This document shows positions 1 to 64,000 of a DNA stretch of 64,000 bases, in pieces. The position numbers and the translations under genes were made by a program. Positions within the stretch are counted from its first letter, which is position 1. The number at the start of each line of letters is the position of its first letter. The notes beneath the pieces were generated by a model. It did no database searches. It was not told where the DNA came from and saw nothing but the letters and a program-made list of their open reading frames with translations. The stretch is from an uncultured Acidobacteriota bacterium (lineage in GTDB: Bacteria; Acidobacteriota; Vicinamibacteria; Vicinamibacterales; UBA2999). The stretch covers positions 449,783 to 513,782 of the forward strand of contig CAVTMO010000007.1 of assembly GCA_963735875.1 (NCBI GenBank). The letters run 5' to 3'.

Positions 1-2
1 GG

Positions 3-761
3 GGGCAGTACGGCTTCCTGCAGCTGGGCGACTATGCCGGTGCCCGTGAACGGATTGGCGCCTTCGAAGAGCTGCTGAAGACGACCAAGCACCCCCGCGC
101 GGTCGGCACGCTCGTGCTGGTGAACGCCCGCTACATCATCGAGACCGAGGAGTGGAAGGTGCAGCCGGTGGCCGACGGCGCCTCGGCCGAGACCATCCTC
201 GCCAACGGCATGAGCGCGGTGAGGACCGGCGACCTGGCCACCGCGGAGAAGATGGCGGCGATGCTGACGGCCAAGGCCGGTGGTCCGCCCGCTGCCGGCA
301 GCGGCGGTGCCCACGCCGACCACGGGGCGGCGCCGGTGCCCGCCGCCGGCGGCGAGAATCCCGACGCCGGCAAGGGCGATCGGGTGATGGCGATGGAGCT
401 CGCCGCGCTGGTCGCCGAGGCCAAGGGCCAGAAGGATCAGGCGATCGCGCTGCTCACCGAGGCGGTGAAGATCGAGGAGAGCATGCGACCGCCCAGGGGC
501 GCCGCCGATCCGGTGAAGCCCTCGCACGAGGTGCTGGGCGACGTGCTGTTGCGGGCCGGCAGGGCCAAGGAGGCCGCCGCGGCCTTCGATGCCAGCCTGC
601 TGCTGATGCCGAACCGGGCGCGGGCGCTGATGGGCGCCGCCCAGGCGCACGCCGCCGCCGGCAACGCCGAGGCTGCGGCCGCGCGTCACAAGACGCTGAT
701 GACGTTCTGGAAGGGTAAGGCGCCGGCGTCGCCGACGTCGACTGCGGCGCCCCAGCGGTAA
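3..761 (+). CDS. C-terminal part of a TPR-like helical-repeat protein (5' end lies outside the window)
   Basis: The frame is open from base 3 to TAA at 759-761. Ala/Leu-rich helical repeats (AIALLTEAVKIEE, AAAFDASLLLMPNRARALMGAAQAHAAAGN) resemble TPR. The listed GTG at 114 is probably internal. Confidence 0.5.
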   Translation, partial: GQYGFLQLGDYAGARERIGAFEELLKTTKHPRAVGTLVLVNARYIIETEEWKVQPVADGASAETILANGMSAVRTGDLATAEKMAAMLTAKAGGPPAAGSGGAHADHGAAPVPAAGGENPDAGKGDRVMAMELAALVAEAKGQKDQAIALLTEAVKIEESMRPPRGAADPVKPSHEVLGDVLLRAGRAKEAAAAFDASLLLMPNRARALMGAAQAHAAAGNAEAAAARHKTLMTFWKGKAPASPTSTAAPQR

Positions 762-804
762 CCGGCTGCGGCTCCGTCCGGCGTGCAGGCCGCGCGATCT
801 CGTC

Positions 805-1629
805 ATGGCGCGCCACCCGGCGCCCTCGCCTTGGCCGCTGCGCCGGCCGTGGCTGGCCGCGCTCTGCGGTCTGCTGCTGGCGGGGCCGGCCGCCGCCCAG
901 CAACCCTTCGTCGTCGACGACGCCGGGATCACGCAGGTCGGAACCGTCCACATCGAGCTGAGTGATCAGGTCGACGGCCTGCGCCCGTCCGCTCGCCCGA
1001 CCCGCTGGCAGAACGTCGTCAAGGTGGCGGTGAATACCGGCGTGGCCGGCTGGCTGGAGCTGGGTGCGACCGTGCCGTTCATCAGCCTGGTCGCCGAGCG
1101 GAGCGCCTCGCCGCAGGTCGTGTCGGGGATCGGCGACACGACGGTGAGCGCCAAGGCCCGCTTCACGCGTCAGCCCGGCGCCCGCCATGCGTTCGCCGGC
1201 AGCATGACGCTGGGCATACCGAGCGGTGAACGCAGTCGAAACCTCGGATCCGGCCTCGTCGACTACGGCCTGTCGGCGATCTCGCAGCACCGGCTCGACG
1301 ACCGCTGGACGCTGCGGCTCAATGCCGGGGCGGTGCTCGCCGGCAACACGACCACCGGCCTGGTCGGCATCAAGCAGCGTGGCGCGGTGCTCACCGGGGG
1401 CAGCTCGCTCGTCGCCCAGGTCGGCGCCAGGCTGCAGATCGGCGCCGAATTCGCGATCGCGTGGTCGCAGAAGGCGACGCTGGTCGGCTCGCTGGCCACC
1501 GCGCAGATCGGCGGCAACTTCCTGCTGCGCGACGGCTGCACGCTCGACTTCGGTGTGGGCACCGGCTGGTTCGACTCCAGCCCCCGCACGAGCCTGCAGG
1601 TCGGCCTGTCGATCGACCTGTCACGCTAG
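805..1629 (+). CDS. Outer-membrane beta-barrel protein (MetA-pathway/Transp_Meta-like)
   Basis: Signal peptide (LAALCGLLLAGPAAAQQ). Alternating beta-strand pattern with GIGDTT and GSGLVDYG motifs. C-terminal strand LQVGLSIDLSR. Confidence 0.55.
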   Translation: MARHPAPSPWPLRRPWLAALCGLLLAGPAAAQQPFVVDDAGITQVGTVHIELSDQVDGLRPSARPTRWQNVVKVAVNTGVAGWLELGATVPFISLVAERSASPQVVSGIGDTTVSAKARFTRQPGARHAFAGSMTLGIPSGERSRNLGSGLVDYGLSAISQHRLDDRWTLRLNAGAVLAGNTTTGLVGIKQRGAVLTGGSSLVAQVGARLQIGAEFAIAWSQKATLVGSLATAQIGGNFLLRDGCTLDFGVGTGWFDSSPRTSLQVGLSIDLSR

Positions 1630-1637
1630 CCTGTTTG

Positions 1638-3251
1638 TCAGTCGCCGGCTTCGGCCATCGCCTGGATCCGGGCCCGCTCGGCCTTGGATCCGGCGATCGC
1701 CAGTTCCAGCGCGTCGTCCGAGAGGCTGGTGAGGTCGGCCGCGGCACTCTTGGCGTCGGCATGCTCGACCGCGCGCGAGAGCACTTCGGCGTTGGTCGCC
1801 CCCGCCTTCTTGCCGAGGAAGGGCTTCACAATCAGGTAGATGACGTCGCGCAGCGGCATGAAACGCAGGAACCGCCCCAGCAGCCGGAAGGTCTGGATGG
1901 GGAAGCGCGTGAACTTGTAGAGGATGAGCTTCCGCATCTCCTCCGAGCGGATGCGGTGGACTTCCTCGCCCGGCAGGCAGCTCGGATCGATCGAGGTGCA
2001 CTTGAAGTACTTGTACCAGTCGGCGGCGTCGTTGACGAGGCCGCGCTTGACGTACTCCTGCCACAGCGGCGTGCCGCGATAGACACACAGGCGGTTGAAG
2101 CCGAAGCTGTCGATGCGGATCTTCGACGCGAAGCGGAACGTCGCCCGCAGGTCCTCCTCGGTCTCGTCGGGAATGCCGACGACGAAGAAGCCGTGGACGA
2201 TTTCGATGCCGGCGGCCTTGGCATTGGTGACCGCCGACTCGATCTGCTCGAGCGTCTGCTCCTTCTTGAGGCGGTCGAGGATCTTCTGGCTGCCGCTCTC
2301 GATGCCGAACATGACCGTGCGGCAGCCGGATTGCGCCAGCTTGGGGAAGAGGTGCTGCGCCACCGAATCGACGCGGCCCTCGAGCCCGTATTTGATCGGA
2401 TTCCTGGCGGCGATGAGGCCGTCGCAGATCGCCTCGATGCGCTTGGGCTGGAGCAGGAAGTGGTCATCCACGAAGTAGACCGAGCCGTACCCATCCTTCC
2501 GCAGCTGCTCGAACTCGGCGATGACGTGGGCGGGAGTCCGCGCCCGCCACTTGCCCTCGTTGAAGATCGGGATGTCGCAGAACACGCAGGGCCACGGACA
2601 GCCGCGCGACGTCTGCATGGTGGTGAAACGATCCAGCGACAGCACCGCCGGGACGTCGAGCGGCATCGACTCGACGAAGTCGAGCGGCAGGCTCTCGCGG
2701 TCGGGGAAGGGCCACTGGTCGAGGTCGCGCGGCAGCGCCCGGTTCGGGTTGTTGCGGAGCGTGCCGTCCTTCTCCTGCCAGGTGACGCCGGTCACCGTGT
2801 CGGGATCGTTCAGGTGCTCGAGCAGGTCGACGATGAGCTGCTCGCCGTCGCCCCGGCACACGAAGTCGACTTCCCGGCACTGCGCCTTGACCAGTGGCGC
2901 GTTCAGCGTGGCGAACACGCCGCCGAACGCCAGCTTGACGTCGGCATCGGCGGCGCGCAGCTGCCGCGCCAGGACCTTGGCGTAGGGATAGCTGGTGGTC
3001 GACAGGAAGCTCATGCCGACCAGGTCGGGCTTTTGCCGCCGCATCTCGTCGACGATGACGGTGTTGGGCGTGTCGGGATTGGCCTGATCGAACATCGTGA
3101 CCTCGTGGCCGGCGCGCTTGAGCACCGACGAGAGGGACATGATGCCGATCGGTGGGAACCCCATGACCTGCAGGCGGCCGTTCGCGGCCCGTGCCTGTCG
3201 CGGGATGGCGTAGAACTGTGGATCGCGAACGTGGATCAGGAAGGCTCGCAC
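1638..3251 (-). CDS. B12-binding (class B) radical SAM enzyme
   Basis: N-terminal cobalamin-binding-like Rossmann segment (GFPPIGIMSLSSVLKRAGHEVTMFDQ). CxxxCxxC cluster motif SRGCPWPCVFCD. GTG start 32 nt downstream of the preceding DUF4159 gene on the same strand. Confidence 0.8.
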   Translation of the reverse strand: MRAFLIHVRDPQFYAIPRQARAANGRLQVMGFPPIGIMSLSSVLKRAGHEVTMFDQANPDTPNTVIVDEMRRQKPDLVGMSFLSTTSYPYAKVLARQLRAADADVKLAFGGVFATLNAPLVKAQCREVDFVCRGDGEQLIVDLLEHLNDPDTVTGVTWQEKDGTLRNNPNRALPRDLDQWPFPDRESLPLDFVESMPLDVPAVLSLDRFTTMQTSRGCPWPCVFCDIPIFNEGKWRARTPAHVIAEFEQLRKDGYGSVYFVDDHFLLQPKRIEAICDGLIAARNPIKYGLEGRVDSVAQHLFPKLAQSGCRTVMFGIESGSQKILDRLKKEQTLEQIESAVTNAKAAGIEIVHGFFVVGIPDETEEDLRATFRFASKIRIDSFGFNRLCVYRGTPLWQEYVKRGLVNDAADWYKYFKCTSIDPSCLPGEEVHRIRSEEMRKLILYKFTRFPIQTFRLLGRFLRFMPLRDVIYLIVKPFLGKKAGATNAEVLSRAVEHADAKSAAADLTSLSDDALELAIAGSKAERARIQAMAEAGD

Positions 3252-3283
3252 TGGCAGCGGTATTGTACAGCGCCTTGCGGCGG

Positions 3284-4123
3284 TCAGTGGCTCATCGCGT
3301 AGAGCATGATGTTCAGCGCCGTCGCGTAGCCGTTGGGCGAGTAGGTGTAGAAATACTCCGGGTCTTCGCCCTCGCGCTCCCAGGCGTCGGAGATGTCGGT
3401 GTTGTGCGTGGCCAGCACCATCAGCTCACCCTTGGCGTTGGTGATGCCGCGCAGGTGCACCTCGGCGCTGTCCTCGCCACGCTCCGACGACGTCGCCCCG
3501 CCCGATCCCCGCCAGAACTGGATCGACGGAATCTGCGGGATCGCCGACAGCGGAAACATCATCCGGTAGATGGGGTGATCGGACCCGAAGTCCTTGATCG
3601 GATACTGCGCTGGCGGCAGGACGCGGGCGATCTCGCCCTCGAAGACGTCCCAGGCCCGCGGGCCCCAGAAGTCGTCGACCCACAGGAAGCCGCCCTTCAG
3701 CAGGTAGTCGCGCAGGGCGAGCACCTCGTCGTCGCGCAGCTCCATCGTGCCGACGTCCGCCCCGAGCACGAACGGGCAGCGGTACAGCCACGGGTCGGTG
3801 AGGCGCACCACCCAGTGGTTCGGCACGCCGCTGGGCTGCTTGCTCACCCGCGTCTTGGTCAGCTCGGCGAAGCGGATCGAGAAGTTGATGTCGGCGTCGG
3901 GGTAGTCGGTGGACCAGCCCTGGCCACCGGGCTCGCGCCAGCGGCCCGAGTACATCACCCGGCAGAACGTGAAGCCGCCGTCGAAGCTGGCGTCGCTGGT
4001 CGGCAGCCGCGGCGGGACGCGGCGCATGCGCCCGTAGTAGCCGCCGCCCCACTGCGCCGAGGCGCCAGCCGCGGCCAGCAGCACCAGTGCCGTCGTGGCA
4101 GCGACGGCGCGACGGATCGTCAC
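3284..4123 (-). CDS. DUF4159 domain protein (copy 1), secreted
   Basis: Signal peptide (ALVLLAAAGASAQ). Motifs FTFCRVMY, WSTDYPDADINFSIRF, LLKGGFLWVDDFWG. The GTG start overlaps the upstream stop as GTGA. Confidence 0.75.
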   Translation of the reverse strand: MTIRRAVAATTALVLLAAAGASAQWGGGYYGRMRRVPPRLPTSDASFDGGFTFCRVMYSGRWREPGGQGWSTDYPDADINFSIRFAELTKTRVSKQPSGVPNHWVVRLTDPWLYRCPFVLGADVGTMELRDDEVLALRDYLLKGGFLWVDDFWGPRAWDVFEGEIARVLPPAQYPIKDFGSDHPIYRMMFPLSAIPQIPSIQFWRGSGGATSSERGEDSAEVHLRGITNAKGELMVLATHNTDISDAWEREGEDPEYFYTYSPNGYATALNIMLYAMSH

Positions 4124-7100
4124 CGGGGCTGCCCTCGCTGCTGCTTGGCCAGGCTCCGGTAGTACTCCTCGACCATGCTCTTGAACTCCGCCGGCACGTC
4201 GTCGCTGCCCGACAGCAGCACGTCCTTGGCCTCGCCATCGAGCTGGCGCCGCAGGCCGAACTCGAAGCGGCGCAGCCCCTCGCTCACCCCCGCCTGCAGC
4301 CGCGCCAGCTCCTGCACGTCGCGGTAGACGCGGTCGTCGTCGAGGGCCTTGAGGCGCTTCAGGATCTCGTCGAGGTTGCGGGTGTCCACGCCCTCGCCCC
4401 GCAGCGCCCGCCGCAGCGCCTCGAGGTCCTGGCTGTAGCGGCGAGCCTCGCCGCGGAACTGCCGGATGTCGTCGTTGGTGAAGTTGCCGGGCCGGGCGTT
4501 GCCCCAGCCCCCGTTGTCGTCCCAGCCGCCGAAGGTGTCGCCGTAGCCGCCGCCCCCGGCCTGACCGTCGGTATTGGCCTGGCCCGCCTGGCCGCCCTGG
4601 CCCTCCTGGCCCTGCTGTCCTGCCTGTCCCGCCTGGCCTTCCTGGCCTTGCTGACCGGCCTGACCCTGTTGGCCGGCTTGGCCCTGCTGCCCGGCTTGGC
4701 CTTGCTGCCCCTGCTGTCCCTGCTGGCCCTGTTGCCCGGCCTGGCCCTGCTGGCCGCGTTGTCCCGGCTGGCGCTGCTGTCCGTCCTGACCCTGGGCGTT
4801 GGCCTGCTGGCCCTGCCGGTCCTGCCCGGTCGCGCGCTCCTGCATGCGCCGGCCCAGCGAATCCACGCCGCGCACGAGCTCGCGCGCCCGCGCCCGCGTG
4901 TCCTCGCCGTTTTCACCGGCGGCGCCGCTCTTGCCGATCGCCGACGAGGCTTCGGCCAGCTTGCGGCGCAGATCCATCAGGTCCGATCCGATGTCGGCAT
5001 CCATCTCGGCGCCGGCGCCCGGATCGGCGTCACGCCCGACGAACTGGCGCGAGTAGCGCAGCTTTTCCTTGGTCTTGTCGTCGCGAATCCCGCTGGCGGC
5101 CTCCTGCAGCCGGCGCGACGAGTCCTTTTCGCCACGGGCCATCTCGTTGGAGAGCCGATCGAGCTGCTGCTCCAGCTGGCCCAGCTTCGAAGACAGGCCC
5201 TCGCGGCGCTGCGCGTTCAGCTGCGACTTCTGCAGCCGATCGGCGCCGGCGTTGTTCAACTGCTCGGCGTCGCTGGCCACGTCGGCGTGCTCGCGCGAGA
5301 TCTCCTCGGCCTGGCGCACGGCATCCTGCACGTCGCGCTCCGAGCGGGCCGCCTGCGCGCCCTGCAGTTGTCGCTGCGCCTGCTGCAGGCGCTCGGCGGC
5401 GGCGGAGGCCTGCCCGGCGGCACTGGGGTCGTTGCCCGCCGCGGCGCGCCGCATCGCATCGGCGGCCTGCTGCATCTGGCGCGCGGCGTTGGCCAGGTCG
5501 GGCCGGTTCTGTTCGCGCGACAGGCGCTCGAGCTGACGGGCCGCCTCCTCGGCCTGCTCGGCCAGGGCCCGTTGCTGATCGCCGCCGCCCGAGGCCGCCT
5601 GTCCGGCGGCCCGGCGGCGCTGGCGCTCGAGTTCCTGCTGCTGGCGCCGGGCCAGCTCCTTCAGCTTCTCGGCCAGCGCGTCGATCCGCTGCTCGGCCTG
5701 GTCCGACTGCGCGCGCGAGCTGGTTTCGTACTGGTTGGCCATCTTGTCCATCTCGAGCTCGAACAAGTCGGCCAGATCCTCGGCAATCGACCCTGCCTGC
5801 TGCCCGCCGCCACCGCCGCCGCTCTGGTTGCGGGTCTGCACCTGCGTCTCGTATTCCTCTTCCGCCTGCTGCAGGTACTGCAGCGCCTTCTGCTCCGGCG
5901 GGAGCGCGCCGTCGGGGCTCCGCTGCTGCAGCTTGGCCTCGGCGGCCTTCATCTCCGCCACCGCCAGCGGCAGCACCTCGGCGATCTTCTGGAAGCTGGG
6001 ATCGGGCGCCACCAGTCGCGAGTTCATGCGGCTGACCAGGCCCTCGACCTGCTCGCGCAGCCGGCCCTGCGACAGGGTCAGCACCACGGTGCTCTCGCGC
6101 AGTTTCTCGGCCGACATCGTCCGCTTCTCGCGCACGGTGTTGAAGGTGGCGGCGATGATCTGCCGCTGGGCCTCCGACAACGCGCCAACTTCGGCGCCGC
6201 CGCCCCCGCCACCGCCGCCACCACCGGCCATCGAGGTGGCCGGCTTGAAGTCCTTGCCGAACGGCCGGATGCGCAGGAAGTACATGTCGCTGGTCGCCTG
6301 CTTGCCGCCACCGCTGTCGTTGTCGGCGGCCCGCGCGTAGTAGGCCACCGCGTCCCCGGCCTCGACGCCGAGCTCCTCCATGTAGAAGGTGTGTCCGGCG
6401 GTCACCTCCTCGAGACGCCGGGCGCCGCGGTAGAGCGGGACGATCTTCTCTGCACTGCCGTTCACCGAGTAGACGAGCTCGAGGTTGCGCACGCCGAAGT
6501 CGTCGTCGGCGCGGGCCTCGACGAAGAACTCCTCCACCGGCGTGGCGTTGGTGTCGCGACCGGGCTTGGCGATCGACACGGTGGGCGCCATGTCGGTGAG
6601 CACGTCGATGACGTACTGCGGCGAGGCGGTGATCATCTTGCCGTCGGGGCCCTGCATGCCGACGCGGTAGAAGCCGTCCTTGTCGGCGACGAACCGGCCG
6701 GTCAGCTTGCCCTCGGCGCCGGCGGTGAGCGGCACCGCGGCGCTTTCGTGCAGCGTGAGCTCGCCGGCCGGCGTCGGCATGGTCGGGGTGACGGTGACGA
6801 GCACCTCGGTGCCGACCAGCACGGCGATGTCGCCGGCGTCCTCCACGACCCGGGGCTCGAGGCCGGTGTAGGCGGGGAAGTGGTACTCGAGGTCGATGCG
6901 CTGGGCGTAGGGCAGGTCGATGACTTCGAGGGTGAAGGTGTCCGACCGCACGCCGGCCGCCTCGGCCAGGAACTCGAGCTTCGCGTCGAGGTCGAAGATC
7001 ATGCCCTCGAACGTGCCGTTGTCGCCCTTGAGCAGCGGCACGCGCTCGAACGAGGTCGCGTCGCCCTTGCGGACCAGCAGCACGGCGTCGTCGGCGGTGA

Positions 7101-7767
7101 AGCCGCTCAGCGTGGCGGTGAAGGTCTGATCCGAGCCGCGCGGCACGGTGCCGCTGCCGGGCGTGACCGCGATCCGATACGGCGCCGCCGCCTCCACGCC
7201 CTGCCACGAGAACATCGCGGTGAGGCTCTGGCGCAGGTAGGCGGGCCCGAGGATGAAGACGGCCAAGGCGAGGGCCAGGGCGCCGGCGGCCATCAGCCCG
7301 TACTTCTTGAGCAGCGGCTGCTCGATCCCGCGGCCGTCGTCCACGGCCTGGCAGCGGGCGATGGCTTCCTCGACCAGCTTGCGGACGAACGCCGGCGAGT
7401 GCTCCTGCGGGTTGCCGTTGCGCTCGGCGCTCATCGCGCTCAGCAGCAGCGTGTTCAGCGACGGTTCGTGCTCTTCGAGGTACAGCGCCACCTGCTCGTC
7501 GCTCACCTGACGGAGCAGCGGGCGGCCGAACGCCCACGCCGCCAGGCCGAGGATGGCGGCGATGGTGCCGATGCGGAAGGCGAGGATGGCGGTGGGGGTG
7601 AAGCGCAGCGCCTCGAGGGCGAACCCGGCGGCGATCAGGATGACGGCGCTGGCCACCACCACCTGCAGGACGGCGCGCACCAGGAGCTTGCGCCGCCAGC
7701 GAGCGCGCACCTCGCGGATGACGCCCGCGACGTCGCCAGTGGACACGTTCGGTCGCTCGCGGAGCAT
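4120..7767 (-). CDS. Large membrane-anchored DUF4175-like protein with beta-rich, coiled-coil and collagen-like Gly-Gln-X regions
   Basis: Intact 1215-aa ORF with GAGGAGG upstream of the ATG. N-terminal TM helices (VVVASAVILIAAGFAL, IGTIAAILGLAAWAF, LMAAGALALALAVFILG). Poly-Gly runs, long E/R/Q/A-rich helical segments, and a conserved-looking tail VPAEFKSMVEEYYRSLAK. Confidence 0.7.
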   Translation of the reverse strand: MLRERPNVSTGDVAGVIREVRARWRRKLLVRAVLQVVVASAVILIAAGFALEALRFTPTAILAFRIGTIAAILGLAAWAFGRPLLRQVSDEQVALYLEEHEPSLNTLLLSAMSAERNGNPQEHSPAFVRKLVEEAIARCQAVDDGRGIEQPLLKKYGLMAAGALALALAVFILGPAYLRQSLTAMFSWQGVEAAAPYRIAVTPGSGTVPRGSDQTFTATLSGFTADDAVLLVRKGDATSFERVPLLKGDNGTFEGMIFDLDAKLEFLAEAAGVRSDTFTLEVIDLPYAQRIDLEYHFPAYTGLEPRVVEDAGDIAVLVGTEVLVTVTPTMPTPAGELTLHESAAVPLTAGAEGKLTGRFVADKDGFYRVGMQGPDGKMITASPQYVIDVLTDMAPTVSIAKPGRDTNATPVEEFFVEARADDDFGVRNLELVYSVNGSAEKIVPLYRGARRLEEVTAGHTFYMEELGVEAGDAVAYYARAADNDSGGGKQATSDMYFLRIRPFGKDFKPATSMAGGGGGGGGGGAEVGALSEAQRQIIAATFNTVREKRTMSAEKLRESTVVLTLSQGRLREQVEGLVSRMNSRLVAPDPSFQKIAEVLPLAVAEMKAAEAKLQQRSPDGALPPEQKALQYLQQAEEEYETQVQTRNQSGGGGGGQQAGSIAEDLADLFELEMDKMANQYETSSRAQSDQAEQRIDALAEKLKELARRQQQELERQRRRAAGQAASGGGDQQRALAEQAEEAARQLERLSREQNRPDLANAARQMQQAADAMRRAAAGNDPSAAGQASAAAERLQQAQRQLQGAQAARSERDVQDAVRQAEEISREHADVASDAEQLNNAGADRLQKSQLNAQRREGLSSKLGQLEQQLDRLSNEMARGEKDSSRRLQEAASGIRDDKTKEKLRYSRQFVGRDADPGAGAEMDADIGSDLMDLRRKLAEASSAIGKSGAAGENGEDTRARARELVRGVDSLGRRMQERATGQDRQGQQANAQGQDGQQRQPGQRGQQGQAGQQGQQGQQGQQGQAGQQGQAGQQGQAGQQGQEGQAGQAGQQGQEGQGGQAGQANTDGQAGGGGYGDTFGGWDDNGGWGNARPGNFTNDDIRQFRGEARRYSQDLEALRRALRGEGVDTRNLDEILKRLKALDDDRVYRDVQELARLQAGVSEGLRRFEFGLRRQLDGEAKDVLLSGSDDVPAEFKSMVEEYYRSLAKQQRGQPR
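4576..4791 (-). repeat. Coding tandem triplet repeat: 21 uninterrupted Gly-Gln-X triplets (4576-4764), plus a further interrupted stretch up to 4791
   Basis: Translation reads GQR GQQ GQA GQQ GQQ GQQ GQQ GQA GQQ GQA GQQ GQA GQQ GQE GQA GQA GQQ GQE GQG GQA GQA. The DNA is an imperfect 9-nt CTGGCCCTG-type repeat on the plus strand. Confidence 0.9.
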
Positions 7768-7810
7768 CGATCCTCCTCGTGCCGGCGCCTGCGCCGAGCT
7801 TCCGACCCGT

Positions 7811-9835
7811 CTACGCCGCCGCCTTCGACATGCGGCTGGCGACGAGCGATTCGGCGATCAACAGCAGCATACCTGCAAGGAGCAGGTACCACCACAGCCG
7901 TTGCGACTGCTCGGTCACCTCGTCGCGCGGCGGCTCGACGCCGGTGCCGGCCGCCGCCTGGGCCCCCGAGCCGCCGGTGGCGACAGCGGTCACGTCGGCG
8001 GGATCGACCCCGGCCAGATCAGACTCCGTGAGGTCGACGTTGGCCGCCACCACGGCTTCCACCGTTTGTCCCGGGCCCTCCGGCCGCACCTCGTAGAACC
8101 CGGGCACCGTCACTTCGACGGCGTCGCCGCGCGCCGGGTCGAGCGGCGCCCGGCGGCCCGAGGGCTCCACCACGACACGGGCCGCGCCGCCGTCGGGGCG
8201 CCGGTCGAGCGCCGCGACCTGGCCCACCGTCAGCGACGCCGGCCGATCCCGGAACGCCGCCAGGGTGCGGACCAGTTGGTGGACGAAGGGCAGGAAGACG
8301 GGCTTCAGCGCCAGGTCGCTCCACGCGAGATCGAATCCCGACGTCCACACCAGCATCCGCCCGGTGCCGACGGCGCGTTCGACCAGGGCCGGCTGCCCGT
8401 CGTCGTAGCGCGCCAGCACGCGGGCGTCGGGCGCGGCGGTGAGCCGGCGATAGCCGTACACCCGCACGCTCGAGAAGTCGCCGCTGCGCGGCGCCCGGAA
8501 CGGCGAGAAGATCGTATGGCCGTACTCGACGCTGCCCAGCCGGCCGACCGCGCGCGATCGATCGACCGGCTCGCCCAGCGTTCCGGGCAGCGCTGCGCCC
8601 TGCGGCCACGACGCCCGGCTGCCGGCGACCACGAGCACGCCGCCGCCGCGTTCGGCAAAGGTGGTGAGCCGCGCGATCACCGCGTCGCCCAGCGGCGCGT
8701 CGTTCACGACGACGACGTGGGCCTTGGCCAGCGCGTCGTCGGTGACCGCATCGAGGGCCGTGGCGGTGACATCGAAGCGCGGCGACTCGCCGATGGCCAG
8801 AGCGCGCCGCAGGTAGGTGTCGTCGGCAGCGCGCCCGCCCGGCCCGGCGAGCAGCACCTGCACCGGGCGCGTTTCACGCAACACGAAGTGGAAAGCGTTG
8901 TCGGCGGCCAGCGCGTCGTCGGCGACACGGACGACGCCGCGCAGCCCGGCGGGCGTCACCGTGACCGGCGCGAAGACGTGGGACGCCGACGCCTGCGGCG
9001 CCACCTCCACGTGCGCGGTCTCGACCACGCGGCCGTCGATTTCCAGGGCGAGCGCGACGCCGGAGACCGGGGCGGTGCCGCGGTTGGTCACGCCGCCGGT
9101 GACGGTGACGCGCTCCTGGCCCTCGAAGCGCCCCCGTCGCAGCGCCACTGGCGCGACGGCGAGATTGACGGTGTCGAGGTCGCCGACCGAGACCGGCGAG
9201 AACGTGGTGCCCGCCGGCAGGCGCTGGTCGTCGGTGGGCGCCCAGCCGTTCTTCTGGAAGTCGGTGATGAGCACCACCTCCCGGCGGGGCCGGGTGGACT
9301 CGGCGGCAATCGTCCCGGCCACCTTGAGCGCCGGGCCGTAGCGCGTGGCCTCGGCGCCCGGCGTCGCGGCAGCGATGGCCGCCAGGAGCCGCGCGCGATC
9401 GTCGATCGACTGCAGCACCACCTCCGACCCGGTGCCGAAGAGCACCAGGCTGGCCCGGTCGGAGGCGCCCAGTCCGTCGATCGCCTGGCGGGCCGCCGCC
9501 TGCGCCCGCGTCCAGCGATCGCCGTAGCCCATGCTGTAGGACCGGTCGAGCAGCACGATCACTTCCCGCGCCCCGCCGCCGATGGCGGCGACCGAGCCGC
9601 GCACGAACGGACGGGCAAACGCCGCCACGATCAGCGCCAGCGCCCCCAGCCGCATGGCCAGCAGAAGCCAGTGGCGGATCTTGCGCCGGCGCACCGACTC
9701 GTAGGGCACGCGGCGCACGAACATCAGCGACGGGAAGGCGATGATCTGGTTCTTCTCGCGCTGGATGAGGTGAATCAGCACCGGTACGGCCAGCGCGCCC
9801 AGGCCGAGGAGAAAGAGGGGCAGCAGGAACGCCAT
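7811..9835 (-). CDS. BatA-type protein: N-terminal double-transmembrane domain plus von Willebrand factor A domain
   Basis: N-terminus MAFLLPLFLLGLGALAVPVLIHLI is typical of the aerotolerance-regulator N-terminal domain. VWA MIDAS motif VLLDRSYSM. C-terminal TM helix LWWYLLLAGMLLLIA. Confidence 0.8.
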   Translation of the reverse strand: MAFLLPLFLLGLGALAVPVLIHLIQREKNQIIAFPSLMFVRRVPYESVRRRKIRHWLLLAMRLGALALIVAAFARPFVRGSVAAIGGGAREVIVLLDRSYSMGYGDRWTRAQAAARQAIDGLGASDRASLVLFGTGSEVVLQSIDDRARLLAAIAAATPGAEATRYGPALKVAGTIAAESTRPRREVVLITDFQKNGWAPTDDQRLPAGTTFSPVSVGDLDTVNLAVAPVALRRGRFEGQERVTVTGGVTNRGTAPVSGVALALEIDGRVVETAHVEVAPQASASHVFAPVTVTPAGLRGVVRVADDALAADNAFHFVLRETRPVQVLLAGPGGRAADDTYLRRALAIGESPRFDVTATALDAVTDDALAKAHVVVVNDAPLGDAVIARLTTFAERGGGVLVVAGSRASWPQGAALPGTLGEPVDRSRAVGRLGSVEYGHTIFSPFRAPRSGDFSSVRVYGYRRLTAAPDARVLARYDDGQPALVERAVGTGRMLVWTSGFDLAWSDLALKPVFLPFVHQLVRTLAAFRDRPASLTVGQVAALDRRPDGGAARVVVEPSGRRAPLDPARGDAVEVTVPGFYEVRPEGPGQTVEAVVAANVDLTESDLAGVDPADVTAVATGGSGAQAAAGTGVEPPRDEVTEQSQRLWWYLLLAGMLLLIAESLVASRMSKAAA

Positions 9836-9844
9836 CGGCCAGCC

Positions 9845-10752
9845 TCAGCGCATCCGCAGTGACCGCTCACGGAACGACAGGTAGTCGTAGAGCGCGAAGT
9901 CGAGCGGCCGTGAGGTGTCGAGCATGCGGTAGTCGACGCCGCGTTCCGCGGCCTTGGCGGTGAGCTCGGCGACGTGCGCCTGCACCAGCGCCCGGTACTT
10001 GTCGCGGAACGACTCGGGCACCACCGGCAGCTGCTCGCCGCTCTCCAGGTCCTCGAACGCCGACGGATCGGTGTAGGGGAACTCGAGCTCGGCCGGATCG
10101 AGCACGTGGAACACCACCACGTCGCTGCCACGGAAGCGGATCGGGGCCAGGGCCTCGAAGATCGCCTCGGGCTCGTCGTACAAGTCCGAGAGCAGCACGA
10201 CCATCCCGCGGCGGCCGAAGTGCTCGGCCAGCTTGCGCAGCGGCGACGAGAGCTGTCCCGGGCGGGCGGCCTTGGCGCGATCGAGCGTGTGCAGCACCAC
10301 GTCGAGGTGCTTGGCCGACGGCGGCACGTGATCGACGACGTCGCTGTCGAAGGTGATGAGGCCGACGCGGTCGCGCTGGCGGTGCACCAGATAGGTGAGG
10401 CACGCCGCCAGCGTCTTGGCGTAGTCGAGCTTGGTGATGCGCGGTCCGAACGCCATCGACGACGACACGTCGAGCAGCACGACGAAGTTGGAGTTGGAGT
10501 CGGCCTCGAACTCCTTCACGAAGTACTTGTCGGTGCGGGCATAGACCCGCCAGTCGACGCGCCGGATGTCGTCGCCCGGCACGTAGCCGCGGTGCTCGGC
10601 GAAGTCGACCGAGCTGCCGAAGAACGGCGATCGGTGCAGGCCGTTGATCACCCCGTCGACCACCGAGCGGGCCACGAAATCCAGGTTGCCGATGCGCGCC
10701 AGCACCGCCGGGTCGACGAACTGCGCGCCGGGAATCGCGCCGCCGAGCTGCA

Positions 10753-10753
<1 letters not shown>
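9845..10753 (-). CDS. DUF58 family protein (VWA-like, MoxR partner)
   Basis: Motifs HRSPFFGSSVDFAEHRGYVPGDDIRRVDWRVYARTDKYFVKEFE and VVLLDVSSSM. The ATG at 10753-10751 overlaps the MoxR stop (TGATG). The listed 656-aa ORF is an artefactual upstream extension. Confidence 0.85.
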
Positions 10754-11787
<1,034 letters not shown>

Positions 11788-11819
11788 GAATCCTCCCTGC
11801 CGCCGTTTGTTCCATCGCC

Positions 11820-11870
11820 GTAGGGCGGCTCTTCAGAGCCGCCTGAGACCGAGCTGAAGCTCTGCCCTAC
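11820..11870. repeat. REP/BIME-like inverted pair of hairpin repeats between DUF4159-2 and moxR
   Basis: GTAGGGCGGCTCTTCAGAGCCGCC (11820-11843) and the inverted copy GAGCTGAAGCTCTGCCCTAC (11851-11870). Followed by the G/C-only self-complementary tract CCCGGGCCCCCGGGCCCGGGCCCC at 11874-11897. Confidence 0.85.
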
Positions 11871-11900
11871 GTACCCGGGCCCCCGGGCCCGGGCCCCGAT

Positions 11901-12719
11901 CTAGTGCGTCATACCGTACACGATGTAGTTCACGCCGAACTTGTAGGCCTCGTTCGACAGGTCGATCGGCACCCAGCCGGTGTCCGAGAACTCCCAGTAC
12001 TCGCCCAGGTCGTTGTCGTAGTTGGCGACCACCTGCAGCCGCTTGTCCGGGTCGTTGTCCTCGAAGATGCCATGGAAGGTCGGCGTCAGCCCGCCGTAGG
12101 GCGAGACGAAGCGCGACGGGTCGATCTCGAAGAAGGCGTGGAACACCGGATGGGAGCCGTCGAGCGGCACCAGCCGCTGGGTCGGCAGCACCTTGCGGAG
12201 CTGCGCCTCGAAGTTGTACCAGTGCTCCTGGCGGAAGTCGTCGAAGATGATGAAGCCGCCCTTGGCCAGGTAGGTGCGCAGGCCCTCGGCCTCCTGGTCG
12301 TTCAGCGTCCAGTAGCCCGGCTCCGACATGTAGGCCACCGGGTAGCGGTGGAGCTCGGGGTCGTCGAGCGTGAAGATGTTGCTGTCGTCGAGGTGCGGAC
12401 GCAGCAGCGTGATCTCGCTCAGGATCTTCATCAGGTGGCGATCGGCGCGCGGGTAGTCGTGCGCCCACGGCGGCTCGCGCCTGAAACCGCCGAACCCGCC
12501 CCGGCCGCCGGCCAGGTGATAGCGCAGCCGCACGAACGCGAAGCGCCCGTCGTACTCGACCTGCACGCCTTCCAGATCCACCGGTGCCGCCCGCCGCCGT
12601 TCCCGTTCACCGGCGAAGGGGCCGCGCTGGGCGGCCAGCGCCACGGCCCCGAGCGTGATCATGGCGACGGCGGCCGTGACCAGCGCCCGCCGCCCGCGGT
12701 CACGAGAGGCCGACGGCAC
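11901..12719 (-). CDS. DUF4159 domain protein (copy 2)
   Basis: Signal anchor RRALVTAAVAMITLGAVALAAQ. Motifs FAFVRLRY, WAHDYPRADRHLMKIL, LAKGGFIIFDDFR. Overlaps the 3' end of the upstream gene by 20 nt; the alternative ATG at 12662 would remove the overlap. Confidence 0.75.
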   Translation of the reverse strand: MPSASRDRGRRALVTAAVAMITLGAVALAAQRGPFAGERERRRAAPVDLEGVQVEYDGRFAFVRLRYHLAGGRGGFGGFRREPPWAHDYPRADRHLMKILSEITLLRPHLDDSNIFTLDDPELHRYPVAYMSEPGYWTLNDQEAEGLRTYLAKGGFIIFDDFRQEHWYNFEAQLRKVLPTQRLVPLDGSHPVFHAFFEIDPSRFVSPYGGLTPTFHGIFEDNDPDKRLQVVANYDNDLGEYWEFSDTGWVPIDLSNEAYKFGVNYIVYGMTH

Positions 12720-14985
12720 GCCGATACCCCCATTCCGCGCTGACCAACGCCAGCAGGAGCACCAGCATCAGCGGCGCGTTCCACAGCTCGCGTTCCTCCA
12801 CCGCGGTGATCCCGCGGCCGGTGTACTTCACGTCCTCGAGGAGTGCGCTGGCGGTGGCGGGAGTGTAGGCCTTGCCGCCGGTGTCCTCGGCGATGCGGCG
12901 CAGCGCGGCCATCTGCAGCGTGGTCTCGGCGAACTCGGCGTCGCCGGGCCCGGCGTTGACGTGCAGGGTGGAGCTTCCGAGCGAGGTCCCGCCGCGCATC
13001 GCTTCCACCCGGGCCTCGTACCAGCCGGCGGCGCTGGTCGTGAGGGTGCCCGAGTAGGCGCCGTCGCGCTGTCCGTTCCAGGTCAGCGGCACCGTCGCGG
13101 TGGCGCCGTCGGGCCCAGACACCGTGGCGGTGACCTGCGCGTCGTTGATGGCGACAAACGACGGGTCGGCGACCTCGACGGTGAGGGTGACCGGCTCGCC
13201 GGGCTCCACGCGATCGACCGACGCCGAGGCGTCCACCGGATCGGGCACGCCGTCGACCAGCCAGCGCAGCAGCTGGCGGGTGAACGTCTCGTGGGTCTGG
13301 TCCTCGACGCTGATCGACGCGTGCATCTGCCACAGCCAGGAGTCCTGCGGCGTGAAGGCCGCCGACTTGCCCCGGCCGAAGCGCTGGAAGGCGAGCACCG
13401 GGCGGTCGCGGCGGGCGTCGTCGGCCGCACTGAGCAGCGTCGTCGCGCCCGACTTCACGGCGCCGACGCCGTTCACCGTGGTGAGCTCGGGCAGCTCGGC
13501 CCAGCGCGCCGCCGAGGCTTGATCGGTGGCGGCAATCTGCGACACCGCGTGGCCCGACCCGGCGCGCGTCGGGCGGACGGTCAGCCGGGTGACCACCGGC
13601 TCGGCCGGCGGCGTCATCCGCTCGAGCTGCACCGGCAGCGTGTCGCCGAGCGCGGTGCCGGCGTAGCCGCCCTCGCTGAACGAGCGCGGGCCGCCCAGCA
13701 TCAGCAGCCCGCCGCCGCGCTTGTCGACGAACTCGCTCAGCATCGCCAGCTGGTCGCCGGTGAAAGCGGCGGCCTCGATCGAGCCCAGCACCAGGCCGCG
13801 GTACTGGAAGAGCTCGTCGCGCGTCTTCGGGAAGCCGCCGACCAGCTCCTCTGGGTCGTCGACCTCGAGGCGCAGGTACTTGTTGTCGGCGGTGCGCTGC
13901 AGCACCACCAGCTGGAGCTGTTTGTCGTCGGTGAGCGCGCGCCGCAGGAACTTCATCTCGAAGCGCGGCTCGCCCTCGAAGTAGAGGATTTTCTCGCGGC
14001 GATCGCGCACGTCGACCAGCACGTCGCGGGTGTTGTTCTCCGGCAGCAGCTCGCCCGGCTGCGCCGGCACCCGGAAGCTGAAGACGCGCGGTCCGGGGTC
14101 GGAGGCCGTGAAGCGGACCCGCACCGTGGCCGGCTGGCCGTCGGGCGCCACCGTGAAGGCCTGGCTGCCGACGATGGCGCCGCTGTCGAGGACGTCGAGC
14201 GTCAGCGACTGTCCGGCGTAGCCGTGCCCGGTCACCACCGCGTCGAGCAGGAGCGTGGTGCCGGCGAGCACGGTCCGCGGCGCGGTGACGCGGCCCACCT
14301 GGATGTCCCGCTCGGCCGTTTCGCTGCCGACGCCGATGGCGAAGACCGGCACCCCCGAGGCCTTCAGCGCCAGCAGCGACGGCTCGAGCGCGCTGCCGCT
14401 GGTGTCGGCGCCGTCGCTGACCACGACCAGGCCGGCCAGTGGCACCCCGGCCAGCTGCTGCCGGGCCTGGTCGAGGGCCGAGACGAGCCGGGTGCTGGTG
14501 CCCGCAAAGTTGAGGTCTTCTCCGGTGGGCGCGGCGCCCAGACCGTTGGCGAAGCGCAGGGTGCGCACCGTGAAGCGTTCGCCGAGCGCCTGGCGCAGGC
14601 CGCGATCGGCGGCGCCGAACTCCTCCTGCACGTAGCTGCTTCGCGGCTGGCCGTTCAGGTCGGCAATCCGCATGCTCCGCGAGTCGTCGAGCAGGATGCC
14701 GATGACGTTCTGATGCGGCACCGCCGCCCGCAGCACCAGCATCGGCCGGAACAGACAGACCAGCAGGAGTCCGACCAGCGCCGCGCGCAGGGCGGTGAGG
14801 ACGACGCGGTCGCGGGCGGTGAGGCGCCGCGGCGCCCGCTGATAGGCGACGGTCGCCACCGCCACCGCGCCCAGGCCGGCCAGAACGGCGAACCACATGC
14901 CCGGCGGCGCAGCGAAGCGCAGCTCCCCCTGGTCGAAGACGACCCAGCGGACGCCGAGAAGGAGTTGCGACAACCAGTCGAGCAC
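12700..14985 (-). CDS. Membrane-anchored VWA domain protein with GATase1-like (DUF1355-type) domain and C-terminal TM helix
   Basis: VWA MIDAS ILLDDSRSM and VVVSDGADT. GATase-like segment GGGLLMLGGPRSF. C-terminal TM LMLVLLLALVSAEWGY. Start assigned to GTG 14985 (VLDWLSQLLLG...). ATG 14898 or ATG 15183 are alternatives; 15183 would leave only 5 bp before the divergent gene start at 15189. Confidence 0.65.
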   Translation of the reverse strand: MLDWLSQLLLGVRWVVFDQGELRFAAPPGMWFAVLAGLGAVAVATVAYQRAPRRLTARDRVVLTALRAALVGLLLVCLFRPMLVLRAAVPHQNVIGILLDDSRSMRIADLNGQPRSSYVQEEFGAADRGLRQALGERFTVRTLRFANGLGAAPTGEDLNFAGTSTRLVSALDQARQQLAGVPLAGLVVVSDGADTSGSALEPSLLALKASGVPVFAIGVGSETAERDIQVGRVTAPRTVLAGTTLLLDAVVTGHGYAGQSLTLDVLDSGAIVGSQAFTVAPDGQPATVRVRFTASDPGPRVFSFRVPAQPGELLPENNTRDVLVDVRDRREKILYFEGEPRFEMKFLRRALTDDKQLQLVVLQRTADNKYLRLEVDDPEELVGGFPKTRDELFQYRGLVLGSIEAAAFTGDQLAMLSEFVDKRGGGLLMLGGPRSFSEGGYAGTALGDTLPVQLERMTPPAEPVVTRLTVRPTRAGSGHAVSQIAATDQASAARWAELPELTTVNGVGAVKSGATTLLSAADDARRDRPVLAFQRFGRGKSAAFTPQDSWLWQMHASISVEDQTHETFTRQLLRWLVDGVPDPVDASASVDRVEPGEPVTLTVEVADPSFVAINDAQVTATVSGPDGATATVPLTWNGQRDGAYSGTLTTSAAGWYEARVEAMRGGTSLGSSTLHVNAGPGDAEFAETTLQMAALRRIAEDTGGKAYTPATASALLEDVKYTGRGITAVEERELWNAPLMLVLLLALVSAEWGYRRAVGLS

Positions 14986-15188
14986 GGCACGCACCGCGCG
15001 GCGTGGACCTTCGCAAGCCCACCCGGTGTTGGCGATTCTATGTCGGTTCGACGACCCGGCGGGCGTGGCGGCCGGGCGCCATGGGATTGGACCCGGCGGA
15101 TTCCCGCCGCCTGTCCCCGGGAACGGTGGCCAGACCTCCGGCCCCGCGCTGCTATTCTTCCCAGCGTCGGACCCGGAGGCCACCCATC

Positions 15189-16958
15189 ATGCGAACGTCC
15201 GTGCTCTGTCTCGCCGTCCTCGCCACTGCCGCCGGGCTGGCGTCCTGGCCCGGCGCCGTCCAGCCGCGCGCCCAGGCGCCGGCCGACCTGGTCCTCCTCA
15301 ACGGGACGGTCATCACGGTGAACCCGTCGGATGCCATCGCCCAAGCGGTGGCCATCACCGGCGGACGCATCGCCGCCGTCGGGACGACCGCCGACCTCAA
15401 GGCGCGGGTGGGGCCGGCCACGCAGGTGATCGACCTGGGCGGCCGCGCCGTCACTCCGGGGCTCATCGACACCCATATCCACTTCACCGAGGTCGACCAG
15501 CTGTTCAGCATCGACCTGAGCGACCCGGCCATCAAGGCGATGAACGACGTGGTATCGCGGGTGGCCGCACAGGTGGCGAAGACCAAGCCCGGGGAATGGG
15601 TGCTCGGCGATGGCTGGGACGAGGGCAAGCTGGCCGAGCGGCGGCACATCCTCGCCGCCGACCTCGACGCCGTGTCGCCGAACAATCCGGTGTGGCTGGG
15701 CAACACCACCGGGCACTACGGCGTCGGCAACACCTACGCGTTGAAGATCGCCGAGATCCGGAAGGGCACGCCCGACCCGCCGGCGGGCACCATCGTCCAC
15801 GACGCGAAGGGCGAGCCCAACGGCGTGGTGCTCGAGAGCGCCCAGCAGCTCATCACCCGCCACGCCCCGCCGTTCACCCGCGAGCAGCAGAAGGCCGGGC
15901 TGGTGAAGATGATCCAGGACTTCAGCTCTGAGGGGATGACCGGCGCCAAGGATCCCGGGATCGGCGAGCTGAAGTGGACGCTCTACAACGAGCTGCTGAA
16001 GGAAGGGAAGCTCGACGTCCGAATCTTCGCGTTGTGGGCCGGGCCGCGCCGGCTCGACCAGGCCGCCGCCGTCCAGGCGCGCGTCAACGCCAACCCGCGG
16101 CCCCCGCAATCGCTGGGCGACGGCCGGCTCTTCTCCGGCGGCGTGAAGATGTACATGGACGGCAGCGGCGGCGCCCGCACCGCGTGGATGCACGAGGACT
16201 GGAACAAGAACCTGAAGGACGTCGACAAGGGCAACCCCGGCTACCCCGCGACGCCGCCCGACGAGTACCGCAAGATGGCCACCGACTTCCACAATGCCGG
16301 CGTGCACGTGAGCACGCATGCGATCGGCGATCGGGCCATCGACTGGGTGGTGGACACCTACGCGCAGGCGCTCAAGGCCAAGCCCGTCAAGGGCCTGCGC
16401 CACGGCCTCATCCACGCCAACACGCCCACCGACCGCGCCATCGACGAGATGGCCCGGATGCAGCGCGACTACGACGCCGCCTATCCCGAAGCCTCCGCCG
16501 GCTTCATGTGGTGGATCGGCGACAACTACGCCGGCAACTTCGGCCCGGTGCGCAACCTGCGGATGAAGCCGCTGGCCACGTGGCAGAAGAAGGGCGTGCG
16601 CTGGAGCGGCGGTTCGGACTTCTCGGTGACGCCGTATGCCGCCCGCTACGGCCTGTGGGCGTCGGTGGCCCGCGAGACGCTGAACGGCACCTACGGCAAG
16701 ACGCCGTTCGGCACGGCCGAAGCGGTGGACATCCGCACCGCGCTGAAGTCCTACACCATCTGGGCGGCGCATCAGATGTTCCTCGACAATCGGATCGGCT
16801 CGGTCGAGGTCGGCAAGGACGCCGACCTCGCCGTCTGGGACCGGAACCCGTACACGGTGCCGACGGCCGAGTTGCGCGAGATGAAGGCCGAGCTCACCCT
16901 GCTGGCCGGACGCGTGGTCCATCGCGGCGCCGCGTTCCCGGTTCGGCCAGGACGGTAG
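15189..16958 (+). CDS. Secreted amidohydrolase (Amidohydro_3-type metal-dependent hydrolase)
   Basis: GGAGG lies 10 nt upstream of the ATG at 15189. Signal peptide MRTSVLCLAVLATAAGLA. Metal motif GLIDTHIHF. GGSDFSVTP near the C-terminus. Confidence 0.8.
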   Translation: MRTSVLCLAVLATAAGLASWPGAVQPRAQAPADLVLLNGTVITVNPSDAIAQAVAITGGRIAAVGTTADLKARVGPATQVIDLGGRAVTPGLIDTHIHFTEVDQLFSIDLSDPAIKAMNDVVSRVAAQVAKTKPGEWVLGDGWDEGKLAERRHILAADLDAVSPNNPVWLGNTTGHYGVGNTYALKIAEIRKGTPDPPAGTIVHDAKGEPNGVVLESAQQLITRHAPPFTREQQKAGLVKMIQDFSSEGMTGAKDPGIGELKWTLYNELLKEGKLDVRIFALWAGPRRLDQAAAVQARVNANPRPPQSLGDGRLFSGGVKMYMDGSGGARTAWMHEDWNKNLKDVDKGNPGYPATPPDEYRKMATDFHNAGVHVSTHAIGDRAIDWVVDTYAQALKAKPVKGLRHGLIHANTPTDRAIDEMARMQRDYDAAYPEASAGFMWWIGDNYAGNFGPVRNLRMKPLATWQKKGVRWSGGSDFSVTPYAARYGLWASVARETLNGTYGKTPFGTAEAVDIRTALKSYTIWAAHQMFLDNRIGSVEVGKDADLAVWDRNPYTVPTAELREMKAELTLLAGRVVHRGAAFPVRPGR

Positions 16959-16964
16959 GGCAGG

Positions 16965-18887
16965 GTGACAGAGCCCGGCGATCCGGCGACCCCGCCAGAA
17001 CCGTCGCCGGCGGCCACGCATACCGCGCCGCCGCGCTCGGGACACCAGGAGACCGCCGTCCCCATCGCCCGGCGGGTGGCCGCGGCGACGCCGTCGCTGT
17101 TTCCGCTGTGGCTGCGCGGACGCCTGGGGCCGGATGCGCGGATGCCGATGGTGCGCTGGTTCGACCCGGCGCAACTGCTGCGCACCGGTGTCAAGACCCT
17201 GGTGTCGCTGGCCGTCGGCGGACAGAGCGATCACCGCATCGTGCAGGCGCTGGCCTCGCGGCGCCAGGAGTACTACGACCACAGTGTCCACTACCGCGAC
17301 GGCGCGCACGGTCCGGTGCCACGGCCCGATGCGTCGCGTGCCGAGCTGTGGATCGACGTCGCGTGCGACACCGGGGACGGCTTCAACCCCACTTATGCCG
17401 TCGCCTATGCGATGGCGCAACCGGCGCTGACCATCGCCGGGCCGGCCGGACCAGTGCGGCTGCCGCGCGGCGACGTGCTCGTGTTCGGCGGCGACGAGGT
17501 GTATCCGACGCCGAGCCGCGAGGAGTACCAGCGGCGCCTGGTGTCGCCCTACACCGCCGCCTTCGGCGACGATACGCCGGCCGAGCGTCCGCACGTCTAC
17601 GCCGTGCCGGGCAACCACGATTGGTACGACGGCCTGTCGGCGTTCATGCGCCTGTTCTGCTCCGACATCGGCGGCCGCCGCTTCGCCGGCTGGTGGACGC
17701 GCCAGCGCCGCAGCTACTTCGCCATCAAGCTGCCGCACCGGTGGTGGCTGGTCGGCAGCGACGGACAACTGCAGAGCGATCTCGACGTCCCGCAGATGGA
17801 GCACTTCCGCGAGATCGCCGCCCGCCACATGCAGCCGGGCGACAAGGTGATCCTCTGCCTGTCGACGCCGGTGTGGGTCTACGCGCAGAAGTACCGCGAC
17901 GTCGAGCAGGTCTTCGACGAGACCGACCTCATCTACCTTCGGGAGGAGGTCTTCGCCAAGGCCGGCGTGCTCGTGCGCGCCTACCTCACCGGCGATCTGC
18001 ACCACTACCGCCGCCACGAAGAGACCAAGGAGTCGGCGGCCGGGCAGCCGCCGGTGCACAAAATCATTGCCGGCGGCGGCGGGGCGTTCCTGCATCCGAC
18101 CCACGAAGAAGACGTGTCGCTGCTGCAGGAGGAAGCGCTCACCGAGGTCATACCGGCCCGCACCTTCGAGGTCAAGGCCACCTATCCCGACATGGCGTGC
18201 TCGAAGCGGTTGACGTGGCGCAACCTGCTCTTCCCCGTGCTGAACCCCGGCTTCGGCATCGTGCCGGCGACGGTCTACCTGATGACGGCCTGGCTGGTCG
18301 CCGCCGCGGCTGGCGACACGACGCCGGCCACGGCGGGCGAGGCGCTGAGGGTAACGATCGCGGCGTTCGAAGGGCATCCCGCCCTCACCTTGTGGATGCT
18401 GCTGATCGTCGCCGCGTTCCTCGCCTTCACCGACACGCACAGCCGCATCTACCGCGTGCTCGGGGGACTGGCGCACTGCAGCGCGCATCTGGCGGCGATC
18501 TTCTTCTTCGGCTGGGGCACGCGCGACCTCGCCACGCGGTGGCTCGGGCTCGAGGGGCCGCTGCGGTCGGTCATGACGGCGCTGGGCACCTTCGCCGGCG
18601 GCTGGGTGATCGGCTCGTTCATCGTCGGTGTCTACCTGCTGGTCTCGCTCAACGTCTTCGGCCGCCACAGCGAAGAGGCGTTCAGCGGCCTGCGCGTACA
18701 GGACTTCAAGCACTTCCTTCGCCTGCACGTCGGCAGCGACGGCGCGCTCACGATCTGGCCGATCAAGATCGAGCGCGTCCCCAGGCACTGGCGGGACCGC
18801 CGCGACGGCGACGCCACGACGTCGCGCGTGGTGCCGGTCGATCCGCTGGTGCCGGAGCTCATCGAGCCGCCGATCCGCCTCGTCTGA
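16965..18887 (+). CDS. Metallophosphoesterase fused to a C-terminal polytopic membrane domain
   Basis: Calcineurin-like motifs DTGDG, GGDEVY, GNHDWY, GDLHHY and GGGGAFLHP, followed by about 5 hydrophobic helices. GTG start 6 nt after the upstream stop; the N-terminal boundary is uncertain. Confidence 0.7.
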   Translation: MTEPGDPATPPEPSPAATHTAPPRSGHQETAVPIARRVAAATPSLFPLWLRGRLGPDARMPMVRWFDPAQLLRTGVKTLVSLAVGGQSDHRIVQALASRRQEYYDHSVHYRDGAHGPVPRPDASRAELWIDVACDTGDGFNPTYAVAYAMAQPALTIAGPAGPVRLPRGDVLVFGGDEVYPTPSREEYQRRLVSPYTAAFGDDTPAERPHVYAVPGNHDWYDGLSAFMRLFCSDIGGRRFAGWWTRQRRSYFAIKLPHRWWLVGSDGQLQSDLDVPQMEHFREIAARHMQPGDKVILCLSTPVWVYAQKYRDVEQVFDETDLIYLREEVFAKAGVLVRAYLTGDLHHYRRHEETKESAAGQPPVHKIIAGGGGAFLHPTHEEDVSLLQEEALTEVIPARTFEVKATYPDMACSKRLTWRNLLFPVLNPGFGIVPATVYLMTAWLVAAAAGDTTPATAGEALRVTIAAFEGHPALTLWMLLIVAAFLAFTDTHSRIYRVLGGLAHCSAHLAAIFFFGWGTRDLATRWLGLEGPLRSVMTALGTFAGGWVIGSFIVGVYLLVSLNVFGRHSEEAFSGLRVQDFKHFLRLHVGSDGALTIWPIKIERVPRHWRDRRDGDATTSRVVPVDPLVPELIEPPIRLV

Positions 18888-18898
18888 CGCCGCCGATT

Positions 18899-19107
18899 GG
18901 GGTCTGGCACCGATGGCACGTGATCGGTGCCGCTCGTCCTGATTCGCGCTGAAACCGCTGCAACGATCGCACAATCGACGACACGTCACGCTCGGCTGTC
19001 GCGGTGGCGGCGCGAGAAGCGTGCCAAGGGGGTCAGACCCCCAGTGGGCGTGCCGGTCGTGTGGTAGATCCGTAGCCGCGCCGGAGGACCCACGAGATCG
19101 GTGCCAG
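18899..19107. repeat. Inverted-repeat (MITE-like) intergenic element, copy A
   Basis: The 5' end GGGGTCTGGCACCGATGGCACGTGA matches 42800-42824 at 23 of 25 positions. Terminal inverted repeat CTGGCACCGAT (18904-18914) / ATCGGTGCCAG (19097-19107). Internal hairpins include GGGGGT-CAG-ACCCCC at about 19029. Confidence 0.5.
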
Positions 19108-19113
19108 TGGCCT

Positions 19114-20355
19114 TCAGGCCGCGGCTCGTGAGCCTCGCAGACGTTCGAGCAGCAGGTACGCGACGACTGCCGTTGCGAAGCCGGGTGCGGTCGCGCCGGA
19201 GCCAGCGAAGGCAGCATAGGTCGCCACACCGGCGGCCCAGGCCATCATCCCCGTCCACCGGACGCCGGCCAGTGGCCCGCTCGCGTCGTACAAGTCGGGC
19301 ACGCGCGGCCAGCGCCGGCGCACGACGAAGTGCGCCACCAGCACGCCGCCCACTGGCACCAGGAGCGCGCCGACGACGGTCATGAAGCTGGCGAACCGCT
19401 CGAGCCAGACGCCCGACACCGCGCCGAGCGCCGTACCGACGAGCCCGACCGACCATACCGCCGTCCGCTCGGGGATCGCCGGCATGACGCTTCGCCACGC
19501 CAGCGACGACAGGTAGATGTTGACGAAGTTGGTCGTCACCGTCGCCAGCGTGATGAGCAGCGTGGCGGCTGCGCCGGTGCCGGCCGCGGCGAGCATCGCC
19601 CCCGGATCGGTGCTGCCGGCCAGCCGGGCGAGGGCCCAGCCGAGCGGCATCAGCCACCACGCGGTGAGCGTCAGGCCCAGCCACACCGCCCACACGCTGG
19701 TTCGTGACGATCGGGTGAAGCGCGAGTAGTCGGCGAACATCAGCAGCCACGACACCTGATAGCCGGCCACGACGTCGAGCCCGGCCAGCGGCGTGAGCGT
19801 CACCGGTGGCGGTGCCAGATCGCTGCGCCAGGCGCCGGCCACGCCGAAGCTGAGGACGAGTCCGGCGATCGCCATCGCCGGCACCGCCCAGCGATCGGCC
19901 TGCCGGACCGCCGCCGGCCCGCCGGCGGCGATCGCAGTGGCGAGCATCCCCAGCCCCGCCGACGCCATCGGCAGGGCGATCGCGCTGCTCAGCCACGGCA
20001 CGAGCACCGACGCCGCGATCGTGTTGTTGACCGCAATCCACGCGAAGTTGGTGACGAAGAGCACCGTCGCCACCAGCGCCGCGCCGCGATGGCCGAGCAC
20101 GGCGCGCACTGCCACCATCGACGGCACGCCGAGCCGCGAGCCCACCGGCGCCAGGGCCGCCACCAGGGCGGCGCCGAGCGGCACGCCGACCAGCACCAGC
20201 GCCGTCATCCACCCCGCCGAGGGCAGGCCGGCCAGCGATGCCCCGACCTGCATGGTGGTGGCGACGATGTTGGCGGCGGCGAAGATGAGGAACAGATCCC
20301 GGCCCGACTGGGTCTGCGCCTCGGGGGCGACGGCGGCGAGACTCGCGGCCTGCAA
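19114..20355 (-). CDS. NCS1-type (cytosine/purine/hydantoin-like) permease
   Basis: About 12 predicted TM helices. N-terminal region RDLFLIFAAANIVATTMQVGASL and FVTNFAWIAVNNTIAAS resemble CodB/NCS1 transporters. Lies 21 nt downstream of the FAD oxidase gene. Confidence 0.6.
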   Translation of the reverse strand: MQAASLAAVAPEAQTQSGRDLFLIFAAANIVATTMQVGASLAGLPSAGWMTALVLVGVPLGAALVAALAPVGSRLGVPSMVAVRAVLGHRGAALVATVLFVTNFAWIAVNNTIAASVLVPWLSSAIALPMASAGLGMLATAIAAGGPAAVRQADRWAVPAMAIAGLVLSFGVAGAWRSDLAPPPVTLTPLAGLDVVAGYQVSWLLMFADYSRFTRSSRTSVWAVWLGLTLTAWWLMPLGWALARLAGSTDPGAMLAAAGTGAAATLLITLATVTTNFVNIYLSSLAWRSVMPAIPERTAVWSVGLVGTALGAVSGVWLERFASFMTVVGALLVPVGGVLVAHFVVRRRWPRVPDLYDASGPLAGVRWTGMMAWAAGVATYAAFAGSGATAPGFATAVVAYLLLERLRGSRAAA

Positions 20356-20376
20356 TGTGCCCCGCGCGCTGCGGCG

Positions 20377-21555
20377 TCAGACGAAGTGGTGCTCGCCGGC
20401 GGCGCGTCCGGCGGCGAAGCGCGAGAAGGCGAACGGGGTGAGGTCCATCCCGGGGTCGCGCCCGAGCATCACGTCGGCCAGCAGCCGGCCGGCCGCCGGC
20501 GCGTGCTGGAAACCGTGGCCGCTGAAGCCGGCGATGGCGTAGAAGCCCTCGACGCCGAGCCCGCCGATGACCGGGTTGTGATCGGGGGTCATCTCGTAGA
20601 GCCCGGCCCAGGCGTGGGTCACCGACGCCTCGGCCAGCGCCGGCAGCCGCCGCACCGCCGTCTCGGTGACCTCGGGCAGGAAGTCCCACCGCACCGTGGT
20701 GTCGAAGCCGGGCCGCTCGCTCTTGTCGCCCATCCCGAAGAGCAGTCCGGCGCCTTCGCGGTGGAAGTAGAACGTCGTGTCGAAGTCGATCACCATCAGC
20801 CGCGACGACGGCGTGCGGCCGGCGTAGGCCGCATCGTCCCAGCTGGCGCCTGGCGCCGGCTGGGCGATGAAGATGTGGCGGCGCTCGGGGATCACCGGGA
20901 GCGTCACCCCGGCCAACGCTGCCACCTGGCCGGCCCACGGCCCGGCGGCGTTGACGACGGCGCGCGTGGCAATCGGCCCGCCGCTGGTCGTCACCCCGGC
21001 GATCCGCCCGTCGGGGGCGTCGATGCCGGTCACCTCGGTGTCGCGCAGGATCGTCACGCGGCCGCGCAGCTGCGCGGCGCGGACCAGGCCCATGGTGACG
21101 CCGCTGGGGTCGGCGATGCCGTCGGCGGCGCAGAAGGTGGCGGCGCGCACGCCGGTGGCGTCGAGTCCCGGCGTCATCGCCGCCGCCTCGTCGCCCGACA
21201 GCCAGGCGACGTCGAGGCCGAGACGGCGCTGCACAGCCACGCTCTCGGCGAAGGCGCGCTCGCTCGCCTCGCTCGACAGCAGGAACAGGTAGCCGTCCTG
21301 CCAGAAGTCGATCGGCGTGCCGACCTCCTCCTCGAAGCGGGAGAAGAGCGCGATCGACTCGCGCGACAAGGCGATGTTGGCGGGATCGGAGAACTGGTGG
21401 CGGACGCCGCCGGCGTTGCGGCCGGTGGACCCGGCGCCGAGCTGCGCTTCACGCTCGACCAACACCACCTCGCCGGCGCCGTGCGTCGTCAGGTAGTAGG
21501 CGGTGGCCGCGCCCATGCACCCGCCGCCGACGATCACGACATCTGCCGTCCGCAT
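20377..21555 (-). CDS. FAD-dependent oxidoreductase (DAO / sarcosine-oxidase-beta-like)
   Basis: Dinucleotide fold MRTADVVIVGGGCMGAATAYYL. C-terminal GFSGHGFQHAPAAG motif. The start is taken at the ATG giving the canonical N-terminus; the ORF stays open up to 21573. Confidence 0.8.
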   Translation of the reverse strand: MRTADVVIVGGGCMGAATAYYLTTHGAGEVVLVEREAQLGAGSTGRNAGGVRHQFSDPANIALSRESIALFSRFEEEVGTPIDFWQDGYLFLLSSEASERAFAESVAVQRRLGLDVAWLSGDEAAAMTPGLDATGVRAATFCAADGIADPSGVTMGLVRAAQLRGRVTILRDTEVTGIDAPDGRIAGVTTSGGPIATRAVVNAAGPWAGQVAALAGVTLPVIPERRHIFIAQPAPGASWDDAAYAGRTPSSRLMVIDFDTTFYFHREGAGLLFGMGDKSERPGFDTTVRWDFLPEVTETAVRRLPALAEASVTHAWAGLYEMTPDHNPVIGGLGVEGFYAIAGFSGHGFQHAPAAGRLLADVMLGRDPGMDLTPFAFSRFAAGRAAGEHHFV

Positions 21556-21632
21556 GGCGCTGCATCGTAGCATCGCGCTGGCGCTATGCTCTGCCGGTGA
21601 CTCCCTGTCCGGCGATCGTCAGGAGGTGGCGT

Positions 21633-22583
21633 GTGCGCACGACGATGTTTCTTACCCTTGCGGCCGTTCTGATGTCCGTCGATCTCGCCGCCGCGCAGCG
21701 CTGGCAGCCGCCGGCCGACGCCCAGCGCTGTCCGTCGAAGTGGGGTGCCGCCGATCAGCGGGGCTCGGGCAACCACATGAAGCCGGAGACGGTGCTGCGT
21801 GCCGCCCGGCTGATCCGTGCCGGCGAGGTCTTCGAGCTCGGCCACGTGCTCTCCGACGCCATGCCGCTGTTCGGGGGGCGGCGCTTCGAGCTCTTCACCA
21901 AGCGTACGCGCAACGATCCGGGCACCAACCGGCGCGGCTCGAACGAGGAGCTGGTCGTCGCCGAGATCGGCCAGGTCGGGACGCAGTTCGATGGCTTCAG
22001 CCACCAGACGATCGGGACGAGCATGTACAACTGCGTCGGGCTCGACGAGGCGGCCAGCCGCACCGGGTTCACCAAGCTCGGCGTGGACCAGGTGGGGGCG
22101 CTGGTCACGCGCGGCGTGCTGCTCGACATCGCGGCGCTCAAGCAGGTGCCGGTGCTCGGCGACTCCTACGAGATCACGCCCCAGGACCTGCAGCAGGCGC
22201 TCGCCGCCCAGCAGCTGACACTCCAGCCGGGCGACGCGGTGCTCGTCCACACCGGGTGGGGCACGCTGTGGGGGCGCGACAACCTGCGCTACCAGCGCAC
22301 CAGTCCCGGCCTCGGCACGGCCGCCGCCGAGTGGCTGGCCCGGCAGGATCCGATGCTGGTTGGCGCCGACAATTCCGGCGTCGAGGTGGCGCCGCCCGCC
22401 GATCCGCAGCTGGCCGGTCCGGTGCACCAGATCCTGCTCGTGGTCAACGGCATTCACCTGCTGGAGAACCTGCGGCTCGAGGAGCTGGCGGCGCGCCGCG
22501 CCTACGAGTTCGCGCTGGTGGTCGAGCCGCTGAAGATCAAGGGCGGCACCGGATCGACCGTCGCGCCGATCGCGATTCGCTGA
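21633..22583 (+). CDS. Cyclase-family (kynurenine-formamidase-like fold) protein, secreted
   Basis: AGGAGG lies 7 nt upstream of the GTG at 21633. Signal peptide FLTLAAVLMSVDLAAAQ. Core VGTQFDGFSHQ corresponds to the cyclase HxGTHxDxxxH region, but with Q at both leading His positions. Confidence 0.6.
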   Translation: MRTTMFLTLAAVLMSVDLAAAQRWQPPADAQRCPSKWGAADQRGSGNHMKPETVLRAARLIRAGEVFELGHVLSDAMPLFGGRRFELFTKRTRNDPGTNRRGSNEELVVAEIGQVGTQFDGFSHQTIGTSMYNCVGLDEAASRTGFTKLGVDQVGALVTRGVLLDIAALKQVPVLGDSYEITPQDLQQALAAQQLTLQPGDAVLVHTGWGTLWGRDNLRYQRTSPGLGTAAAEWLARQDPMLVGADNSGVEVAPPADPQLAGPVHQILLVVNGIHLLENLRLEELAARRAYEFALVVEPLKIKGGTGSTVAPIAIR

Positions 22584-22602
22584 GCTGTTAAGCTGAGCGA
22601 CC

Positions 22603-23922
22603 ATGACGTTCCGTTCTCACGCCCGTTGCCGGGCTGTCGCCTTCGCGCTGCTGTCCGCCTTCACCGCGTCGCTGGCGGCGCAGGCGCCAACGTCGGCGCC
22701 CGCCGCGCCACGGCTGCTGCAGCCGGCGCGCGTCTTCGACGGCGAAGCGATGCACGAGGGCTGGGTGGTGCTGGTGCAGGGCCAGGAGATCGTCGCCGCC
22801 GGTCCGGCGGCGGAGGTCGCCGCACCCGCCGGGGCGGAACGGGTCGCGCTGCCGGGACTGACCCTGCTGCCCGGCCTGATCGAAGGCCACTCGCACCTGC
22901 TGCTGCATCCCTACAACGAGACGACGTGGAACGATCAGGTGCTGCGCGAACCGTTGGCCTACCGGGTCGCCCGCGCCGTGGTCAACGCGCGAGACACGTT
23001 GATGGCCGGCATCACCACCGTGCGCGATCTGGGCACCGAGGGCGCCGGTTACGCCGACGTCGGCCTCAGGCAGTCGATCCAGGACGGCATCGTGCCCGGG
23101 CCGCGGATGATCGTGGCTGGTCCGGCGATGGTCGCCACCGGCACCTACGGTCCGAAGGGCTTCGCGCCCGAAGTGACCGTGCCGCAGGGCGCCGAGGAGG
23201 CCGACGGCCTCGAAGGCGTGGCTCGCGTCACGCGCAACCAGATCGGCCACGGCGTGGACTTCATCAAGATCTACGCCGACTACCGCTGGGGGCCCAACGG
23301 CGAGGCCCGGCCGACCTTCAGCGTCGACGAGATCACCCGCATCGTCGAGATCGCCCGCAGCAGCGGCCGCTACGTGGTGGCGCACGCCGGGACGGCCGAG
23401 GGCATGCGCCGGGCGATCGCCGGCGGGGTGGAGACGATCGACCACGGGGACGCCGGCACGCCCGAAGTGTGGAAGCTGATGGTGGAGAAGGACGTCGCGT
23501 TGTGCGCGACCCTGGCGGCGCCCGATGCCACCGCGCAGTACGCCGGCTGGAAGAAGGGCCAGGAGCCCGAGCCGGCGCGGCTGCGCGACAAGCGGACCGC
23601 GTTCCAGGCGGCGATGAAGGCCGGCGTGCGGCTGTGCTTCGGCGGCGACGTCGGCGTCTTCCCGCACGGCGACAACGTGCGCGAGCTGGAGCAGATGGTG
23701 GCCGCCGGCGTGAGCCCGGCCGAGGCGGCGCGCATCGCCACCTCGGGCAACGCCGACATCTTCCACGTCGGCGATCGCGTTGGCCGCGTCAAGCGCGGGC
23801 TGCTCGCCGATCTCATCGCCGTCGAGGGGGATCCCACCCGCGAGGTGGCGGCGCTGCGCCGCGTGCGCCTGGTGATGAAGGACGGCCACATCTACAAGCG
23901 GCCCGAGCCATCGGCGCGATGA
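22603..23922 (+). CDS. Secreted amidohydrolase (imidazolonepropionase/prolidase-like)
   Basis: Signal peptide AFALLSAFTASLAAQA. Motif LPGLIEGHSHLLLHPY. C-terminal ADLIAVEGDP motif. Confidence 0.8.
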   Translation: MTFRSHARCRAVAFALLSAFTASLAAQAPTSAPAAPRLLQPARVFDGEAMHEGWVVLVQGQEIVAAGPAAEVAAPAGAERVALPGLTLLPGLIEGHSHLLLHPYNETTWNDQVLREPLAYRVARAVVNARDTLMAGITTVRDLGTEGAGYADVGLRQSIQDGIVPGPRMIVAGPAMVATGTYGPKGFAPEVTVPQGAEEADGLEGVARVTRNQIGHGVDFIKIYADYRWGPNGEARPTFSVDEITRIVEIARSSGRYVVAHAGTAEGMRRAIAGGVETIDHGDAGTPEVWKLMVEKDVALCATLAAPDATAQYAGWKKGQEPEPARLRDKRTAFQAAMKAGVRLCFGGDVGVFPHGDNVRELEQMVAAGVSPAEAARIATSGNADIFHVGDRVGRVKRGLLADLIAVEGDPTREVAALRRVRLVMKDGHIYKRPEPSAR

Positions 23923-24755
23923 CGCCAGACGCAGGACTGCGCGTCACCGGCCTGCACATCTATCCGGTGAAGTCGTGCGGCGGGATCGCGCTCGCCGAAT
24001 CGCCGGTGGGCCGCATGGGCCTGCGCTACGACCGCCAGTGGGTGTTCGTGGACGAGCACGGCATGTTCGTGGCCCAGCGTGAGTCGCGCGGCCTGGGCAT
24101 CCCCGTGCGCACGATGTGCCTGATCGCAACGGCGATCGCCGGTGGCACCCTCACCCTGACCGCGCCCGACATGCCGCCGCTGCGAGTGCCGGCAGACGGC
24201 GTCGACGGACCGGACGTGCCGGTACGCGTCTGGGACAGCCACACCAGTGGCGTCGATCAGGGCGCGGACGCTGGCGCTTGGGCGACCGAAGTGCTGTCGC
24301 GCGAGCGCCCCGGACGCTATCGGCTGGTCCGCATGCCCGATCGCACCCACCGTCGCTCGAAGATCGGCGATGGGGAAGTGGCCTACGGCGACGCCTATCC
24401 GTTCCTGGTCATCTCGGAGGAGTCGCTCGCCGATCTGAACGCCCGCATGCCCGCACCGCTGCCGATGAACCGCTTCCGCCCCAACATCGTCATCCGCGGC
24501 GGCGCTCCGTACGTCGAAGACACGCTCGATCGCTTCCGCATCGGGAACGTCGAGTTCACGGGCACGACGTTGTGCATCCGCTGCCCGATTCCCACGACCG
24601 ACCAGCGGACTGCCGAGCGCGGCAAGGAGCCGCTGAAGACGCTGGCCACCTATCGCAAGCAGCCCGACGGCGTGGTCTTCGGCCGCAACTTCAATCACGC
24701 CGGTACGGGGTCCGTGCGCGTCGGCGACCGCGTCGAGCCGCTGGCGTCGATGTAG
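23919..24755 (+). CDS. MOSC domain protein (N-terminal beta-barrel plus MOSC)
   Basis: N-terminus LRVTGLHIYPVKSCGG and C-terminal TLCIRCPIPTTDQ with the conserved Cys. ATGA overlap with the upstream stop. The TAG stop (24753-24755) lies inside a REP copy. Confidence 0.8.
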   Translation: MTPDAGLRVTGLHIYPVKSCGGIALAESPVGRMGLRYDRQWVFVDEHGMFVAQRESRGLGIPVRTMCLIATAIAGGTLTLTAPDMPPLRVPADGVDGPDVPVRVWDSHTSGVDQGADAGAWATEVLSRERPGRYRLVRMPDRTHRRSKIGDGEVAYGDAYPFLVISEESLADLNARMPAPLPMNRFRPNIVIRGGAPYVEDTLDRFRIGNVEFTGTTLCIRCPIPTTDQRTAERGKEPLKTLATYRKQPDGVVFGRNFNHAGTGSVRVGDRVEPLASM

Positions 24756-24803
24756 GGCGGCTCTTCAGAGCCGCCTCGAGGCGGGGCTGAAGCTCCGCCC
24801 TAC
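24752..24803. repeat. REP/BIME-like inverted pair
   Basis: GTAGGGCGGCTCTTCAGAGCCGCC (24752-24775) and GGGGCTGAAGCTCCGCCCTAC (24783-24803). Confidence 0.85.
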
Positions 24804-24817
24804 GAACCGCAGGCCGC

Positions 24818-25394
24818 TCAGCGCGCGACGGTGCCCTTGAAGGCGATGCGAATCTGCGGGCCGACCTTCAGCATCCCCAGGAACACGGTCGGCGGCTCGA
24901 TGCCGTAGGCGGGCAGCTCCAGCCGCGTGTTGCCCTCGACGACCACGCCCTGGTCGCCCTTGGTGAAGGTCAGCGGGACGCTCACCGGCTGCGAGTTGCC
25001 GGTGATGGTCATCGTGCCGCTGGCCTCGGCGCGCGGTGCCGGCCACGGTGTACTTCTCCAGCTTGTAGACGATCTCCGGGAACTTGTCCGACTTCATCGC
25101 CTCGTTGAGGTGCTGGGTCATCTCCTCGTTCGGGCACCGGAACGCCTTCACTGGCACCGTGACGGTCGCGGCCTGCACACCGGTCGCGAAGCCCGGCACC
25201 GCCGTGCCGGCCGTGGCCGGCGTGATCGCCACCGTGCCCTGGGCGCTGCAGGTCCAGTTGCGCACGGTCGACGACCCCGACACGTTGAAGTCGATGGTCG
25301 GGGCCTGCGCCGCGGCGGAGCCCGGCAGCGCTGCCGCGAGCGCGCACGCCAGGATCACGGTGGGGACGGCGATCAGCCGTAGCTGCGTCGCCAT
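24818..25394 (-). pseudogene. YceI-like periplasmic protein, one frameshift near 25030
   Basis: The N-terminal frame (MATQLRLIAVPTVILACALAAALPGSAAAQ ... FPEIVYKLEKYTVAGTA) continues in another frame as TMTITGNSQPVSVPLTF...IAFKGTVAR. The junction lies in a GCGCGC context. Confidence 0.6.
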
Positions 25395-25405
25395 CGGACC
25401 GACGG

Positions 25406-26848
25406 TCACAGCCCGAAGCCGTTGCGGTTGTCGCGCATCATCACCGGCGTCTGCCCGGGCATCACGAACTGCGGCCCGATCTCGACGAGGGTCGAGGTGC
25501 GCGTCTGCCGCATGATCATCGCGAACTCGGCCAGCAGCAGCGTGATCACCTTGTCCACGCCCTCCTGGCCGAACGCCCCCAGGCCCCACACGTACGGCCG
25601 GCCGATGCCGACTGCGTCGGCGCCGAGCGCGACCGCCTTGAAGATGTCGGCGCCGCGCCGGACGCCGCTGTCGATGAAGACCGGCACCCGTCCCTTGACG
25701 CCGGCGACCACTTCCGGCAGGCAATCGATGGTCGAGCGAAGGCTGTTCTCGGCGCGGCCGCCGTGGTTCGACACGTAGACGCCGTCGGCGCCGTTCTCCA
25801 CGGCCTGCTCGGCTTCCTCGCGGGTGACGATGCCCTTCAGCACCACCTTCATCTTCCCGGTGTCCTTGAGCCGCTTGACGTAGTCCCACGTGAACGGATG
25901 ACGCGGTCCCGGCGGCCCCGAGACGCCGCGGTGCATCGGGCGCTGGTAGTCGTCCTTGTGGTTGTGACAGCTCTGGCAGAGCGGGCGATCGTAGCCCTCC
26001 TTGCCCTGCGAGCGCCGCGACAGCTCTCGGTTGCTGCCGCCGAGCAGATCGATGGTCCAGACCAGCACCGGACAGCCGGCGGCCGACACCTTGGCGAGGG
26101 TGCGTACGTTCACGTCCCAGTCGGCGTTGGCGTAGAGCTGGAACCAGTGCGGCTCGCCGCGGGCCTCGGCGATGGCCTCGTAGGACTGCGAGCTCTGGTG
26201 CGACTGGAGCTGCAGGATGCCGCGCGCCTTGGCGGCGCGCGCCGCGCCGCTCTCGCCCTCGGTGTGATACGCCTCGAGGGCGGCGACCGGGCAGAGGAAG
26301 AGCGGCGTCGCCCAGCGGCGGCCGAACAGCTCGACCGACGTATCCAGCTTGGCCGCCTCGGGGCCCAGCCGCCGCGGACGCAGCATCAGGCGCTGGAACC
26401 CCTCACGGTTGGCGAACCGCGTCTCGAAGTCGTCGACCCCCATGTGGATGTAGTTCCAGTGCTGGGGCAGCGTGTTGGCGTAGGCCACGCGCTCCATGTC
26501 CCACACGTTGATCGCCTCGGCGGCGCTGTCGATGAGCTGCCCGCTCAGGTGCACGTCCAGCGCCCCGGGCGGCTGTGGTGGCTGTGGCGGCGGGCTGGTC
26601 TGGGTCGTCGTCGATCGCAGCAGCGGCGGCGGCGCCATCTGGAACGGCTGGCCGCAGTCGGCGCAGGTCAGTGTGCTGGCTCCGGAGGACTGCGCCTTGC
26701 GCAACTCCCGGTCGACGCCGAGCTGCCACGCGGACGGGAACAGCGGGTAAGCCGTGGCCAGCAGCGGACTGCCCGCCAGCATCTTGAAGAAACGCCGGCG
26801 GCTGGCCCGCGTCGCGGCCGTCTCCGGACCCGTATTCACTCCGCTCAT
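25406..26848 (-). CDS. FMN-dependent alpha-hydroxy-acid oxidase/dehydrogenase with Tat-type signal and long N-terminal extension
   Basis: SRRRFFKML twin-arginine motif and GAGGAG upstream of the ATG at 26848. TIM-barrel FMN motifs (IVLKGI, VSNHGGR, DSGVRRGADIFKAVALGA). Confidence 0.75.
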   Translation of the reverse strand: MSGVNTGPETAATRASRRRFFKMLAGSPLLATAYPLFPSAWQLGVDRELRKAQSSGASTLTCADCGQPFQMAPPPLLRSTTTQTSPPPQPPQPPGALDVHLSGQLIDSAAEAINVWDMERVAYANTLPQHWNYIHMGVDDFETRFANREGFQRLMLRPRRLGPEAAKLDTSVELFGRRWATPLFLCPVAALEAYHTEGESGAARAAKARGILQLQSHQSSQSYEAIAEARGEPHWFQLYANADWDVNVRTLAKVSAAGCPVLVWTIDLLGGSNRELSRRSQGKEGYDRPLCQSCHNHKDDYQRPMHRGVSGPPGPRHPFTWDYVKRLKDTGKMKVVLKGIVTREEAEQAVENGADGVYVSNHGGRAENSLRSTIDCLPEVVAGVKGRVPVFIDSGVRRGADIFKAVALGADAVGIGRPYVWGLGAFGQEGVDKVITLLLAEFAMIMRQTRTSTLVEIGPQFVMPGQTPVMMRDNRNGFGL

Positions 26849-26955
26849 GTCCGCACTCCTCGATGTCGCCGGCGCCACGCCATCGGGCCCGGAGGCCGCG
26901 ATGCCCGGACCACTGGTGGCCGGGCATCGCGGAGTGTATCAATCGGACCGGGTTC

Positions 26956-29950
26956 TCAGAACGCGAACCGGACTCCGAACTGTACCGAGCGCGGGAAGCC
27001 GCTGCCGCCGCGCAGGTTGGTCAGGACCAGGAAGGTGGCGGGCGTCCGCTGGTCGGAGGCCGCCAGCGTCGGGTTGTCGAAGTTGGTGCGGTTGGTCAGG
27101 TTGAAGACGTCGACGAACGCCTCGAGTCGTGCGCTCCTGGATCCGCTTCCGCCATCCGGCCCGCAGATCGAGCTGGAAGTAGTCGGGGCCGTAGGCGCCG
27201 TTGCGCCCGCCCTCGTACTCGACGTCCTTCAGCCCGTTGTCGCCGAGGCCGCTGTAGGTGCCGGCGGGCACCGGGTCGTCGAGCTGGCCGTTCTGATCGA
27301 CGTCGACGTTGCTGTTGAAGATGGTGTACGGCGAGCCGGTCATGTAGCGCATGGTCGCCGCCAGGGTCATGCCGAAGGTCTTGGGCACCTCGACGCGGCT
27401 GGCCACCGAGAGGATGTGCCGCCGATCCACCAGGCGTCGGCCCCTCGCGCTTGTCGAGGTTCAGGTCGGTGAGGAACTGATCGGTGTTGCGGTCGGCCTG
27501 GTCGGTGGCCGTGCCGCGCGACTTCGACAGCGAGTACGAGACGCGCCCCGACCAGCGGTTGGCGTAGCGCTTCTCGAGCTGCAGGTTGAGCGCGTCGTAG
27601 GTCGACTCGCCGGTGTTCTCGAACGCCCACACCTGCTGCTTGTAGTTGACGGCATCGGCGCCGAAGAGGCCGAAGGCGTCGACGCGGGTGATGGCGCCGG
27701 TGCGGGTCGTGTCGGCGCGCACCTGCGGCAGCAGGTTGCGCGACAGGAACATGTCGCGGTTCATGATCCGCACGTAGTCGACGTGCAGGGCCAGCGACGA
27801 CGCCAGCTCGCGCACGTAGCCGACGGTCATCTGATGGGCGTAGGGCTGGCGCCGGTCCGGCGTGTCGTAGATCACGACGCCGGTGTTGCGCAGCATCGAC
27901 CCGGGCGGATACAGCTGGTCGAGCAGCGCGCGGTTCACCACCGGGCCGTTGACCAGGAACGGATCGGTCGGGAACTGCCCGCGGCCCGGCCCGGGATCGG
28001 CGCTGTCGTTGGGGAAGCTGGCGACGATCGACGGCGTGAACTTCGGGAACTCGAGGGTGTCGTCGATGGCGCCGAGCAGCGTGCGGTTGTAGAAGATGCC
28101 GTAGCCGGCGCGGACCAGCGACTTGCCGGCGTCGTCGAGCTGCCGGGTGAAGCCGATGCGCGGCGAGAAGTTGTTGGCGTCGACGTGCGTCCCCTCGCCG
28201 GGCGCGAAGAGCGGGTTGTCGCCCGGGTCGACGTCGGGGAAGAGCTCCAGGTCGTAGCGCAGTCCGAGGCTCAGGGTGGTGTTGTCGCCCATCTGCCACT
28301 TGTCCTGCGCGTAGACCTCGACGCTGTGGTTGGTCATCGTCTCGTCATACGCGTTGGGGATGCGGATGGTGAGGCGCTCGGGATAGGTGCCGCGGATTGG
28401 CGGCGTCGAACGGCAGGTCGGTGTTGAAGCGGAAGGTGCCGTTCTGGTTGATCTGCGACACGCGCCGCAGCTCGGTCCAGTTGTAGCGCGCGCCGATCTT
28501 CAGGTTGTGGTCGCCCCGCTTGCCGGGCACGAACCACGAGAAGCTGTCCTCGACCTGGTAGTTCTGGTCCCACGGCCCCTGCGATTCGGTGCTGGCGCCG
28601 GTGAGGAAGCTGATGTTGTCGAGCTGCGGCGCGCACAGCGCCTGGTTGCCGGAATCCTCTTCACCGAACTCGAACCCCTCCCAGCTGTCGCCGCCGCCCT
28701 GGGCGCGCGAGCAGTCGTTGCCGTGCCACCAGTGCTCCCAGGTCTTGGCGAAGCGGAAGGTGTTGACCTTGGTGCCGCCCAGCACGCTGGTGAAGGTGAA
28801 CGACGGCGGTCTGATCGAGGTCGGTCTCGTCCTGGAACGTGTCCAGCGTCGAGCGGTTGACGACGATCGGGTACTGCGGCGCCAGCTCGCGCAGCCACCG
28901 CACCGCCCAGGTGTGGTTGGCGCTGATCTGATGGTCGAAGCGGATCAGCGTGTTCCAGTCGTTGCGGTCCTCGACGATCGAGAAGTCGAGTGACGGCCGG
29001 GTCGGGTAGACCCGGGTGCGGTTCGGCTTGTCGACCTGGCGCTCGAGGCTGACGAAGAAGTGCATCTTGTTCTTGATGATCGGTCCGCCCAGCACGAAGC
29101 CCCACTCGCGCTTCTCGACCTCCGCCTTCGGCAGCCCGCCCTGGTCGGCGAAGTAGTCCTTCTCGGTCAGGGCGTTGCTGACCATGTAGCCGAACACCAC
29201 GCCCGAGAACTTGTTGGTGCCGCTCTTGGTCACGGCGTTGACGATGGCGCCGCCGGCCCGTCCGTACTCGGCCTCGTACATGCTGGTGATCACTTCGAAC
29301 TCTTGGATGGCCTCGAGCGGCGTGCGCACCTGGGCGCCCGAGCTGGTGCCCAGGGCGTCGTCGCCGTTGTAGCCGCCGTCGACCGAGACGTTGTTGTTCT
29401 GGTTCGACTGGCCGTTCGAGACGATGGTGTCGTTGCCCATCTGCGTCGACGGCGAGAACTGGACGCCCGGCAGCAGGGCCACCGTGGCGAAGTAGTTGCG
29501 GTTCATCGCCGGCAGTTCGGCCAGCTCGCCGGTGCCGATGTTGCCGCCGACGTCGGTGGCGGTGAGGTCGATGAGCGGACTGGCGCCGGTGACCGTCACC
29601 GATTCCGCCAGCGAGCCGATCGCCAGGGTGAGGTTGACGGTGAGCGTGGTGCCGACGGCGACGATCAGGCCGCGGCGCTCGAAGGCGCGGAACCCTTCGA
29701 GCTTGGCGACGATCGCGTAGCGGCCCGGCACCATCGAGGCCAGGTGGTAGACGCCCTCGGCGCTGGTCGTGGCCTCGCGGAACTGCCCGCTGTCTTCGTT
29801 GGTGACGACGATGGCCACGCCGGGGAGGGCGGCGCCTTGTTCATCCATGGCCCGGCCGGTGATTTCCGACGTCCCCTGCTGGGCGAACGCCGGCACCCCC
29901 GCACCGGCCATCGTGATGGTGAGACTCACGCCGACAAGGAACTTGCGCAT
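26956..29950 (-). pseudogene. TonB-dependent receptor with CarboxypepD_reg-like N-domain, at least 4 frameshifts
   Basis: N-terminus with signal peptide and ITGRAMDEQGAALPGVAIVVTN. The C-terminal barrel ends in GGSGFPRSVQFGVRFAF. The reading frame changes near 28800, 28380, 27440 and 27135. Confidence 0.7.
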
Positions 29951-30014
29951 TGGCCGACCTCCTGGATGTGGTGCGGACCTGCACGAAGCGATGCCGAAAC
30001 GACGGGACTAAGGC

Positions 30015-30977
30015 CTAATCGACGCGGAGACTAGCACAACGACCGGGCGCCTGCCGGGCCAATGCCGGCACCGCCGGCGGCGGCGCAGGCACCCGCCGGG
30101 TCGGCCCGGAGGGTGCGGCCAGCTGTCCGGTAATGACCGCGCCGGCGGCTCTGGCCCTACCGGTGATGGCCAGCGCGACCGCGCCGGCGGGGAGCCCCTC
30201 GACGCGCGCGCTCCACCGTTCGCCGGCGGCGATGGGCTGCGACTCGGTGAGGGTGCCGGTGCTGACGAGGTCGCCGGCGCCAAGTGGCGGCAGGCCCTGA
30301 CGGGCCCGCGCGGAGGCCAGCTCCGCCAGGCACAGCGCCGGACTGCGGAGCACGTTCTTGCCGCCGCCCTGCGCCATCACCGCGTCGTCCCTGGAGAGCG
30401 TCACCGTGAAGGCGGACAGCTGGTCGGCCAGGGCCTGGAGCGTGTCGGTCGCCGGACGCCACGGCTCACCGACGACCAGCGCGGCGTGCAGCCCGTAGGC
30501 GGCGACGAAGTCGGCCGGCTGGAATTTCCATCCGGCGTACGGGCAGTCGATGATCTCGAACCCCAGCGCCAGCCACTCGACGTGGCCGAGCACTGCCACC
30601 GGATCGGTGAGCCCGCCGGCAGCGGCGAGGCGAGCCGGACGACGATCTCGGGCTCGATCTTCGGCGCGATCATCCGGCCGATGTCGAGCGACGCCTCGAC
30701 CGCCGCTGGCGAACCGGACCGTGTCGTCGTACATCGACGCCCAGGCCAGCGTCTCGAGCTTCAGCGCGCGCCACACCGCCTTGTTGGCGTAGCCGGCCTT
30801 CACGCCGGCCACGCGGTGTCCGGCGGCGACGCGCCGGCGCGTCAGCTCGGCTTCCACCGCGTAGGCCGTCGTCAGATCCAACCCACCGTCACGGGCGGAT
30901 GGGGCCACCTCGATGGGCGTCTTCGTGCCGTATGCCGCCGCGATCTCGTCGGCGAGCTGCTCGACGGCCGCCGGCAC
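30015..30977 (-). pseudogene. 2-keto-4-pentenoate hydratase (MhpD/HpcG) family, local double frameshift and probable lost stop
   Basis: GVKAGYANKAVW, LGFEIIDCPY and DLVSTGTLT are in the main frame. The conserved IAPKIEPEIVVRLA segment (about 30600-30680) is in another frame. The ORF runs about 45 codons past the homologous end. The GTG start overlaps the MFS stop. Confidence 0.55.
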
Positions 30978-32218
30978 TACTTGGCCACCGCCGGCACGGC
31001 CACGGTGCTGGTAGTGCTTGGCCGAACCGCCTTCAGGTGCACCGCCAAGGCCGCGGCAACCAGGGCCATGACCGCGCTCCCATACAGGCACGTCGTCCAG
31101 CTACCGGTCTGCTCGTAGAGCATGGTGGCGATCCAGCCGCCGATGATCGAGGCCACGCCCTTGGCGGTGTAGAGCACGGCGTAGTTCGACGTCGCGTGCT
31201 TCGTACCGAAGTAGTCGGCCGACGTCGCCGGGAACAGCGAGTAGATCTGGCCCCACGTGAAGTAGACGAGCACCATCGTCACCGAGAACATCACTGCTGA
31301 TGTCGAGCCGACGGCGACGACGAGGAACAGCGAGATCGCCTGCAACACAAAGGTCAGGATCATCGTGTTCTCGCGCCCCATCCTGTCCGACACCGCGCCC
31401 CAGGTGATGCGACTGGCGCCGTTGGCCAGCGGGCTGAGCGTGGCAGCCCACGTGAGGGCCGTCGCCGAGAGACTCCAGGTCCGCGCTATCGGCGCGAGGT
31501 TCGCGGTGACGAGCAGCCCCCCAGTCGCCATCAGCACGAACATCACGTACATCTGATAGAACCGAGGCGTTCGAAGGACCTCGAGGGTCGTGAAGTGGCG
31601 CTTGGTCGACGGCGGGGTCGCGCCGACTCTCTGGGCAGCAGCCGGGGCTGCCGGCTCGGCCGGCGGGTGGCGTAGGAACTGGGCGACGATGGTGATGACG
31701 AGGCCCTGCAGGATGCCGGTCGTGATGAAGGCCTGCTGGTAGCCGCTGCTCGCGATGATCGACGAGATCAGCGGGATGAAGAGCGCCGTGCCGCCGCCAA
31801 AGCCGGCGGCCATGATGCCCGAGGCCAGGCCGCGCTTGTCCTTGAACCACTTGAGCGCCGATCCGATCGATCCGCTGTAGACGAACGCCGCGCCGGTGCC
31901 CGCCAGGCAGTAGAGCGCATAGAGCATCGGCAGCGACGTGGCGTAGGCCATGCCGGCCCACCCGAGGCCGCACAGGACGCCCGCGGCGGTGATGAACCAA
32001 CGCGGGCCGAGCTTGTCGATGAGCCAGCCGTCGAGCGGCTGTACCCACGTCTGGAACAGGATGAAGAGCGTGAACGCCAGCTGGATCTCCGAGAGCCTCC
32101 AGCCCGTACTGGCCTGCAGCGGCGGGACGAACAGCGTCCAGGCGTACTGCAGGTTGGCGATCATGATCATCGCCACGAGCGACGCGCCGAGCTGGAACCA
32201 GCGACTGTTCACGTTCAC
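30977..32218 (-). CDS. MFS transporter, oxalate/formate antiporter (OFA) family-like
   Basis: 12-TM MFS pattern. N-terminus RWFQLGASLVAMIMIANLQYAWTLFVPPL is typical of OFA-type MFS. Confidence 0.7.
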   Translation of the reverse strand: MNVNSRWFQLGASLVAMIMIANLQYAWTLFVPPLQASTGWRLSEIQLAFTLFILFQTWVQPLDGWLIDKLGPRWFITAAGVLCGLGWAGMAYATSLPMLYALYCLAGTGAAFVYSGSIGSALKWFKDKRGLASGIMAAGFGGGTALFIPLISSIIASSGYQQAFITTGILQGLVITIVAQFLRHPPAEPAAPAAAQRVGATPPSTKRHFTTLEVLRTPRFYQMYVMFVLMATGGLLVTANLAPIARTWSLSATALTWAATLSPLANGASRITWGAVSDRMGRENTMILTFVLQAISLFLVVAVGSTSAVMFSVTMVLVYFTWGQIYSLFPATSADYFGTKHATSNYAVLYTAKGVASIIGGWIATMLYEQTGSWTTCLYGSAVMALVAAALAVHLKAVRPSTTSTVAVPAVAK

Positions 32219-32231
32219 GGACCGCCTCCCC

Positions 32232-32345
32232 GGCAGAGCTGAAGCTCTGCCCTACGTACTGCCACGCCCCTCACATGTAGGGCAGCTCTTTAGAGCTGCC
32301 TCGCTCGGCCGCCTCGCGGCGGAGCTGAAGCTCCGCCCTACGTAC
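32232..32345. repeat. Cluster of three REP-like hairpin repeats
   Basis: GGCAGAGCTGAAGCTCTGCCCTACGTAC (32232-32259), GTAGGGCAGCTCTTTAGAGCTGCC (32277-32300) and GGCGGAGCTGAAGCTCCGCCCTACGTAC (32318-32345). Confidence 0.85.
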
Positions 32346-32419
32346 CGCCAGCCATCACCGTCGTTGTCGCCGGCGCTTCGCGTGTCCACCCCCGCACCGG
32401 CGCCCGCTGTCCGCGGTGC

Positions 32420-33376
32420 TCATCCAGCAGCTTGGCGCAGGCATACACCGCGCGCGTCGCCGGCATCGCCACGCCCGAGTCGTTCACCCAGTTCCACCAC
32501 CGCGCCGACCACCGCCTCGAGCTCCATCGGCCGCCCGGCCTCCCAGTCCTGGAGCATCGAGGTCTTGTGCGCGCCGACCTTCTCGGCGCCGGCCATGCGC
32601 TGGTCGATCGAGATCGGCAGCTCGATACCGAGCTTGGCGGCCACCGCTTCGGTCTCGGCCATCAGCGTGCGGACCAGCGCCGACACCTCGGGATGCCGCG
32701 CCAGTTCCTCGAGCGTGCCGCCGGTGAGCGCGCTGATCGGGTTGAAGGCGACGTTGCCCAGCAGCTTCACCCAGATCTCGTGGCGGAAGCGCGGGCTGAC
32801 CGGGCAGCGCAGACCGGCGGCGATCAGCGCCTCGGCGATGGCGCGCGCACGCTCCGACTTGCTGCCGTCGGGCTCGCCGAAACTGATCCGGTTGCCCTCG
32901 GTGTGATGAATCACCCCCGGTTCGGCGACGTCGGTGGAGAAGTAGGCCAGCGACCCGACGACGCGGCGATGGTCGATGGCCGCGGCGATGACGCCGCCGG
33001 GATCGACCCGCTCCAGCCGGAGGTTGTCGAGCTCGCCGCCGACGTTCTGGAAGTACCACCACGGGATGCCGTTCTGGGTGCTGACGACGACGGTGTCGGG
33101 ACCGAACAGCGGCCCGAGGGTGGGCGCCAGCGCGGTCAGCGCGTGGGCCTTGACCCCGAGGAACACGACGTCGGCGTGGCCGATCGTCGCCAGGTCGCCG
33201 GTGACCTCGGGCCGCACCTCGAACTGCTCCTCGGCGCCGGTCACGCGCAGGCCCCGTTCCTGCATCGCCTTCAGGTGCGGACCGCGGGCGAAGAGCACGA
33301 CGTCGGCGCCGGCCCGCGCCAGCTTCGCGCCGAGATACCCGCCGATGGCGCCAGCGCCGGCGATGACGATTCTCAC
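32420..33376 (-). CDS. 2-dehydropantoate 2-reductase family (PanE/ApbA-like) NAD(P)H oxidoreductase
   Basis: MRIVIAGAGAIGGYLGAKLA Rossmann N-terminus and the KTSMLQD motif typical of ketopantoate reductases. Confidence 0.75.
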   Translation of the reverse strand: MRIVIAGAGAIGGYLGAKLARAGADVVLFARGPHLKAMQERGLRVTGAEEQFEVRPEVTGDLATIGHADVVFLGVKAHALTALAPTLGPLFGPDTVVVSTQNGIPWWYFQNVGGELDNLRLERVDPGGVIAAAIDHRRVVGSLAYFSTDVAEPGVIHHTEGNRISFGEPDGSKSERARAIAEALIAAGLRCPVSPRFRHEIWVKLLGNVAFNPISALTGGTLEELARHPEVSALVRTLMAETEAVAAKLGIELPISIDQRMAGAEKVGAHKTSMLQDWEAGRPMELEAVVGAVVELGERLGRGDAGDARGVCLRQAAG

Positions 33377-33382
33377 GGGCGG

Positions 33383-34897
33383 CTAGGACGGCGGCGCGAA
33401 GGCCTGCGCGACGATGCGGCGCTGGATCTTGCCGGTGGCGGTGCGCGGGATCGCCTCGGTGATGTGGATCTGCTTCGGCCGCTTGAACTCGGCCAGCTGC
33501 TCCTTGCAGAACGCCAGCAGCTCGGCCTCGGTGGCGGTGCCCTTCAGCGTGACCGCCGCCGCCACCTCTTCGCCCCACATCTTGTGCGGCACGCCGAAGC
33601 ACACCGCCTCGCCCACCGCCGGGTGCGTCAGCAGCACCTCGTCGATCTCGCGCGGCGAGATCTTCTCGCCGCCGCGGTTGATCATCTCCTTCAGCCGGCC
33701 GGAGAGCGTCAGGTAGCCCTCGGCGTCGAGGAAGCCCTGGTCGCCGGTGCGGAACCAGCCGTCGAAGAACGCCGTGGCATTGGCCTCGGGGTTGTTCTCG
33801 TAGCCCTTCACCACGTTGGGGCCCCAGATGCACACCTCGCCGCGCTCGCCGGCAGCCACTTCCGTGCCGTTCCCGTCGCGGATGCTGATGCCGACATTGG
33901 TGCCCGGGCCAACGGCGCCCGGCTTGCGCGCGCTCGGCGGCAGCGGATTGGAGGCCATCTGGTGCGCCGCCTCGGTCATGCCGTAGGCCTCGAGCACCGG
34001 CGCGCCGAAGGCGGCTTCGAGGTCGTGCATCACCTGCGGCGGCAGCGACGCGCTGCACGAGCGGATGAAGCGCAGCTTCTCGGCGCCGGCGGGCTTGGCC
34101 GCGCCGGCTTCGACGCGGGCCAGCAGCAGCTGGTGGATGGTCGGCACCGCCGAGTACCACGTGGCCTCGTACTCCTTGGCGATGCGCCAGAACGACAGCG
34201 GGCTGAACTTGCCGGGCACCACCACCGTGCCGCCGGTGGCGAGGGTGGCCAGCGTCGAGGCGACCAGCCCGTGGACGTGGAAGAGCGGCATCACGCATAG
34301 CGACACGTCATCGGACGTGAGCGCATAGGTGGCGGCGACGTTGTGCGCCGAGATGGTCAGGTTGGCGTGGCTGAGCGGCACCCGCTTGGGCCGCCCGGTG
34401 CTGCCGCTGGTGTGGAGGATGAGCGCCACGTCGTCCACCGACGGCGGGTCGTAGCGCCCGCCCAGCGGCTTGCCGCCGAGGGTGAGCGTGCCGGTGGCAC
34501 CCATCTCCACGTTGAGGATCGGTACCGTGCCGGCGGCGTTGCGGGCCTCGTCGAGGCCGTCGGGTGGCAGCAGCAGCACCTTGGCGCTGGTGTCCTCGAG
34601 GAAGAAGCGGAACTCCTCTTCCTTGTAGCCGGGGTTGAGCGGCGCCGCCGTGCCGGCTTCGGCCGCGGCCAGGAACGCCACGATCGTGGGCAGGCCGTTG
34701 GGCAGCGCCATGCCGACGCGATCGCCGCGGCCGATCCCGGCGGCGGCCAGGGCTCCGGCGAAGCCGGTCACCTGCTCCCGCAGCTGACGATACGAGATGC
34801 GGACGTTCTGATCCGGCAGGGCGATGGCCGTCCGCTCGTCGGGGGCCGAGGCGAACAGGCCGAGCAGGGTGGTGGGTGTCGGCTGAGCGGGCGTCAT
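33383..34897 (-). CDS. AMP-forming acyl-CoA synthetase (AAE3/Pcs60-like; oxalate-CoA ligase is one possibility)
   Basis: ANL motifs ILHTSGSTGRPKRV, YGMTE, FRTGDQG and GKIQR. YKEEEFRFFLEDTSAKVLL resembles oxalyl-CoA synthetases (judged from memory). Confidence 0.8.
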   Translation of the reverse strand: MTPAQPTPTTLLGLFASAPDERTAIALPDQNVRISYRQLREQVTGFAGALAAAGIGRGDRVGMALPNGLPTIVAFLAAAEAGTAAPLNPGYKEEEFRFFLEDTSAKVLLLPPDGLDEARNAAGTVPILNVEMGATGTLTLGGKPLGGRYDPPSVDDVALILHTSGSTGRPKRVPLSHANLTISAHNVAATYALTSDDVSLCVMPLFHVHGLVASTLATLATGGTVVVPGKFSPLSFWRIAKEYEATWYSAVPTIHQLLLARVEAGAAKPAGAEKLRFIRSCSASLPPQVMHDLEAAFGAPVLEAYGMTEAAHQMASNPLPPSARKPGAVGPGTNVGISIRDGNGTEVAAGERGEVCIWGPNVVKGYENNPEANATAFFDGWFRTGDQGFLDAEGYLTLSGRLKEMINRGGEKISPREIDEVLLTHPAVGEAVCFGVPHKMWGEEVAAAVTLKGTATEAELLAFCKEQLAEFKRPKQIHITEAIPRTATGKIQRRIVAQAFAPPS

Positions 34898-34976
34898 AGC
34901 GTTGCAATGTGCCTCACTCCACGCCTGCCGTCAATGCGGGGCACGCACTGATCGCATTCCCGGCGCTCGCCGGCCC

Positions 34977-36290
34977 CTACTGTGTGGCCGGCGCGGTCCG
35001 CAGCGGCTTGACCAGCAACGTGAGCACGAAGCCGACCACGAGCAGCCCGGCCAGTACCTGCAGCGGCAGGTCGTAGATGTGCACGCGGTCGCCGTCGGCC
35101 GGCAGCGCCGCCTTGGCGCGATTCGACAGCTCGGTGATGATCACCGGTCCCGCCAGCGCCGCACACGTCCACGCGGTGAGCAGCGCGCCGTGGATGGCGC
35201 CGACGTTGGCCGGGCCGAAGATGTCGGCCAGGAAAGCCGGAATCGTCGCGAAGCCGCCGCCGTACATCGTGAACACCACGAACAGGCTCAGCTGGAACAG
35301 CCACCACTCGCCGCGCGCCGCCAGGCCGGGGATGAGCAGGAAGAGCACCACCTGGGCGACGAAGAACACCGTGTAGGTGTTCCGCCGGCCGAGGTAGTCC
35401 GACCCCGACGCCCACAGGAACCGGCCGCCGGCGTTGAACAGGCTGATGATCGACACCACCGCCGCGGCCTCGGCCGGGGTGCGCGAGAACATGTCCTGCA
35501 TCATCGGCGAGGCCTGGGCCAGGATGCCGATGCCGGCGGTGACGTTGATGAAGAGGATGCCCCACAGCAGGTAGAACTGCGGTGTCCGGATCGCCTGGTC
35601 GCGCGACACGCTGGCGGTGGCGATCATCGGGTTGGCCTGGGCGCGCGGGGTCCAGCCGGGCGGCGCCCAGCCCGGCGGCGGCGCCTGCATCAGCCGCGAC
35701 CCCAGCAGCATGACGGCGAGGTAGATCGCCCCGAGCCCGGCCACGGTGTAGGCCACGCCGACCCGCTCCATCAGCGCGACGTTGAGATACCCGGCGATGA
35801 AGGCGCCGCCGCCGAAGCCCATGATGGCCATGCCGGTGGCCATCCCGCGCCGGTCGGGGAACCACTTCACCAGGGTGCTGACCGGCGAGATGTAGCCGAG
35901 GCCGCAGCCGATGCCGCCGACCACGCCCATGCCGAGGAAGACGAGGACGTTCTGCCGCAACAACAGCCCGAGGCCGCCGATGACCAGCCCGCTGCCGAAG
36001 AACAGCGCCGCCGCGGTGGCCGCCACGCGAGGGCCGCGGCGTTCCACCCACGGTCCGCCGAAGGCGGCGCTCAGTCCGAGCAGCATCAGCGCCGTCGTGA
36101 AGGTGGTATACGGCGGGCTGAACCACCACGCCGCGTCGGGGAAGAGCGCCTGGATCGGCCGGTTGAACGTGCTCCAGGCGTAGACCGAGCCGATGCAGAC
36201 GTGCACGAGGACGGCACCGACCGGCACCAGCCAGCGGTTGGGAGCAGGAGTCGGCATCGTCTGGGTGGCGCGCGTCGCGGGCGGCGCCAT
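34977..36290 (-). CDS. MFS transporter, OFA family-like (second copy)
   Basis: 12-TM pattern. N-terminus NRWLVPVGAVLVHVCIGSVYAWSTF is typical of OFA-type MFS. The alternative ATG at 36257 is possible. Confidence 0.7.
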   Translation of the reverse strand: MAPPATRATQTMPTPAPNRWLVPVGAVLVHVCIGSVYAWSTFNRPIQALFPDAAWWFSPPYTTFTTALMLLGLSAAFGGPWVERRGPRVAATAAALFFGSGLVIGGLGLLLRQNVLVFLGMGVVGGIGCGLGYISPVSTLVKWFPDRRGMATGMAIMGFGGGAFIAGYLNVALMERVGVAYTVAGLGAIYLAVMLLGSRLMQAPPPGWAPPGWTPRAQANPMIATASVSRDQAIRTPQFYLLWGILFINVTAGIGILAQASPMMQDMFSRTPAEAAAVVSIISLFNAGGRFLWASGSDYLGRRNTYTVFFVAQVVLFLLIPGLAARGEWWLFQLSLFVVFTMYGGGFATIPAFLADIFGPANVGAIHGALLTAWTCAALAGPVIITELSNRAKAALPADGDRVHIYDLPLQVLAGLLVVGFVLTLLVKPLRTAPATQ

Positions 36291-36309
36291 TCTATGCGAG
36301 CGGCCTCCT

Positions 36310-36356
36310 GGCGGAGCTAAAGCTCCGCCCTACTTCCACTGAAGCTCCGCCCTACG
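36310..36356. repeat. REP-like repeat plus adjacent partial copy
   Basis: GGCGGAGCTAAAGCTCCGCCCTAC (36310-36333) and CTGAAGCTCCGCCCTACG (36339-36356). Confidence 0.8.
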
Positions 36357-36372
36357 CCGAACCGAAGGCCGA

Positions 36373-38779
36373 TCAGCGCAACCCGAACTGGAAATCGACG
36401 CGGAAGGTGCGCGGCGCGCCGAAATGCGTCCCGCTGAACGGATTGCCGAAGTTCAGCGCGTATTCGTCATCGAAGAGGTTGAGGGCGCTGACGCGGATGG
36501 TGAACTCGCCGCGGCTGCCGCGCAGCAGCCGCTGCGACACGGCGGCGTCGACCACGAATCGTGGCTCGACGCGTCCGCGCTCGGCGTCCACCCGGTCGCC
36601 GCCGGGGCGTTCGTCCAGCTCTTCGAGCTCGTCCTCGTCGAGCTCCACCGGCGTCCCGCTCTCGAAGTGCGCCACCAGCGACGCGACCAGTCCGCGGCCG
36701 CCCGGCTGGAACGTCAGGCCGCCCGAGGCGACGTGCCGCTGGTCGTGATCGGGCGTGAAGCGGGTGCCCGGGCCGATCTCGGCGATGTCGTCCTCGAGGA
36801 AGAGCCCGCCGTTGATCGGCCCCTCCTGTTCCACCTTCGACAACGTGTAGGTGAGGTACGACGACCAGTTGCCGGCGCGCGGCAGCTCGAGCCGCACGTC
36901 GAGCCCGCGGGCCCAGCCGCGGGCGACGCTGTTGGGGAACACGATCGTGGTGCCGAAGAACACGTTCGGGTCGGCGTAGTTCTCCACCGACCGCGACCAC
37001 CCCGCGACGTCGGCGCGGACCCGGCCGCCGAGCCATTGCTCGACGCCGGCCTCCCAGGCCCACTGACGTTCGGGCTCGAGCGTAGCCCCGCCGCCGTCGA
37101 GATCCTCGTCGTCGACGAACGGCGACAGCGCTCGGGCCTCGGGCGACGACGACAGCAGCAGGTGCTCGGGCTGAGGGGGTTGGTAGAAACGGTTCACCGA
37201 TCCGCGCAGCGTCGTCGAGGTCGACGGCCAGGCGTAGGCGAGTCCGACCCGCGGGCTCCACTGCGTGGCCGCCACCAGCAGGTGCGTGCTGTCGAACCGC
37301 AGGCCGACGTCGAGCGTGGCGCGGTCGTTCAGCCGCAGGCTGTCCTGCAGGTACGCCGACCACTGCGTCCGCGACACGTCATCGCTGAACACGAACGGAT
37401 CGTCGAGGGTGAAGGCACTGGCGCCCTCGCTGATGCCGGCCTCCTCGGCCTCGTCCTCGTCGGTGACCGCGAAGGTGAAATCCTCGTTCAGCCACAGCTG
37501 CGCCACCTCCAGGCCCGCTTTGACGGTGTGGCGATCACGCTGCCAGGCGAGGCTGCCCAGCACGCCGACGCGGGCGTGGCGGCGGTCCGACTCGGCAAAC
37601 AGCGGGACGGCAGCCGGCGTGTCGCTGAGGTCGGAGGCGATGCGGCGGTAGTAGCCGGCCACCTGCGACACCAGGGCCTGGGACCACGCTCGCTGCCACG
37701 ACCCGGCCGCCGCGCTCTGGTGCAGCGACTCGCGCTGATCCTGGCCGACCTCCTCCTGCAGGTCGCCATGCGGCACCTCGAAGCTCGCACCGCCGATAGC
37801 CGGCGGTGAAGTTCAGTCGATCGTCAGGGCCCAGGGCAAAGGCCGCCCGGGCGCCGCCGGAAGCCGATCCCCCCTCGTTGTGGAAGTTGTCGGGATGCAC
37901 CGGATCCAGGAAGCGATCAGAGCGCTCACCGGCAGCGTTGAGGGCCAGGTCGGCCTTGCCGAGCGGCCCGCTGGCGAAGGCGCGGCCGGCGGCCAGCGCA
38001 TCGCTGCCGGTGCCGGCGTCGAGCTCGCCGGTCCAGCGCTGCCGCGATACGGCTGCGGAGCGAATTTCGATCACAGCCCCCGACTTCAGGCCGTACTCGG
38101 CCGGCACGTAGCCGGTCATCACGTGCAGGCTGCCGATGCCGGCGGGATCCGGGGCGATGCCGAAGAGCTGATCGACGCGGTCGTAGACCGGCACGCCGTC
38201 CTCGACGTAGAGGAGGCCGTCGTCCACGCCGCGGACGTGGACCAGGCCGTTGTCCTCGCTCGCCCATCCGGGCAGCGTCGTCAGCATCTGCTGCAGGCTG
38301 CGGCTCGACAGCCGCGCCGGGGCGGCGCGCAGTGCGTCGCCCGAGATGGTCAGCCGGGATTCCACCGTTGGCTGCGTCGCGGCGCCGTGCACCACGACAT
38401 GCTCGGCGGCCTGGGGCGTCAGCTCGATGGCGACCATCACCGGCAGCGCCGATTGCACCGCCACCGAGCGCGCGCCGGAGAGCCGGGCGGCGGTCTCGAC
38501 GCGCACGGTGTAGCTGCCCAGCGGCACCGCGTCGAGCGTGAACGCCCCGGCGGCATCGGTGACCGCGGTGGCGAGCGCGTAGCCCAGGCCGTCGACCAGC
38601 GTCACCTGCGCGTCGCCGACCACGCCGCCGCTGGAATCGGTGACGGTGCCCCGGACGACGGCGCTCTGGGTCTGGGCCGTGGCGGCGTGGGGCAGCCCCG
38701 CCAGCACGCACGCCACCAGCAGGCGGCGGGCCATGCCGGTCATCCCCGGTCGTCCGGACCGCACCTGCATCCGGTTCAC
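36373..38779 (-). pseudogene. TonB-dependent receptor with CarboxypepD_reg-like N-domain, one frameshift near 37790
   Basis: The N-terminal ORF (signal peptide, VVRGTVTDSSGGVVGDAQV, plug-like region) and the C-terminal barrel ORF ending in FRVDFQFGLR are in different frames and overlap between 37535 and 37776. Confidence 0.65.
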
Positions 38780-38785
38780 TCGATC

Positions 38786-40003
38786 CTAGCGCCGCTCGTT
38801 CTTGTAGACCTTGCCGCCGCGCATCACGAACCGCACGCGTTGCAGGGCCGTGATGTCGGTGAGCGGGTTGCCCTCCACCGCCACCAGGTCGGCGTGCAGG
38901 CCGGGCGCGATGGCGCCGATTTCGCCCTGCAGGTTCATCGACTCGGCGCCGAGCGAGGTCAGCGACTTGATCGCCTCCATCGGCGCCTGGCCCGACTTCA
39001 CGCGCTCCAGGATCTCGCGCATGTTCTGCCCGTGGGCCCCGGCCACCGCATCGGTACCCATGACCATCTTGAGCCCCGGCGTCTTCAGCGCCGCCGCGAA
39101 CATCGCGTCCTTGAGCCCGAGCGCCTTCTCCATCGAGGCGAAGCCCTCGTTGGTGTAGTTGCCGATGCCGAGGAACTTCGCCCGGTTCTCCAGGTAGTTC
39201 TGGGTGACCAGGCCGATGTTCGGGTCGAACCACACGCCCTTGTCGGCCAGCATGCGCAGCGCCTCGGCGTTGGCCAGGCCGCCGTGCTCGATCACGGTGC
39301 AGTTGGCCCGGGCCGCGCGCATCATCGCTTCGGGAGCGTGCGCGTGCACCATCGATCGCAGGCCCTGCGCCCGCGATTCACCGCACGCCGCGTCGACCTG
39401 CTCCTGGGTGAGGGTCGGCACGCCGCCGTCGCGAATGCTGGCCGAGGCGAAGATCTTGATGAGGTCGGCGCCGGCGGCCTTGAGCTGCCGGATCTCGCCG
39501 CGGATCTCGTCGGGGGTCAGCTTGGGGTTCGACACCTGGCCGAGCGAGGACAGCAGCCGCGGCCCGGGGATGACGCCGCGCGCCAGCGCCTCGCGCAGCG
39601 GCTTGTCGGAGGCCGAGCCGACGCTCTGCACGGTGGTGAAGCCCGCCAGCAGCGTGACGTAGGCGTTCTCGGCGCCGTAGAGGGCCGCCTGGTCGGCCGG
39701 CTCGGGCCCGCTCTGGTAGCGGCCGTTGGCGTCGAAGTGCCAGCCGATGTGCACGTGGGTGTCGATGAAGCCGGGCAGCAGCGTGAGGCCGGTCAGGTCG
39801 TAGGTCGGGGCGCCGGACGCGGCGCCGACGGCCGTGATCCGGCCGCCACTCACCGTGACCATCGCGTCGGTGCGTGACCCGCCGCGGCCGTCGAGCATGG
39901 CCGGGGCGCGCAGCGTGATGGCAGGGCTCTGTGCGGTGAGGGCCGGCGCGGCGGCGAGGGCCGTGGACGCCAGCACGGCAGCGAGCGCGAATCGGCGGAT
40001 CAT
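38786..40003 (-). CDS. Secreted amidohydrolase
   Basis: Signal peptide FALAAVLASTALAAAPALTAQ. Metal motif LLPGFIDTHVHIGWH. C-terminal ADLVAVEGNPL. Confidence 0.8.
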   Translation of the reverse strand: MIRRFALAAVLASTALAAAPALTAQSPAITLRAPAMLDGRGGSRTDAMVTVSGGRITAVGAASGAPTYDLTGLTLLPGFIDTHVHIGWHFDANGRYQSGPEPADQAALYGAENAYVTLLAGFTTVQSVGSASDKPLREALARGVIPGPRLLSSLGQVSNPKLTPDEIRGEIRQLKAAGADLIKIFASASIRDGGVPTLTQEQVDAACGESRAQGLRSMVHAHAPEAMMRAARANCTVIEHGGLANAEALRMLADKGVWFDPNIGLVTQNYLENRAKFLGIGNYTNEGFASMEKALGLKDAMFAAALKTPGLKMVMGTDAVAGAHGQNMREILERVKSGQAPMEAIKSLTSLGAESMNLQGEIGAIAPGLHADLVAVEGNPLTDITALQRVRFVMRGGKVYKNERR

Positions 40004-40100
40004 GGCGGTCTCCTGGCGCGCATTCTACGCGAAGGTGTCGACGAGCCACGTCGAGCCGGCTCCGCTGGCGGGCGCCAGCCCGTCATGCCCCGGCGCTACG

Positions 40101-41543
40101 ATGGCGGCCATGCCGACCACGCGATCCGACGCCAGGCTGCAGGCGGGGCTGCACGACGTGCAGCGGCTGCTCGAGCGTCACCGGCTGCTCGAGCACCTCA
40201 CCGCCCGGCAGGAGGGCCCGAATCGCGGACTGCTCGAAGACCTCCAGCACCGCCAGAACGTGGCGGAGCTGCACAAGCACATCCGCGGCATGCACGCCGC
40301 CGACGTCGCTTACGTGCTCGAGGCCCTGGCACTCGAGGATCGACGCAACGTGTGGGCGCAGGTGCCGGCGGAACACGCCGGCCTGGTGCTGGTCGAGGTC
40401 GGCGACGCGGTGCGCCAGTCGCTGGTCGAGCTGACCCCGCGCGACCTGCTGGTTACGCTGCTGACCTCGCTCGACCCCGAGGATCTCGCCTTCGTGTCCG
40501 ATGCCGTGCCGGCCGACGTCCTGACCGAAGTGTCGACCACACTGGCGTCGGCGGCGCGGACGGTGTTCGAGGACACGATCCGCTACGAGGACGACACCGT
40601 GGGCGCCTACATGACGCGCGAGTGGATCGAGATGCCCGACGGCCACACGGTGGAGCGCGCCATCGGCGACCTGCGCACCCGGGGCGAGCTGCCGCCACAG
40701 ACCGATCGCGTCTTCGTCGTCGACGCGCGCCACGTCCTGGTGGGGACGGTGCCGCTGCAGGCGCTGCTGGTCCAGCCGCCCGATGCGCTGGTGGTCGCGG
40801 CCATGAGTCCCGACACGCCCGCCTTCGGGCCGTTCGACGACGCCTCCGACGCCGTGAAAGCGTTCGAGCGCTACGACCTGGTCTCGGCTCCGGTCGTCGA
40901 CGACCGCGGCAAGCTCATCGGCCGGCTCACCGTCGACGCGGCGATGGACGTGATGCGCCAGCAGGCCGACCTGCAGGCGCTGCGGACGGCCGGACTCAGC
41001 GAGGACGAAGATCTGTTCGCCGCGCCCTTCACCAGTGCCCGCAACCGGTGGCCCTGGCTGGGTGTCAACCTGGTGACCGCGTTCATCGCCTCGCGGGTCA
41101 TCGGCCAGTTCGAGGGCACCATCAACCAGCTGTCGGCGCTGGCGGCGTTGATGCCGATCGTGGCCAGCATCGGCGGCAACACCGGCAACCAGACGATGGC
41201 CATCGTCATCCGGGCGCTGGCCGGGGATCGGGTGCAATCCGCCGCCACCGTCAAGCTGCTGCGCAAGGAGCTGCTGGTCAGCCTGCTGAACGGCTCGGTC
41301 TGGGGACTCATCGTCGGGCTCTTCGCGTTCGGGTTCTACACGAGCGCGGCCCTCGGCGCCGTGATGAGCGGCGCCGTGGTGCTCAACCTCGTGGTGGCGG
41401 CGGTGGCCGGGGTGATGATTCCGCTCTGGCTGCATGCCGCCGGCCGCGATCCGGCGCAGGGATCGAGCGTGCTGTTGACGTTCATCACCGACGCGATGGG
41501 CTTCTTCCTGTTGCTGGGCCTGGCCACTGTATTCCTGCTGTAG
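40101..41543 (+). CDS. mgtE: Magnesium transporter MgtE
   Basis: MgtE N-domain (HAADVAYVLEAL), tandem CBS region, and the C-terminal membrane domain with PIVASIGGNTGNQ and ITDAMGFFLLLGLA. Confidence 0.85.
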   Translation: MAAMPTTRSDARLQAGLHDVQRLLERHRLLEHLTARQEGPNRGLLEDLQHRQNVAELHKHIRGMHAADVAYVLEALALEDRRNVWAQVPAEHAGLVLVEVGDAVRQSLVELTPRDLLVTLLTSLDPEDLAFVSDAVPADVLTEVSTTLASAARTVFEDTIRYEDDTVGAYMTREWIEMPDGHTVERAIGDLRTRGELPPQTDRVFVVDARHVLVGTVPLQALLVQPPDALVVAAMSPDTPAFGPFDDASDAVKAFERYDLVSAPVVDDRGKLIGRLTVDAAMDVMRQQADLQALRTAGLSEDEDLFAAPFTSARNRWPWLGVNLVTAFIASRVIGQFEGTINQLSALAALMPIVASIGGNTGNQTMAIVIRALAGDRVQSAATVKLLRKELLVSLLNGSVWGLIVGLFAFGFYTSAALGAVMSGAVVLNLVVAAVAGVMIPLWLHAAGRDPAQGSSVLLTFITDAMGFFLLLGLATVFLL

Positions 41544-41634
41544 CGGCGGCCTGCTTGCGGCGGCCGCGCGGCTGCGGCTACCATCGGCCGGCGCCGCCCT
41601 CGCGGGTGCCGCTGTTCGTTTCCAGGAGGTCGCC

Positions 41635-43116
41635 ATGAGACATTTCGTGCTAGCGGTCGCGTGTGCGGCCCTCGTCGTGCTCCCCACCTCGGCCCGGCAG
41701 ACCGTGCCGGAGCTGCCGTTCGAGTCGGTGCCCAATCCACTCACCATGCCCAACGACGTCCATTTCGGCGAGATCGCCGGCGTGGCCGTCAACTCGAAGA
41801 AGCACGTCTTCGTCTTCTCGCGCGGCAACGTCACCGGCGCGGCCTACATGGCCCAGGCGGCGCAGCTCCTGGAGTTCGACGCCACCGGCAAGTTCATCCG
41901 TGAGATCGGCAAGAACAACTTCGCCCTCTCCTACGCCCACGCGGTCCGCATCGACAAGCAGGACAACATCTGGATCGTCGACAAGGGTTCGAACATGATC
42001 GTGAAGTTCAACCAGCAGGGCCGCGTCGAGTGGCTGTTCGGCCGCAAGGGCGAGTCGTCGCACCTCGACGTGCCGCCCGACTACGCCTCGCAGATCGGCG
42101 TGCTGCTGAAGCGGGCCGGGCTGCCGGTGACGCTGCCCGAGAACAACAACCCGCGCAACCCGGTTCCGGTGCATCGCGACAACGCCTTCAACCAGCCGAC
42201 CGACGTGGCGTGGGACTCGAAGGGCAACGCCTACTTCAGCGACGGCTACGTGAACTCGCGGGTGGCCAAGGTCAACGCCAAGGGCGAGTGGGTGGCCAGC
42301 TGGGGCTCGCTCGGCAAGGGCCCCGGCCAGTTCGACACGCCGCACGGCATCGCCGTCTCGCCCAAGGACGAGGTCTACGTCGCCGACCGCGGCAACCGCC
42401 GCATCCAGGTCTTCGATCCTGACGGCAAGTACCTGCGCGAGTTCACCATCGACGTGCCGGTCGATCCGAAGCGCGGGGCCATCACCTACGGCCAGGCCAG
42501 CCCCGAGCTGAAAACTGGCTCGCAGGCGCCAGGGGCGCCGGATGCGCTGTGCATGACCCCCGGGCCGAATCCCGTGCTGTTCGTCGGCGACCTCTACCCG
42601 AGCCGCATCTACAAGGTGTCGCTCGAGGGCAAGGTCCTCGGCGTCTACGGCCAGCCGGGACGCAACCTCGGCGAGTTCGGCTGGATCCACGCCATCGCCT
42701 GCCCGTCGGAGAACGAGATCTGGGTCGGCGAGCTGATCAACTGGCGCGTCCAGAAGCTGGTGACCAAGGGCAGCCGGACGAGCCAGCAAGTAACCTGGCG
42801 GGGTCTGGCACCGTTGGCACGGGAGGGTGTGCCGCAGTGCGATCAGTCGGCGTCGCGCCGGTTCCGGGTGGGGCGAATCATTCGGGCGTCGCGGTTGTGT
42901 GCCAGCAACGCACGATTTGCAATCACCGCTGGCGCCGTTGGCGCGAGTCTCGTGCCAACGGTGCCAGGCTCGTTGCGCGACCCCTACTGCCGGTCGGCGG
43001 TGCGGAACAGCTCGTCGGCCGACTGCAGCACGATGTTGGTCAGGCGCGGGGGATACGACGGCGGTGCCGCGGCCAGGAAGTCGCGCACCGTCGTCGCCAC
43101 GAACGGCGCCCGGTAG
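41635..43116 (+). CDS. NHL-repeat six-bladed beta-propeller protein (PAL-like), with a suspect C-terminal read-through tail
   Basis: AGGAGG RBS, signal peptide, and repeated NHL-like motifs (PHGIAVSPKDEVYVADRGNRRIQVF). The homologous core ends near NWRVQKLV at about 42770. The remaining roughly 110 codons run through repeat copy B and overlap the convergent aminopeptidase gene. Confidence 0.6.
   Translation: MRHFVLAVACAALVVLPTSARQTVPELPFESVPNPLTMPNDVHFGEIAGVAVNSKKHVFVFSRGNVTGAAYMAQAAQLLEFDATGKFIREIGKNNFALSYAHAVRIDKQDNIWIVDKGSNMIVKFNQQGRVEWLFGRKGESSHLDVPPDYASQIGVLLKRAGLPVTLPENNNPRNPVPVHRDNAFNQPTDVAWDSKGNAYFSDGYVNSRVAKVNAKGEWVASWGSLGKGPGQFDTPHGIAVSPKDEVYVADRGNRRIQVFDPDGKYLREFTIDVPVDPKRGAITYGQASPELKTGSQAPGAPDALCMTPGPNPVLFVGDLYPSRIYKVSLEGKVLGVYGQPGRNLGEFGWIHAIACPSENEIWVGELINWRVQKLVTKGSRTSQQVTWRGLAPLAREGVPQCDQSASRRFRVGRIIRASRLCASNARFAITAGAVGASLVPTVPGSLRDPYCRSAVRNSSSADCSTMLVRRGGYDGGAAARKSRTVVATNGAR
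42800..42967. repeat. Inverted-repeat (MITE-like) element, copy B
   Basis: Perfect 17-bp terminal inverted repeat CTGGCACCGTTGGCACG (42805-42821) / CGTGCCAACGGTGCCAG (42951-42967). The 5' end shares 23 of 25 nt with 18899-18923. Confidence 0.55.
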
Positions 43117-45578
43117 CCGCCCAGCGTGGCGTCCATCCAGCGCTTGGGGAAGAAGATGTCGCCGGTCCGCTGAATCTCCAGCAGCAGGTCCAGGCTGGGC
43201 CGCACGTATTTCGCCGAGGCGGCGGCGCGCAGCGGATGGTGCAGGTACTCGAGGCCGTCGAGCACCCACGGCTCGCGGCGCCGGTTGGCGACGTCCTTCA
43301 GCGACTGGAACCAGCGGTCGCGCACCGCGGCATCGGCCGACAGGGCCGGCATGATGAACTGGAAGCGCGCCTTGCGGTCGGGGTTCTCGATCCGCGCCAG
43401 CTGCCCGTCGAGAATCGCCGGCCAGTTGGCCACCTCGCGCACGGCCAGATCGAGGGCCAGCGCCGAGTAGTCGGTCTCGGCCAGCGGCAGGCCGGTGATC
43501 GTCTCCGACTTGTCCCACACCTTCGACAGCCACGCCAGCGTCGGCGGCGTCGTGGCCAGGCGGCGCAGCGCACCGAACCACGCGGCCTTCTGGCTCGGCG
43601 TGGTGGCGGCGTCGAGCCCGGCGCGCAGCACCGCCTCGGCGCCCTCCGCGCGCTCCTTGCGCTCGGTGTCGCTCAGGTGCCGCCACCAGGCGCCGGCGAC
43701 GTAGTTCAGGATCCGCTGGCGGCTCTGCTCGTCGGGCTCCTTCGGCACCGAGGCGAGCGCGGTGTCCACGAACGTCGTCGCCGGCACGGTGCCATCGAGC
43801 ATCGACTCCCACAGGGTGACCCACGCGGCGCCGCGGGTCAGCGGATCGGCGATCGCGCCCACCGAACGCGACAGATACGCGCGCGACATCGGGTCGAGCA
43901 CGAAGCCGCCGTACGCCCAGCCGCCGCCGGTCGGCAGCACGTAGCGAGGTTCCGGCCACCCGACGACCTCGGCGGCGCTCGCCCGGTCGCCGTTGAGCGC
44001 CACGGTGACGGTGCGAGGGCCGTCGGGCTGATCGACGACGACCCGCAGCTGCTGCGGCCAGACGAGATCGCGGCCGCGGCCGTCGGCCTGTGCGAAGGCC
44101 AGCCGGCTGATCCGGCCGCCGTGCACGTCGAGCTGCACGGCGATGGTCGGACGGCCCGGGCTGTCCACCCACACCTGGCTCCACGCCGCCAGATCGGTGG
44201 GCGTGCGGGCGTCGAGCACGGCGATGAGGTCGCTCCACGTGGCGTTGCCGAAGGCGTGCGCCTTCAGGTACTCGCGCAGGCCGTCGCGGAACGACTCTAC
44301 GCCGAGCACCTGCTCGAGGTGCCGCATCACGATCGGCGCCTTCTGATAGATGATCGCGCCGTAGAGGCTGCCGGCCTCGCTCAGGTTGTCGAGCGGCTGG
44401 CGGATGGCATTGGTACCGGCCGTGCGATCGACCTCGTAGGCGGCGGGGTAGTGTGCGTAGAGGAAGCGCAGGTCGTGGTTCACTTCGGGGAACGAGGGGT
44501 TCACGATCTTCGCCGCCATGAAGTTGGCGAAGACCTCCTTCATCCACACGTCGTTGAACCAGCGCATCGTCACCAGATCGCCGAACCACATGTGCGCGGT
44601 CTCGTGCGAGATCACCGAGGCACGGCCCAGGTACTGGTTCTGCGTCGCCGACTCGTCGAGGAGCAGCCCGGCGGCGTTGTAGAGGATCTTGCCGGCGTGT
44701 TCCATGCCGCCGAACTGGAACGCGGGGATCGCCACGAAGTCGAACTTGCCAAAGGAGTAGGGAATGCCGGTGTACTCCTCCATGAACGCGATGGCGCGGG
44801 CATGCAGGTCGAAGATCGCGTCGCGGTTGCGGACCACCTTGGCCGCGTCGGTCTCGCGGTGGAACATGTGAAACGTCCGGCCCCCGCGCTCGGCCGTCTC
44901 GACCTGGAAGTCGCCGACGACGAACGAGAAGAGGTAGGTGGGGAGGGGCGGCGTCTCAGCGAACTTGGTCGTGACGGCGCTGCTTCGCCCAGCCGGGCCG
45001 TCGAACAACGAAATGTCCGCCACCTTGTCGGGGGCGCCGTTGCTCACCGCCTGCCATTCACCCGGATAGGTGAGGGCGAGGGTCCACCGCGCCTTCAAAT
45101 CGGGCTGATCGAAGACGGGAATCGCCAGGTGCGCCCGCGCCGGCACGAACAGCGCGTAGAGGAAGTCGGGGTTGCGGTTGAGCGAGGCGTCGCCGGCGGT
45201 GAACTCGATCCCGATCGCGGTCGGGCCTGGTCTGAGCGCCCCGGCCGGCACCACGATGTGGTCAGGCGGGAAGGTTGCTGCCGCCGGGGCGCCGTTCACG
45301 GTCACGCCCTTGATGTTCGCGCCGCCCGGCGCGAAGTCCATCACCAGCGGTTGTGAGGCATCGCTGAGGGCAAATCGCGCCGTCATCGTGCCGGTGATCG
45401 GCGACTTCTGATCGCGCGGCACGTTCAGCGCCAGCTCGTAGCGCAGGTCCTTGACGATCTCGGCACGTCGCGTGGCGACCTCGAGCGGGATGCCGGGCGC
45501 CGGCGTGGGCGTCTGCGCCGCCGCCTGTGCGCTGATCAGAACCGTGAGCGACGCCGCAGTGACTGCTGCCTTCGACAT
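42984..45578 (-). CDS. M1-family zinc aminopeptidase, secreted
   Basis: HETAHMWFGDLVTMRWFNDVWMKE gives HExxH-x18-E, with a GGMEH exopeptidase motif variant. Signal peptide VTAASLTVLISAQAAAQ. Confidence 0.85.
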   Translation of the reverse strand: MSKAAVTAASLTVLISAQAAAQTPTPAPGIPLEVATRRAEIVKDLRYELALNVPRDQKSPITGTMTARFALSDASQPLVMDFAPGGANIKGVTVNGAPAAATFPPDHIVVPAGALRPGPTAIGIEFTAGDASLNRNPDFLYALFVPARAHLAIPVFDQPDLKARWTLALTYPGEWQAVSNGAPDKVADISLFDGPAGRSSAVTTKFAETPPLPTYLFSFVVGDFQVETAERGGRTFHMFHRETDAAKVVRNRDAIFDLHARAIAFMEEYTGIPYSFGKFDFVAIPAFQFGGMEHAGKILYNAAGLLLDESATQNQYLGRASVISHETAHMWFGDLVTMRWFNDVWMKEVFANFMAAKIVNPSFPEVNHDLRFLYAHYPAAYEVDRTAGTNAIRQPLDNLSEAGSLYGAIIYQKAPIVMRHLEQVLGVESFRDGLREYLKAHAFGNATWSDLIAVLDARTPTDLAAWSQVWVDSPGRPTIAVQLDVHGGRISRLAFAQADGRGRDLVWPQQLRVVVDQPDGPRTVTVALNGDRASAAEVVGWPEPRYVLPTGGGWAYGGFVLDPMSRAYLSRSVGAIADPLTRGAAWVTLWESMLDGTVPATTFVDTALASVPKEPDEQSRQRILNYVAGAWWRHLSDTERKERAEGAEAVLRAGLDAATTPSQKAAWFGALRRLATTPPTLAWLSKVWDKSETITGLPLAETDYSALALDLAVREVANWPAILDGQLARIENPDRKARFQFIMPALSADAAVRDRWFQSLKDVANRRREPWVLDGLEYLHHPLRAAASAKYVRPSLDLLLEIQRTGDIFFPKRWMDATLGGYRAPFVATTVRDFLAAAPPSYPPRLTNIVLQSADELFRTADRQ

Positions 45579-45582
45579 CCCC

Positions 45583-45615
45583 GAATTGTAACGGGGTCAG
45601 ACCCCGTGACAATTC
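45583..45615 (-). other. 15-bp-stem hairpin between the permease stop and the aminopeptidase start (terminator or translational element)
   Basis: GAATTGTAACGGGGT CAG ACCCCGTGACAATTC with one A/G mismatch. It ends 4 nt upstream of the aminopeptidase ATG on the minus strand and lies about 70 nt downstream of the ADOP permease stop. Confidence 0.45.
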
Positions 45616-45687
45616 GAGTGCAGAATTCGCGAATGCCGCAGAAGTCTCCACGGTCTGAGTGGTCACCGTGACAGGCCTGGAGACAAT

Positions 45688-48231
45688 TTACTCGGCGCGC
45701 AGGGCCAGCAGCGGCTGCGTGGCCGCGGCCCGGCGTGCCGGCAGGTAGCCGGCGGCGAGACCGACCACGGCCAGGACCAGGGTGGCTACGGCCAGCGACC
45801 ACGGGTCGAGCGGCGACAGGCCGAAGAGCTGCGCTTGGGCGGCTCGGCCGATCGCATAGGCGCCGGGCAGGCCGACGGCGATGCCGATCGCAGTCAGGAT
45901 CGCCACGTCGCGCAGTACCAGGTTCAGGACCTCTGGCCGCCCGGCGCCGAGCGCGATGCGGATGCCGATCTCGCGCGTCCGCCGCGCCACCGAATAGCTC
46001 ATGAGCCCGTAGAGACCGATCGCCGCGAGCACCGTCGCCAACGCGCCGAATAGCGTCGACAGCCGGGCCAGCATCCGCTCGACGGCCAGCGAGTTGTCGA
46101 CGGTGGCCGCCATCGTCGTCATGCCGAATACCGGCAGGGTGCGATCGGCCCGTTGCACGGCCTGCCGCGCCAGAGCCGGCAGCGCCCCGGCCGCCGTCGG
46201 CGTCGCCCGCAGGTAGACGGTCATCTCACCCAGCTCTCCCGATTGCGAATACGGCGTGTAGACCACCCGCGGCACGCCGGTCTCGCCCGAGGCCGAGCGG
46301 GCGAGCTCGGCCTCGCCGGGCCGCACCTGCGAGTACTGCGTGTCCTTGACCACGCCCACGATCTCCATCCGCGCCGGGTCGTTCTGCGCGCTGAAGCCGA
46401 AGCGCCGCCCGATCGGGTTCTCGCTGCCGAAGTAGTAGCGGGCGAAGGTCTCGTTGACGATGGCGACATCGGGCGCGCCCATGACGTCGCGATCGGTGAA
46501 ATCGCGGCCGGCGGCGAGCGGAATGCCGAGGGTGGCCAGGTAGCCGGGGCCGACCTCGAGCGTCCACGGGTTCATGTTCTCGCCCTGCTGCGGCTCGTAG
46601 CCCTGCACGCGGATGGTGCGCTGCGAGGCGTTGCCGGTCAGCACGGCCTGGTCGGCGACCGAGGCGCCGGTCACGCCCGGCAGCCCGCGCAGATCGTCGA
46701 GCAGCGCGGCGTAGAGCTGCTTGATCGAGGTTTGCGATCGCCCCGACAGCGACGGATCGAGCGTGAAGCTGACGATGTGGTCGACGTCGAAGCCAGGCCC
46801 GAGTGTCTTGAGGTTGGTGAGGCTGCGGGCGAAGAGGCCGGCGCCAGCGACGAGCAGCGTCGACAGCGCGACCTGGGCCACCACCAGCGTCTTGCGCAGC
46901 CGGGCGTGCTGCACACCACCGCCCGCGGCGCTCGATTCCTCCTTGAGGGCGCGGTTGAGATCCACTGCCGAGCCGCGTAGCGCCGGCGCCAGGCCGAAGA
47001 GCAGAGCGGTGAGCGCCGAGACGACCAGCGTGAAGGTCAGCACCCGCGCGTCGGGGGTGGTAGCCAGTACCACGCCGAACTGATCGAGCGGCAGCACGCC
47101 GACCAGCAGATCGCCGAGCCACGCCGCGACGAGCAGCCCGAATGCGCCGCCGACCGCAGCGACGAGCGCGCTCTCGACCAGCGTCTGCCGCACCAGGCGC
47201 GACCGGCTGGCGCCGATAGCCAGGCGCACGCTCATCTCGCGTTGCCGGCCGGTGGCCCGCGCCAGCATCAGGTTGGCGACGTTGGCGCAGGCGATGAGCA
47301 GCACGAGACCAACCATCCCCATGAGCACAGCTACCGGCGTCGTCAGGTCGCCGCGAATCTGCGACAGCCCACGGGAGGCGTCGTGGAGAGTCAGCTGCTT
47401 GGCGCGGAAGTTCTTCTTGAATTCCTCGGACGAAGCGGCAAATTGCGGTACCGCCTCGAGCTCGTAGGCGTTGATCTGCTGATACCGCACGTCGGCGGCG
47501 GCCTTGGCCTGTTCGCGGGTGACGCGCGGCGCGAGCCGGCCGACGATGTTCAGCCAGCGCGACTGCCGGTCGTCGAAGTCGTCGCGCGTCGGCGTCAGTT
47601 GCGGCTTCATCGTCGTCGGCACGAAGAACGCCGGGTGCTCGTTGGCGAGCACGCCGAAGAAACCGGGTCGGGCCACGCCGATGATCGTCATCGGCGTGGC
47701 GTTGACCACCGCGACCTGTCCGATGACGGCCGGCGAGCGGTTGAAACGGCGCTGCCAGAAGGTGTCGCTCAGCACGATCACCGGATGGCCGCCCTTCACG
47801 ACGTCCTCGGCGGCGGTGAAGAAGCGGCCCAACGCCGGTGTGGCGCCCAGCACCTCGAAGGCGTTGCCCGACACCATCTCGGCGACCACCCGCTCGCCGG
47901 TCTCGCCGACCCGGAACGACACGCTGGCTGGGGCGCGGGCAACCAGCGCGCTGAAGCCGGTGGTGCCCTGCTGTAGCTCGCGGAACATCGGGTGGGAGAA
48001 CGCCCGGTCGAGCGTGGTGCGGCCGCGGAAAGTACCAGGGCCGTCGAGCTGCACGAGCCCGCCCGGGGACTCGACGGCGATGGCGCGCAGTACCACCTGG
48101 TCGAGCAGCGAAAAAATCGCCGTATTGGCGCCGATGCCCAGCGCGAGCGTGAGGACGACGACCGCGGCGAAGCCGGGCGCCCGGCCGAAGGAGCGTAGCG
48201 CGTAGCGTAGGTCCTGCAGCACCGATGCCAT
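45688..48231 (-). CDS. ADOP-family duplicated FtsX/MacB-like permease (intact)
   Basis: N-terminus MASVLQDLRYALRSFGRAPGFAAVVVLTLALGIGANTAIFS. Two FtsX modules, the second ending in YLPARRAAATQPLLALRAE. Confidence 0.85.
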   Translation of the reverse strand: MASVLQDLRYALRSFGRAPGFAAVVVLTLALGIGANTAIFSLLDQVVLRAIAVESPGGLVQLDGPGTFRGRTTLDRAFSHPMFRELQQGTTGFSALVARAPASVSFRVGETGERVVAEMVSGNAFEVLGATPALGRFFTAAEDVVKGGHPVIVLSDTFWQRRFNRSPAVIGQVAVVNATPMTIIGVARPGFFGVLANEHPAFFVPTTMKPQLTPTRDDFDDRQSRWLNIVGRLAPRVTREQAKAAADVRYQQINAYELEAVPQFAASSEEFKKNFRAKQLTLHDASRGLSQIRGDLTTPVAVLMGMVGLVLLIACANVANLMLARATGRQREMSVRLAIGASRSRLVRQTLVESALVAAVGGAFGLLVAAWLGDLLVGVLPLDQFGVVLATTPDARVLTFTLVVSALTALLFGLAPALRGSAVDLNRALKEESSAAGGGVQHARLRKTLVVAQVALSTLLVAGAGLFARSLTNLKTLGPGFDVDHIVSFTLDPSLSGRSQTSIKQLYAALLDDLRGLPGVTGASVADQAVLTGNASQRTIRVQGYEPQQGENMNPWTLEVGPGYLATLGIPLAAGRDFTDRDVMGAPDVAIVNETFARYYFGSENPIGRRFGFSAQNDPARMEIVGVVKDTQYSQVRPGEAELARSASGETGVPRVVYTPYSQSGELGEMTVYLRATPTAAGALPALARQAVQRADRTLPVFGMTTMAATVDNSLAVERMLARLSTLFGALATVLAAIGLYGLMSYSVARRTREIGIRIALGAGRPEVLNLVLRDVAILTAIGIAVGLPGAYAIGRAAQAQLFGLSPLDPWSLAVATLVLAVVGLAAGYLPARRAAATQPLLALRAE

Positions 48232-48405
48232 GTGAAGCCCTCGCCACATCACACAGGCGAAGTCTGTGCCAGGAACCCCGCCTTGGAAGACGCGAGTCAG
48301 CGCCGGATTCGACGCGTTGCGTTCCAAGGCGCCGCGACCGGTGTCCGAGGATGCATCGAGGTGTCCGCCTCTGGGACGCCACCTGCGCGCAGCCTAGAAT
48401 GCAGC

Positions 48406-48972
48406 ATGCTTCCCGAAGGCTTGCAGCGGCTCATCAGCGAGATCGCGGCTGCCGAAGCCGACGCCCGAGCCCTGAGCGCACAGCTCAGCGACGCGCAGGC
48501 CAACTGGCAGCCGGGTGGCGGCGCTGGCTGGAGCGTGGCGCAGTGCCTGGAGCATCTCGCCATCAGCAACGGCGTCTACGCATCGCACTTCCTGCCGGTG
48601 GCGGAGCGGGCCCGAGCCGACGGCGCCGGCCGGTTCACCGGGCTGCACCCGACGTGGATCGGCCGCTGGTTCGCCCGCTCGATGGAGCCGCCGCCACGCC
48701 AGAAGATCACGACGTTCAAGAACCTGGTGCCGCCGTCGTCGATCCCGCTGGCGAGGGCGCTGGCCGACTACCTGGCGAGCCACGACCGCTATCGCGAGCT
48801 CGTCGACGTGGCCGCCGCCGTGGACGCTGACCGCGTCGTCACCGCGAATCCGTTCATTCGCGGCATCCGGATGCGCCTCTCGACGGCGCTGCTGGTCGTG
48901 CCCGCGCACGACCGCCGGCATCTGTGGCAGGCGCGGCAGGTGCTGGCCGCCCCCGGGTTCCCGGCGCCGTAG
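48406..48972 (+). CDS. DinB-family (four-helix bundle) protein
   Basis: WSVAQCLEHLAISN and VVPAHDRRHLWQARQV are consistent with the DinB_2 His triad pattern. The start is taken at the ATG at 48406. Confidence 0.6.
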   Translation: MLPEGLQRLISEIAAAEADARALSAQLSDAQANWQPGGGAGWSVAQCLEHLAISNGVYASHFLPVAERARADGAGRFTGLHPTWIGRWFARSMEPPPRQKITTFKNLVPPSSIPLARALADYLASHDRYRELVDVAAAVDADRVVTANPFIRGIRMRLSTALLVVPAHDRRHLWQARQVLAAPGFPAP

Positions 48973-48985
48973 TGCGCGCGCCCGG

Positions 48986-50354
48986 CTACTGCGGCGTCGG
49001 CGCCGCCGGGTGGACGTGCCAGGTGAAGCTGGTGAACATCATCTCCTCCCAGGTCTGATCGCCCCACCAGACGTCGTTGGTGGCGTCGGGATTCGACTTG
49101 TTCGCCGGCGAGTTGTCGTACCAGGCCGAGGCCTTGATCGTCGTGCCGGCCGGCAGCTCGATCGGCTGCGCGAACTGGTACTCGTGCTGCCACTCGAAGT
49201 CGTAGTTGGGCACCGAGAGCAGCGGCTTGAGCGTGCCGTCGGGCAGGACGGTCTCGTACTGCCAACGGACGCCGCGGACATGAGTGTGCGGCGTCATGCT
49301 GAAGAGCAGCAGGTCGCGATTGAGCGTCATCTCGGCGTCGACGCGGTGATTGGCGACGCCGGCCGGGATGTGCAGCGAGCCGTTGACGAGCGCCGTGCCG
49401 CCGAGCGGCATCGCCGGCGGCTCCTTGGCGAAGACGAGGCCCATGCGCGTGCGATCGGTGGTCGCTTTGCCGATCGGCGTGTAGTGCATCTGGAACACCA
49501 GCGACGTGCCCTTGGGCAGCCGCATCGCCGTGCCGTCCGGGTAGACCCGCGTGCCGTTGCCCGGGACGAAGCCGCCGAGCGACCCGGTGGTGCCGCGCGG
49601 CCGCGGCCGGGCATTGGCGTAGGCGGGCTTGCGCTGGTCCTCGGGCAGTGCCTTGCCGCCGGTCTGACCGGCCGGGATCTCCATGCCCTCGGCGAAGGTC
49701 ACCACGCCACGCGGCCGGGGTCGCGCCGGCGCGCCGGCCGCGGGCGCCGGCGGTCCTGCGGCGGACGCATATAGACGATCACGTGGTGCACGACCGCGGG
49801 GTTGCCGGGGCGCACTTCCCAGGCCTTGACCCACCGGTCTTCGTCGTAGTTGGCGGGCACTTCGAAGTAGACGTACGGGACCGTCCCGCTCTCGGGAATC
49901 GGGTAGTCCTCCTGCATCTCGAGCACGGCGTCGGGCTGGCCGATGTTCCAGCCCGTGGTGTACTCGGCGCCGGCGGTAGGTCGCTGGCGTCGCCCTCGGG
50001 CGCACCGGCCTCGACCCAGCGGGCGATGGTCGTCTTCTGCTCCGGCGTCAGCCGCCGCTCGTTGGAGAAGTGGCCGATGGCCGGGTCGGCGTGCCACGGC
50101 GGCATCGTGCCGGCCTTCACCTGCGTGGCGATGGCGCGGGCCCAGGGCCGGGCGTCCTTGTAGGTGAGCAGCGACATCGGCGCCACTTCGCCGGGACGAT
50201 GGCAGGTCGTGCACTGCGCGAAGAAGATCGGGGCGACGTCGCGCGTGAAGGTCGGCGCGGCGGCGGCCGATGCCTGGGCCGCGGCCCGATCGGCACCGAG
50301 GAGGACGGGGACGAGCACGACCACAACGGCGAGTCTCATCCGCATGAGCGCCAT
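48986..50354 (-). pseudogene. Cytochrome c domain fused to a PHM/DBH-like copper monooxygenase-like domain, 2 frameshifts
   Basis: Signal peptide, heme motif CTTCHRPG, then PAVVHHVIVY and TPHTHVRG His clusters and NYDFEWQ. The frames change near 49980 and 49745. Confidence 0.55.
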
Positions 50355-50380
50355 TATGCGCCTGTCGCTGGGCCGGCGAC

Positions 50381-51663
50381 CTTACCGGGCGGCCTTCAGC
50401 GTGCATCCAGCGGCCGAGCCGCGCCAGCCCCTCGGTGATGCTGCCGGTGTTGGTCACGAGCGGCCCGAACGAGATGCGGACGCCGTTGGCAATCGACGGG
50501 CCGAACCCTCGCCCGGGCACGACCAGCACGCCGGTGGCCTTGAGCGCCTCGGGCACGAACTGGTCGGCGTCGCGCCCGACGTCCACCACCGTGTAGAGCC
50601 CGCCCGCCGGGACCAGCCGCGGCCGGCCGAGATGCTCGTCGATGGCGGCGATGGTGACCCGCGCCGCCTCGCGTAGAGGCGGTTGGCCTGGTCGACGTAA
50701 CGGCGGAGCGACCCGTCGTCGATGGCGCCGGACAGATACCGCGCCATCGCCATCTGCGACAACGTGTCGGGACACAGGATGCTGCACTGCTGCACGCGCT
50801 CGATGGCGTCGATCACCGGCGTCGCGGCTTCAATCCAACCCAGCCGCCGTCCCAGGCCGCGCGCCCACTTCGAGTTCGAATGGATGCCGACGACGTTGGG
50901 ATGGTCGGCAGGCGACCAGCCGTAGTAGGCCGGTGGCGCCTGGAAGTACTGGCATTTGTAGGCAAAGTCGATGGCCAGCCACGGATCCGGCCGCCGCCGT
51001 GCGCTCGAGCATCAGCTCGGCCAGCGCGTGCGGCACGACCTGGCTCGTCGGGTTGTCGGGTGCGCCGAAGAGCACCAGCTTCGGCCGGTGCTGTTCGAAG
51101 AGCCGGATGAAGTCGCGGGCGACGCCGTCGGGATCCGCGACCGGGCGATACGTCCACGTCGCCGGGTCGAGGACCGGCAGTCGCACGATCCGCGCGCCCG
51201 GCGCCACGAAGGCGAGCTGGCCCTCGTAGTTGGCGTAGGTGGGATCGAGCAGCATCACCGTGTCGCCGGGATCGACCAGCGTGCGGAAGAGATCGTGGGT
51301 GAGCTGGGTGCTGCCCAGGCCGATGGCGACGTGCTCGGGGCCGAGCCGCGGCACGCCGAAGAGGTGCGCCTCGAAGCGGGCGATCTGCTCGCGGCAAGCC
51401 AGGTCGCCGAGCGTGGCGGTGTAGGCACCGCTACGGTGGAAGGTCTCGGGATCGCTGACGATGTCCTGATACGCTCGTCGGAACTCGTCCGGCGCGGCGT
51501 GGTTCACCCAGCCGCCGCCAAACGAGATGACGTCGTCGGGGTTCAGCCCCATCGCCAGGATGTTCTGGCGCTCCGCCATCTTCATGATCTGGCGGATCGG
51601 GGAGGGCGAGCCGAGTTGCGCCTGGACGAGGCCCGAGAGCGGCAAGGGAGTCGTAGGAGCCAT
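50381..51663 (-). pseudogene. Class I/II PLP-dependent aminotransferase, 2-3 frameshifts
   Basis: N-terminal frame up to about 50995. The middle frame carries HSNSKWARGLGRRLGW (PLP Lys region). The C-terminal frame carries GVRISFGP. The 3' boundary is approximate because no in-frame stop was found. Confidence 0.6.
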
Positions 51664-51746
51664 CGCCGAATTGTAGGCGAGCCCCAGTCGCCGAGCTCGA
51701 GCGGCAACCTTACGCGCCGCGGCCCGTCCAACCGCCCGAGGTACCC

Positions 51747-54218
51747 ATGACGCTGAGCGGCATCAGGCAGGACGTCACGGTCGGCATACGCGGACTGCTG
51801 CGCAGCCCCGGGTTCGCGGCCGCGGCGCTCGTCACGTTGGCGTTGGGCATCGGCGCCACCTCGGCCATCTTCACGGTCGTCAGGGCGGTGCTGCTGCGCC
51901 GCTGCCTTACAGCGAGCCCGACCGGCGGGTGATGATCTGGAGCCGCTGGATCAGCTTCGACAAGACCTGGCTGTCGGATCAGGAGACTCTTCGACTACCG
52001 CCGCCTCTCGCGCACCCTCACGGCCGTGGCCGGCTGGGACACGGCGCAGCAGAACCTCACCGGCGACGGCGAGCCGGTGCGCGTCGGCGTCGGCCGCGTC
52101 ACCGCCAACACGTTCGACGTCCTGGGCGCGACCCCGCTCCTCGGCCGGGTGATCGCCGCGGCCGAGGATCGGCCCAACGCCGCCCCCGTCGCCGTGCTCG
52201 GGCTACGGGCTGTGGCAGACCCGCTACGGCGGCGACCCGGCGATCGTCGGCCGGCGCGTGCTCCTCAACGAGGTGCCGGTCGAAGTGGTGGGCGTCATGC
52301 CGCAAGGCTTCCGCCTGCCGACCGACTTCACCGAGGAGGCGGCCGAGCCCACCGAGTTGTGGCGGCCGCTGCAGCTCGACGAGGCCGAATGCCGAGCGCG
52401 GCTCGCACGGCTACTACGCGGCGGCGACGCTCGCTCCTGGCCAGACGGTCGCCAGCGCCTCGGCCGAACTGCAGTCGCTCACCGCCGCGATGACCGACCA
52501 GGGGCTCTATCCCGCCGAGATGCGTTTCTCGGCCTTCGCCACCGGTCTCGACGACGAGATCCGCGGCGGCATCCGGCCGGCGTTGTGGCTGCTGATGGGC
52601 GCCGTCGCCTGCCTGCTGCTCATCGCCTGCGCCAACGTCGCCAACCTGTTGCTGGTGCGCGGCGACGCCCGCGTGCGCGAGATGGCCGTGCGCTCGGCCG
52701 TGGGCGCGTCCACCGATCGCCTGGTGCGCCAGCTGCTGACCGAGAGCGTCGTGCTCGCCGTGGTCGGCGCCGGGCTGGGCCTGGCGGTCGCCGCCCTCGG
52801 CCTGCGGACGCTCGTCGCGCTCGACCCCACCAGCCTGCCGCCGCTCACGCCGGTGCGAGTCGATTGGACGGTGGTCGGGTTCACCGTGGTCGTCGCCGTG
52901 ACGACGACGCTGCTGTTCGGGCTCGTCCCGGCGCTGCGGACATTGCGCGTGAACCTGGTCGAGTCGCTGCGTGAAGGGTCGCAGCAGGCCACCGCCGGCG
53001 CCGCCCGGCAGCGCCTGCGCGGCGCGCTCGTGGTCGCCGAGGTCTCGCTGGCGGTCGTCCTGGTGATCGGCGCCGGCCTGATGGGCCGCAGCCTGGCCGC
53101 GCTGGGGCGCGTGCCGCTCGGATTCGATCCCGAGGGCGTGCTGACGATGCGGCTCGCTCTGCCGCAGGCCCGCTACGACACTCCGGAGAAGGTGGTGAAC
53201 TTCTACCGCCAGCTGGTCGAGCGCGTCCGGACGCTGCCCGGCGTCGAGGCCGCCGGCGTGGTGCGGGCGCTGCCGCTGGCGACGACGATCGGCGACTGGG
53301 GCCTCGACATCGACGGCTACCAGGAGTCGCCCGGCCGCGACGCCAAGGGCGACTGGCAGATCGTGACCGACGGCGCCTTCGAGGCGATGGGCGCCCGGCT
53401 GGTGCGCGGGCGCTGGTTCACGGCGGCCGATACTTCGAGCGTCGCAGCCGGTGATGGTCGTCAACGAGACGATGGCCCGCACCTACTGGCCCAACGGCGA
53501 GGCGATCGGCGGCCGGGTCGTGGTCGGCGGCGGCGGCATGAACGTGATCGACAAGCCGACCCCGGTCGTGGTCGGCATCGTCGCCGACGAGCGCCACAAC
53601 GGCGTCACCGCCGCGTCAAGGAGAAGTTCTTCGTGCCGCACAGCCAGTGGCACCTGGTGACCAACGGCAACTTGATCCGCAACGCGTTCGTCGTGGTGCG
53701 GATGCCCGGCAATCCGCTGGCCGCCGCCTCGCCGGTGCGGGCCATCATCCGCGACCTCGATCCGTCCTTGCCGGTGGCCGCCGTGCGGCCGATGACCGAC
53801 GTCGTCGCCACGGCGCTGGCCACGCCGCGGCTGACCGGCTTCCTGCTCGGCACGTTCGCCGCGATCGCGTCGGCGCTGGCCGTGATCGGACTCTACGGCG
53901 TGCTGTCCTACCTGGTGGCCCGGCGCACGCACGAGATCGGCATCCGCATGGCGATGGGCGCCGATCGCGGCCAGGTGCTCGGGATGATCGTGCGACGGGG
54001 CGTGGCGCTCGCCGCCGTCGGCGATCGTCGTCGGCCTGGCCGCCGCGCTGGCGATGTCCCGGCTGGTGCGGGGCCTGCTCTACGACGTGACCGCCACCGA
54101 TCCGGTCACCTTCGTGCTGGTGCCGATCGGGCTGCTGCTCGTGGCCGTCGTGGCCAGCCTCGTGCCGGCGATGCGGGCGGTGCGGGTCAGCCCGCTGGTG
54201 GCGCTGCGGTCGGAGTAG
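51747..54218 (+). pseudogene. ADOP-family duplicated FtsX permease, at least 7 frameshifts
   Basis: Recognisable ADOP sequence from MTLSGIRQDVTVGIRGLLRSPGFAAAALVTLALGIGATSAIF to VSPLVALRSE. The frame switches near 51895, 51990, 52200, 52385, 53440, 53615 and 54020. Confidence 0.7.
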
Positions 54219-54320
54219 CCCGCCGGGGTCTGCCGGTGGAGCTCTGGGCGGCTCGTCCTTCCGCAGGAGCCCTGTCCTCCCCAGCCGCTCGAAGAGCTGC
54301 CGACGACGTCTCGACCACAC

Positions 54321-54346
54321 GTAGGGCAGAGCTTCTCAGCTCTGCC
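54321..54346. repeat. REP-like hairpin repeat
   Basis: GTAGGGCAGAGCTTCTCAGCTCTGCC, the same family as the other loci but with a 2-nt larger loop. Confidence 0.8.
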
Positions 54347-54350
54347 TCCG

Positions 54351-54560
54351 CCGGGCGTCGCGCGCCGTCCGCAGCATCGCCTCCATCGGCGGCACGTCGG
54401 TCGCGTCGGCCGCGGCGAGGAACATCGCGGTGGTGGCCACGACGGTGGGCCACGTAGCCCGTCGTCACCGCGCTCACCTTGTCGATGGTGTCGAGGTTGG
54501 TGAGGCCAAGTCGATCGCGTCGAACACACCCGCCACGCCGAAGTGAGCGTGCGGAGGGTG
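54351..54560 (-). pseudogene. Remnant of the 3' part of an M28-peptidase paralog
   Basis: 54351-54502 aligns to 58458-58608 with about 8 substitutions and one 1-nt indel (manual alignment). Further weak protein-level similarity (HAHFGVAGV versus HTSFTKAGV) extends to about 54560. Confidence 0.7.
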
Positions 54561-54579
54561 ACCGGCGGAGGCTCGCCTA

Positions 54580-54585
54580 TATAAT
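54580..54585 (+). promoter_or_regulatory. Candidate -10 box (TATAAT) for a leaderless amidase transcript
   Basis: A perfect TATAAT lies within CCTATATAATCCGCGCGTGATGG, 6 nt before GTG 54592 and 9 nt before ATG 54595. No Shine-Dalgarno sequence in between. Confidence 0.35.
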
Positions 54586-54594
54586 CCGCGCGTG

Positions 54595-56352
54595 ATGGCA
54601 CTCGACGACACGCGCCGCCGCTTCCTCGCCACTTGCACAAGCCTCGGACTTGGCGGCACGCTGGCCCCTGGTGTCCTCTGGGCACGCCTGCAGGACGCCG
54701 GCACCGACCGGGTCACGCTGGCGATGGTCACCGAGGCCCTGGCGCTTTCGGGCATCGAGCTCGCTGAAGAAGATCGCCAGGCCCTGGTCGACAGCGCCAA
54801 CACCAACCTCGAGCGGCTCGAGGAACTGCGCGCGCTGCACATTCCCAACGACGTCTCGCCGCCGTATCACTTCAGCCCCGTCGTGCCGGGGATGACCGTG
54901 GACAAGGCGCGGCGCCCGTGGGTGATGAGCAAGGCCCCAGGACTGCGACGCCCGGCCAACCTCGAGGAGGCGGCCTTCTGGCCGGTGCGGCACCTGGCCG
55001 AGCTCGTCCGCACGAAGCAGGTGACGTCGGTGGAGCTGACGCGCATGTTCCTGGCGCGCCTCCATCGCTTCAATGCCCGGCTGAACAACGTCGTCACGTT
55101 CCTCGACGACCACGGACTGGCCGAAGCGGCCAGCGCCGATCGCGAGATCGCTGCCGGACGCTACAAGGGCCCGCTGCACGGCATCCCCTGGGGCTGCAAG
55201 GACATCATCACGGTCAAGGGCTTCAAGACCACGTGGGGATCGCCGGCCTTCGCCACGCAGCAGTTCGACTACGACGCCAGCGTGGTGGAGATGCTGCGCG
55301 ACGCCGGCGCCGTGCTCATCGCCAAGCTCGCCAGCGGAGAGCTCGCGGCCGGTGACAACTGGTTCGGCGGCCAGACCAAGAGCCCATGGGACCCCACCCA
55401 GGGCTCCAGCGGATCGTCGGCAGGACCGGCGTCGGCGACCGCTGCCGGCGGCGTGGCCTTCGCGATTGGCAGCGAGACGAGCGGATCGATCCTGAGCCCC
55501 GCCGCCCGGTGCGGGGTGGTCGGCCTGCGCCCGACCTTCGGCCGCATCAGCCGCCACGGCGCGATGGCGCTGTCGTGGACGCAGGATCGGCTGGGGCCGT
55601 TCTGCCGCCACGCCGAGGACTGCGCGCTGGTGATGCAGGCGGTCGCCAAACCCGACGGCCGCGACATGAGCGTGACCGACCTGCCCTTCAACTGGAACGC
55701 CGGTCTCGACGTACGCACGTTGCGCGTGGGCGTCCTCCAGGCGTCGTTCGACGAGCTCACCGAGCCGGCGGCGAAGGCCAATGCGGCGGCGACGCTCGAG
55801 GCGCTGCGAGCGCTCGGCGTGAAGGACTTCGCGCCCGTGCCGGTAGCGGACTTCACGCTCGACGTCAGCGCCATCGGCGTGGAGTCGGCGGCCTTCTTCG
55901 ACGAGCACGCACGCGCCGGCCGCATGGCCAAGGCGCGCAACGGCGGACGTCCCAGCGGTCGGCTCGTGTCGGCAGTGGACTTTCTGCAGGCGCAGCGCGC
56001 GCGGATGATGATGATGGAGGAGCTTGCGAAAGCCACTGCGCACGTGGACGTCTACGTCGTCGCCTCGAACAGCATCGGTCGAGGCGGGCCGGGTGGTCCG
56101 CCGGCGCGTGCGCCGGGCACCCCGCGTCCGCCGCGGCTCCCGCAGCCCCCTGGTCAGCGGCACTTCCAGATGGCCAACCTGGCGTGCTACCCGGCCGTGA
56201 ACGTGCCGAACGGCTTCACCGACGGCGGGACGCCGACGAGCATCGTGTTCTACGCGCAGCCATACCGCGAGCTGGAACTGCTGGCGCTGGCGCGCGCTTA
56301 TCAGGACGCCGCCAAATGGCACACGCGCCGGCCCGCGGCGCTCGCCCCCTGA
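54595..56352 (+). CDS. Amidase-signature family amidase with Tat signal
   Basis: TRRRFLATCTSLGLGG twin-arginine signal. GIPWGCKDII (catalytic Lys region). GSSGSSAG...GSETSGSIL signature. Confidence 0.85.
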   Translation: MALDDTRRRFLATCTSLGLGGTLAPGVLWARLQDAGTDRVTLAMVTEALALSGIELAEEDRQALVDSANTNLERLEELRALHIPNDVSPPYHFSPVVPGMTVDKARRPWVMSKAPGLRRPANLEEAAFWPVRHLAELVRTKQVTSVELTRMFLARLHRFNARLNNVVTFLDDHGLAEAASADREIAAGRYKGPLHGIPWGCKDIITVKGFKTTWGSPAFATQQFDYDASVVEMLRDAGAVLIAKLASGELAAGDNWFGGQTKSPWDPTQGSSGSSAGPASATAAGGVAFAIGSETSGSILSPAARCGVVGLRPTFGRISRHGAMALSWTQDRLGPFCRHAEDCALVMQAVAKPDGRDMSVTDLPFNWNAGLDVRTLRVGVLQASFDELTEPAAKANAAATLEALRALGVKDFAPVPVADFTLDVSAIGVESAAFFDEHARAGRMAKARNGGRPSGRLVSAVDFLQAQRARMMMMEELAKATAHVDVYVVASNSIGRGGPGGPPARAPGTPRPPRLPQPPGQRHFQMANLACYPAVNVPNGFTDGGTPTSIVFYAQPYRELELLALARAYQDAAKWHTRRPAALAP

Positions 56353-56478
56353 GCACGTGGCCGCGACCGCAACGGCGGCCGCCGCGGCTTCCTGGTGTCC
56401 CTCGACCCAAGGCGGCGGCCGGCGTGTTGCAGGCCCGCCGGCGGACGTCGCGGTCGTGCCCGGAGAGCGCTAGAGGCA

Positions 56479-56889
56479 TCACTCGACAGTCTTGCCAGCA
56501 CTTGGTTGTATTAGATCCCACTGGTTCCCGTGCAGATCGTGAAACACTGCCACCGTCCCGTAGTCTTCTGTCTTCGGCTCTCGGATGACTTTGACTCCTT
56601 TGGACTTGTACGCATTGAAGTCACGCCCGAAGTCGTCTGTGTACAGGAAGAGGAAGACTCTTCCGCCCGTTTGGTCACCGACGCGGGTAGCCTGATGCTC
56701 GGTTGAAGCCCGAGCCAAGAGCAGTGCGGACTCAGTTGCACCGGGTGGCGACACGACGACCCATCTCTCGTCCTGAGCTGGTTGGTACGTGTCCTCAATC
56801 AGCGAGAAGCCGAGCTTCCCGACATAAAACGCCAACGCTTCGTCCTAGTCACGCACGACGGCACGCGTCTCGGCATTTGTCAGTTGCAT
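56479..56889 (-). pseudogene. VOC/glyoxalase-family protein interrupted by an in-frame TAG at codon 15
   Basis: The minus-strand translation reads MQLTNAETRAVVRD*DEALAFYVGKLGF, with TAG at 56847-56845. The rest is a typical glyoxalase fold sequence. Local GC is far below the window average. Confidence 0.7.
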
Positions 56890-56909
56890 CCGTTGATGCA
56901 GCCCGGTTG

Positions 56910-57356
56910 TCAGGGCAACTGTTCTCTGAGGTGCGGGCGGCAGAACGGCCATGCGCCAAGTACCAGCAATAGGCCACCTACAACAATGAATACGAGGGTC
57001 ACGGAAAAGCCGGCCAGGAAATGCGGCAGAGTATAAGGTTCGCCCTCGAAGAACAATCCATACACAATCCTCACCGCAAATAGCGCGACAAACGCAAATA
57101 CAGGGAGCAGTGCGGACAAGATGCGCTCGAGGACTGAACCCTTCATTCGGCGGGACCAATTTGCGGCGAGGGCGCCGACGAATGGCAGCACCAGATATGG
57201 GATGGCCATGAACTGGAATCTGTTCTTGTCAAAAGGCAACCAGATGAGCACGAAATAGAATCCGAAAAACAACAGACAGGATGCTGCTCCAGGCAACCAC
57301 ACCTTCTTGATATGCAAGTCCATGGAAGGTCTCTTCTGACTCACTGACTTCGGCAC
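56910..57356 (-). CDS. Hypothetical 4-TM membrane protein (low-GC islet)
   Basis: Four hydrophobic helices (AASCLLFFGFYFVLIWL, IPYLVLPFVGALAA, LLPVFAFVALFAVRIVY, FSVTLVFIVVGGLLLVLG). No recognised family. Confidence 0.5.
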   Translation of the reverse strand: MPKSVSQKRPSMDLHIKKVWLPGAASCLLFFGFYFVLIWLPFDKNRFQFMAIPYLVLPFVGALAANWSRRMKGSVLERILSALLPVFAFVALFAVRIVYGLFFEGEPYTLPHFLAGFSVTLVFIVVGGLLLVLGAWPFCRPHLREQLP

Positions 57357-57404
57357 AACGGGCCGCCAGAATTGCGCCCGATAAGGCTGACCCCCTTCAC
57401 TGTC

Positions 57405-57542
57405 TCACCGCGCAGGTGCAGCGCGCGGATCGGTCCACGGCCGGCCGCGCCCGTCCGGGCGACGGCGAGGACGGAACGTCGGTTCGAGCACGGCCCACTG
57501 GGCGGCGGTCAGGTCCATGCCGTCGAGTACGACGGCGATCAT
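57405..57542 (-). mobile_element. Truncated N-terminal remnant of an IS5-family (DUF4096-type) transposase
   Basis: The minus-strand translation MIAVVLDGMDLTAAQWAVLEPTFRPRRRPDGRGRPWTDPRA matches the conserved LTDxQWxxIEPLxP...GRPRxxDR N-terminal motif. It stops after 41 codons and no DDE domain follows. Confidence 0.6.
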
Positions 57543-57583
57543 ACCGATGTTTCAGGCGGCTTCCGTATTTATGAGACAGCTTC

Positions 57584-58262
57584 TTAGGCTTCGGGCGTCG
57601 CTGCCGGTCGCTGAACGACTTGGTGTTCCATCGTGTCCAATTCCAGGACGATGGCGCGTTCGCGGCCGGCCGATGCCACATTGAAATGCGACCCCTGCCG
57701 CCCGAACCCTGCGTGGCTGTGGCCGTGGATGTGCGCCCGAACCGGACGACGTTCGAGCAGGTCGCGGAGCGACCGACTACCAATTCGCGTTCCTTCCACG
57801 CCGGGATCGAGAATTCCGAGTGCCGGTGAGTGCGATACGAACACCGTCTCACGGTCCATCAGCGCCTCAATTGCCGCCACATCGGCCTCGATGCCGGCTT
57901 CGGGCTTCTCGAATGGCCCGCCCATGAACGGAAGCGAGTACCTGATAGCCGACGAAAGAATACTGCCCTAATTGGGTCCGCCGGCCGTGGATGGATTGAA
58001 CGTGCCGGTACGCTGAGTTGAGCTCGACGAGATCGTCATTCCCCATGATGTAGAGAACAGGCAAACCTGCACCGGCGAGGAACTCAGACAGGAGGCGAGC
58101 CTCATGCTCCTGAGCGGCCTCCGGTGTCGCAAACCCGTCTGGACACCCGAATAGATCGCCGGCGAGAATGATGGCTTCGACGTGGTGCTCGGATGCCGCG
58201 CGAACAAGCCACTCATAGACTGGGTGCCTGCCGTGCAAGTCGCCTGATGCAAGCACTCTCAT
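57584..58262 (-). pseudogene. Small metallophosphoesterase (YfcE/MJ0936-like), one frameshift near 57930-57960
   Basis: The N-terminal frame has MRVLASGDLHG, ILAGDLFG and IMGNDD. The C-terminal frame has VFVSHSP and AHIHGHSH. The two ORFs overlap between 57867 and 57925. Confidence 0.65.
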
Positions 58263-58346
58263 CTCGGACTACTCCCGCCGCTCGGTCGACTCATCGAAGC
58301 GGTGATGAGGTGGTTCGTCCGGCCCAGCCATGCCGGACGCCCGATC

Positions 58347-59958
58347 CTAACGTGCCGGTCCCGCAAGGCGCTGGACACTTGCCGTGGCCTGTTCGTACCA
58401 CTCCCGCCACGCGTCCATCACCTCGGCGGGCGCGGTGTTGGCGCGCTCGGTCTCGAGCCGGGCGTCGCGCGCTGCCCGCAGCATCGCCTCCATCGGCGCC
58501 ACGTCGGTCGCGTCGGCGGCGGCGAGGAACATCGCGGTGGTGGCCACGACGGTGGCCACATGGCCCATCGTCACCGCGCTCACCTTGTCGATGGTGTCGA
58601 GATTGGTGTGGTAGTAGCGGTCGGTGAAGTGCCAGTTCAGAAGCGCCGGCACGCCGGCCTTGGTGAACGACGTGTGATCGCTGCCTCCCTCGTAGGGGTT
58701 CGTGCGCACCACCCAGCCGGTGTCGCGGGCGCGTCGCAGCGCCACCCCCAGGTGCAGGTCGTTCAGGAAGTTGCCGCGGAGCATCGAGCGCGGCACCTCA
58801 CTGGCCCCCCACTCGCTGTGCGGATCCGAGGGCCGCGCCCACACCGCGGTGGGGTCGGGGCTCTTCTCGATGAGGAACGTGCCGCCGGTCTTGGCCGTGT
58901 CTTCGCCGGTCATGTCGAGCGACATCATCGCCAGCACCCGGCTGACACGGCCGGGATCCGCGGCGATCCACGCGTCGCTGGCCCGGATTTCGTCGCCCCA
59001 GAGCATGCGTCAGCGTCCGCGCCGGCCGCGGCATCGCCCCGGTGGCCAGCGCCTGCCGGATGGCGAGCGCCGCGGCCAGCAGCGTGCCGCTGCCGCTGGC
59101 GTTGTCGTTGGCACCCGGTTCCTGCACGTGGGCGACCAGCACGACATGATCGTCGGGCCAGCGGGTGCCGGGAAACTCGGCCACCAGCGTCCGCACGGGC
59201 CGGCGGTGGAAGACCGTGTCGGCGGTGACGTGCACGCGCACCGGACCGGCGGCCAGCCGGTTGCGCAGCCGCTTTGCCGCCCGCGGCGTGGCCTTGAAGG
59301 CGAATGACGGCCGGTCGGCGGCGTAGGGGATGTTGCCCCACTGCAGCACGCCCGGCGTGGTGTCGGGCCGCGTGTAGGGCGCGATCTGGGTCGAGATGAC
59401 CCCGGCCGCGCCGTGCGCCTTGACCGCCTGGTTCCAGACGGCCACGAGCGGGCCATCGGCGAGCACCACGGCGCCGCTCACGGACTTCCCCGCGTAGCTC
59501 GCCGCGTCAGTGCCCGCGCCCACGTCCACCAGCGTGGCAGTCGTGCCGCCCGCCGGTGTCGGGAACGAGTTGATGGCCAGTGCCACGCGGTCCTGTTCGC
59601 GCGAGAGCACCACTTCGCCGGCCGGCCCGTCGAGCCGCAGCTCCGCGTCGCGCATCTCCCAGCCCTGGCTGGGCGACGAGATCGTGTCGTAGCGCGTGGC
59701 GATGCCCGCGGCCTTCAGCGAGGCGTCGATCCACTCGAGTGACTGATCGAACTGCGGGTTGCCGGCCAGCCGCCACAGCGGCGCCATTTTCGTGACCAGC
59801 GCCATGGCGGCGTCGCGGTCGACGCGGGGTTCGACCGCGCGGTAAATCGTCTCGACCCGCGGCGGCAGCGCGCGATCGAGCGGCGGCAGATGCGGTAGTG
59901 CCGCCTGGGCAACCAGCACGACACTGATCAGGGCCGCGATGCCGCCGCCGATGCGCAT
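58347..59958 (-). pseudogene. M28-family peptidase with PA domain, one frameshift near 59005
   Basis: The N-terminal ORF ends ...HVQEPGANDNASGSGTLLAAALAIRQ...RPARTLT. The C-terminal ORF continues MLWGDEIRA...GGSDHTSFTKAGVP. The junction context GACGCATG is not a homopolymer. Confidence 0.65.
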
Positions 59959-60020
59959 GGCCGGATCATATGCTGCGCCGACGGCAGCCGATCCTGTCGA
60001 CGCGCTGCGATCCGGCCCGA

Positions 60021-60926
60021 TCAGGCCGGGGCGTAGTCCTGATCGTTCTGCCGGACCGAGCGGCCGAGGGCGCGACGGACGGTGTTGCGCGCCACGGCGT
60101 AACCGGACAGCACGGCGGCTTTCATCCCGTCGCGGCCCGGCGACTCGCCGACCGGCGTCGGCTCGATGCCGAGGCGGCGCAGCTTCGCGTTGCCGCGATA
60201 GAGCAACTCGCGCCGACGCGTCGCGTCGGTGTAGTAGGTGAAGCTGATGGTGACCGACGGCTCGGGGCCGACCTCGACCAGGTGCGGCGCCGTCGACGGC
60301 ATGTAACCGCCGTCGCCCGGCTTGAGATCGAAGACGTGGGCGCGGGACCGCCAGTCCTCGTTCCAGGTGATGAGCTCACGCGAGTGGGCGTCGTGGAACA
60401 TCTCCTGCGCCCGCTCCGAGATGACCGTGCGATCGAACGGATCCCAGACATACAGGCGCTTGGTCCCGCGGATCTGCAGGATGAAGTTGTGCTCGTGATC
60501 CATGTGGAACGGCGTGACCGCCTTCGGCGACGACACGAAGATCCAGCCGGCGCGATAGCACATGCCCGGATCGCGGTGTTCGACCACCGGGCGGACTTCG
60601 TTGAGGATCTCGTCGATGAAGGCGCGGTAGATCGGATCCGCCTGCACGTTGAGCAGCGACATCCAGGCCCGCGCTTCGGCGATGCCCGCCAGCGTCGCGA
60701 CCGCACCGGCGGTGTTCGGATGCAGGTTCGGCGCGTCGGCGAAGCTGGTGCCCGCCGTGGCATCGGCGGTGTGCGTGCGCACGAGTTTGCGCTCCTGCTG
60801 GCGCTTGCCCAGTTCGACCAGCGATTCGATCTGCAGGAGCGGGTGATCGGACAGCGCGTGCGTGACCGCCTGAACGCGCCACGGTTCGAACGTCGCCGGT
60901 TCGACATGGATGCGGGGCGCTGACAT
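60021..60926 (-). CDS. JmjC/cupin-like Fe(II)/2-oxoglutarate-dependent oxygenase
   Basis: TPFHMDHEHNF provides an HxD facial-triad candidate, with a distal His in STAPHLVE. The overall cupin_4/JmjC-like pattern includes ILQIRGTKRLYVW. Confidence 0.6.
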   Translation of the reverse strand: MSAPRIHVEPATFEPWRVQAVTHALSDHPLLQIESLVELGKRQQERKLVRTHTADATAGTSFADAPNLHPNTAGAVATLAGIAEARAWMSLLNVQADPIYRAFIDEILNEVRPVVEHRDPGMCYRAGWIFVSSPKAVTPFHMDHEHNFILQIRGTKRLYVWDPFDRTVISERAQEMFHDAHSRELITWNEDWRSRAHVFDLKPGDGGYMPSTAPHLVEVGPEPSVTISFTYYTDATRRRELLYRGNAKLRRLGIEPTPVGESPGRDGMKAAVLSGYAVARNTVRRALGRSVRQNDQDYAPA

Positions 60927-60951
60927 ATCCCTTCATGATATACGAACCAGC

Positions 60952-61761
60952 GTGGGCCTGATCGACTTCGGTCGGCGAGTGTCGCGAAACGCATGGCGTC
61001 TCCCGGTGGTGGGCCGTGTGCTCGAGGCCGATTACGAACGGTCGTTCGCGCGGCGGCCGCCAAACTGCTTTCGCGGCGTCTACGCGACGTTCGCCGAAGC
61101 CGAAGCCTCGATTCCGCCGGGAGCGCGGGTCGGCTACGACCACGCCGAACTGGCCGGCCTCTACCGCCACCGCATGGAACGGGCCAACCAGAGCGACTAC
61201 GCGGTGCTGTTCTGGCTCAAGGGCCTCCTCGACGAGCGCTCGTTCGTGTTCGATTTCGGCGGTCACGTCGGGGTCAGCTACCACGGCTGGCGCAGCTATC
61301 TCGACTACAAGCCGGGCCTGCGCTGGCTGGTGCACGACCTGCCGGCGATCGTCAAGGTCGGCGCCGAACTTGCCCGCGAACGGCCCAGTGCCGGGCTGGA
61401 GTTCACCAGCACGATCGGCGACGCGCGCGGCTGCACGATCCTGCTTTCGGCCGGTGCGCTGCAGTACGTCGACCTGTCACTGACTCAGCTGCTCACCGAG
61501 GTCGGCTCGCAGCCCCGGCACCTCATCGTCAACAAGTTGCCGGTCTACGACGGCGAGCCGTTCGTCACCGTGCAGTCGACCGGCCGCGCCTTCCATCCGT
61601 ACCGCATCTACAATCGCGCCGCCTTCGTCGCCGAGGCGGCCGCGCTCGGCTATCGGGTCGTCGACGAATGGCAGAATCGCGAACAGCACTGCGAGATTCC
61701 GTTCGCGGTCGGCCGCGACATCGACGCCTACAGCGGCTACTACTTCGTGCGCAGCGAGTAG
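60952..61761 (+). CDS. SAM-dependent methyltransferase-like protein (resembles the LIC12133/TIGR04325 type)
   Basis: FRGVYATFAEAEASIPPGARVGYDH and VFDFGGHVG resemble that family (judged from memory). The start is uncertain: GTG 60952, or ATG 60910, which would overlap the divergent gene start by 17 nt. Confidence 0.5.
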   Translation: MGLIDFGRRVSRNAWRLPVVGRVLEADYERSFARRPPNCFRGVYATFAEAEASIPPGARVGYDHAELAGLYRHRMERANQSDYAVLFWLKGLLDERSFVFDFGGHVGVSYHGWRSYLDYKPGLRWLVHDLPAIVKVGAELARERPSAGLEFTSTIGDARGCTILLSAGALQYVDLSLTQLLTEVGSQPRHLIVNKLPVYDGEPFVTVQSTGRAFHPYRIYNRAAFVAEAAALGYRVVDEWQNREQHCEIPFAVGRDIDAYSGYYFVRSE

Positions 61762-63176
61762 ATCTCGCCTTCGGGCCCGGCGTGGACCCGCGTGGCATTG
61801 ACAGCGAGCCAGCCGGCCAGGTCGCCGTCGATCGGCTTCTGCGTGACGTGGACGTAGAACGTCGCGCCACGCCGCGCCACCTCGGCCAGCCGGTCGGCGC
61901 CGGCCAGGTCGTTCGGCAGCACCCACCCCCTGGTGCGCGACACGTAGAACACGCGCGGGTCCTCGTAGTTGTTCACGGTCTGCCACTCGGTGTTGAAGCC
62001 CTCGGCGCGGGCGCGGACGGCGACCAGCGTGCCCGGCGGCGCCAGCTGCGCCAGCGCCTCACCGAGGATGGTCTCGCGCTGCGGCGGCAGGTCGAGGAAA
62101 CGCAGGGCCCGGCCACCCATCACCAGCGCCAGGCCGGCGCAGGCCATCACCAGCGCACCGCGCCGCTTCTGGAGCGCCGCGGCGACCAGCCAGGCGCCGA
62201 GCACGACGTGCGGCAGGTGATAGTGCGTGCCGAACGAGCCCGAGGTGTAGCGAAGCGTGACCACCGCCAGCAGCAGCGCACCGGCGGCCAGCGCCAGGTG
62301 CACCGGCTGCCACCGCCACTGCCACGCCAGCACGAGCCCGGCCGGGATCGCCGCCGCCCCCACGCCCCAGACGATCGAGTAACGCGCCAGTTCGGTCCAC
62401 GTCGACGGCTGGATCAGCATCGCCGTGGCGGGCAGCTTGCTGTCGCCGCCGCTCAAAACGCCGAAGGTGTTGCCGTAGTCGACATAGAGCGTCCGCGCGT
62501 GGGCCATGAAGCCGGCGACGATCGCGATCACGATCGCCCAGCCAACCCAGATTCTCCGGTCGCGATACCGTCCGGTCAGGACGACCAGCACGAACTGTGC
62601 GATCCCCAGTTCGAGCGTCGTCGGCTTGACCAGGCCCGCGACCGTGGTGGCGCCGACCCACAGGACGAGCCGCCGGGTCGAGGGCGCGTCGAGATAGTCG
62701 AGGAAGGCGACGAACCCGACGGCGAAGGCGAGGAACGACAGCGCATCGGGCTGAATCGCGGTCGCCATGGCGATCGTGCCCTGATGCCCGAGTGTCAGCA
62801 GGAAGGCGCCGCACGCCGCCGGCTCGCCGAATCGCCGCGCCAGCGCCAGGCCGACGACGATCAACCCGGTGGCGACACAGGACAGCGACAGCAGCTGGGC
62901 CGGCCACACGCTCTCGCCGACGACCCGCATTGCCATCGCCGAGAGCATCGGGTAGAGCTGCGCCTCCGTCTCGACGTAGCCGGGGCCGTCGCCGCGCCAG
63001 TCGATGCGTGGCCACAGCGGCGCGAACTCCTCGAACGCCAGGTTGCGCGCGATCGCCTGGGTGTCGGCCTGGCGCCAGCCCTGCCAGTCGTCGGTAATCG
63101 CCTCGGTGCGGCGGACCAGCAGCATCACTGCGCACCAGGCGAGCAGCGCTGCGATCGCCGTGACCCGGTAGATCAC
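61740..63176 (-). CDS. Polytopic membrane protein, GT-C fold glycosyltransferase-like (ArnT/PMT-like)
   Basis: More than 10 TM helices and an N-terminal loop WRQADTQAIARNLAFEEF. The C-terminal soluble domain is about 110 aa. The GTG start overlaps the NRPS stop as GTGA. Confidence 0.5.
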   Translation of the reverse strand: MIYRVTAIAALLAWCAVMLLVRRTEAITDDWQGWRQADTQAIARNLAFEEFAPLWPRIDWRGDGPGYVETEAQLYPMLSAMAMRVVGESVWPAQLLSLSCVATGLIVVGLALARRFGEPAACGAFLLTLGHQGTIAMATAIQPDALSFLAFAVGFVAFLDYLDAPSTRRLVLWVGATTVAGLVKPTTLELGIAQFVLVVLTGRYRDRRIWVGWAIVIAIVAGFMAHARTLYVDYGNTFGVLSGGDSKLPATAMLIQPSTWTELARYSIVWGVGAAAIPAGLVLAWQWRWQPVHLALAAGALLLAVVTLRYTSGSFGTHYHLPHVVLGAWLVAAALQKRRGALVMACAGLALVMGGRALRFLDLPPQRETILGEALAQLAPPGTLVAVRARAEGFNTEWQTVNNYEDPRVFYVSRTRGWVLPNDLAGADRLAEVARRGATFYVHVTQKPIDGDLAGWLAVNATRVHAGPEGEIYSLRTK

Positions 63177-64000
63177 GGCCTCGCGCCAGGCGTCAGCGCC
63201 GACAGCAAACGCTGCAGCCGCGACGGCGGCGGCGCCGTCAGCGGCGGCGGCTCAAGCGGCGTGGCGTCGTACTCCTTGGCGATCTGCTCGAGGGTCTGGA
63301 AGATGAAGGCGCGCGGGCTGATGCGCTTGCCGGTGTGGGCGTCGAGCTTGGCGATGGCCTGCATGATCAGCAGCGAGTGGCCGCCGAGGTCGAGGAAGTT
63401 GTCGGCGGCCGAGATGTGATCGATGCCGAGCAGCTCACGCCACACCGTGGCGACGACGTGTTCCGCATGCGTGTTCGGGGCCCGGGACGACCGCGACGGC
63501 TCGGACGGCGCGGCCTCGGGCGCCGGCAGCCCCCGGCGATCGACCTTGCCGTTCGGCGTCAACGGCAACGCGTCGATGGTGACAAACACCGCCGGCACCA
63601 TGTAGTCCGGCAGTGAGGCGCGCAAATGCTCGCGTAACGCCTGGGCCGGTGGCGCACTGCCGCGGGCGACGACGTAGGCGACCAGACGATGCTCGCCGCC
63701 CGGTCCTGGCGACGCGACCACGCACGCCTCGGCGACCTGCGCGTGGCCGGCGAGCGCGACCTCGATCTCGCCGAGCTCGATGCGATAGCCACGCACCTTG
63801 ACCTGGAAGTCGGTGCGGCCCAGGTGCACCAGCGAACCGTCGGCGCGCCAGCGGGCCAGGTCGCCGGTTCGGTACAAGCGCGCGCCGGGCCGGCCGGAGA
63901 AGGTGTCGGCGACGAAACGCTCAGCGGTCAGCGCCGGCCGGTTGTGATACCCGAGCGCAACGCCGGCGCCGCCGATATACAGCTCGCCCGGTCCACCGAG
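63173..64000 (-). CDS. 3' end of a nonribosomal peptide synthetase-type gene: adenylation domain C-terminus plus PCP (5' end lies outside the window)
   Basis: Motifs GELYIGGAGVALGY (A7), GRTDFQVKVRGYRIELGEIE (A8), LPLTPNGKVDR (A10) and the PCP motif FLDLGGHSL. The protein ends about 55 aa after the PCP serine with no TE, R or C domain. Confidence 0.85.
   Translation of the reverse strand, partial: LGGPGELYIGGAGVALGYHNRPALTAERFVADTFSGRPGARLYRTGDLARWRADGSLVHLGRTDFQVKVRGYRIELGEIEVALAGHAQVAEACVVASPGPGGEHRLVAYVVARGSAPPAQALREHLRASLPDYMVPAVFVTIDALPLTPNGKVDRRGLPAPEAAPSEPSRSSRAPNTHAEHVVATVWRELLGIDHISAADNFLDLGGHSLLIMQAIAKLDAHTGKRISPRAFIFQTLEQIAKEYDATPLEPPPLTAPPPSRLQRLLSALTPGARP

Follow-up and report, generated by a model that had tools for sequence, protein, structure and literature searches.

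A conserved MoxR/DUF58/BatA-VWA gene cluster with two DUF4159 genes in an uncultured Acidobacteriota bacterium

Seven adjacent genes of an uncultured Acidobacteriota bacterium (g1 to g7, positions 3284 to 14985 of the 64,000-nucleotide stretch analyzed here, "the window") probably form one conserved cluster, an Acidobacteriota/Gemmatimonadota elaboration of the MRP-type MoxR/DUF58/BatA-VWA operons (Bat, Cmd), with g8 as an unrelated neighbor; we put the probability of this reading at roughly 60%. The cluster may encode a scaffold in the inner membrane and periplasm that is powered by MoxR and DUF58 and serves envelope homeostasis. An earlier note had singled it out as the strongest candidate in the window for an undescribed system, which is overstated: the MoxR-DUF58-BatA/VWA-DUF4175 backbone is that of a known MRP-type class (Bat, and cmdA-D/RL3499-RL3502) with published envelope and stress phenotypes, although the mechanism of the class is unsolved.

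Encoded proteins

Genes in the window (approximately 70% GC) were called from a list of ORFs and a frame test based on GC3, which placed eight, all on the minus strand, within 1638 to 14985. The products of g1 to g7 match in length their orthologues in one related locus, L001 (760, 271, 345, 302, 675, 1207, and 277 amino acids).

From their predicted domains, g1 (12700 to 14985; 761 amino acids; VWA/GATase1-like membrane protein) and g5 (7811 to 9835; 674 amino acids; BatA-VWA membrane protein) are architectural twins, each with two N-terminal helices, a MIDAS-VWA domain, Ig-like and noncatalytic GATase1-like regions, and a C-terminal helix. The g1 product matched Pfam GATase1_like (9.7e-8) and, weakly, VWA, with transmembrane helices at residues 29 to 47, 61 to 79, and 734 to 752, a complete MIDAS (DDSRS, residues 100 to 104; window 14674 to 14688), the GATase1_like domain at 408 to 576, and an Ig/MG2-like domain at 588 to 676; because its single Cys sits in transmembrane helix 2, it lacks an amidotransferase triad. 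The g5 product matched BatA (5.4e-18), VWA_2 (6.3e-15), and TIGR02226 (1.6e-20), and carries the N-terminal double-transmembrane domain (residues 1 to 80), and a MIDAS (DRSYS, residues 97 to 101); regions resembling Ig/CARDB and, weakly, DUF4350/GATase1 are also present, and a last transmembrane helix (647 to 665) lies at the C terminus.

The g3 product (10753 to 11787; 344 amino acids) is a predicted cytoplasmic MoxR-type (MRP-like) AAA+ ATPase, matching AAA_3 (1.2e-62) and AAA_lid_2 (1.7e-14) and falling far under the equivalog cutoffs for RavA, GvpN, and BchD; its Walker A (GVPGLAKT, 61 to 68), Walker B (ILLADE), and sensor-1 (ATQNP, 167 to 171) motifs predict catalytic competence. Its neighbor g4 (9845 to 10753; 302 amino acids) matched DUF58 (6.3e-47) and VWA_2 (6.2e-10), bears an intact MIDAS (DVSSS, residues 95 to 99), and has no transmembrane segment, which predicts a cytoplasmic DUF58/VWA-fold adaptor. 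The count of three VWA-type proteins in the earlier note thus stands, with DxSxS MIDAS motifs starting at residues 100 (g1), 95 (g4), and 97 (g5). A MoxR-vWA conflict or defense system (the MoxR-vWA-beta-propeller ternary type or another antiphage system) is extremely improbable: g3 weakly matched the bpMoxR profile (2.6e-7, 30 bits against a cutoff of 27), far below its AAA_3 match, while a beta-propeller or effector domain is absent, PADLOC found no match in g1 to g7, and the locus is stable, single copy, and syntenic in two phyla, unlike a variable island.

Two stand-alone DUF4159 proteins with signal peptides are encoded by g2 (11901 to 12719; 272 amino acids; DUF4159, 1.8e-46) and g7 (3284 to 4123; 279 amino acids; DUF4159, 9.1e-30), and their description as secreted paralogues agrees with a pairwise identity of 29% (E, 3e-22). 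The g2 signal peptide ends in AQ; that of g7 contains RR (MTIRRAVAAT), so that g7 may be a Tat substrate. More than 5700 relatives of g2 were found. In the g2 clade, W85, D88, P90, K153, G155, F156, D160, D161, F162, W242, and E243 are invariant and the C-terminal H272 nearly so. The sole significant PDB neighbor of the g2 AF2 model (pLDDT, 84) was 4I66 (Hoch_4089 of Haliangium ochraceum; Foldseek E, 2.4e-11; profile E, 6.4e-11), a structural-genomics entry of unassigned function.

The largest gene, g6 (4120 to 7767; 1215 amino acids), encodes a DUF4175-family protein, the name that NCBI gives its relatives ("DUF4175 family protein"), with a match to DUF4175 (1.3e-9) that covers only positions 183 to 335 of the 825-position profile (153 positions), a match to Collagen (6.6e-8), and none to TIGR02302. 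Three transmembrane helices (33 to 51, 59 to 77, and 158 to 176) enclose an invariant, predicted cytoplasmic acidic motif (ALYLEEHEP, 94 to 102) and are followed by three Ig-like domains (about 198 to 500), an A/Q/R/E-rich, patchily amphipathic helical region (524 to 985), a (G-X-Y)21 tract studied by periodicity analysis and TRF (1002 to 1064; window 4576 to 4764), and a conserved C-terminal domain (1090 to 1215); poly-Gly linkers are also present. Its earlier description as a giant membrane-anchored coiled-coil protein holds for the membrane anchor and only in part for the coiled coil, given the patchy amphipathicity and the accompanying domains. Homologues form 972 clusters at 50% identity (E ≤ 1e-30), and conservation extends over the whole length, taking in the acidic motif as well as the glycines of the G-X-Y tract. 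A Foldseek search with the AF2 model of residues 1 to 560 (pLDDT, 74) returned generic tandem Ig arrays only. All DUF4159, DUF58, BatA, and DUF4175 family assignments were thereby confirmed by Pfam, that of DUF4175 being weak and partial.

Junctions, conservation, and the radical SAM neighbor

The eight minus-strand genes, their junctions, and the operon-like packing recorded earlier were borne out by the ORF calls and by reading the sequence: the g3 stop and g4 start overlap (TGATG), as do the g6 stop and the g7 GTG start (GTGA), and 9 nt separate g4 from g5 and 32 nt separate g7 from g8. Three further features were absent from that record, namely a 20-nt overlap of g1 with g2, a 43-nt g5-g6 spacing with a GAGGAGG ribosome-binding site, and a 113-nt spacer between g2 and moxR (11788 to 11900, minus strand), the sole sizeable gap inside the cluster. 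This gap contains GC-rich palindromes (e.g., GGCGGCTCTGAAGAGCCGCC) and could be an internal promoter or processing site; its fold energy was no better than that of shuffled sequences (z = -0.87), and it had no match in Rfam. Upstream of g1, a divergent 203-nt intergenic region (14986 to 15188), presumed to hold the cluster promoter, leads to an amidohydrolase gene on the plus strand (start codon ATG, position 15189) that is the divergent neighbor in loci L001 and L002 as well. No match to the sigma-70 consensus was found in this region, a negative result that says little for this phylum.

The cluster was compared with 84 related loci from Vicinamibacteria, other Acidobacteriota, and Gemmatimonadota. 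Across the two phyla, g1 to g6 kept their order and strand in 45 of the 48 loci that were fully flanked. A same-strand g1 orthologue was present in all 60 loci with enough upstream flank, and g3 and g4 were each kept in 59/59 loci, g5 in 58/59, and g6 in 56/59. Of 42 loci with complete flanks, 35 had the second DUF4159 gene, though not always in the same place: it lay downstream of g6 in 17 loci, upstream of g1 in 14, in tandem behind g2 in 3, and elsewhere in 1. Its retention despite changing position argues for functional linkage over inherited synteny.

The proposed co-conservation of the genes therefore held for g1 to g7 in two phyla and failed for g8 (1638 to 3251; 537 amino acids), which encodes a B12-binding (class B) radical SAM protein (Radical_SAM, 2.9e-24; B12-binding, 5.9e-20; motif CPWPCVFC, residues 218 to 225) and had been counted as an extension of the cluster. 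An eight-gene system, in which g8 would modify one of the cluster products or a cofactor or lipid that the cluster needs, draws on its strand, its 32-nt distance from g7, and the absence of a terminator-like site between the two genes. However, none of the 84 loci had a g8 homologue within 10 kb of the cluster, not even those of the closest relatives (72 to 91% identity), and L001 and L004 have unrelated genes (PALP-CBS and MoaA, respectively) in the slot after g7. Nor did g8 match any equivalog model, its best NCBIfam matches (BchE, HpnJ, and ApyD) scoring 144 to 150 bits against cutoffs of 481 to 750. We consider the eight-gene reading highly improbable and judge from these comparisons that g8 lies outside the conserved system, as a chance neighbor.

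Accessory genes insert solely within the g1...g2 part of the cluster: a Peptidase_C13-like gene between g1 and g2, its Cys replaced by Ser, in 60/84 relatives, and a TPR/Peptidase_MA gene in 31/84, found inside the Gemmatimonadota version. Both are lacking in the window, which thus has a minimal or reduced form, since most relatives bear one or two extra genes. This insertion pattern is compatible with two side-by-side systems, each with its own function and promoter: a periplasmic module of g1 and DUF4159, and a Cmd-like module of MoxR, DUF58, BatA, and DUF4175 (with or without DUF4159). The 113-nt gap falls exactly between them, and two Myxococcota loci (L085 and L086) carry a DUF4159 gene with a g1-like gene (28% identical over the full length; E, 1e-39) and two unknown genes, and neither a MoxR nor a DUF58 gene lies within 10 kb. 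Against this division, both parts remain adjacent in the same strand and order in the 45 colinear loci, and the second DUF4159 gene, found at one end or the other of the full cluster, bridges them; we regard two systems as rather unlikely. The Myxococcota pairs and the gap nonetheless count against the single-cluster reading, so that the cluster could comprise two cooperating or even independent modules.

Comparison with known systems

The cmd operon of Rhizobium leguminosarum (cmdA-cmdD, RL3499-RL3502; predicted orthologous operon in Brucella abortus, bab1_1573-1576) resembles the cluster in that a MoxR ATPase gene comes first, DUF58 next, and genes for large membrane proteins after it. These proteins are annotated to the BatA_N/DUF4159 and DUF4175 families, and for cmdC and cmdD the likeness is drawn at the level of Pfam families and domain makeup. 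In the window, DUF4159 is instead unfused to the double-transmembrane protein, with two genes that each encode a small exported version, while g5 bears VWA, Ig, and GATase1-like domains, a g1-type protein is added, and g6, at about 1200 amino acids, has Ig-like domains and a collagen-like tract, leaving TIGR02302 unreached and the DUF4175 profile partly covered. Strains mutated in cmdA-D have a dysfunctional envelope and defective morphology, and a genetic interaction links these genes to a periplasmic TPR protein (bioRxiv 10.1101/551135), which echoes the TPR/Peptidase_MA gene of the Gemmatimonadota version. The cmd mutants are also unable to grow on complex media; RL3499 and RL3500 were linked by Tn-seq to impaired growth on complex medium (PMC5118466).

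Bat operons (Bacteroides fragilis, Riemerella, Francisella, Leptospira, and Borrelia [bb0170-bb0176]) likewise place an MRP-type MoxR gene and then DUF58 ahead of genes for BatA-type VWA membrane proteins that have a MIDAS and, at the N terminus, a double-transmembrane domain. A classical Bat-type system against oxygen or reactive oxygen species, as proposed in Bacteroides, Porphyromonas, and Riemerella, would fit the BatA N-terminal domain of g5 and the MoxR and DUF58 genes ahead of it, and batA deletion in R. anatipestifer lowered oxidative-stress survival (PMC11834572). In Leptospira, however, deletion of all bat genes produced no phenotype and no oxidative-stress defect (PMC3557215). Searches of the window gave neither a match to BatD nor a TPR or SH3 gene of the BatC/BatE type; the window has two DUF4159 proteins, the DUF4175 giant, and the GATase1-like g1, none of them components of Bat operons as described. 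The carriers, moreover, are largely aerobic soil lineages, and an aerotolerance role seems improbable.

Hoch_4089 shares family and fold with g2 and g7, and its small relatives P0317 (with a Tat-like RR signal) and P0291 are each encoded beside a g1-like GATase1_like membrane protein. The Myxococcota setting differs in having no MoxR, DUF58, BatA, or DUF4175 genes nearby, and invariant acidic and aromatic residues of the g2 clade (e.g., DDF and WE) are not retained in Hoch_4089. In the literature searched, DUF4159 was mentioned only in the Pfam release paper, in line with the earlier statement that no mechanistic function is established for the DUF4159/DUF4175 variant.

Proposed working

The pairing of a MoxR-type AAA+ ATPase gene with a MIDAS-VWA partner gene in NorQ-NorD, CbbQ-CbbO, RavA-ViaA, CoxD-CoxE, and Mg-chelatase BchI-BchD is the basis of the working principle proposed here. 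In pairs such as NorQ/NorD, CbbQ/CbbO, BchI/BchD, and RavA/ViaA, the MIDAS grips an acidic residue of the client while the AAA+ ring remodels that client. For the characterized pairs, the clients are known and are soluble or membrane enzymes, whereas the window encodes no enzyme client and the partner proteins, in membrane and periplasm, look structural.

By this analogy, g3, together with the cytoplasmic adaptor g4 and its intact MIDAS, would use ATP to assemble or switch a membrane scaffold via cytoplasmic loops of g6, g1, or g5. The envelope-spanning or surface complex suggested in the earlier note is possible as well. Because the loop that joins the first two helices is basic, the large domains of g1 and g5 are placed in the periplasm, a predicted placement that agrees with the experimentally periplasmic VWA domain of the BatA homologue BB0173, reported with a description of the Bat/Cmd class (PMC5700661). 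The exported alpha/beta proteins g2 and g7 may dock on these domains, since the g1-DUF4159 gene pair persists in Myxococcota without MoxR. The topology, oligomeric state, and periplasm-spanning length of g6 are predictions: its three transmembrane helices would anchor it with the acidic loop facing the cytoplasm, and its Ig-like domains, helical region, (G-X-Y)21 tract, and C-terminal domain would span the periplasm, possibly as a trimeric stalk.

Throughout the class, cytoplasmic MoxR and DUF58 would have to act on periplasmic VWA domains, which counts against the reading. By backbone homology to Rhizobium cmdA-D, the physiological role of the cluster would be cell-envelope homeostasis.

Gene map and products of the cluster

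The window is about 70% G+C, so raw open reading frame lists were full of shadow frames, and real genes were picked with a GC3 frame filter and from their translations. The junctions claimed in the earlier note agree with our reading of the sequence (TGATG joining g3 and g4, GTGA joining g6 and g7, 9 nt separating g4 from g5, and 32 nt separating g7 from the radical SAM gene g8). Absent from that note were a 20-nt overlap of g1 and g2, a 43-nt spacing with a strong Shine-Dalgarno sequence between g5 and g6, and a 113-nt gap (11788-11900) between g2 and the moxR gene g3, the one larger spacing. GC-rich palindromes lie inside this gap (GGGCCCGGGCCCGGGGGCCCGGG and GGCGGCTCTGAAGAGCCGCC). The idea that the gap encodes a structured RNA or attenuator was rejected, as its predicted fold was no more stable than those of shuffled sequences (z = -0.87) and it had no Rfam match. 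A promoter scan with the sigma-70 consensus, which says little for this phylum, returned no promoter-like sites, and a terminator scan returned one terminator-like site, fewer than expected by chance. The cluster is flanked by two plus-strand genes whose products have signal peptides: an Amidohydro_3 gene (15189-16958), divergent and upstream across a 203-nt region, and a convergent downstream gene (805-1629) for a Phenol_MetA_deg-type outer-membrane channel-like protein. The amidohydrolase gene is also the divergent neighbour in the related loci L001 and L002, and is not found in that place in more distant relatives.

Every domain label of the earlier note was confirmed with Pfam and NCBIfam, that of g6 as DUF4175 over part of the profile only. 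The product of g3 (10753-11787, minus strand, 344 aa) matched AAA_3 (1.2e-62; 210 bits against a cut-off of 27) and AAA_lid_2 (1.7e-14; both Pfam) and carries the motifs GVPGLAKT, ILLADE and ATQNP. Its stop codon is overlapped (TGATG) by the start codon of g4 (9845-10753, minus strand, 302 aa), the product of which matched DUF58 (6.3e-47), bears a MIDAS motif and lacks any membrane segment. These features establish g3 as a predicted competent MoxR ATPase and g4 as a predicted cytoplasmic, MIDAS-bearing DUF58 adaptor. A defence or conflict system of the MoxR-vWA-beta-propeller kind was rejected, given a marginal bpMoxR match (30.3 bits), no propeller domain, and no PADLOC matches for g1 to g7.

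Two membrane proteins, g1 (12700-14985, minus strand, 761 aa) and g5 (7811-9835, minus strand, 674 aa), have a common layout. The GTG start of g1 at 14985, as chosen by the earlier reader, fits the 760-aa orthologue called in L001. From the N terminus, g1 has two transmembrane helices, then a VWA domain with a MIDAS motif, a GATase1_like region (9.7e-8), an MG2/Ig-like region and a C-terminal transmembrane helix. The g5 protein begins with a BatA/TIGR02226 double-transmembrane domain (BatA, 5.4e-18; TIGR02226, 1.6e-20), followed by a MIDAS-bearing VWA domain (VWA_2, 6.3e-15; DRSYS...T...D), further regions with weak signals for CARDB, DUF4350 and GATase1_like, and a transmembrane helix at the C terminus. 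Sequence paralogy of the two was rejected, since BLASTP between them was not significant (E 0.025) and only architecture is held in common. PDB sequence searches with g1 and g5 gave no matches.

Both DUF4159 proteins have N-terminal signal peptides and are 29% identical to each other; g2 (11901-12719, minus strand, 272 aa) matched Pfam DUF4159 (PF13709) at 1.8e-46 over profile positions 9 to 202 of 202, and g7 (3284-4123, minus strand, 279 aa) matched it at 9.1e-30. An AlphaFold2 model of g2 (56 sequences; pLDDT 84) has a three-layer alpha/beta fold, and its only significant PDB neighbour is 4I66 (TM 0.73, target-normalised; E 2.4e-11), a structural-genomics entry without function for the DUF4159 protein Hoch_4089 of Haliangium. 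In the g2 clade, W85, D88, P90, K153, G155, F156, D160, D161, F162, W242 and E243 are invariant and a C-terminal His is nearly so; the acidic and aromatic set suggests a putative binding or metal site. DUF4159 relatives number more than 5700 at 90% clustering, and the closest to g2 are MAG proteins of Vicinamibacterales and other Acidobacteriota (up to 90% identity). In the literature searched, the sole mention of DUF4159 is a Pfam release note.

Many DUF4159 signal peptides contain twin arginines (g7, TIRRAVA; g2, GRRALV; L004 at 18485-19327, HRRVFLR; Myxococcota, SRRRLL), a motif not kept in all g2 orthologues. The twin arginines hint that export may go through Tat, with the protein already folded and perhaps carrying a cofactor or metal. 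The idea that the GATase1-like and DUF4159 domains act as Cys-dependent amidotransferases was rejected for want of a conserved Cys, and thus of a Cys-His-Glu triad. Because the sole Cys of g1 lies within transmembrane helix 2 and g2 and g5 have none, these domains are non-catalytic as amidotransferases. An hhalign comparison of the DUF4159 profile with the GATase1-like region of g1 (a weak test, using a single sequence) gave a probability of 0.4%.

The largest product, g6 (4120-7767, minus strand, 1215 aa), reached 37.1 bits against DUF4175 (PF13779; cut-off 27.3), but over profile positions 183 to 335 of 825 only, and had no match to TIGR02302 at E<=0.01; its relatives are named 'DUF4175 family protein' by NCBI. 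It is conserved over its whole length in 30 homologues (54 to 80% identity) and has three transmembrane helices, the second and third joined by a cytoplasmic stretch that holds the invariant motif ALYLEEHEP. The remainder, a long and predicted extracytoplasmic part, comprises three beta-sandwiches of Ig type (model pLDDT 74), linkers of poly-Gly, a helical region rich in A/Q/R/E whose amphipathic periodicity of 3.5 residues is patchy, a G-X-Y tract and a conserved C-terminal domain. The tract (residues 1002-1064; window 4576-4764) consists of 21 uninterrupted triplets, enough in length for a triple helix and mostly G-Q-X with almost no Pro, matched Pfam Collagen at 6.6e-8, and is encoded by DNA with periodic repeats of 9, 18, 27 and 63 nt. 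Its Gly positions are conserved in the 30 homologues and its length varies; were it to form a collagen-like triple helix, g6 would be a trimer. Foldseek with g6 residues 1 to 560 returned generic tandem Ig arrays only (SiiE, complement C3 MG domains) and no functional clue, and a PDB sequence search returned only collagens, via the G-X-Y tract. The g6 family is large: a search of 1.84 billion representative proteins gave 972 matching clusters (50% identity) at E<=1e-30, and the looser threshold of E<=1e-10 gave 5330. In the literature searched, DUF4175 appears only for AdvA of Acinetobacter, a short unrelated protein.

Conservation across loci and separable parts

For comparison, 84 loci from Vicinamibacteria, other Acidobacteriota and Gemmatimonadota, including Gemmatimonas phototrophica, were taken from neighbourhood look-ups together with a GTDB representative-genome scan (among the matches listed, which favour closer relatives) and searched by tblastn with the eight window proteins. 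The neighbourhood check named in the earlier note came out in favour of the cluster, with g1 to g6 colinear in 45 of the 48 loci that had both flanks (Acidobacteriota and Gemmatimonadota). Where upstream flank sufficed, g1 was always present (60/60); where downstream flank sufficed, so was the g3-g4 pair (59/59), with g5 in 58/59 and g6 in 56/59. A second DUF4159 gene lay within the cluster in 35 of 42 fully flanked loci: after g6, as in the window, in 17, before g1 in 14, in tandem after g2 in 3, and elsewhere in 1. Because this gene shifts place yet stays with the cluster, there is good evidence that it is functionally linked to it.

The same loci speak against the radical SAM gene g8 (1638-3251, minus strand, 537 aa), which the earlier note had counted as an extension of the cluster: tblastn found a g8 match in none of the 84 loci, and in the slot after g7 L001 has cystathionine-synthase-like genes and L004 has MoaA. 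Membership of g8 was therefore rejected, and it is taken as a neighbour in this genome only. It encodes a class B radical SAM protein (B12-binding, 5.9e-20; Radical_SAM, 2.9e-24; CxxxCxxC motif CPWPCVFC at residues 218 to 225) that reaches no equivalog cut-off; its best scores, to BchE (150 bits against 481), HpnJ and ApyD, are all about a third or less of the cut-offs. A weak match to the PADLOC candidate family PDC-M51A (5e-8) and a C-terminal extension of about 90 aa were also seen.

Two accessory genes occur in relatives. A Peptidase_C13-like gene (337 to 341 aa) lies between g1 and g2 in 60 of the 84 loci, and is followed in 31, mostly Gemmatimonadota, by an 880-aa gene with TPR and Peptidase_MA_2 domains (example accessory-gene coordinates: L004, 8991-10004; L056, 6358-7383 and 7383-10025; L087, 8634-11986). 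In the C13-like protein the His-Gly motif is retained, and Ser occupies the caspase/legumain Cys position (VNA[SA]SASG). Both accessory genes are absent from the window and from its nearest relatives, where g1 directly overlaps g2; since homologues of neither were found anywhere in the 64 kb, the window carries the cluster in its minimal form.

Gemmatirosa kalamazoonensis KBS708, which is in culture, has the full cluster on its 1.1-Mb plasmid 1 (L087; NZ_CP007129.1, 731724-756503) in the order g1, C13-like, TPR, DUF4159, MoxR, DUF58, BatA, DUF4175; the PLSDB record is unannotated. A tblastn search of a plasmid collection with g2 and g6 gave Gemmatirosa only, plus one Corynebacterium DUF4159. 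L003 (6700-17400), on a long-read metagenome contig, has a broken version of the cluster, with a truncated DUF58 gene, no BatA or DUF4175 match, an opposite-strand DUF4159 fragment and inserted amidase genes; it reflects either real decay or rearrangement, or an assembly or frameshift error. L017 and L053 carry a typical cluster in records labelled 'uncultured Acidimicrobiia' (Actinomycetota), with proteins 56 to 83% identical to Vicinamibacterales ones, and mis-binning or mislabelling seems likelier than true actinobacterial occurrence.

Hoch_4089 relatives in Myxococcota are stand-alone DUF4159 proteins. For the two looked up, P0317 (which has a Tat-like RR signal) and P0291, the gene is followed by one for a g1-like GATase1_like membrane protein (28% full-length identity, E 1e-39), and MoxR and DUF58 genes are absent from the 10 kb around. 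The pair lies in Haliangiales/Kofleriaceae-like MAGs (L085, 10001-15608; L086, 10001-14670) and is followed by conserved genes of about 392 to 396 aa, joined in L085 by one of 366 aa; none of these has a Pfam match. The Myxococcota set may be an ancestral module: a pair free of MoxR and DUF58 there points to an older DUF4159-g1 unit that was joined to a MoxR-DUF58-BatA-DUF4175 backbone in Acidobacteriota and Gemmatimonadota. This pair is also the main support for reading the cluster as two modules, g1 with DUF4159 and MoxR-DUF58-BatA-DUF4175, that merely sit side by side. We consider that unlikely, because the two adjoin almost universally across both phyla and a DUF4159 gene occurs at either end of the cluster, both of which argue that they work together here. 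The reading preferred here, with a probability of roughly 60%, is that g1 to g7 form one seven-gene envelope system of the Bat/Cmd class, with g8 excluded.

Relation to Bat, Cmd and other MoxR systems

In the MoxR/VWA pairs NorQ/D, CbbQ/O, BchI/D and RavA/ViaA, a MIDAS grips an acidic element and ATP drives remodelling. MoxR operons of the MRP type have phenotypes in envelope integrity, morphology, stress resistance and virulence. To our knowledge, these MoxR/DUF58/VWA operons, which include Bat and Cmd, are very widespread and have clear phenotypes, and their mechanism is not known. The backbone of the present cluster is a member of this class: the variant is new, the class is known, and it is not a categorically new system.

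The hallmark of BatA in the Bacteroides aerotolerance (Bat) operons, a double-transmembrane 'aerotolerance regulator' domain with a MIDAS-bearing VWA domain, is found in g5. BatD, BatC and BatE (TPR/SH3) are absent, with no match in g1 to g8, even at E<=5 for g1, g5 and g6, and the TPR/Peptidase_MA gene belongs to relatives only (31/84 loci), not to the window. Lacking BatD and the TPR proteins BatC and BatE, the cluster falls outside the full Bat definition.

The cmdABCD order of MoxR, DUF58 and membrane proteins on one strand is found in g3 to g6, which directly follow one another at spacings of -1, 9 and 43 nt. In the Cmd layout, as we take it to be, DUF4159 is carried by the double-transmembrane protein, in fused alphaproteobacterial proteins. 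Here, in contrast, DUF4159 is unfused (g2 and g7 are stand-alone and exported, and g5 has no DUF4159 match), g1 is extra, and g6 is atypical and misses TIGR02302, a distinction from Cmd drawn on layout.

Mutants of cmdA-D (RL3499 to RL3502) in Rhizobium leguminosarum show envelope dysfunction, altered morphology and a genetic interaction with a periplasmic TPR protein (bioRxiv 10.1101/551135), and Tn-seq associated RL3499 and RL3500 with poor growth on complex medium (PMC5118466). The oxidative-stress phenotype of Bat is inconsistent within the class: deletion of batA in R. anatipestifer lowered survival under oxidative stress (PMC11834572), and no such defect was seen in a Leptospira mutant lacking all bat genes (PMC3557215).

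Proposed working and meaning

In g1 and g5 the loop that joins transmembrane helices 1 and 2 is strongly basic and would place their large domains in the periplasm, matching the topology of the BatA homologue BB0173, whose VWA domain is periplasmic by experiment (PMC5700661). The DUF4159 proteins g2 and g7 may bind these periplasmic domains, and g6 may form an elongated, possibly trimeric stalk. By analogy with other MoxR/VWA pairs, MoxR-DUF58 would grip an acidic cytoplasmic element through its MIDAS, the g6 loop being the best candidate, and ATP would assemble or switch the scaffold. A physiological role in envelope function and morphology is borrowed from cmdA-D, the nearest genetically studied relative. 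The specific mechanical steps are tentative and, taken as proposed, doubtful. Quite unlikely, in its full detail, is an undescribed envelope machine of Acidobacteriota and Gemmatimonadota in which a periplasm-spanning trimeric DUF4175 stalk (Ig-like domains, helices and collagen-like tract) would stand beside two DUF4159-capped BatA-type VWA/GATase1-like inner-membrane proteins, with a MoxR-DUF58 motor pulling on the acidic loop and so setting assembly or conformation.

The practical gain is modest, a corrected gene map with the radical SAM gene dropped from the system and no new mechanism; the cluster is conserved and abundant, and these findings alone would neither surprise specialists nor resolve the mechanism of the class. 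The idea is experimentally approachable, because Gemmatirosa kalamazoonensis KBS708 is a cultured carrier, and the separation of parts into individual polypeptides (stand-alone DUF4159, separate g1 and domain-rich g6) could ease interaction mapping compared with fused proteins. The variant is common in two soil phyla that are dominant and poorly studied and, if the proposed machine were true, would represent a new kind of energy-coupled link between inner membrane and outer envelope and a first mechanistic handle on the Bat/Cmd class.

Follow-up and report, generated by a model that had tools for sequence, protein, structure and literature searches.

A proline-free (Gly-Gln-X)21 run in an acidobacterial DUF4175-family protein is probably part of a disordered Gln/Gly tether

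Introduction

A collagen-like region is recognised by an uninterrupted (Gly-X-Y)n run of substantial length, by a stabilising composition at X and Y (Pro, Thr, or many charged or polar pairs), by a Gly register that is conserved among orthologs, and by a neighbouring trimerisation domain or a trimeric assembly. A triple helix itself shows as a CD maximum near 220 nm, cooperative melting and resistance to proteases. In bacterial collagens, Pro is the commonest residue at X and Thr the commonest at Y, and polar or charged residues give stability (PMC8968730). Bucl8 of Burkholderia sits on an outer-membrane efflux channel that was modelled by its authors as a trimer, and its Pro-free (GAS)19 region gave a weak triple-helix signal in CD (PMC7682875).

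DUF4175 (PF13779) proteins begin with transmembrane helices, and the large part beyond these is extracytoplasmic and contains low-complexity stretches. The only DUF4175 protein that we found in the literature is AdvA of Acinetobacter, where the match lies at the N-terminal membrane region, and it gave no functional lead for the protein described here. Gln/Gly-rich sequence is also familiar from disordered tethers: the periplasmic linker of FtsN and the C-terminal linker of SSB are rich in Gln, Gly and Pro, and they are not strictly periodic.

Here we report on P0001, a 1215-residue protein encoded in the window, the 64,000-nucleotide stretch of acidobacterial DNA that was analysed. P0001 shares with Bucl8 a Pro-free, near-homopolymeric G-X-Y repeat of about 20 triplets that is followed by an unstructured region in an envelope protein. 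The Bucl8 repeat has a trimer model and weak CD support, whereas the P0001 tract is known from its sequence and a monomer model, and its relatives break the register. As in Scl1/Scl2, Lcl and BclA, the uninterrupted 21-triplet run passes the PF01391 cut-off, but it is without Pro, has almost no charge, and keeps no conserved register among orthologs. P0001 is moreover anchored in the membrane via N-terminal helices, in contrast to the LPXTG surface anchoring of bacterial collagen-like proteins. Its N-terminal hydrophobic helices and its large C-terminal part with Gln/Gly-rich low complexity are those of a DUF4175 protein, although its linker is, as it happens, a strict array of G-Q-X units and the Pfam match is partial. 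With the FtsN and SSB linkers the tract shares the character of an uncharged, Gln/Gly-rich, low-complexity tether between folded modules that changes fast in length and sequence, a likeness that does not imply homology.

Results

The host protein and its gene cluster

The P0001 gene lies in a MoxR/DUF58/BatA-VWA/DUF4159 cluster in which every neighbour is on the minus strand, and which also encodes a VWA/GATase1-like protein on that strand. The genes around it, and the elements of P0001 outside the tract, are as follows.

3284-4123, minus strand: downstream DUF4159 gene (PF13709, 9e-30), beginning at a GTG that shares bases with the stop codon of the 1215-residue gene
4120-7767, minus strand: coding sequence of P0001, a DUF4175-family membrane protein of 1215 residues (PF13779, 37.1 bits), with full-length orthologs in 38 of 41 related genomes
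4123-4482, minus strand: conserved C-terminal four-helix domain (residues 1096-1215), with no Pfam family and no significant fold match
5803-5820, minus strand: Gly6 run within the helical region (residues 650-655), conserved family-wide
6196-6225, minus strand: Gly10 run between the beta domains and the helical region (residues 515-524), conserved family-wide
7811-9835, minus strand: upstream gene with BatA N-terminal and VWA domains (domain match)
9845-10756, minus strand: DUF58 (VWA-like) gene (domain match)
10753-11787, minus strand: MoxR AAA+ ATPase gene (AAA_3 and AAA_lid_2; domain match)
11901-12719, minus strand: second DUF4159 gene (domain match)

BatA-like and DUF4159-like neighbours are also present at the ortholog loci. 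The strand of the P0001 gene had gone unmentioned in the initial annotation. We discarded a plus-strand ORF at 4087-8031 (1314 residues), taking it for a GC-rich shadow of the gene on the other strand, because homologues and Pfam matches occur only in the minus-strand frame.

The PF13779 score compares with a gathering cut-off of 27.3 bits (37.3 bits were obtained in the whole-genome scan), and the match covers only parts of the 825-position model, namely positions 183-335 and, at 25 bits, positions 654-765. Orthologs carry the name 'DUF4175 family protein' in the source databases, and the names that homologues bear there indicate a probable origin in Vicinamibacterales (Acidobacteriota). The alphaproteobacterial NCBIfam model TIGR02302 (aProt_lowcomp) gave no match to P0001 at E<=0.1. 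Hydropathy peaks at windows starting at residues 26-39, 58-62 and 155-161. The topology expected of a DUF4175 protein, N-terminal transmembrane helices and then a large extracytoplasmic part with low-complexity stretches, is thus predicted for P0001, in agreement with AlphaFold2. Judging by the three hydrophobic helices near its N-terminus, which itself is rich in Arg and Lys, the C-terminal part and the linker of P0001 are probably periplasmic.

We examined the predicted structure in an AlphaFold2 monomer model of residues 21-1215, built from 69 sequences (model number plus 20 gives the protein number), with a mean pLDDT of 73. The N-terminal helices are seen, and they are followed by beta-sandwich domains at model residues 178-480 (tandem Ig/MG-like domains according to Foldseek), by long helices at model residues 505-967 (pLDDT 75-94), and by a helical C-terminal domain at model residues 1078-1187 (pLDDT 85-92); confidence is low at the Gly runs. 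A prediction for the C-terminal domain on its own gives a unit of four helices with a pTM of 0.62. A Foldseek search of this domain against the PDB returned nothing better than E 0.8, and with the whole model only the Ig/MG-like beta domains found PDB matches (the C3, ICAM and KIT ectodomains), leaving the tract unmatched. From the N-terminus onwards, P0001 therefore consists of three hydrophobic helices, Ig/MG-like beta domains in tandem, a long stretch of helices, the Gln/Gly linker and, at the C-terminal end, a domain of four helices. This sketches the architecture of a widespread and unstudied envelope protein of Acidobacteriota, with a membrane anchor, Ig/MG-like domains, a helical stalk, a tether, a Gly/Trp/Asp motif and a four-helix end domain.

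A strict run of 21 Gly-Gln-X triplets

The tract and its surroundings comprise four features.

4576-4764, minus strand: strict (Gly-Gln-X)21 run without Pro (residues 1002-1064); the PF01391 match spans residues 992-1044
4765-4839, minus strand: degenerate Gln/Gly triplets upstream of the run, ERATGQDRQGQQANAQGQDGQQRQP (residues 977-1001), including the in-register Gly-to-Arg triplet RQP
4483-4557, minus strand: conserved Gly/Trp/Asp motif GGGGYGDTFGGWDDNGGWGNARPGN (residues 1071-1095), family consensus G.GDT.G...DG.GG.GDRRPG
4492-4815, minus strand: predicted disordered segment with no secondary structure (residues 985-1092, model 965-1072; pLDDT 25-32)

Translation bears out the run as it was first described, with 21 unbroken triplets, Gln fixed at X, and Gln, Ala, Glu, Gly or Arg at Y. 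The triplets read GQR GQQ GQA GQQ GQQ GQQ GQQ GQA GQQ GQA GQQ GQA, and continue GQQ GQE GQA GQA GQQ GQE GQG GQA GQA. Among the 42 X and Y positions there is no Pro, and three are charged. The longer span 4576-4791 adds GQD GQQ RQP, which keeps the register with one Gly replaced by Arg and gives 24 triplets when these are counted. The other features that had been reported are likewise present: interrupted triplets before the run (from residue 977), a Gly/Trp-rich segment after it (GGGGYGDTFGGWDDNGGWG, residues 1071-1089), and a 10-Gly and a 6-Gly run in the same protein. Conservation of the Gly/Trp/Asp motif among orthologs far exceeds that of the GQX run.

In the structure model, the coil takes in both the GQX tract and the motif rich in Gly and Trp. 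The low pLDDT is weak evidence, no more than consistent with disorder, because a triple helix could not show up in a model of one chain.

Comparison with collagens

The Pfam Collagen family PF01391 matches P0001 with 32.6 bits against a cut-off of 27.2, and 21 triplets make an uninterrupted run of substantial length; the composition that stabilises collagens at X and Y is absent. The NCBIfam adhesin models that we used (NF038329, NF038330 and NF046116) stayed under their cut-offs on P0001, with 34.7 bits against 325 for Scl2/SclB, 20.8 against 400 for Scl1/SclA and 26.6 against 500 for Lcl. In a PDB sequence search, the tract aligned with collagen chains at E 2e-34. We rejected homology to the PDB collagens I, II, V, VI, IX and XI, as the matches cover the periodic tract alone and reflect only its periodicity. 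Ordinary collagen-like proteins, rich in Pro and without breaks, occur in the same genome (contig C5) and in two congeners (for example GPKGDPGPAGPRGPVGPAGPAG...).

Register and length of the run among orthologs

We compared the tract in 117 orthologs of 50-87% identity, taking from each the segment that is bounded by the motifs ..ARG.DSLG.RM.ER and ..DDIRQFRGE. The flanking motifs are invariant or nearly so, and the tract between them is variable. Almost all of the orthologs have a Gln/Gly-rich core at this site, in which Gln occupies 74% of X and 47% of Y positions, and Pro 0.8% of X and 2.7% of Y positions. The longest unbroken G-X-Y run is 6-69 residues (median 30), reaching at least 36 residues in 53 orthologs and at least 60 in 10, and P0001 is among the top six of the 117. 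The run length therefore does differ among orthologs, as the initial annotation had proposed for the tract.

Where runs are separated by 1-6 residues, the register is shifted 226 times and kept 85 times, so that about one-third are kept, which is the expectation by chance, and the Gly register is therefore not conserved. P0004 and P0010, which are 77-80% identical to P0001, have longest runs of only 21 and 18 residues, and their breaks, GQGQQ and GQQQG, look like the gain or loss of a single Gln codon. In the initial annotation, the strict Gly period of three was taken as a collagen signature, and orthologs lacking Gly-X-Y periodicity at this position were named as the observation that would speak against it. 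The run is real and formally scores as collagen; what the orthologs retain, however, is the richness in Gln and Gly and not the register, which is largely the observation that had been named.

Phylogeny adds to this. In a FastTree tree built from residues 181-961 (model residues 161-941), with the linker left out, the run length of an ortholog differs from that of its nearest neighbour by a mean of 15.4 residues, against 19.6 +/- 2.0 after permutation, a weak phylogenetic signal. Sister tips differ as widely as 60 and 18, 51 and 15, or 51 and 12 residues. Within the genus-level group of the window protein, the runs are 33-69 residues long in 15 of 17 members, and the linker measures 111-138 residues. 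Overall the length of the linker, 110 +/- 16 residues, is steadier than its content (linker = 0.56 x core + 71). Eight orthologs with little or no Gln/Gly core keep a linker of 56-110 residues of different composition; P0116, for example, has a GSE-type tract there, and P0121 has a repeat of the AQGSGDR type. In P0029 (GKD/GQP/GQE) and P0019, the residues at X and Y are varied and Gly is retained over 60-69 residues.

Paralogs and distant relatives fill the same site in other ways. Paralogs in the same order have a period-7 GQPGSQA array in one case, short G/S/E/P stretches in others, and in some nothing. A search with the C-terminal 150 residues (1066-1215) against 1.8 billion representative proteins gave 599 matches at E<=0.001. 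The linkers upstream of the C-terminal domain in these distant relatives are Gly-rich, with GGQQQGQQ (period 8), GGQQQ (period 5) or G/E/P-rich sequence, or are absent; a long G-X-Y run occurs in only one of the 52 usable matches.

The DNA repeat is imperfect

In the tract, repeats with periods of 9, 18, 27, 36, 45 and 63 nt are recognised by Tandem Repeats Finder, but their copies match at only 66-77%. Within 4576-4791, no exact repeated word is longer than 13 nt, and there are five pairs of adjacent identical tripeptides, not one of which is encoded by identical 9-mers. A hypermutable contingency repeat is a long perfect tandem repeat of DNA, which this tract is not. The rare codon CAA is enriched in the run, where it makes up 7 of 30 Gln codons, compared with 2 of 72-73 in the rest of the gene (p = 0.002). 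GGA makes up 4 of the 22 Gly codons of the run and 3 of the 105 in the rest of the gene. CAA enrichment (p<0.05) was also found in five of eight other orthologs tested. As the codons are scrambled and the repeat is imperfect, the array is old and stabilised rather than a slippage hot spot today.

Gly and the Gln at X are invariant over the 21 triplets despite heavy synonymous change, which shows a constraint on both that depends on position and goes beyond bare composition. The pattern shows purifying selection on the Gly and X-position Gln of the run.

Discussion

A Gln/Gly tether

In our view the (GQX)21 run is probably the unusually regular current state of a disordered Gln/Gly tether, its triplet periodicity being a by-product of unit duplication. 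The tract has what is expected of a disordered low-complexity linker, that is, a biased composition, low model confidence and, amid conserved flanks, a length and sequence that turn over fast. From these properties we infer disorder in vivo and a role as a tether. The linker of about 108 residues (985-1092) would join the helical stalk to the Gly/Trp/Asp motif and the C-terminal four-helix domain. The tract probably grew as a 9-nt GGC-CAG-SNN unit, together with higher-order units of 18-63 nt, was duplicated and then blurred by synonymous changes; the three-residue period would stem from this growth, and selection for a triple helix would not be needed to account for it. Selection seems to keep the composition (flexible Gly, soluble uncharged Gln and no Pro) and the rough length of about 110 +/- 16 residues between the conserved flanks, and such a flexible tether could let the C-terminal module reach a periplasmic partner. 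Of the two functional ideas in the initial annotation, trimerisation and a spacer, the spacer is thus the better one. The long runs in the genus-level group, together with the invariance of Gly and of Gln at X, count against a tether.

The P0001 tract also carries a caution for annotation: simple growth by a 9-nt unit can give a disordered linker both a strict Gly-X-Y periodicity and a Pfam Collagen match. A look at the orthologs should therefore come first when a protein with such a match is to be called collagen-like.

A triple helix

Alternatively, the tract could be a facultative, Pro-free, collagen-like triple helix, in which the upstream helices bring three copies into register and, where the runs are long, form a rigid rod of about 18 nm that would hold the C-terminal domain off the membrane. 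We regard this as unlikely. The 21 uninterrupted triplets (24 with one in-register Gly-to-Arg change) and the PF01391 score above cut-off speak for it, as do precomputed PF01391 matches on 14 of the best 120 homologues, and the persistence of Gly over 60-69 residues in P0029 and P0019 while X and Y vary. Gln reportedly has a middling triple-helix propensity at both X and Y in the host-guest data of Persikov et al. from 2000, which we count in its favour. The long helical region upstream could in principle be a trimerising coiled coil, and the weak CD signal of the Pro-free (GAS)19 region of Bucl8 is a precedent (PMC7682875). Against these points stand the register, which is broken at chance frequency, the alternation of long and short runs between sister proteins, and the non-triplet periods at the same site in paralogs. 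The X and Y positions, with Pro at 0 of 42 and charge at 3 of 42, are also unlike those of bacterial collagens (PMC8968730), and the same genomes make ordinary Pro-rich collagen-like proteins. It is similarly improbable that those lineages with at least 20 unbroken triplets have a genuine imino-acid-free triple helix that starts from a trimeric helical stalk, in a protein with its anchor in the inner membrane. If a triple helix did form, it would add a sequence class to the bacterial collagens and would place a periplasmic rod in a MoxR/VWA envelope system, and a Pro-free, Gln-based triple helix would be of interest to collagen chemists and biomaterial engineers.

Slippage and other readings

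It is very unlikely that the tract is a slippage-driven, rapidly length-variable spacer, a contingency-type repeat through which populations would tune how far the C-terminal domain reaches. Near relatives do differ in linker length at the genus level (111-138 residues), the tract is made of 9-nt-based units, and assembly breaks fall at or close to the low-complexity runs in several drafts from relatives. The imperfect DNA repeat, its short exact words and the differing 9-mers of adjacent identical tripeptides argue against slippage, and the excess of CAA, a rare codon, marks the repeat as a stabilised one. The slippage-driven length variation that the initial annotation derived from the 9-nt repeat therefore does not fit the present DNA.

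Purely by conjecture, the tract might be a Gln-rich module for self-association (Gln-zipper or condensate-like) or for deamidation or cross-linking by the glutamine-amidotransferase-like proteins of the cluster, which we consider highly improbable: the cluster does encode two DUF4159 proteins and a GATase1_like/VWA protein, and Gln does dominate X (74%) and is frequent at Y (47%) across orthologs, but the idea is without experimental precedent and the same family includes orthologs that have no Gln-rich core.

Conserved motif, glycine runs and folded region of P0001

Next to the (Gly-Gln-X)21 tract, P0001, the 1215-aa DUF4175-family membrane protein, carries a Gly/Trp/Asp motif that is conserved far above the tract itself:
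4483–4557, minus strand, Gly/Trp/Asp motif GGG.GDT.GGW.DDGGWG.ARPG (residues 1071–1095)
Although conserved, the motif is predicted to be disordered, and it could serve as a short linear motif for binding. We speculate that its conserved Asp residues could contact a VWA metal site of a partner encoded in the same cluster.

Two glycine runs are nearly invariant in an alignment of 69 homologues and resemble conserved hinges, not chance low-complexity stretches:
6196–6225, minus strand, Gly10 run
5803–5820, minus strand, Gly6 run
In the draft genomes of several relatives contig ends fall at about residue 515–520, and one relative's draft contig begins within the Gln/Gly tract (about residue 996).

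The fold of the beta-rich region is that of tandem Ig/macroglobulin-like domains, its top Foldseek matches (E 4e-8 to 1e-5) being the MG domains of complement C3/C5 and Ig ectodomains:
6270–7230, minus strand, beta-rich region including the DUF4175 Pfam match (residues ~180–500)

A DUF4175-like paralog in the same genome

The source genome encodes a shorter DUF4175-like protein on contig C17, adjoined by a BatA-like gene of its own:
C17:368907–371462 (locus L023, 2408–4963), minus strand, DUF4175-like paralog, 851 aa
It contains a short QPGQQGQQGQQNQPRPGG tract followed by a tail resembling out-of-frame sequence (RRCATPPKRCGGRPAVCSS...), and its 851 aa compare with 1100–1250 aa for the paralogs of relatives. 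The low-complexity site may have suffered a frameshift or a truncation.

Pro-rich collagen-like proteins, and two further ORFs of the window

Bona fide Pro-rich collagen-like proteins (for example, GPAGPQGPQGPTGANGTNGVDG...) are encoded in the source genome (L030) and in the congener genomes G003 (L031) and G002 (L032), and this set includes 441-aa secreted proteins with GPKGDPGPAGPRGPVGPAG...:
contig C5, ~124.7–126.0 kb, collagen-like locus L030 of the source genome
The copy at L030 is apparently split over several frames, which could reflect a frameshift or an assembly problem within the repeat.

A 1314-aa plus-strand ORF (4087–8031) was rejected as a gene, being a GC-rich antisense shadow of the true minus-strand gene. 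The same-strand cluster has at its downstream end:
1638–3251, minus strand, B12-binding radical SAM gene

Follow-up and report, generated by a model that had tools for sequence, protein, structure and literature searches.

What does a membrane protein do when the start of its gene overlaps the stop codon of an NRPS gene? This question is raised by positions 60021–64000 of the DNA that we have analysed, a stretch of 64,000 nucleotides (the window). The original prediction, made from the letters alone, described this region as a terminal A-PCP didomain which hands its acyl or aminoacyl group directly to a membrane transferase, in an uncharacterised aminoacylation module of the cell envelope. GC3 frame analysis and translation indicate that four genuine genes are present. 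They are those originally proposed: An A-PCP end, a GT-C-like membrane protein, a TIGR04325 methyltransferase and a JmjC-type oxygenase, all of which hold when analysed with Pfam, NCBIfam and AF2/Foldseek. The observation is confirmed and its interpretation is partly supported: The most likely product is a small peptide decorated with sugar, rather than the outcome of a novel type of aminoacylation of the cell wall.

The 3' end of the megasynthase gene, identified with Pfam and NCBIfam, occupies positions 63173–64000 of the minus strand and is cut off by the window edge. It codes for the C-terminal subdomain of the last A domain (63545–63769, AMP-binding_C, 62.7 bits) and a PCP (63275–63457, PP-binding, 44.2 bits), whose phosphopantetheinyl serine is found at 63374–63376 in the motif LGGHSL. 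A Pro-rich linker and a basic amphipathic tail, SRLQRLLSAL, follow at 63176–63274, and the stop codon TGA is at 63173–63175, all on the same strand. As had been noted, Pfam finds no TE, R or terminal C domain downstream of the last PCP, where there is a 33 aa tail only. A cis release domain is likewise absent from the L060 orthologue. The original prediction was also correct in that the gene is visible at its 3' end only, and this is decisive for the interpretation. We have reconstructed the full gene from L001, which is 99.5% identical to the window, and from the intact L060 orthologue (4,574 aa). The supposed didomain is in fact the last module of a megasynthase of about 4,570 aa; what lies upstream in the operon of the window itself is deduced from relatives with 80–99.5% identity.

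The domain order given by Pfam for L060 and L001 is A-T-KS-AT-ACP-AMT-C-A-T-C-A-T, with the module order KS-(AT)-ACP-AMT-C in both. The PKS module has no KR, and the nearest sequence relatives of the AMT-PKS segment are AMT-PKS proteins of the Nostoc and Lysobacter type. The loader passes the TIGR01733 amino acid adenylation model (416 bits, with a cut-off of 317), and it carries either the Val-like code DALW[LIYF]GGTFK or the Thr code DFWNIGMVHK. Both elongation modules carry Gly specificity codes; in the terminal A domain, whose specificity was one of the points to be checked, it is DILQLGMVWK. A plausible assembly would begin with an NRPS-type A-T which loads a Val-like amino acid. The KS-AT-ACP, lacking a KR, would add one malonyl unit, the in-line aminotransferase domain would turn the β-keto group into an amine, and the two C-A-T modules would append two glycines. 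The predicted intermediate is 3,4-diamino-5-methylhexanoyl-Gly-Gly-S-PCP, and the product, whose structure is read from the domain sequences, is predicted to be di-cationic.

The membrane protein (478 aa, 61740–63176, minus strand) is an integral membrane glycosyltransferase with a GT-C fold, as shown by Pfam PMT_2, AF2 and Foldseek. The PMT_2 (GT39/GT83-like) match is marginal, 27.5 bits for a gathering threshold of 26.1; homologues carry a precomputed PF13231 match. Whether the protein has a GT-C or another fold is settled by the AF2 model (pLDDT 90.3, pTM 0.90), whose best Foldseek match is ArnT (5ezm, E 2e-8, TMq 0.66). The top 38 PDB matches are all GT-C enzymes, and ArnT is followed by ALG9/12, AftD, PglB, STT3, PMT and Emb. 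At the sequence level there is no match to an ArnT NCBIfam model, and a profile of 32 homologues found no PDB GT-C sequences. A transmembrane module of about 360 aa is followed by a C-terminal α/β domain (61743–62096, minus strand). The first loop (62958–63116, minus strand) contains D29-D30 and GWRQADT directly past TM1. The protein has 245 homologues of about 480–500 aa. D30 and GWRQADT are invariant, and D29 is at least 90% conserved. The invariant acidic and basic residues are gathered in loops, and the fold suggests that the conserved acidic loop probably faces the periplasm. The substrates of GT-C enzymes are sugars linked to polyprenyl phosphate, and catalysis takes place on the outer side of the membrane.

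The two remaining genes would code for tailoring enzymes. A SAM methyltransferase of the TIGR04325 family (283 aa, 60910–61761, plus strand) matches profile positions 1–233 of 234 with 200.6 bits, for a curated cut-off of 80. Its gene converges with the GT-C gene (their 3' ends overlap by 22 nt) and diverges from the oxygenase gene. The latter (60021–60926, minus strand) codes for a putative Fe(II)/2-oxoglutarate oxygenase of the Cupin_8/JmjC type, with 301 aa and Pfam matches to Cupin_8 (38.5 bits, threshold 27.4) and JmjC_2 (25.5 bits). Its sequence appears to contain the HxD/E...H facial triad: In a weak alignment with FIH (2xum), H141-M-D143 (60498–60506, minus strand) falls on HYD, and the distal histidine can be placed as His215 (60282–60284, minus strand). 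The methyltransferase adjoins the cluster in 21 loci and the oxygenase is kept in 16. The GT-C, methyltransferase and oxygenase genes are the only ones conserved downstream across the clade.

The overlap between the megasynthase and GT-C genes is found where it was predicted, as GTGA at 63173–63176 of the minus strand, with the sequence AGG CCG TGA overlapping GTG ATC. It is not due to chance, since about 19 of 25 related loci have an overlap of exactly 4 nt (ATGA, GTGA or TTGA). Most of the other loci have gaps no larger than 26 nt; the frame or start picks for L002, L003 and L006 are unreliable. Independent gene calls reproduce the 4 nt overlap in L060, L061 and L064. The overlap represents translational coupling of both genes. 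The basic amphipathic tail after the Pro-rich linker is also conserved. It is found in clusters without a GT-C gene as well, and therefore it is not a docking signal for the GT-C enzyme.

The original expectation that both genes would be conserved together is borne out: The NRPS gene precedes the GT-C gene in every close GT-C homologue with readable upstream sequence. Related A-T/PKS-AMT lines are found beside GT-C homologues, with other gene orders, in Ignavibacteriaceae and other MAGs. The pairing recurs in several phyla and in many uncultured bacteria. In Ignavibacteriaceae the NRPS ends in A-T-TE (PF00975, 88–91 bits) and the GT-C gene is still found downstream; in one of these genomes, L026, a TylF-type O-methyltransferase lies between them. 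Distant GT-C homologues (31–40% identity) have no match to the NRPS/AMT query within ±10 kb (L028–L030, L033–L035, L037, L040–L044 and L047). Glycan-related neighbours are Bac_transf and ATP-grasp in L062, a GT4-GT-C-Wzy_C-GT4 arrangement in L012 and Wza/Wzc with GT2 fragments in L063. ATP-grasp/GNAT/HAD genes are found in L026, and a Wzx-like MOP flippase in L064 only. We have found no paper on this cassette.

A pair of α/β-hydrolase-fold proteins is also conserved. In the Myxococcota versions of the operon, they adjoin the start of the megasynthase, outside the window. One of them has a GxCxG/Asp/His (Cys-His-Asp) triad, the other has no nucleophile. Their genes are upstream in L064 and L065. 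In the sister clusters L062, L063 and L067, which have no GT-C gene, they lie directly after the NRPS, in L067 with the same 4 nt overlap. Because of this arrangement, the GT-C gene appears to be a clade-specific addition, accessory to the core cluster. The best family matches of the two hydrolases are exosortase A system-associated hydrolases 1 and 2 (TIGR03100/TIGR03101), families which presumably accompany an acyl-CoA ligase and an ACP in EPS loci. Their scores are below the curated cut-offs (91.2 bits for 168.45 and 94.8 bits for 202.75), so they are probably only distant relatives.

The explanation which we tentatively prefer is that the GT-C enzyme of a PKS-NRPS operon glycosylates a small peptide outside the membrane, in the manner of Ram29. 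The operon would be conserved in uncultured Myxococcota (Kofleriaceae/Haliangiales-like), and positions 60021–64000 would be its downstream end. In the absence of a cis TE, we infer that the trans hydrolase pair releases the product. The oxygenase, possibly by introducing a hydroxyl, and the methyltransferase would tailor the molecule; after export, the GT-C enzyme would add a sugar from a polyprenyl-phosphate donor. The GTGA overlap would ensure co-expression and stoichiometry, not substrate hand-off. The A-T-TE lines of Ignavibacteriaceae retain the GT-C gene, which places its role downstream of release. Direct hand-off from the terminal PCP to the membrane protein, a Dlt-like off-loading in which a GT-C protein replaces DltB, is at odds with these lines and seems very unlikely. 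The missing cis TE, the conserved 4 nt overlap which couples the PCP end with the start of the GT-C gene and the conserved tail would suit it, and for the GT-C enzymes AftD and EmbA/B/C, docking of a carrier protein on the cytoplasmic side is known. However, the ACP bound to AftD appears to be regulatory, not a substrate donor (bioRxiv 10.1101/2019.12.22.885152). The conserved residues are in loops which are extracytoplasmic in this fold, and the PCP is cytoplasmic, so a direct transfer is topologically unlikely. The hydrolase pair could carry out the release, and it takes the same coupled position in clusters which lack the GT-C gene and keep the tail. Of the conventional alternative once set against the hand-off, one half stands, a multimodular line with separate hydrolases; the membrane protein is nevertheless co-conserved.

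The main rival to the glycosylated peptide is a pathway for envelope decoration, combining Arn logic with that of Alm/Dlt, which we consider possible and rather unlikely. The Cys-hydrolase pair or, in some lineages, an ATP-grasp ligase would transfer the cationic diamino-acyl-Gly-Gly, taken from the PCP or as free acid, to a sugar or glycan linked to polyprenyl phosphate. After flipping, the GT-C enzyme would install the peptide-bearing sugar on lipid A, another lipid or a polysaccharide. The family matches of the hydrolases point this way, a Cys nucleophile favours transacylation, and the closest structure, ArnT, transfers a cationic sugar to lipid A. In Vibrio, AlmEFG attaches glycine or diglycine to lipid A. 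The glycan machinery beside the variants (L064, L062, L012 and L063, also L026) is in agreement, and the contexts in L062, L012 and L063 suit this rival as well as the glycosylated peptide, or better. On the other hand, no glycan gene is found clade-wide, the hydrolase scores are far below their cut-offs, the sister clusters keep the hydrolases without the GT-C gene, and neither acceptor nor donor can be identified. Two further observations count against the glycosylated peptide: The loci compared contain no clade-conserved sugar-activating gene, polyprenyl-P-sugar synthase gene or dedicated exporter, and the predicted product lacks a hydroxyl, unless one is introduced by the oxygenase. An accessory GT-C gene, the likeness to ArnT and a di-cationic product might also suggest self-protection, in which the enzyme would remodel the producer's own envelope and leave the product untouched. 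We find this improbable: There is no kinship with ArnT in sequence, no Arn-type donor pathway is found nearby, and resistance genes are rarely locked by 4 nt to the last synthetase codon in so many genomes. Even less can be said for a mere passenger of the operon, whose housekeeping role would be unrelated. The distant homologues without an NRPS/AMT match would allow it, but the NRPS and GT-C genes are adjacent wherever the sequence upstream of a close homologue can be read, and their reappearance with other gene orders in several phyla also makes it most improbable.

Several known systems are close to this one. The Dlt and Alm systems, which add D-Ala or Gly/diGly to envelope polymers from a carrier protein, also have an adenylation enzyme and a carrier next to a membrane protein. 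Here, however, A and PCP are domains of a 4,570 aa megasynthase, and the partner has a GT-C fold instead of being an MBOAT (DltB) or LPLAT (AlmG). Neither an MBOAT nor an LPLAT was found in the loci examined. In AftD-ACP and EmbA/B/C-AcpM, a GT-C enzyme binds a phosphopantetheinylated carrier which is a separate housekeeping protein, while any PCP/GT-C contact here is hypothetical. The exosortase A-associated hydrolases are the top family matches (91 and 95 bits), with scores well below the cut-offs of 168 and 203, and neither exosortase nor PEP-CTERM genes were found. ArnT (Und-P-L-Ara4N:lipid A transferase) has about the same size and architecture, without detectable sequence similarity; arn donor genes are absent here. 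The MycA type of mycosubtilin and iturin and the puwainaphycin type share an in-line class-III AMT between a PKS module without KR and a C domain, an arrangement which gives a β-amino acyl unit. They differ in their loader, a fatty-acyl ligase instead of an amino acid adenylation domain; the line described here has only two Gly modules and no TE.

Ram29, Dbv20 and MppH/I glycosylate ramoplanin, A40926 and mannopeptimycin outside the membrane, from polyprenyl-phosphate donors. With Tcp15 (teicoplanin), they are GT-C mannosyltransferases found inside NRPS clusters, as is the case here, and the likeness is one of build and context. [quoted passage not shown] The enzyme described here also joins a transmembrane module to a C-terminal domain, and its gene, too, occurs in some clusters and is missing from their sisters. 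In contrast, it is tied by a 4 nt overlap to the last synthetase codon, its hosts are diderm Myxococcota and Ignavibacteriota instead of actinomycetes, and it would act on a very small acceptor, an aminated polyketide-Gly-Gly, instead of a large (lipo)glycopeptide.

The G+C content of the window is about 70%, which makes raw lists of open reading frames (ORFs) noisy, and four genes at its end were picked out by third-position GC (GC3). The outermost is an NRPS gene on the reverse strand (63173-64000), cut by the window edge at 64000: Its last 275 codons are present, with AMP-binding_C and PP-binding domains in Pfam and NRPS modules as the best NCBIfam matches. The phosphopantetheinyl motif of its carrier protein (PCP), LGGHSL, has its serine at 63374-63376; 33 residues lead from the PCP to the stop codon, with no release domain according to translation, Pfam and NCBIfam. 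The TGA of this gene overlaps the GTG start of a 478-aa membrane protein gene (61740-63176, reverse strand) as GTGA, 63173-63176. In Pfam the membrane protein matches PMT_2, with 27.5 bits, barely over the threshold. Then follow a 283-aa TIGR04325 methyltransferase (60910-61761, forward strand; NCBIfam 200.6 bits vs a cut-off of 80) and a 301-aa Cupin_8/JmjC_2 oxygenase (60021-60926, reverse strand; Pfam), in which the HxD...H facial triad is present. Every item observed in the original prediction is borne out by this analysis.

The annotated starts of the divergent methyltransferase and oxygenase genes overlap by 17 nt (60910-60926), leaving no room for an intergenic promoter; abutting or overlapping starts are also found in two related loci, L002 and L015. 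The convergent membrane protein and methyltransferase genes overlap by 22 nt (61740-61761). We have compared this region with L001, an ENA metagenome contig with 99.5% identity to window 54603-64000, which reaches 6.9 kb beyond it. A 1-nt indel between both sequences at window 61760 alters both gene ends, and the membrane protein ORF has 566 aa in L001: The lengths of the homologues favour the 478-aa reading of the window and suggest that the longer one is a frameshift artefact.

The original prediction described the visible NRPS end as a terminal A-PCP didomain. This is not a didomain system: It is the C-terminal end of a PKS-NRPS megasynthase, whose part upstream of the window end we infer from its relatives. 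L001 carries single-base indels, and its gene calls (a 701-aa A-PCP, an antisense 441-aa ORF and a 933-aa AMT-C) resemble a stand-alone A-PCP protein. GC3 tracking and Pfam in all forward frames give one continuous coding region, aminotransferase class III-C-A-T-C-A-T-stop, so these calls are pieces of a single frameshift-broken gene, which is intact in Illumina MAGs. In L060, an intact Kofleriaceae MAG, it codes for a single 4,574-aa protein: The 3,333 readable residues correspond to linker-AT-ACP-AMT-C-A-T-C-A-T, and precomputed Pfam annotation places AMP-binding, PP-binding and KS in the N-terminal part. KR, DH and ER domains are absent. Homologue searches with megasynthase segments returned fragments only and no full-length orthologues, L066 gives no information on the upstream region, and several of the supporting contigs are indel-ridden long-read assemblies.

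A fatty-acyl-AMP ligase as loader, with a lipopeptide product, is ruled out by NCBIfam matches and by the specificity codes of the loader. The loader A domain of L065 passes the TIGR01733 amino-acid adenylation model (416 bits vs 317). The loader code is DALW[L/I/Y/F]GGTFK in L065, L062, L012 and L064, identical in 8 of 10 positions to DAFWIGGTFK, the canonical Val code; in L063 and L021 it is the Thr code DFWNIGMVHK. Both elongation A domains have a Gly code, DILQLGMVWK or DILQLGLVWK: L001 and almost every locus that matches the strict pattern show it, and Ignavibacteriaceae do as well. The strict Stachelhaus regex missed several A1 domains, and the A1 strings of L060 and L007 are unreliable and have been left out of these claims. 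The chain would thus be an amino acid extended by a C2 unit, transaminated at the β-keto group and followed by Gly-Gly; a Val starter would give 3,4-diamino-5-methylhexanoyl-Gly-Gly-S-PCP. Domain order and codes are observed here, and the chemical structure is predicted from them.

One genome per species was scanned, which gave 58 loci; the confirmed homologues come essentially all from MAGs. The order AMT-C-A-T-C-A-T followed by the membrane protein gene was found by local tblastn in all homologues with about 52-80% identity and an available upstream region (more than 20 loci), with the exception of L012; it is also found in the uncultured bins L025 and L027 and in a noisy contig labelled as Acidobacteriota. 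The exact 4-nt stop/start overlap appears in about 19 of 25 loci, and gaps are of 26 nt at most in most others. The pairing of both genes that the original prediction noted is a conserved feature. Clustering of all flanking ORFs shows that the only conserved families downstream of the megasynthase are the membrane protein, the methyltransferase and the JmjC oxygenase. The first two are parted by 4-9 kb insertions in some genomes (L007, L009, L019 and L060); the one in L060 (11929-18528, = L017) codes for a 2,199-aa eCIS_core protein and a pentapeptide-repeat protein.

Distant homologues of the membrane protein (31-45% identity) adjoin related assembly lines in other gene orders, such as MBL-fold gene, membrane protein, A-T-KS-AT in L022, or membrane protein, A-MT-T, gene with an AMT match in L031. 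In L012 (54% identity) the order is GT4, membrane protein, Wzy_C, GT4, β-helix protein, methyltransferase, A-T-KS-AT. NRPS and AMT queries found no match in the ±10 kb flanks of the members with the lowest identity (L028-L030, L033-L035, L037, L040-L044 and L047). A functional link of this family with this type of assembly line is robust, because the order is kept in close homologues and adjacency recurs in other gene orders. Binning errors probably account for some MAG labels that are implausible for this locus (L022, L065): A contig with 42% G+C is labelled 'Klebsiella pneumoniae', and one with 80% identity to a Kofleriaceae gene is labelled 'Pseudoxanthomonas sp.'. In L025, the cluster is adjoined by a β-lactamase/PBP-family gene (14964-16331, reverse strand) and an ABC transporter; PBP-type enzymes serve as trans off-loading cyclases for NRPSs without a TE.

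Beyond the cluster, an M28 peptidase gene (58347-59958, reverse strand) is split into ORFs of 386 and 219 aa by single-base indels, an extra C at 59007 and a missing base near 58394. It is intact in L001 (555 aa): The split gene is either an assembly error or a pseudogene. Between 56000 and 58000 the G+C content falls to 0.62, vs about 0.70 elsewhere in the window; a hydrophobic 148-aa ORF without family assignment (56910-57356, reverse strand) is also called in L001, with 137 aa. Synteny with L001 stops at 54603, and window 54350-54502 matches L001 12318-12469, part of the M28 peptidase gene, with 94% identity. This points to a segment that is paralogous or duplicated at the 54350-54603 breakpoint. 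In the window, an amidase gene (54592-56352, forward strand) lies on the downstream side of the cluster; in L064, an amidase gene with 89% identity (1808-3415) is located upstream of the whole cluster. Apparently, an inversion or relocation of the cluster has taken place with respect to this gene.

For the membrane protein family, 245 members could be detected, with lengths of about 480-500 aa and nearly all from Myxococcota MAGs; their most specific annotations are 'GT family 39' and 'ArnT-like'. Exact-sequence look-ups gave no match to the membrane protein or the methyltransferase of the window, and L001 was found through the JmjC protein. A profile search against PDB sequences gave no real similarity of the family to solved structures; the methyltransferase is also without a PDB relative. 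An AF2 model built from 32 homologues (pLDDT 90.3, pTM 0.90) has only GT-C enzymes as structural neighbours in the PDB, ArnT at the top (E 2e-8, TMq 0.66), followed by ALG12/ALG9, AftD, PglB, STT3, PMTs and EmbA/B/C. According to this model the protein is a GT-C glycosyltransferase, in agreement with the GT-C-like character proposed originally. Invariant residues are found in the loop after TM1 (RR, D29-D30, GWRQADT, RIDWRGDGPGYVE), in the short motifs QPD and KPT, in a long loop (GNTFGVLSGGDSK), in RY...HYH and, in the C-terminal α/β domain, in WxTxNNxEDPR. Loops of this kind are outward-facing in the GT-C fold, and known members take polyprenyl-phosphate-linked sugar donors.

Release of the peptide is possible without the GT-C protein. 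In two Ignavibacteriaceae loci, L026 and L046, the assembly line closes with an A(Gly)-T-TE synthetase (a clear PF00975 domain, 88-91 bits), and the GT-C gene is still downstream; in L026 a TylF-type O-methyltransferase stands between them. In the clade of the window, the upstream side of the megasynthase is visible in L064, whose GT-C protein is 80% identical to that of the window, and L065: A divergent 279-aa gene and a co-directional 260-274-aa gene, both with an α/β-hydrolase fold, lie directly before the megasynthase start. The families that match them best are 'hydrolase 1' (91 bits) and 'hydrolase 2, exosortase A system-associated' (95 bits). Both scores are under the curated cut-offs, so the proteins are distant relatives. 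The first one retains GxCxG, Asp and the C-terminal His. The 'hydrolase 2'-like protein is without the conserved nucleophile Ser/Cys at the elbow (GLRLG, GMGLG, AMR-GSS; L064 5812-6594, L065 769-1593, L062 22691-23527), and might assist the Cys-containing hydrolase as a partner without catalytic activity.

Sister clusters without GT-C (L062, L063 and L067) have the hydrolase pair directly 3' of the NRPS gene, in L067 with the same 4-nt overlap. The megasynthase thus has as its core partners the two hydrolases and one or more Cupin_8 oxygenases, and GT-C is a clade-specific addition at the coupled position. On its upstream side, L067 also has three to four paralogues of Cupin_8, and HZS_alpha-like proteins flank it (3961-8234, 430-2631, 24566-26027).

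The best-supported reading is release of the peptide, tailoring and extracytoplasmic glycosylation of the free peptide. A small diamino-acyl-Gly-Gly would be built in the cytoplasm and then freed, in Ignavibacteriaceae by the TE and otherwise by the Cys-hydrolase pair; the Fe/2OG oxygenase and one or more methyltransferases would tailor it, and GT-C would glycosylate it outside the membrane, the presumed donor and acceptor being a polyprenyl-phosphate sugar and the peptide. The main rival is envelope decoration, with the peptide joined to a lipid-linked sugar or glycan which GT-C then installs: In its favour, the relatives of the hydrolases are EPS-type, and glycan genes adjoin several variants (Wzx, Bac_transf, ATP-grasp, GT4/Wzy_C, Wza/Wzc); it is weakened by the lack of conservation of all these glycan genes.

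The original prediction read the lack of a release domain as a direct hand-off from PCP to GT-C. This argument is weakened by the TE in Ignavibacteriaceae and by the hydrolase pair in the clade of the window and in the clusters without GT-C. Topology also opposes such a hand-off, which we consider unlikely, even though docking of carrier proteins on GT-C enzymes has structural precedent in AftD and Emb. The conserved NRPS tail, a Pro-rich linker and SRLRRWLSAL with a hydrophobic moment of about 0.6, cannot be read as a docking signal for GT-C, because the clusters without GT-C have a similar tail. By analogy with these precedents, the terminal PCP might dock on the cytoplasmic face of GT-C, gating it or delivering diamino-acyl-Gly-Gly to a polyprenyl-phosphate-sugar in the lipid groove, a reading that we consider quite improbable. 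If it did, peptide synthesis and periplasmic glycosyl transfer would be physically coupled, in a carrier-protein-coupled GT-C system decorating the envelope of many uncultured diderm bacteria.

In summary, an amino-acid-primed transaminating PKS-NRPS, a Cys-hydrolase pair, one or more JmjC oxygenases, a TIGR04325 methyltransferase and GT-C form a compact conserved cassette in dozens of uncultured Myxococcota, modified in Ignavibacteriota and other phyla. Each component is of a known kind: The combination, the breadth over uncultured phyla and the strict coupling to GT-C are new. We have found nothing relevant in the literature on this cassette, TIGR04325 or exosortase-type hydrolases, and such a paper may still exist. 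The TIGR04325 and 'exosortase-associated hydrolase 1/2'-like families, both without known function, are thereby given their first genomic context, together with a role that can be tested.

A glycosylated diamino-peptide as the product would represent a new small-molecule class and the first GT-C tailoring of an NRPS product outside actinomycetes. If the role of the cassette is envelope decoration, it would represent a new surface system that modifies charge, comparable to Arn, Alm and Dlt. Among characterised enzymes, the nearest analogues are Ram29, Dbv20, Tcp15 and MppH/I, GT-C enzymes inside NRPS clusters with a two-part build like that of the window protein. These enzymes add mannose to the peptide on the outer side of the membrane, and some sister clusters have them while others do not (PMC4635501). 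In AftD and Emb, AcpM is docked on the GT-C cytoplasmic face, whereas docking by a megasynthase PCP is a proposal for the present system.
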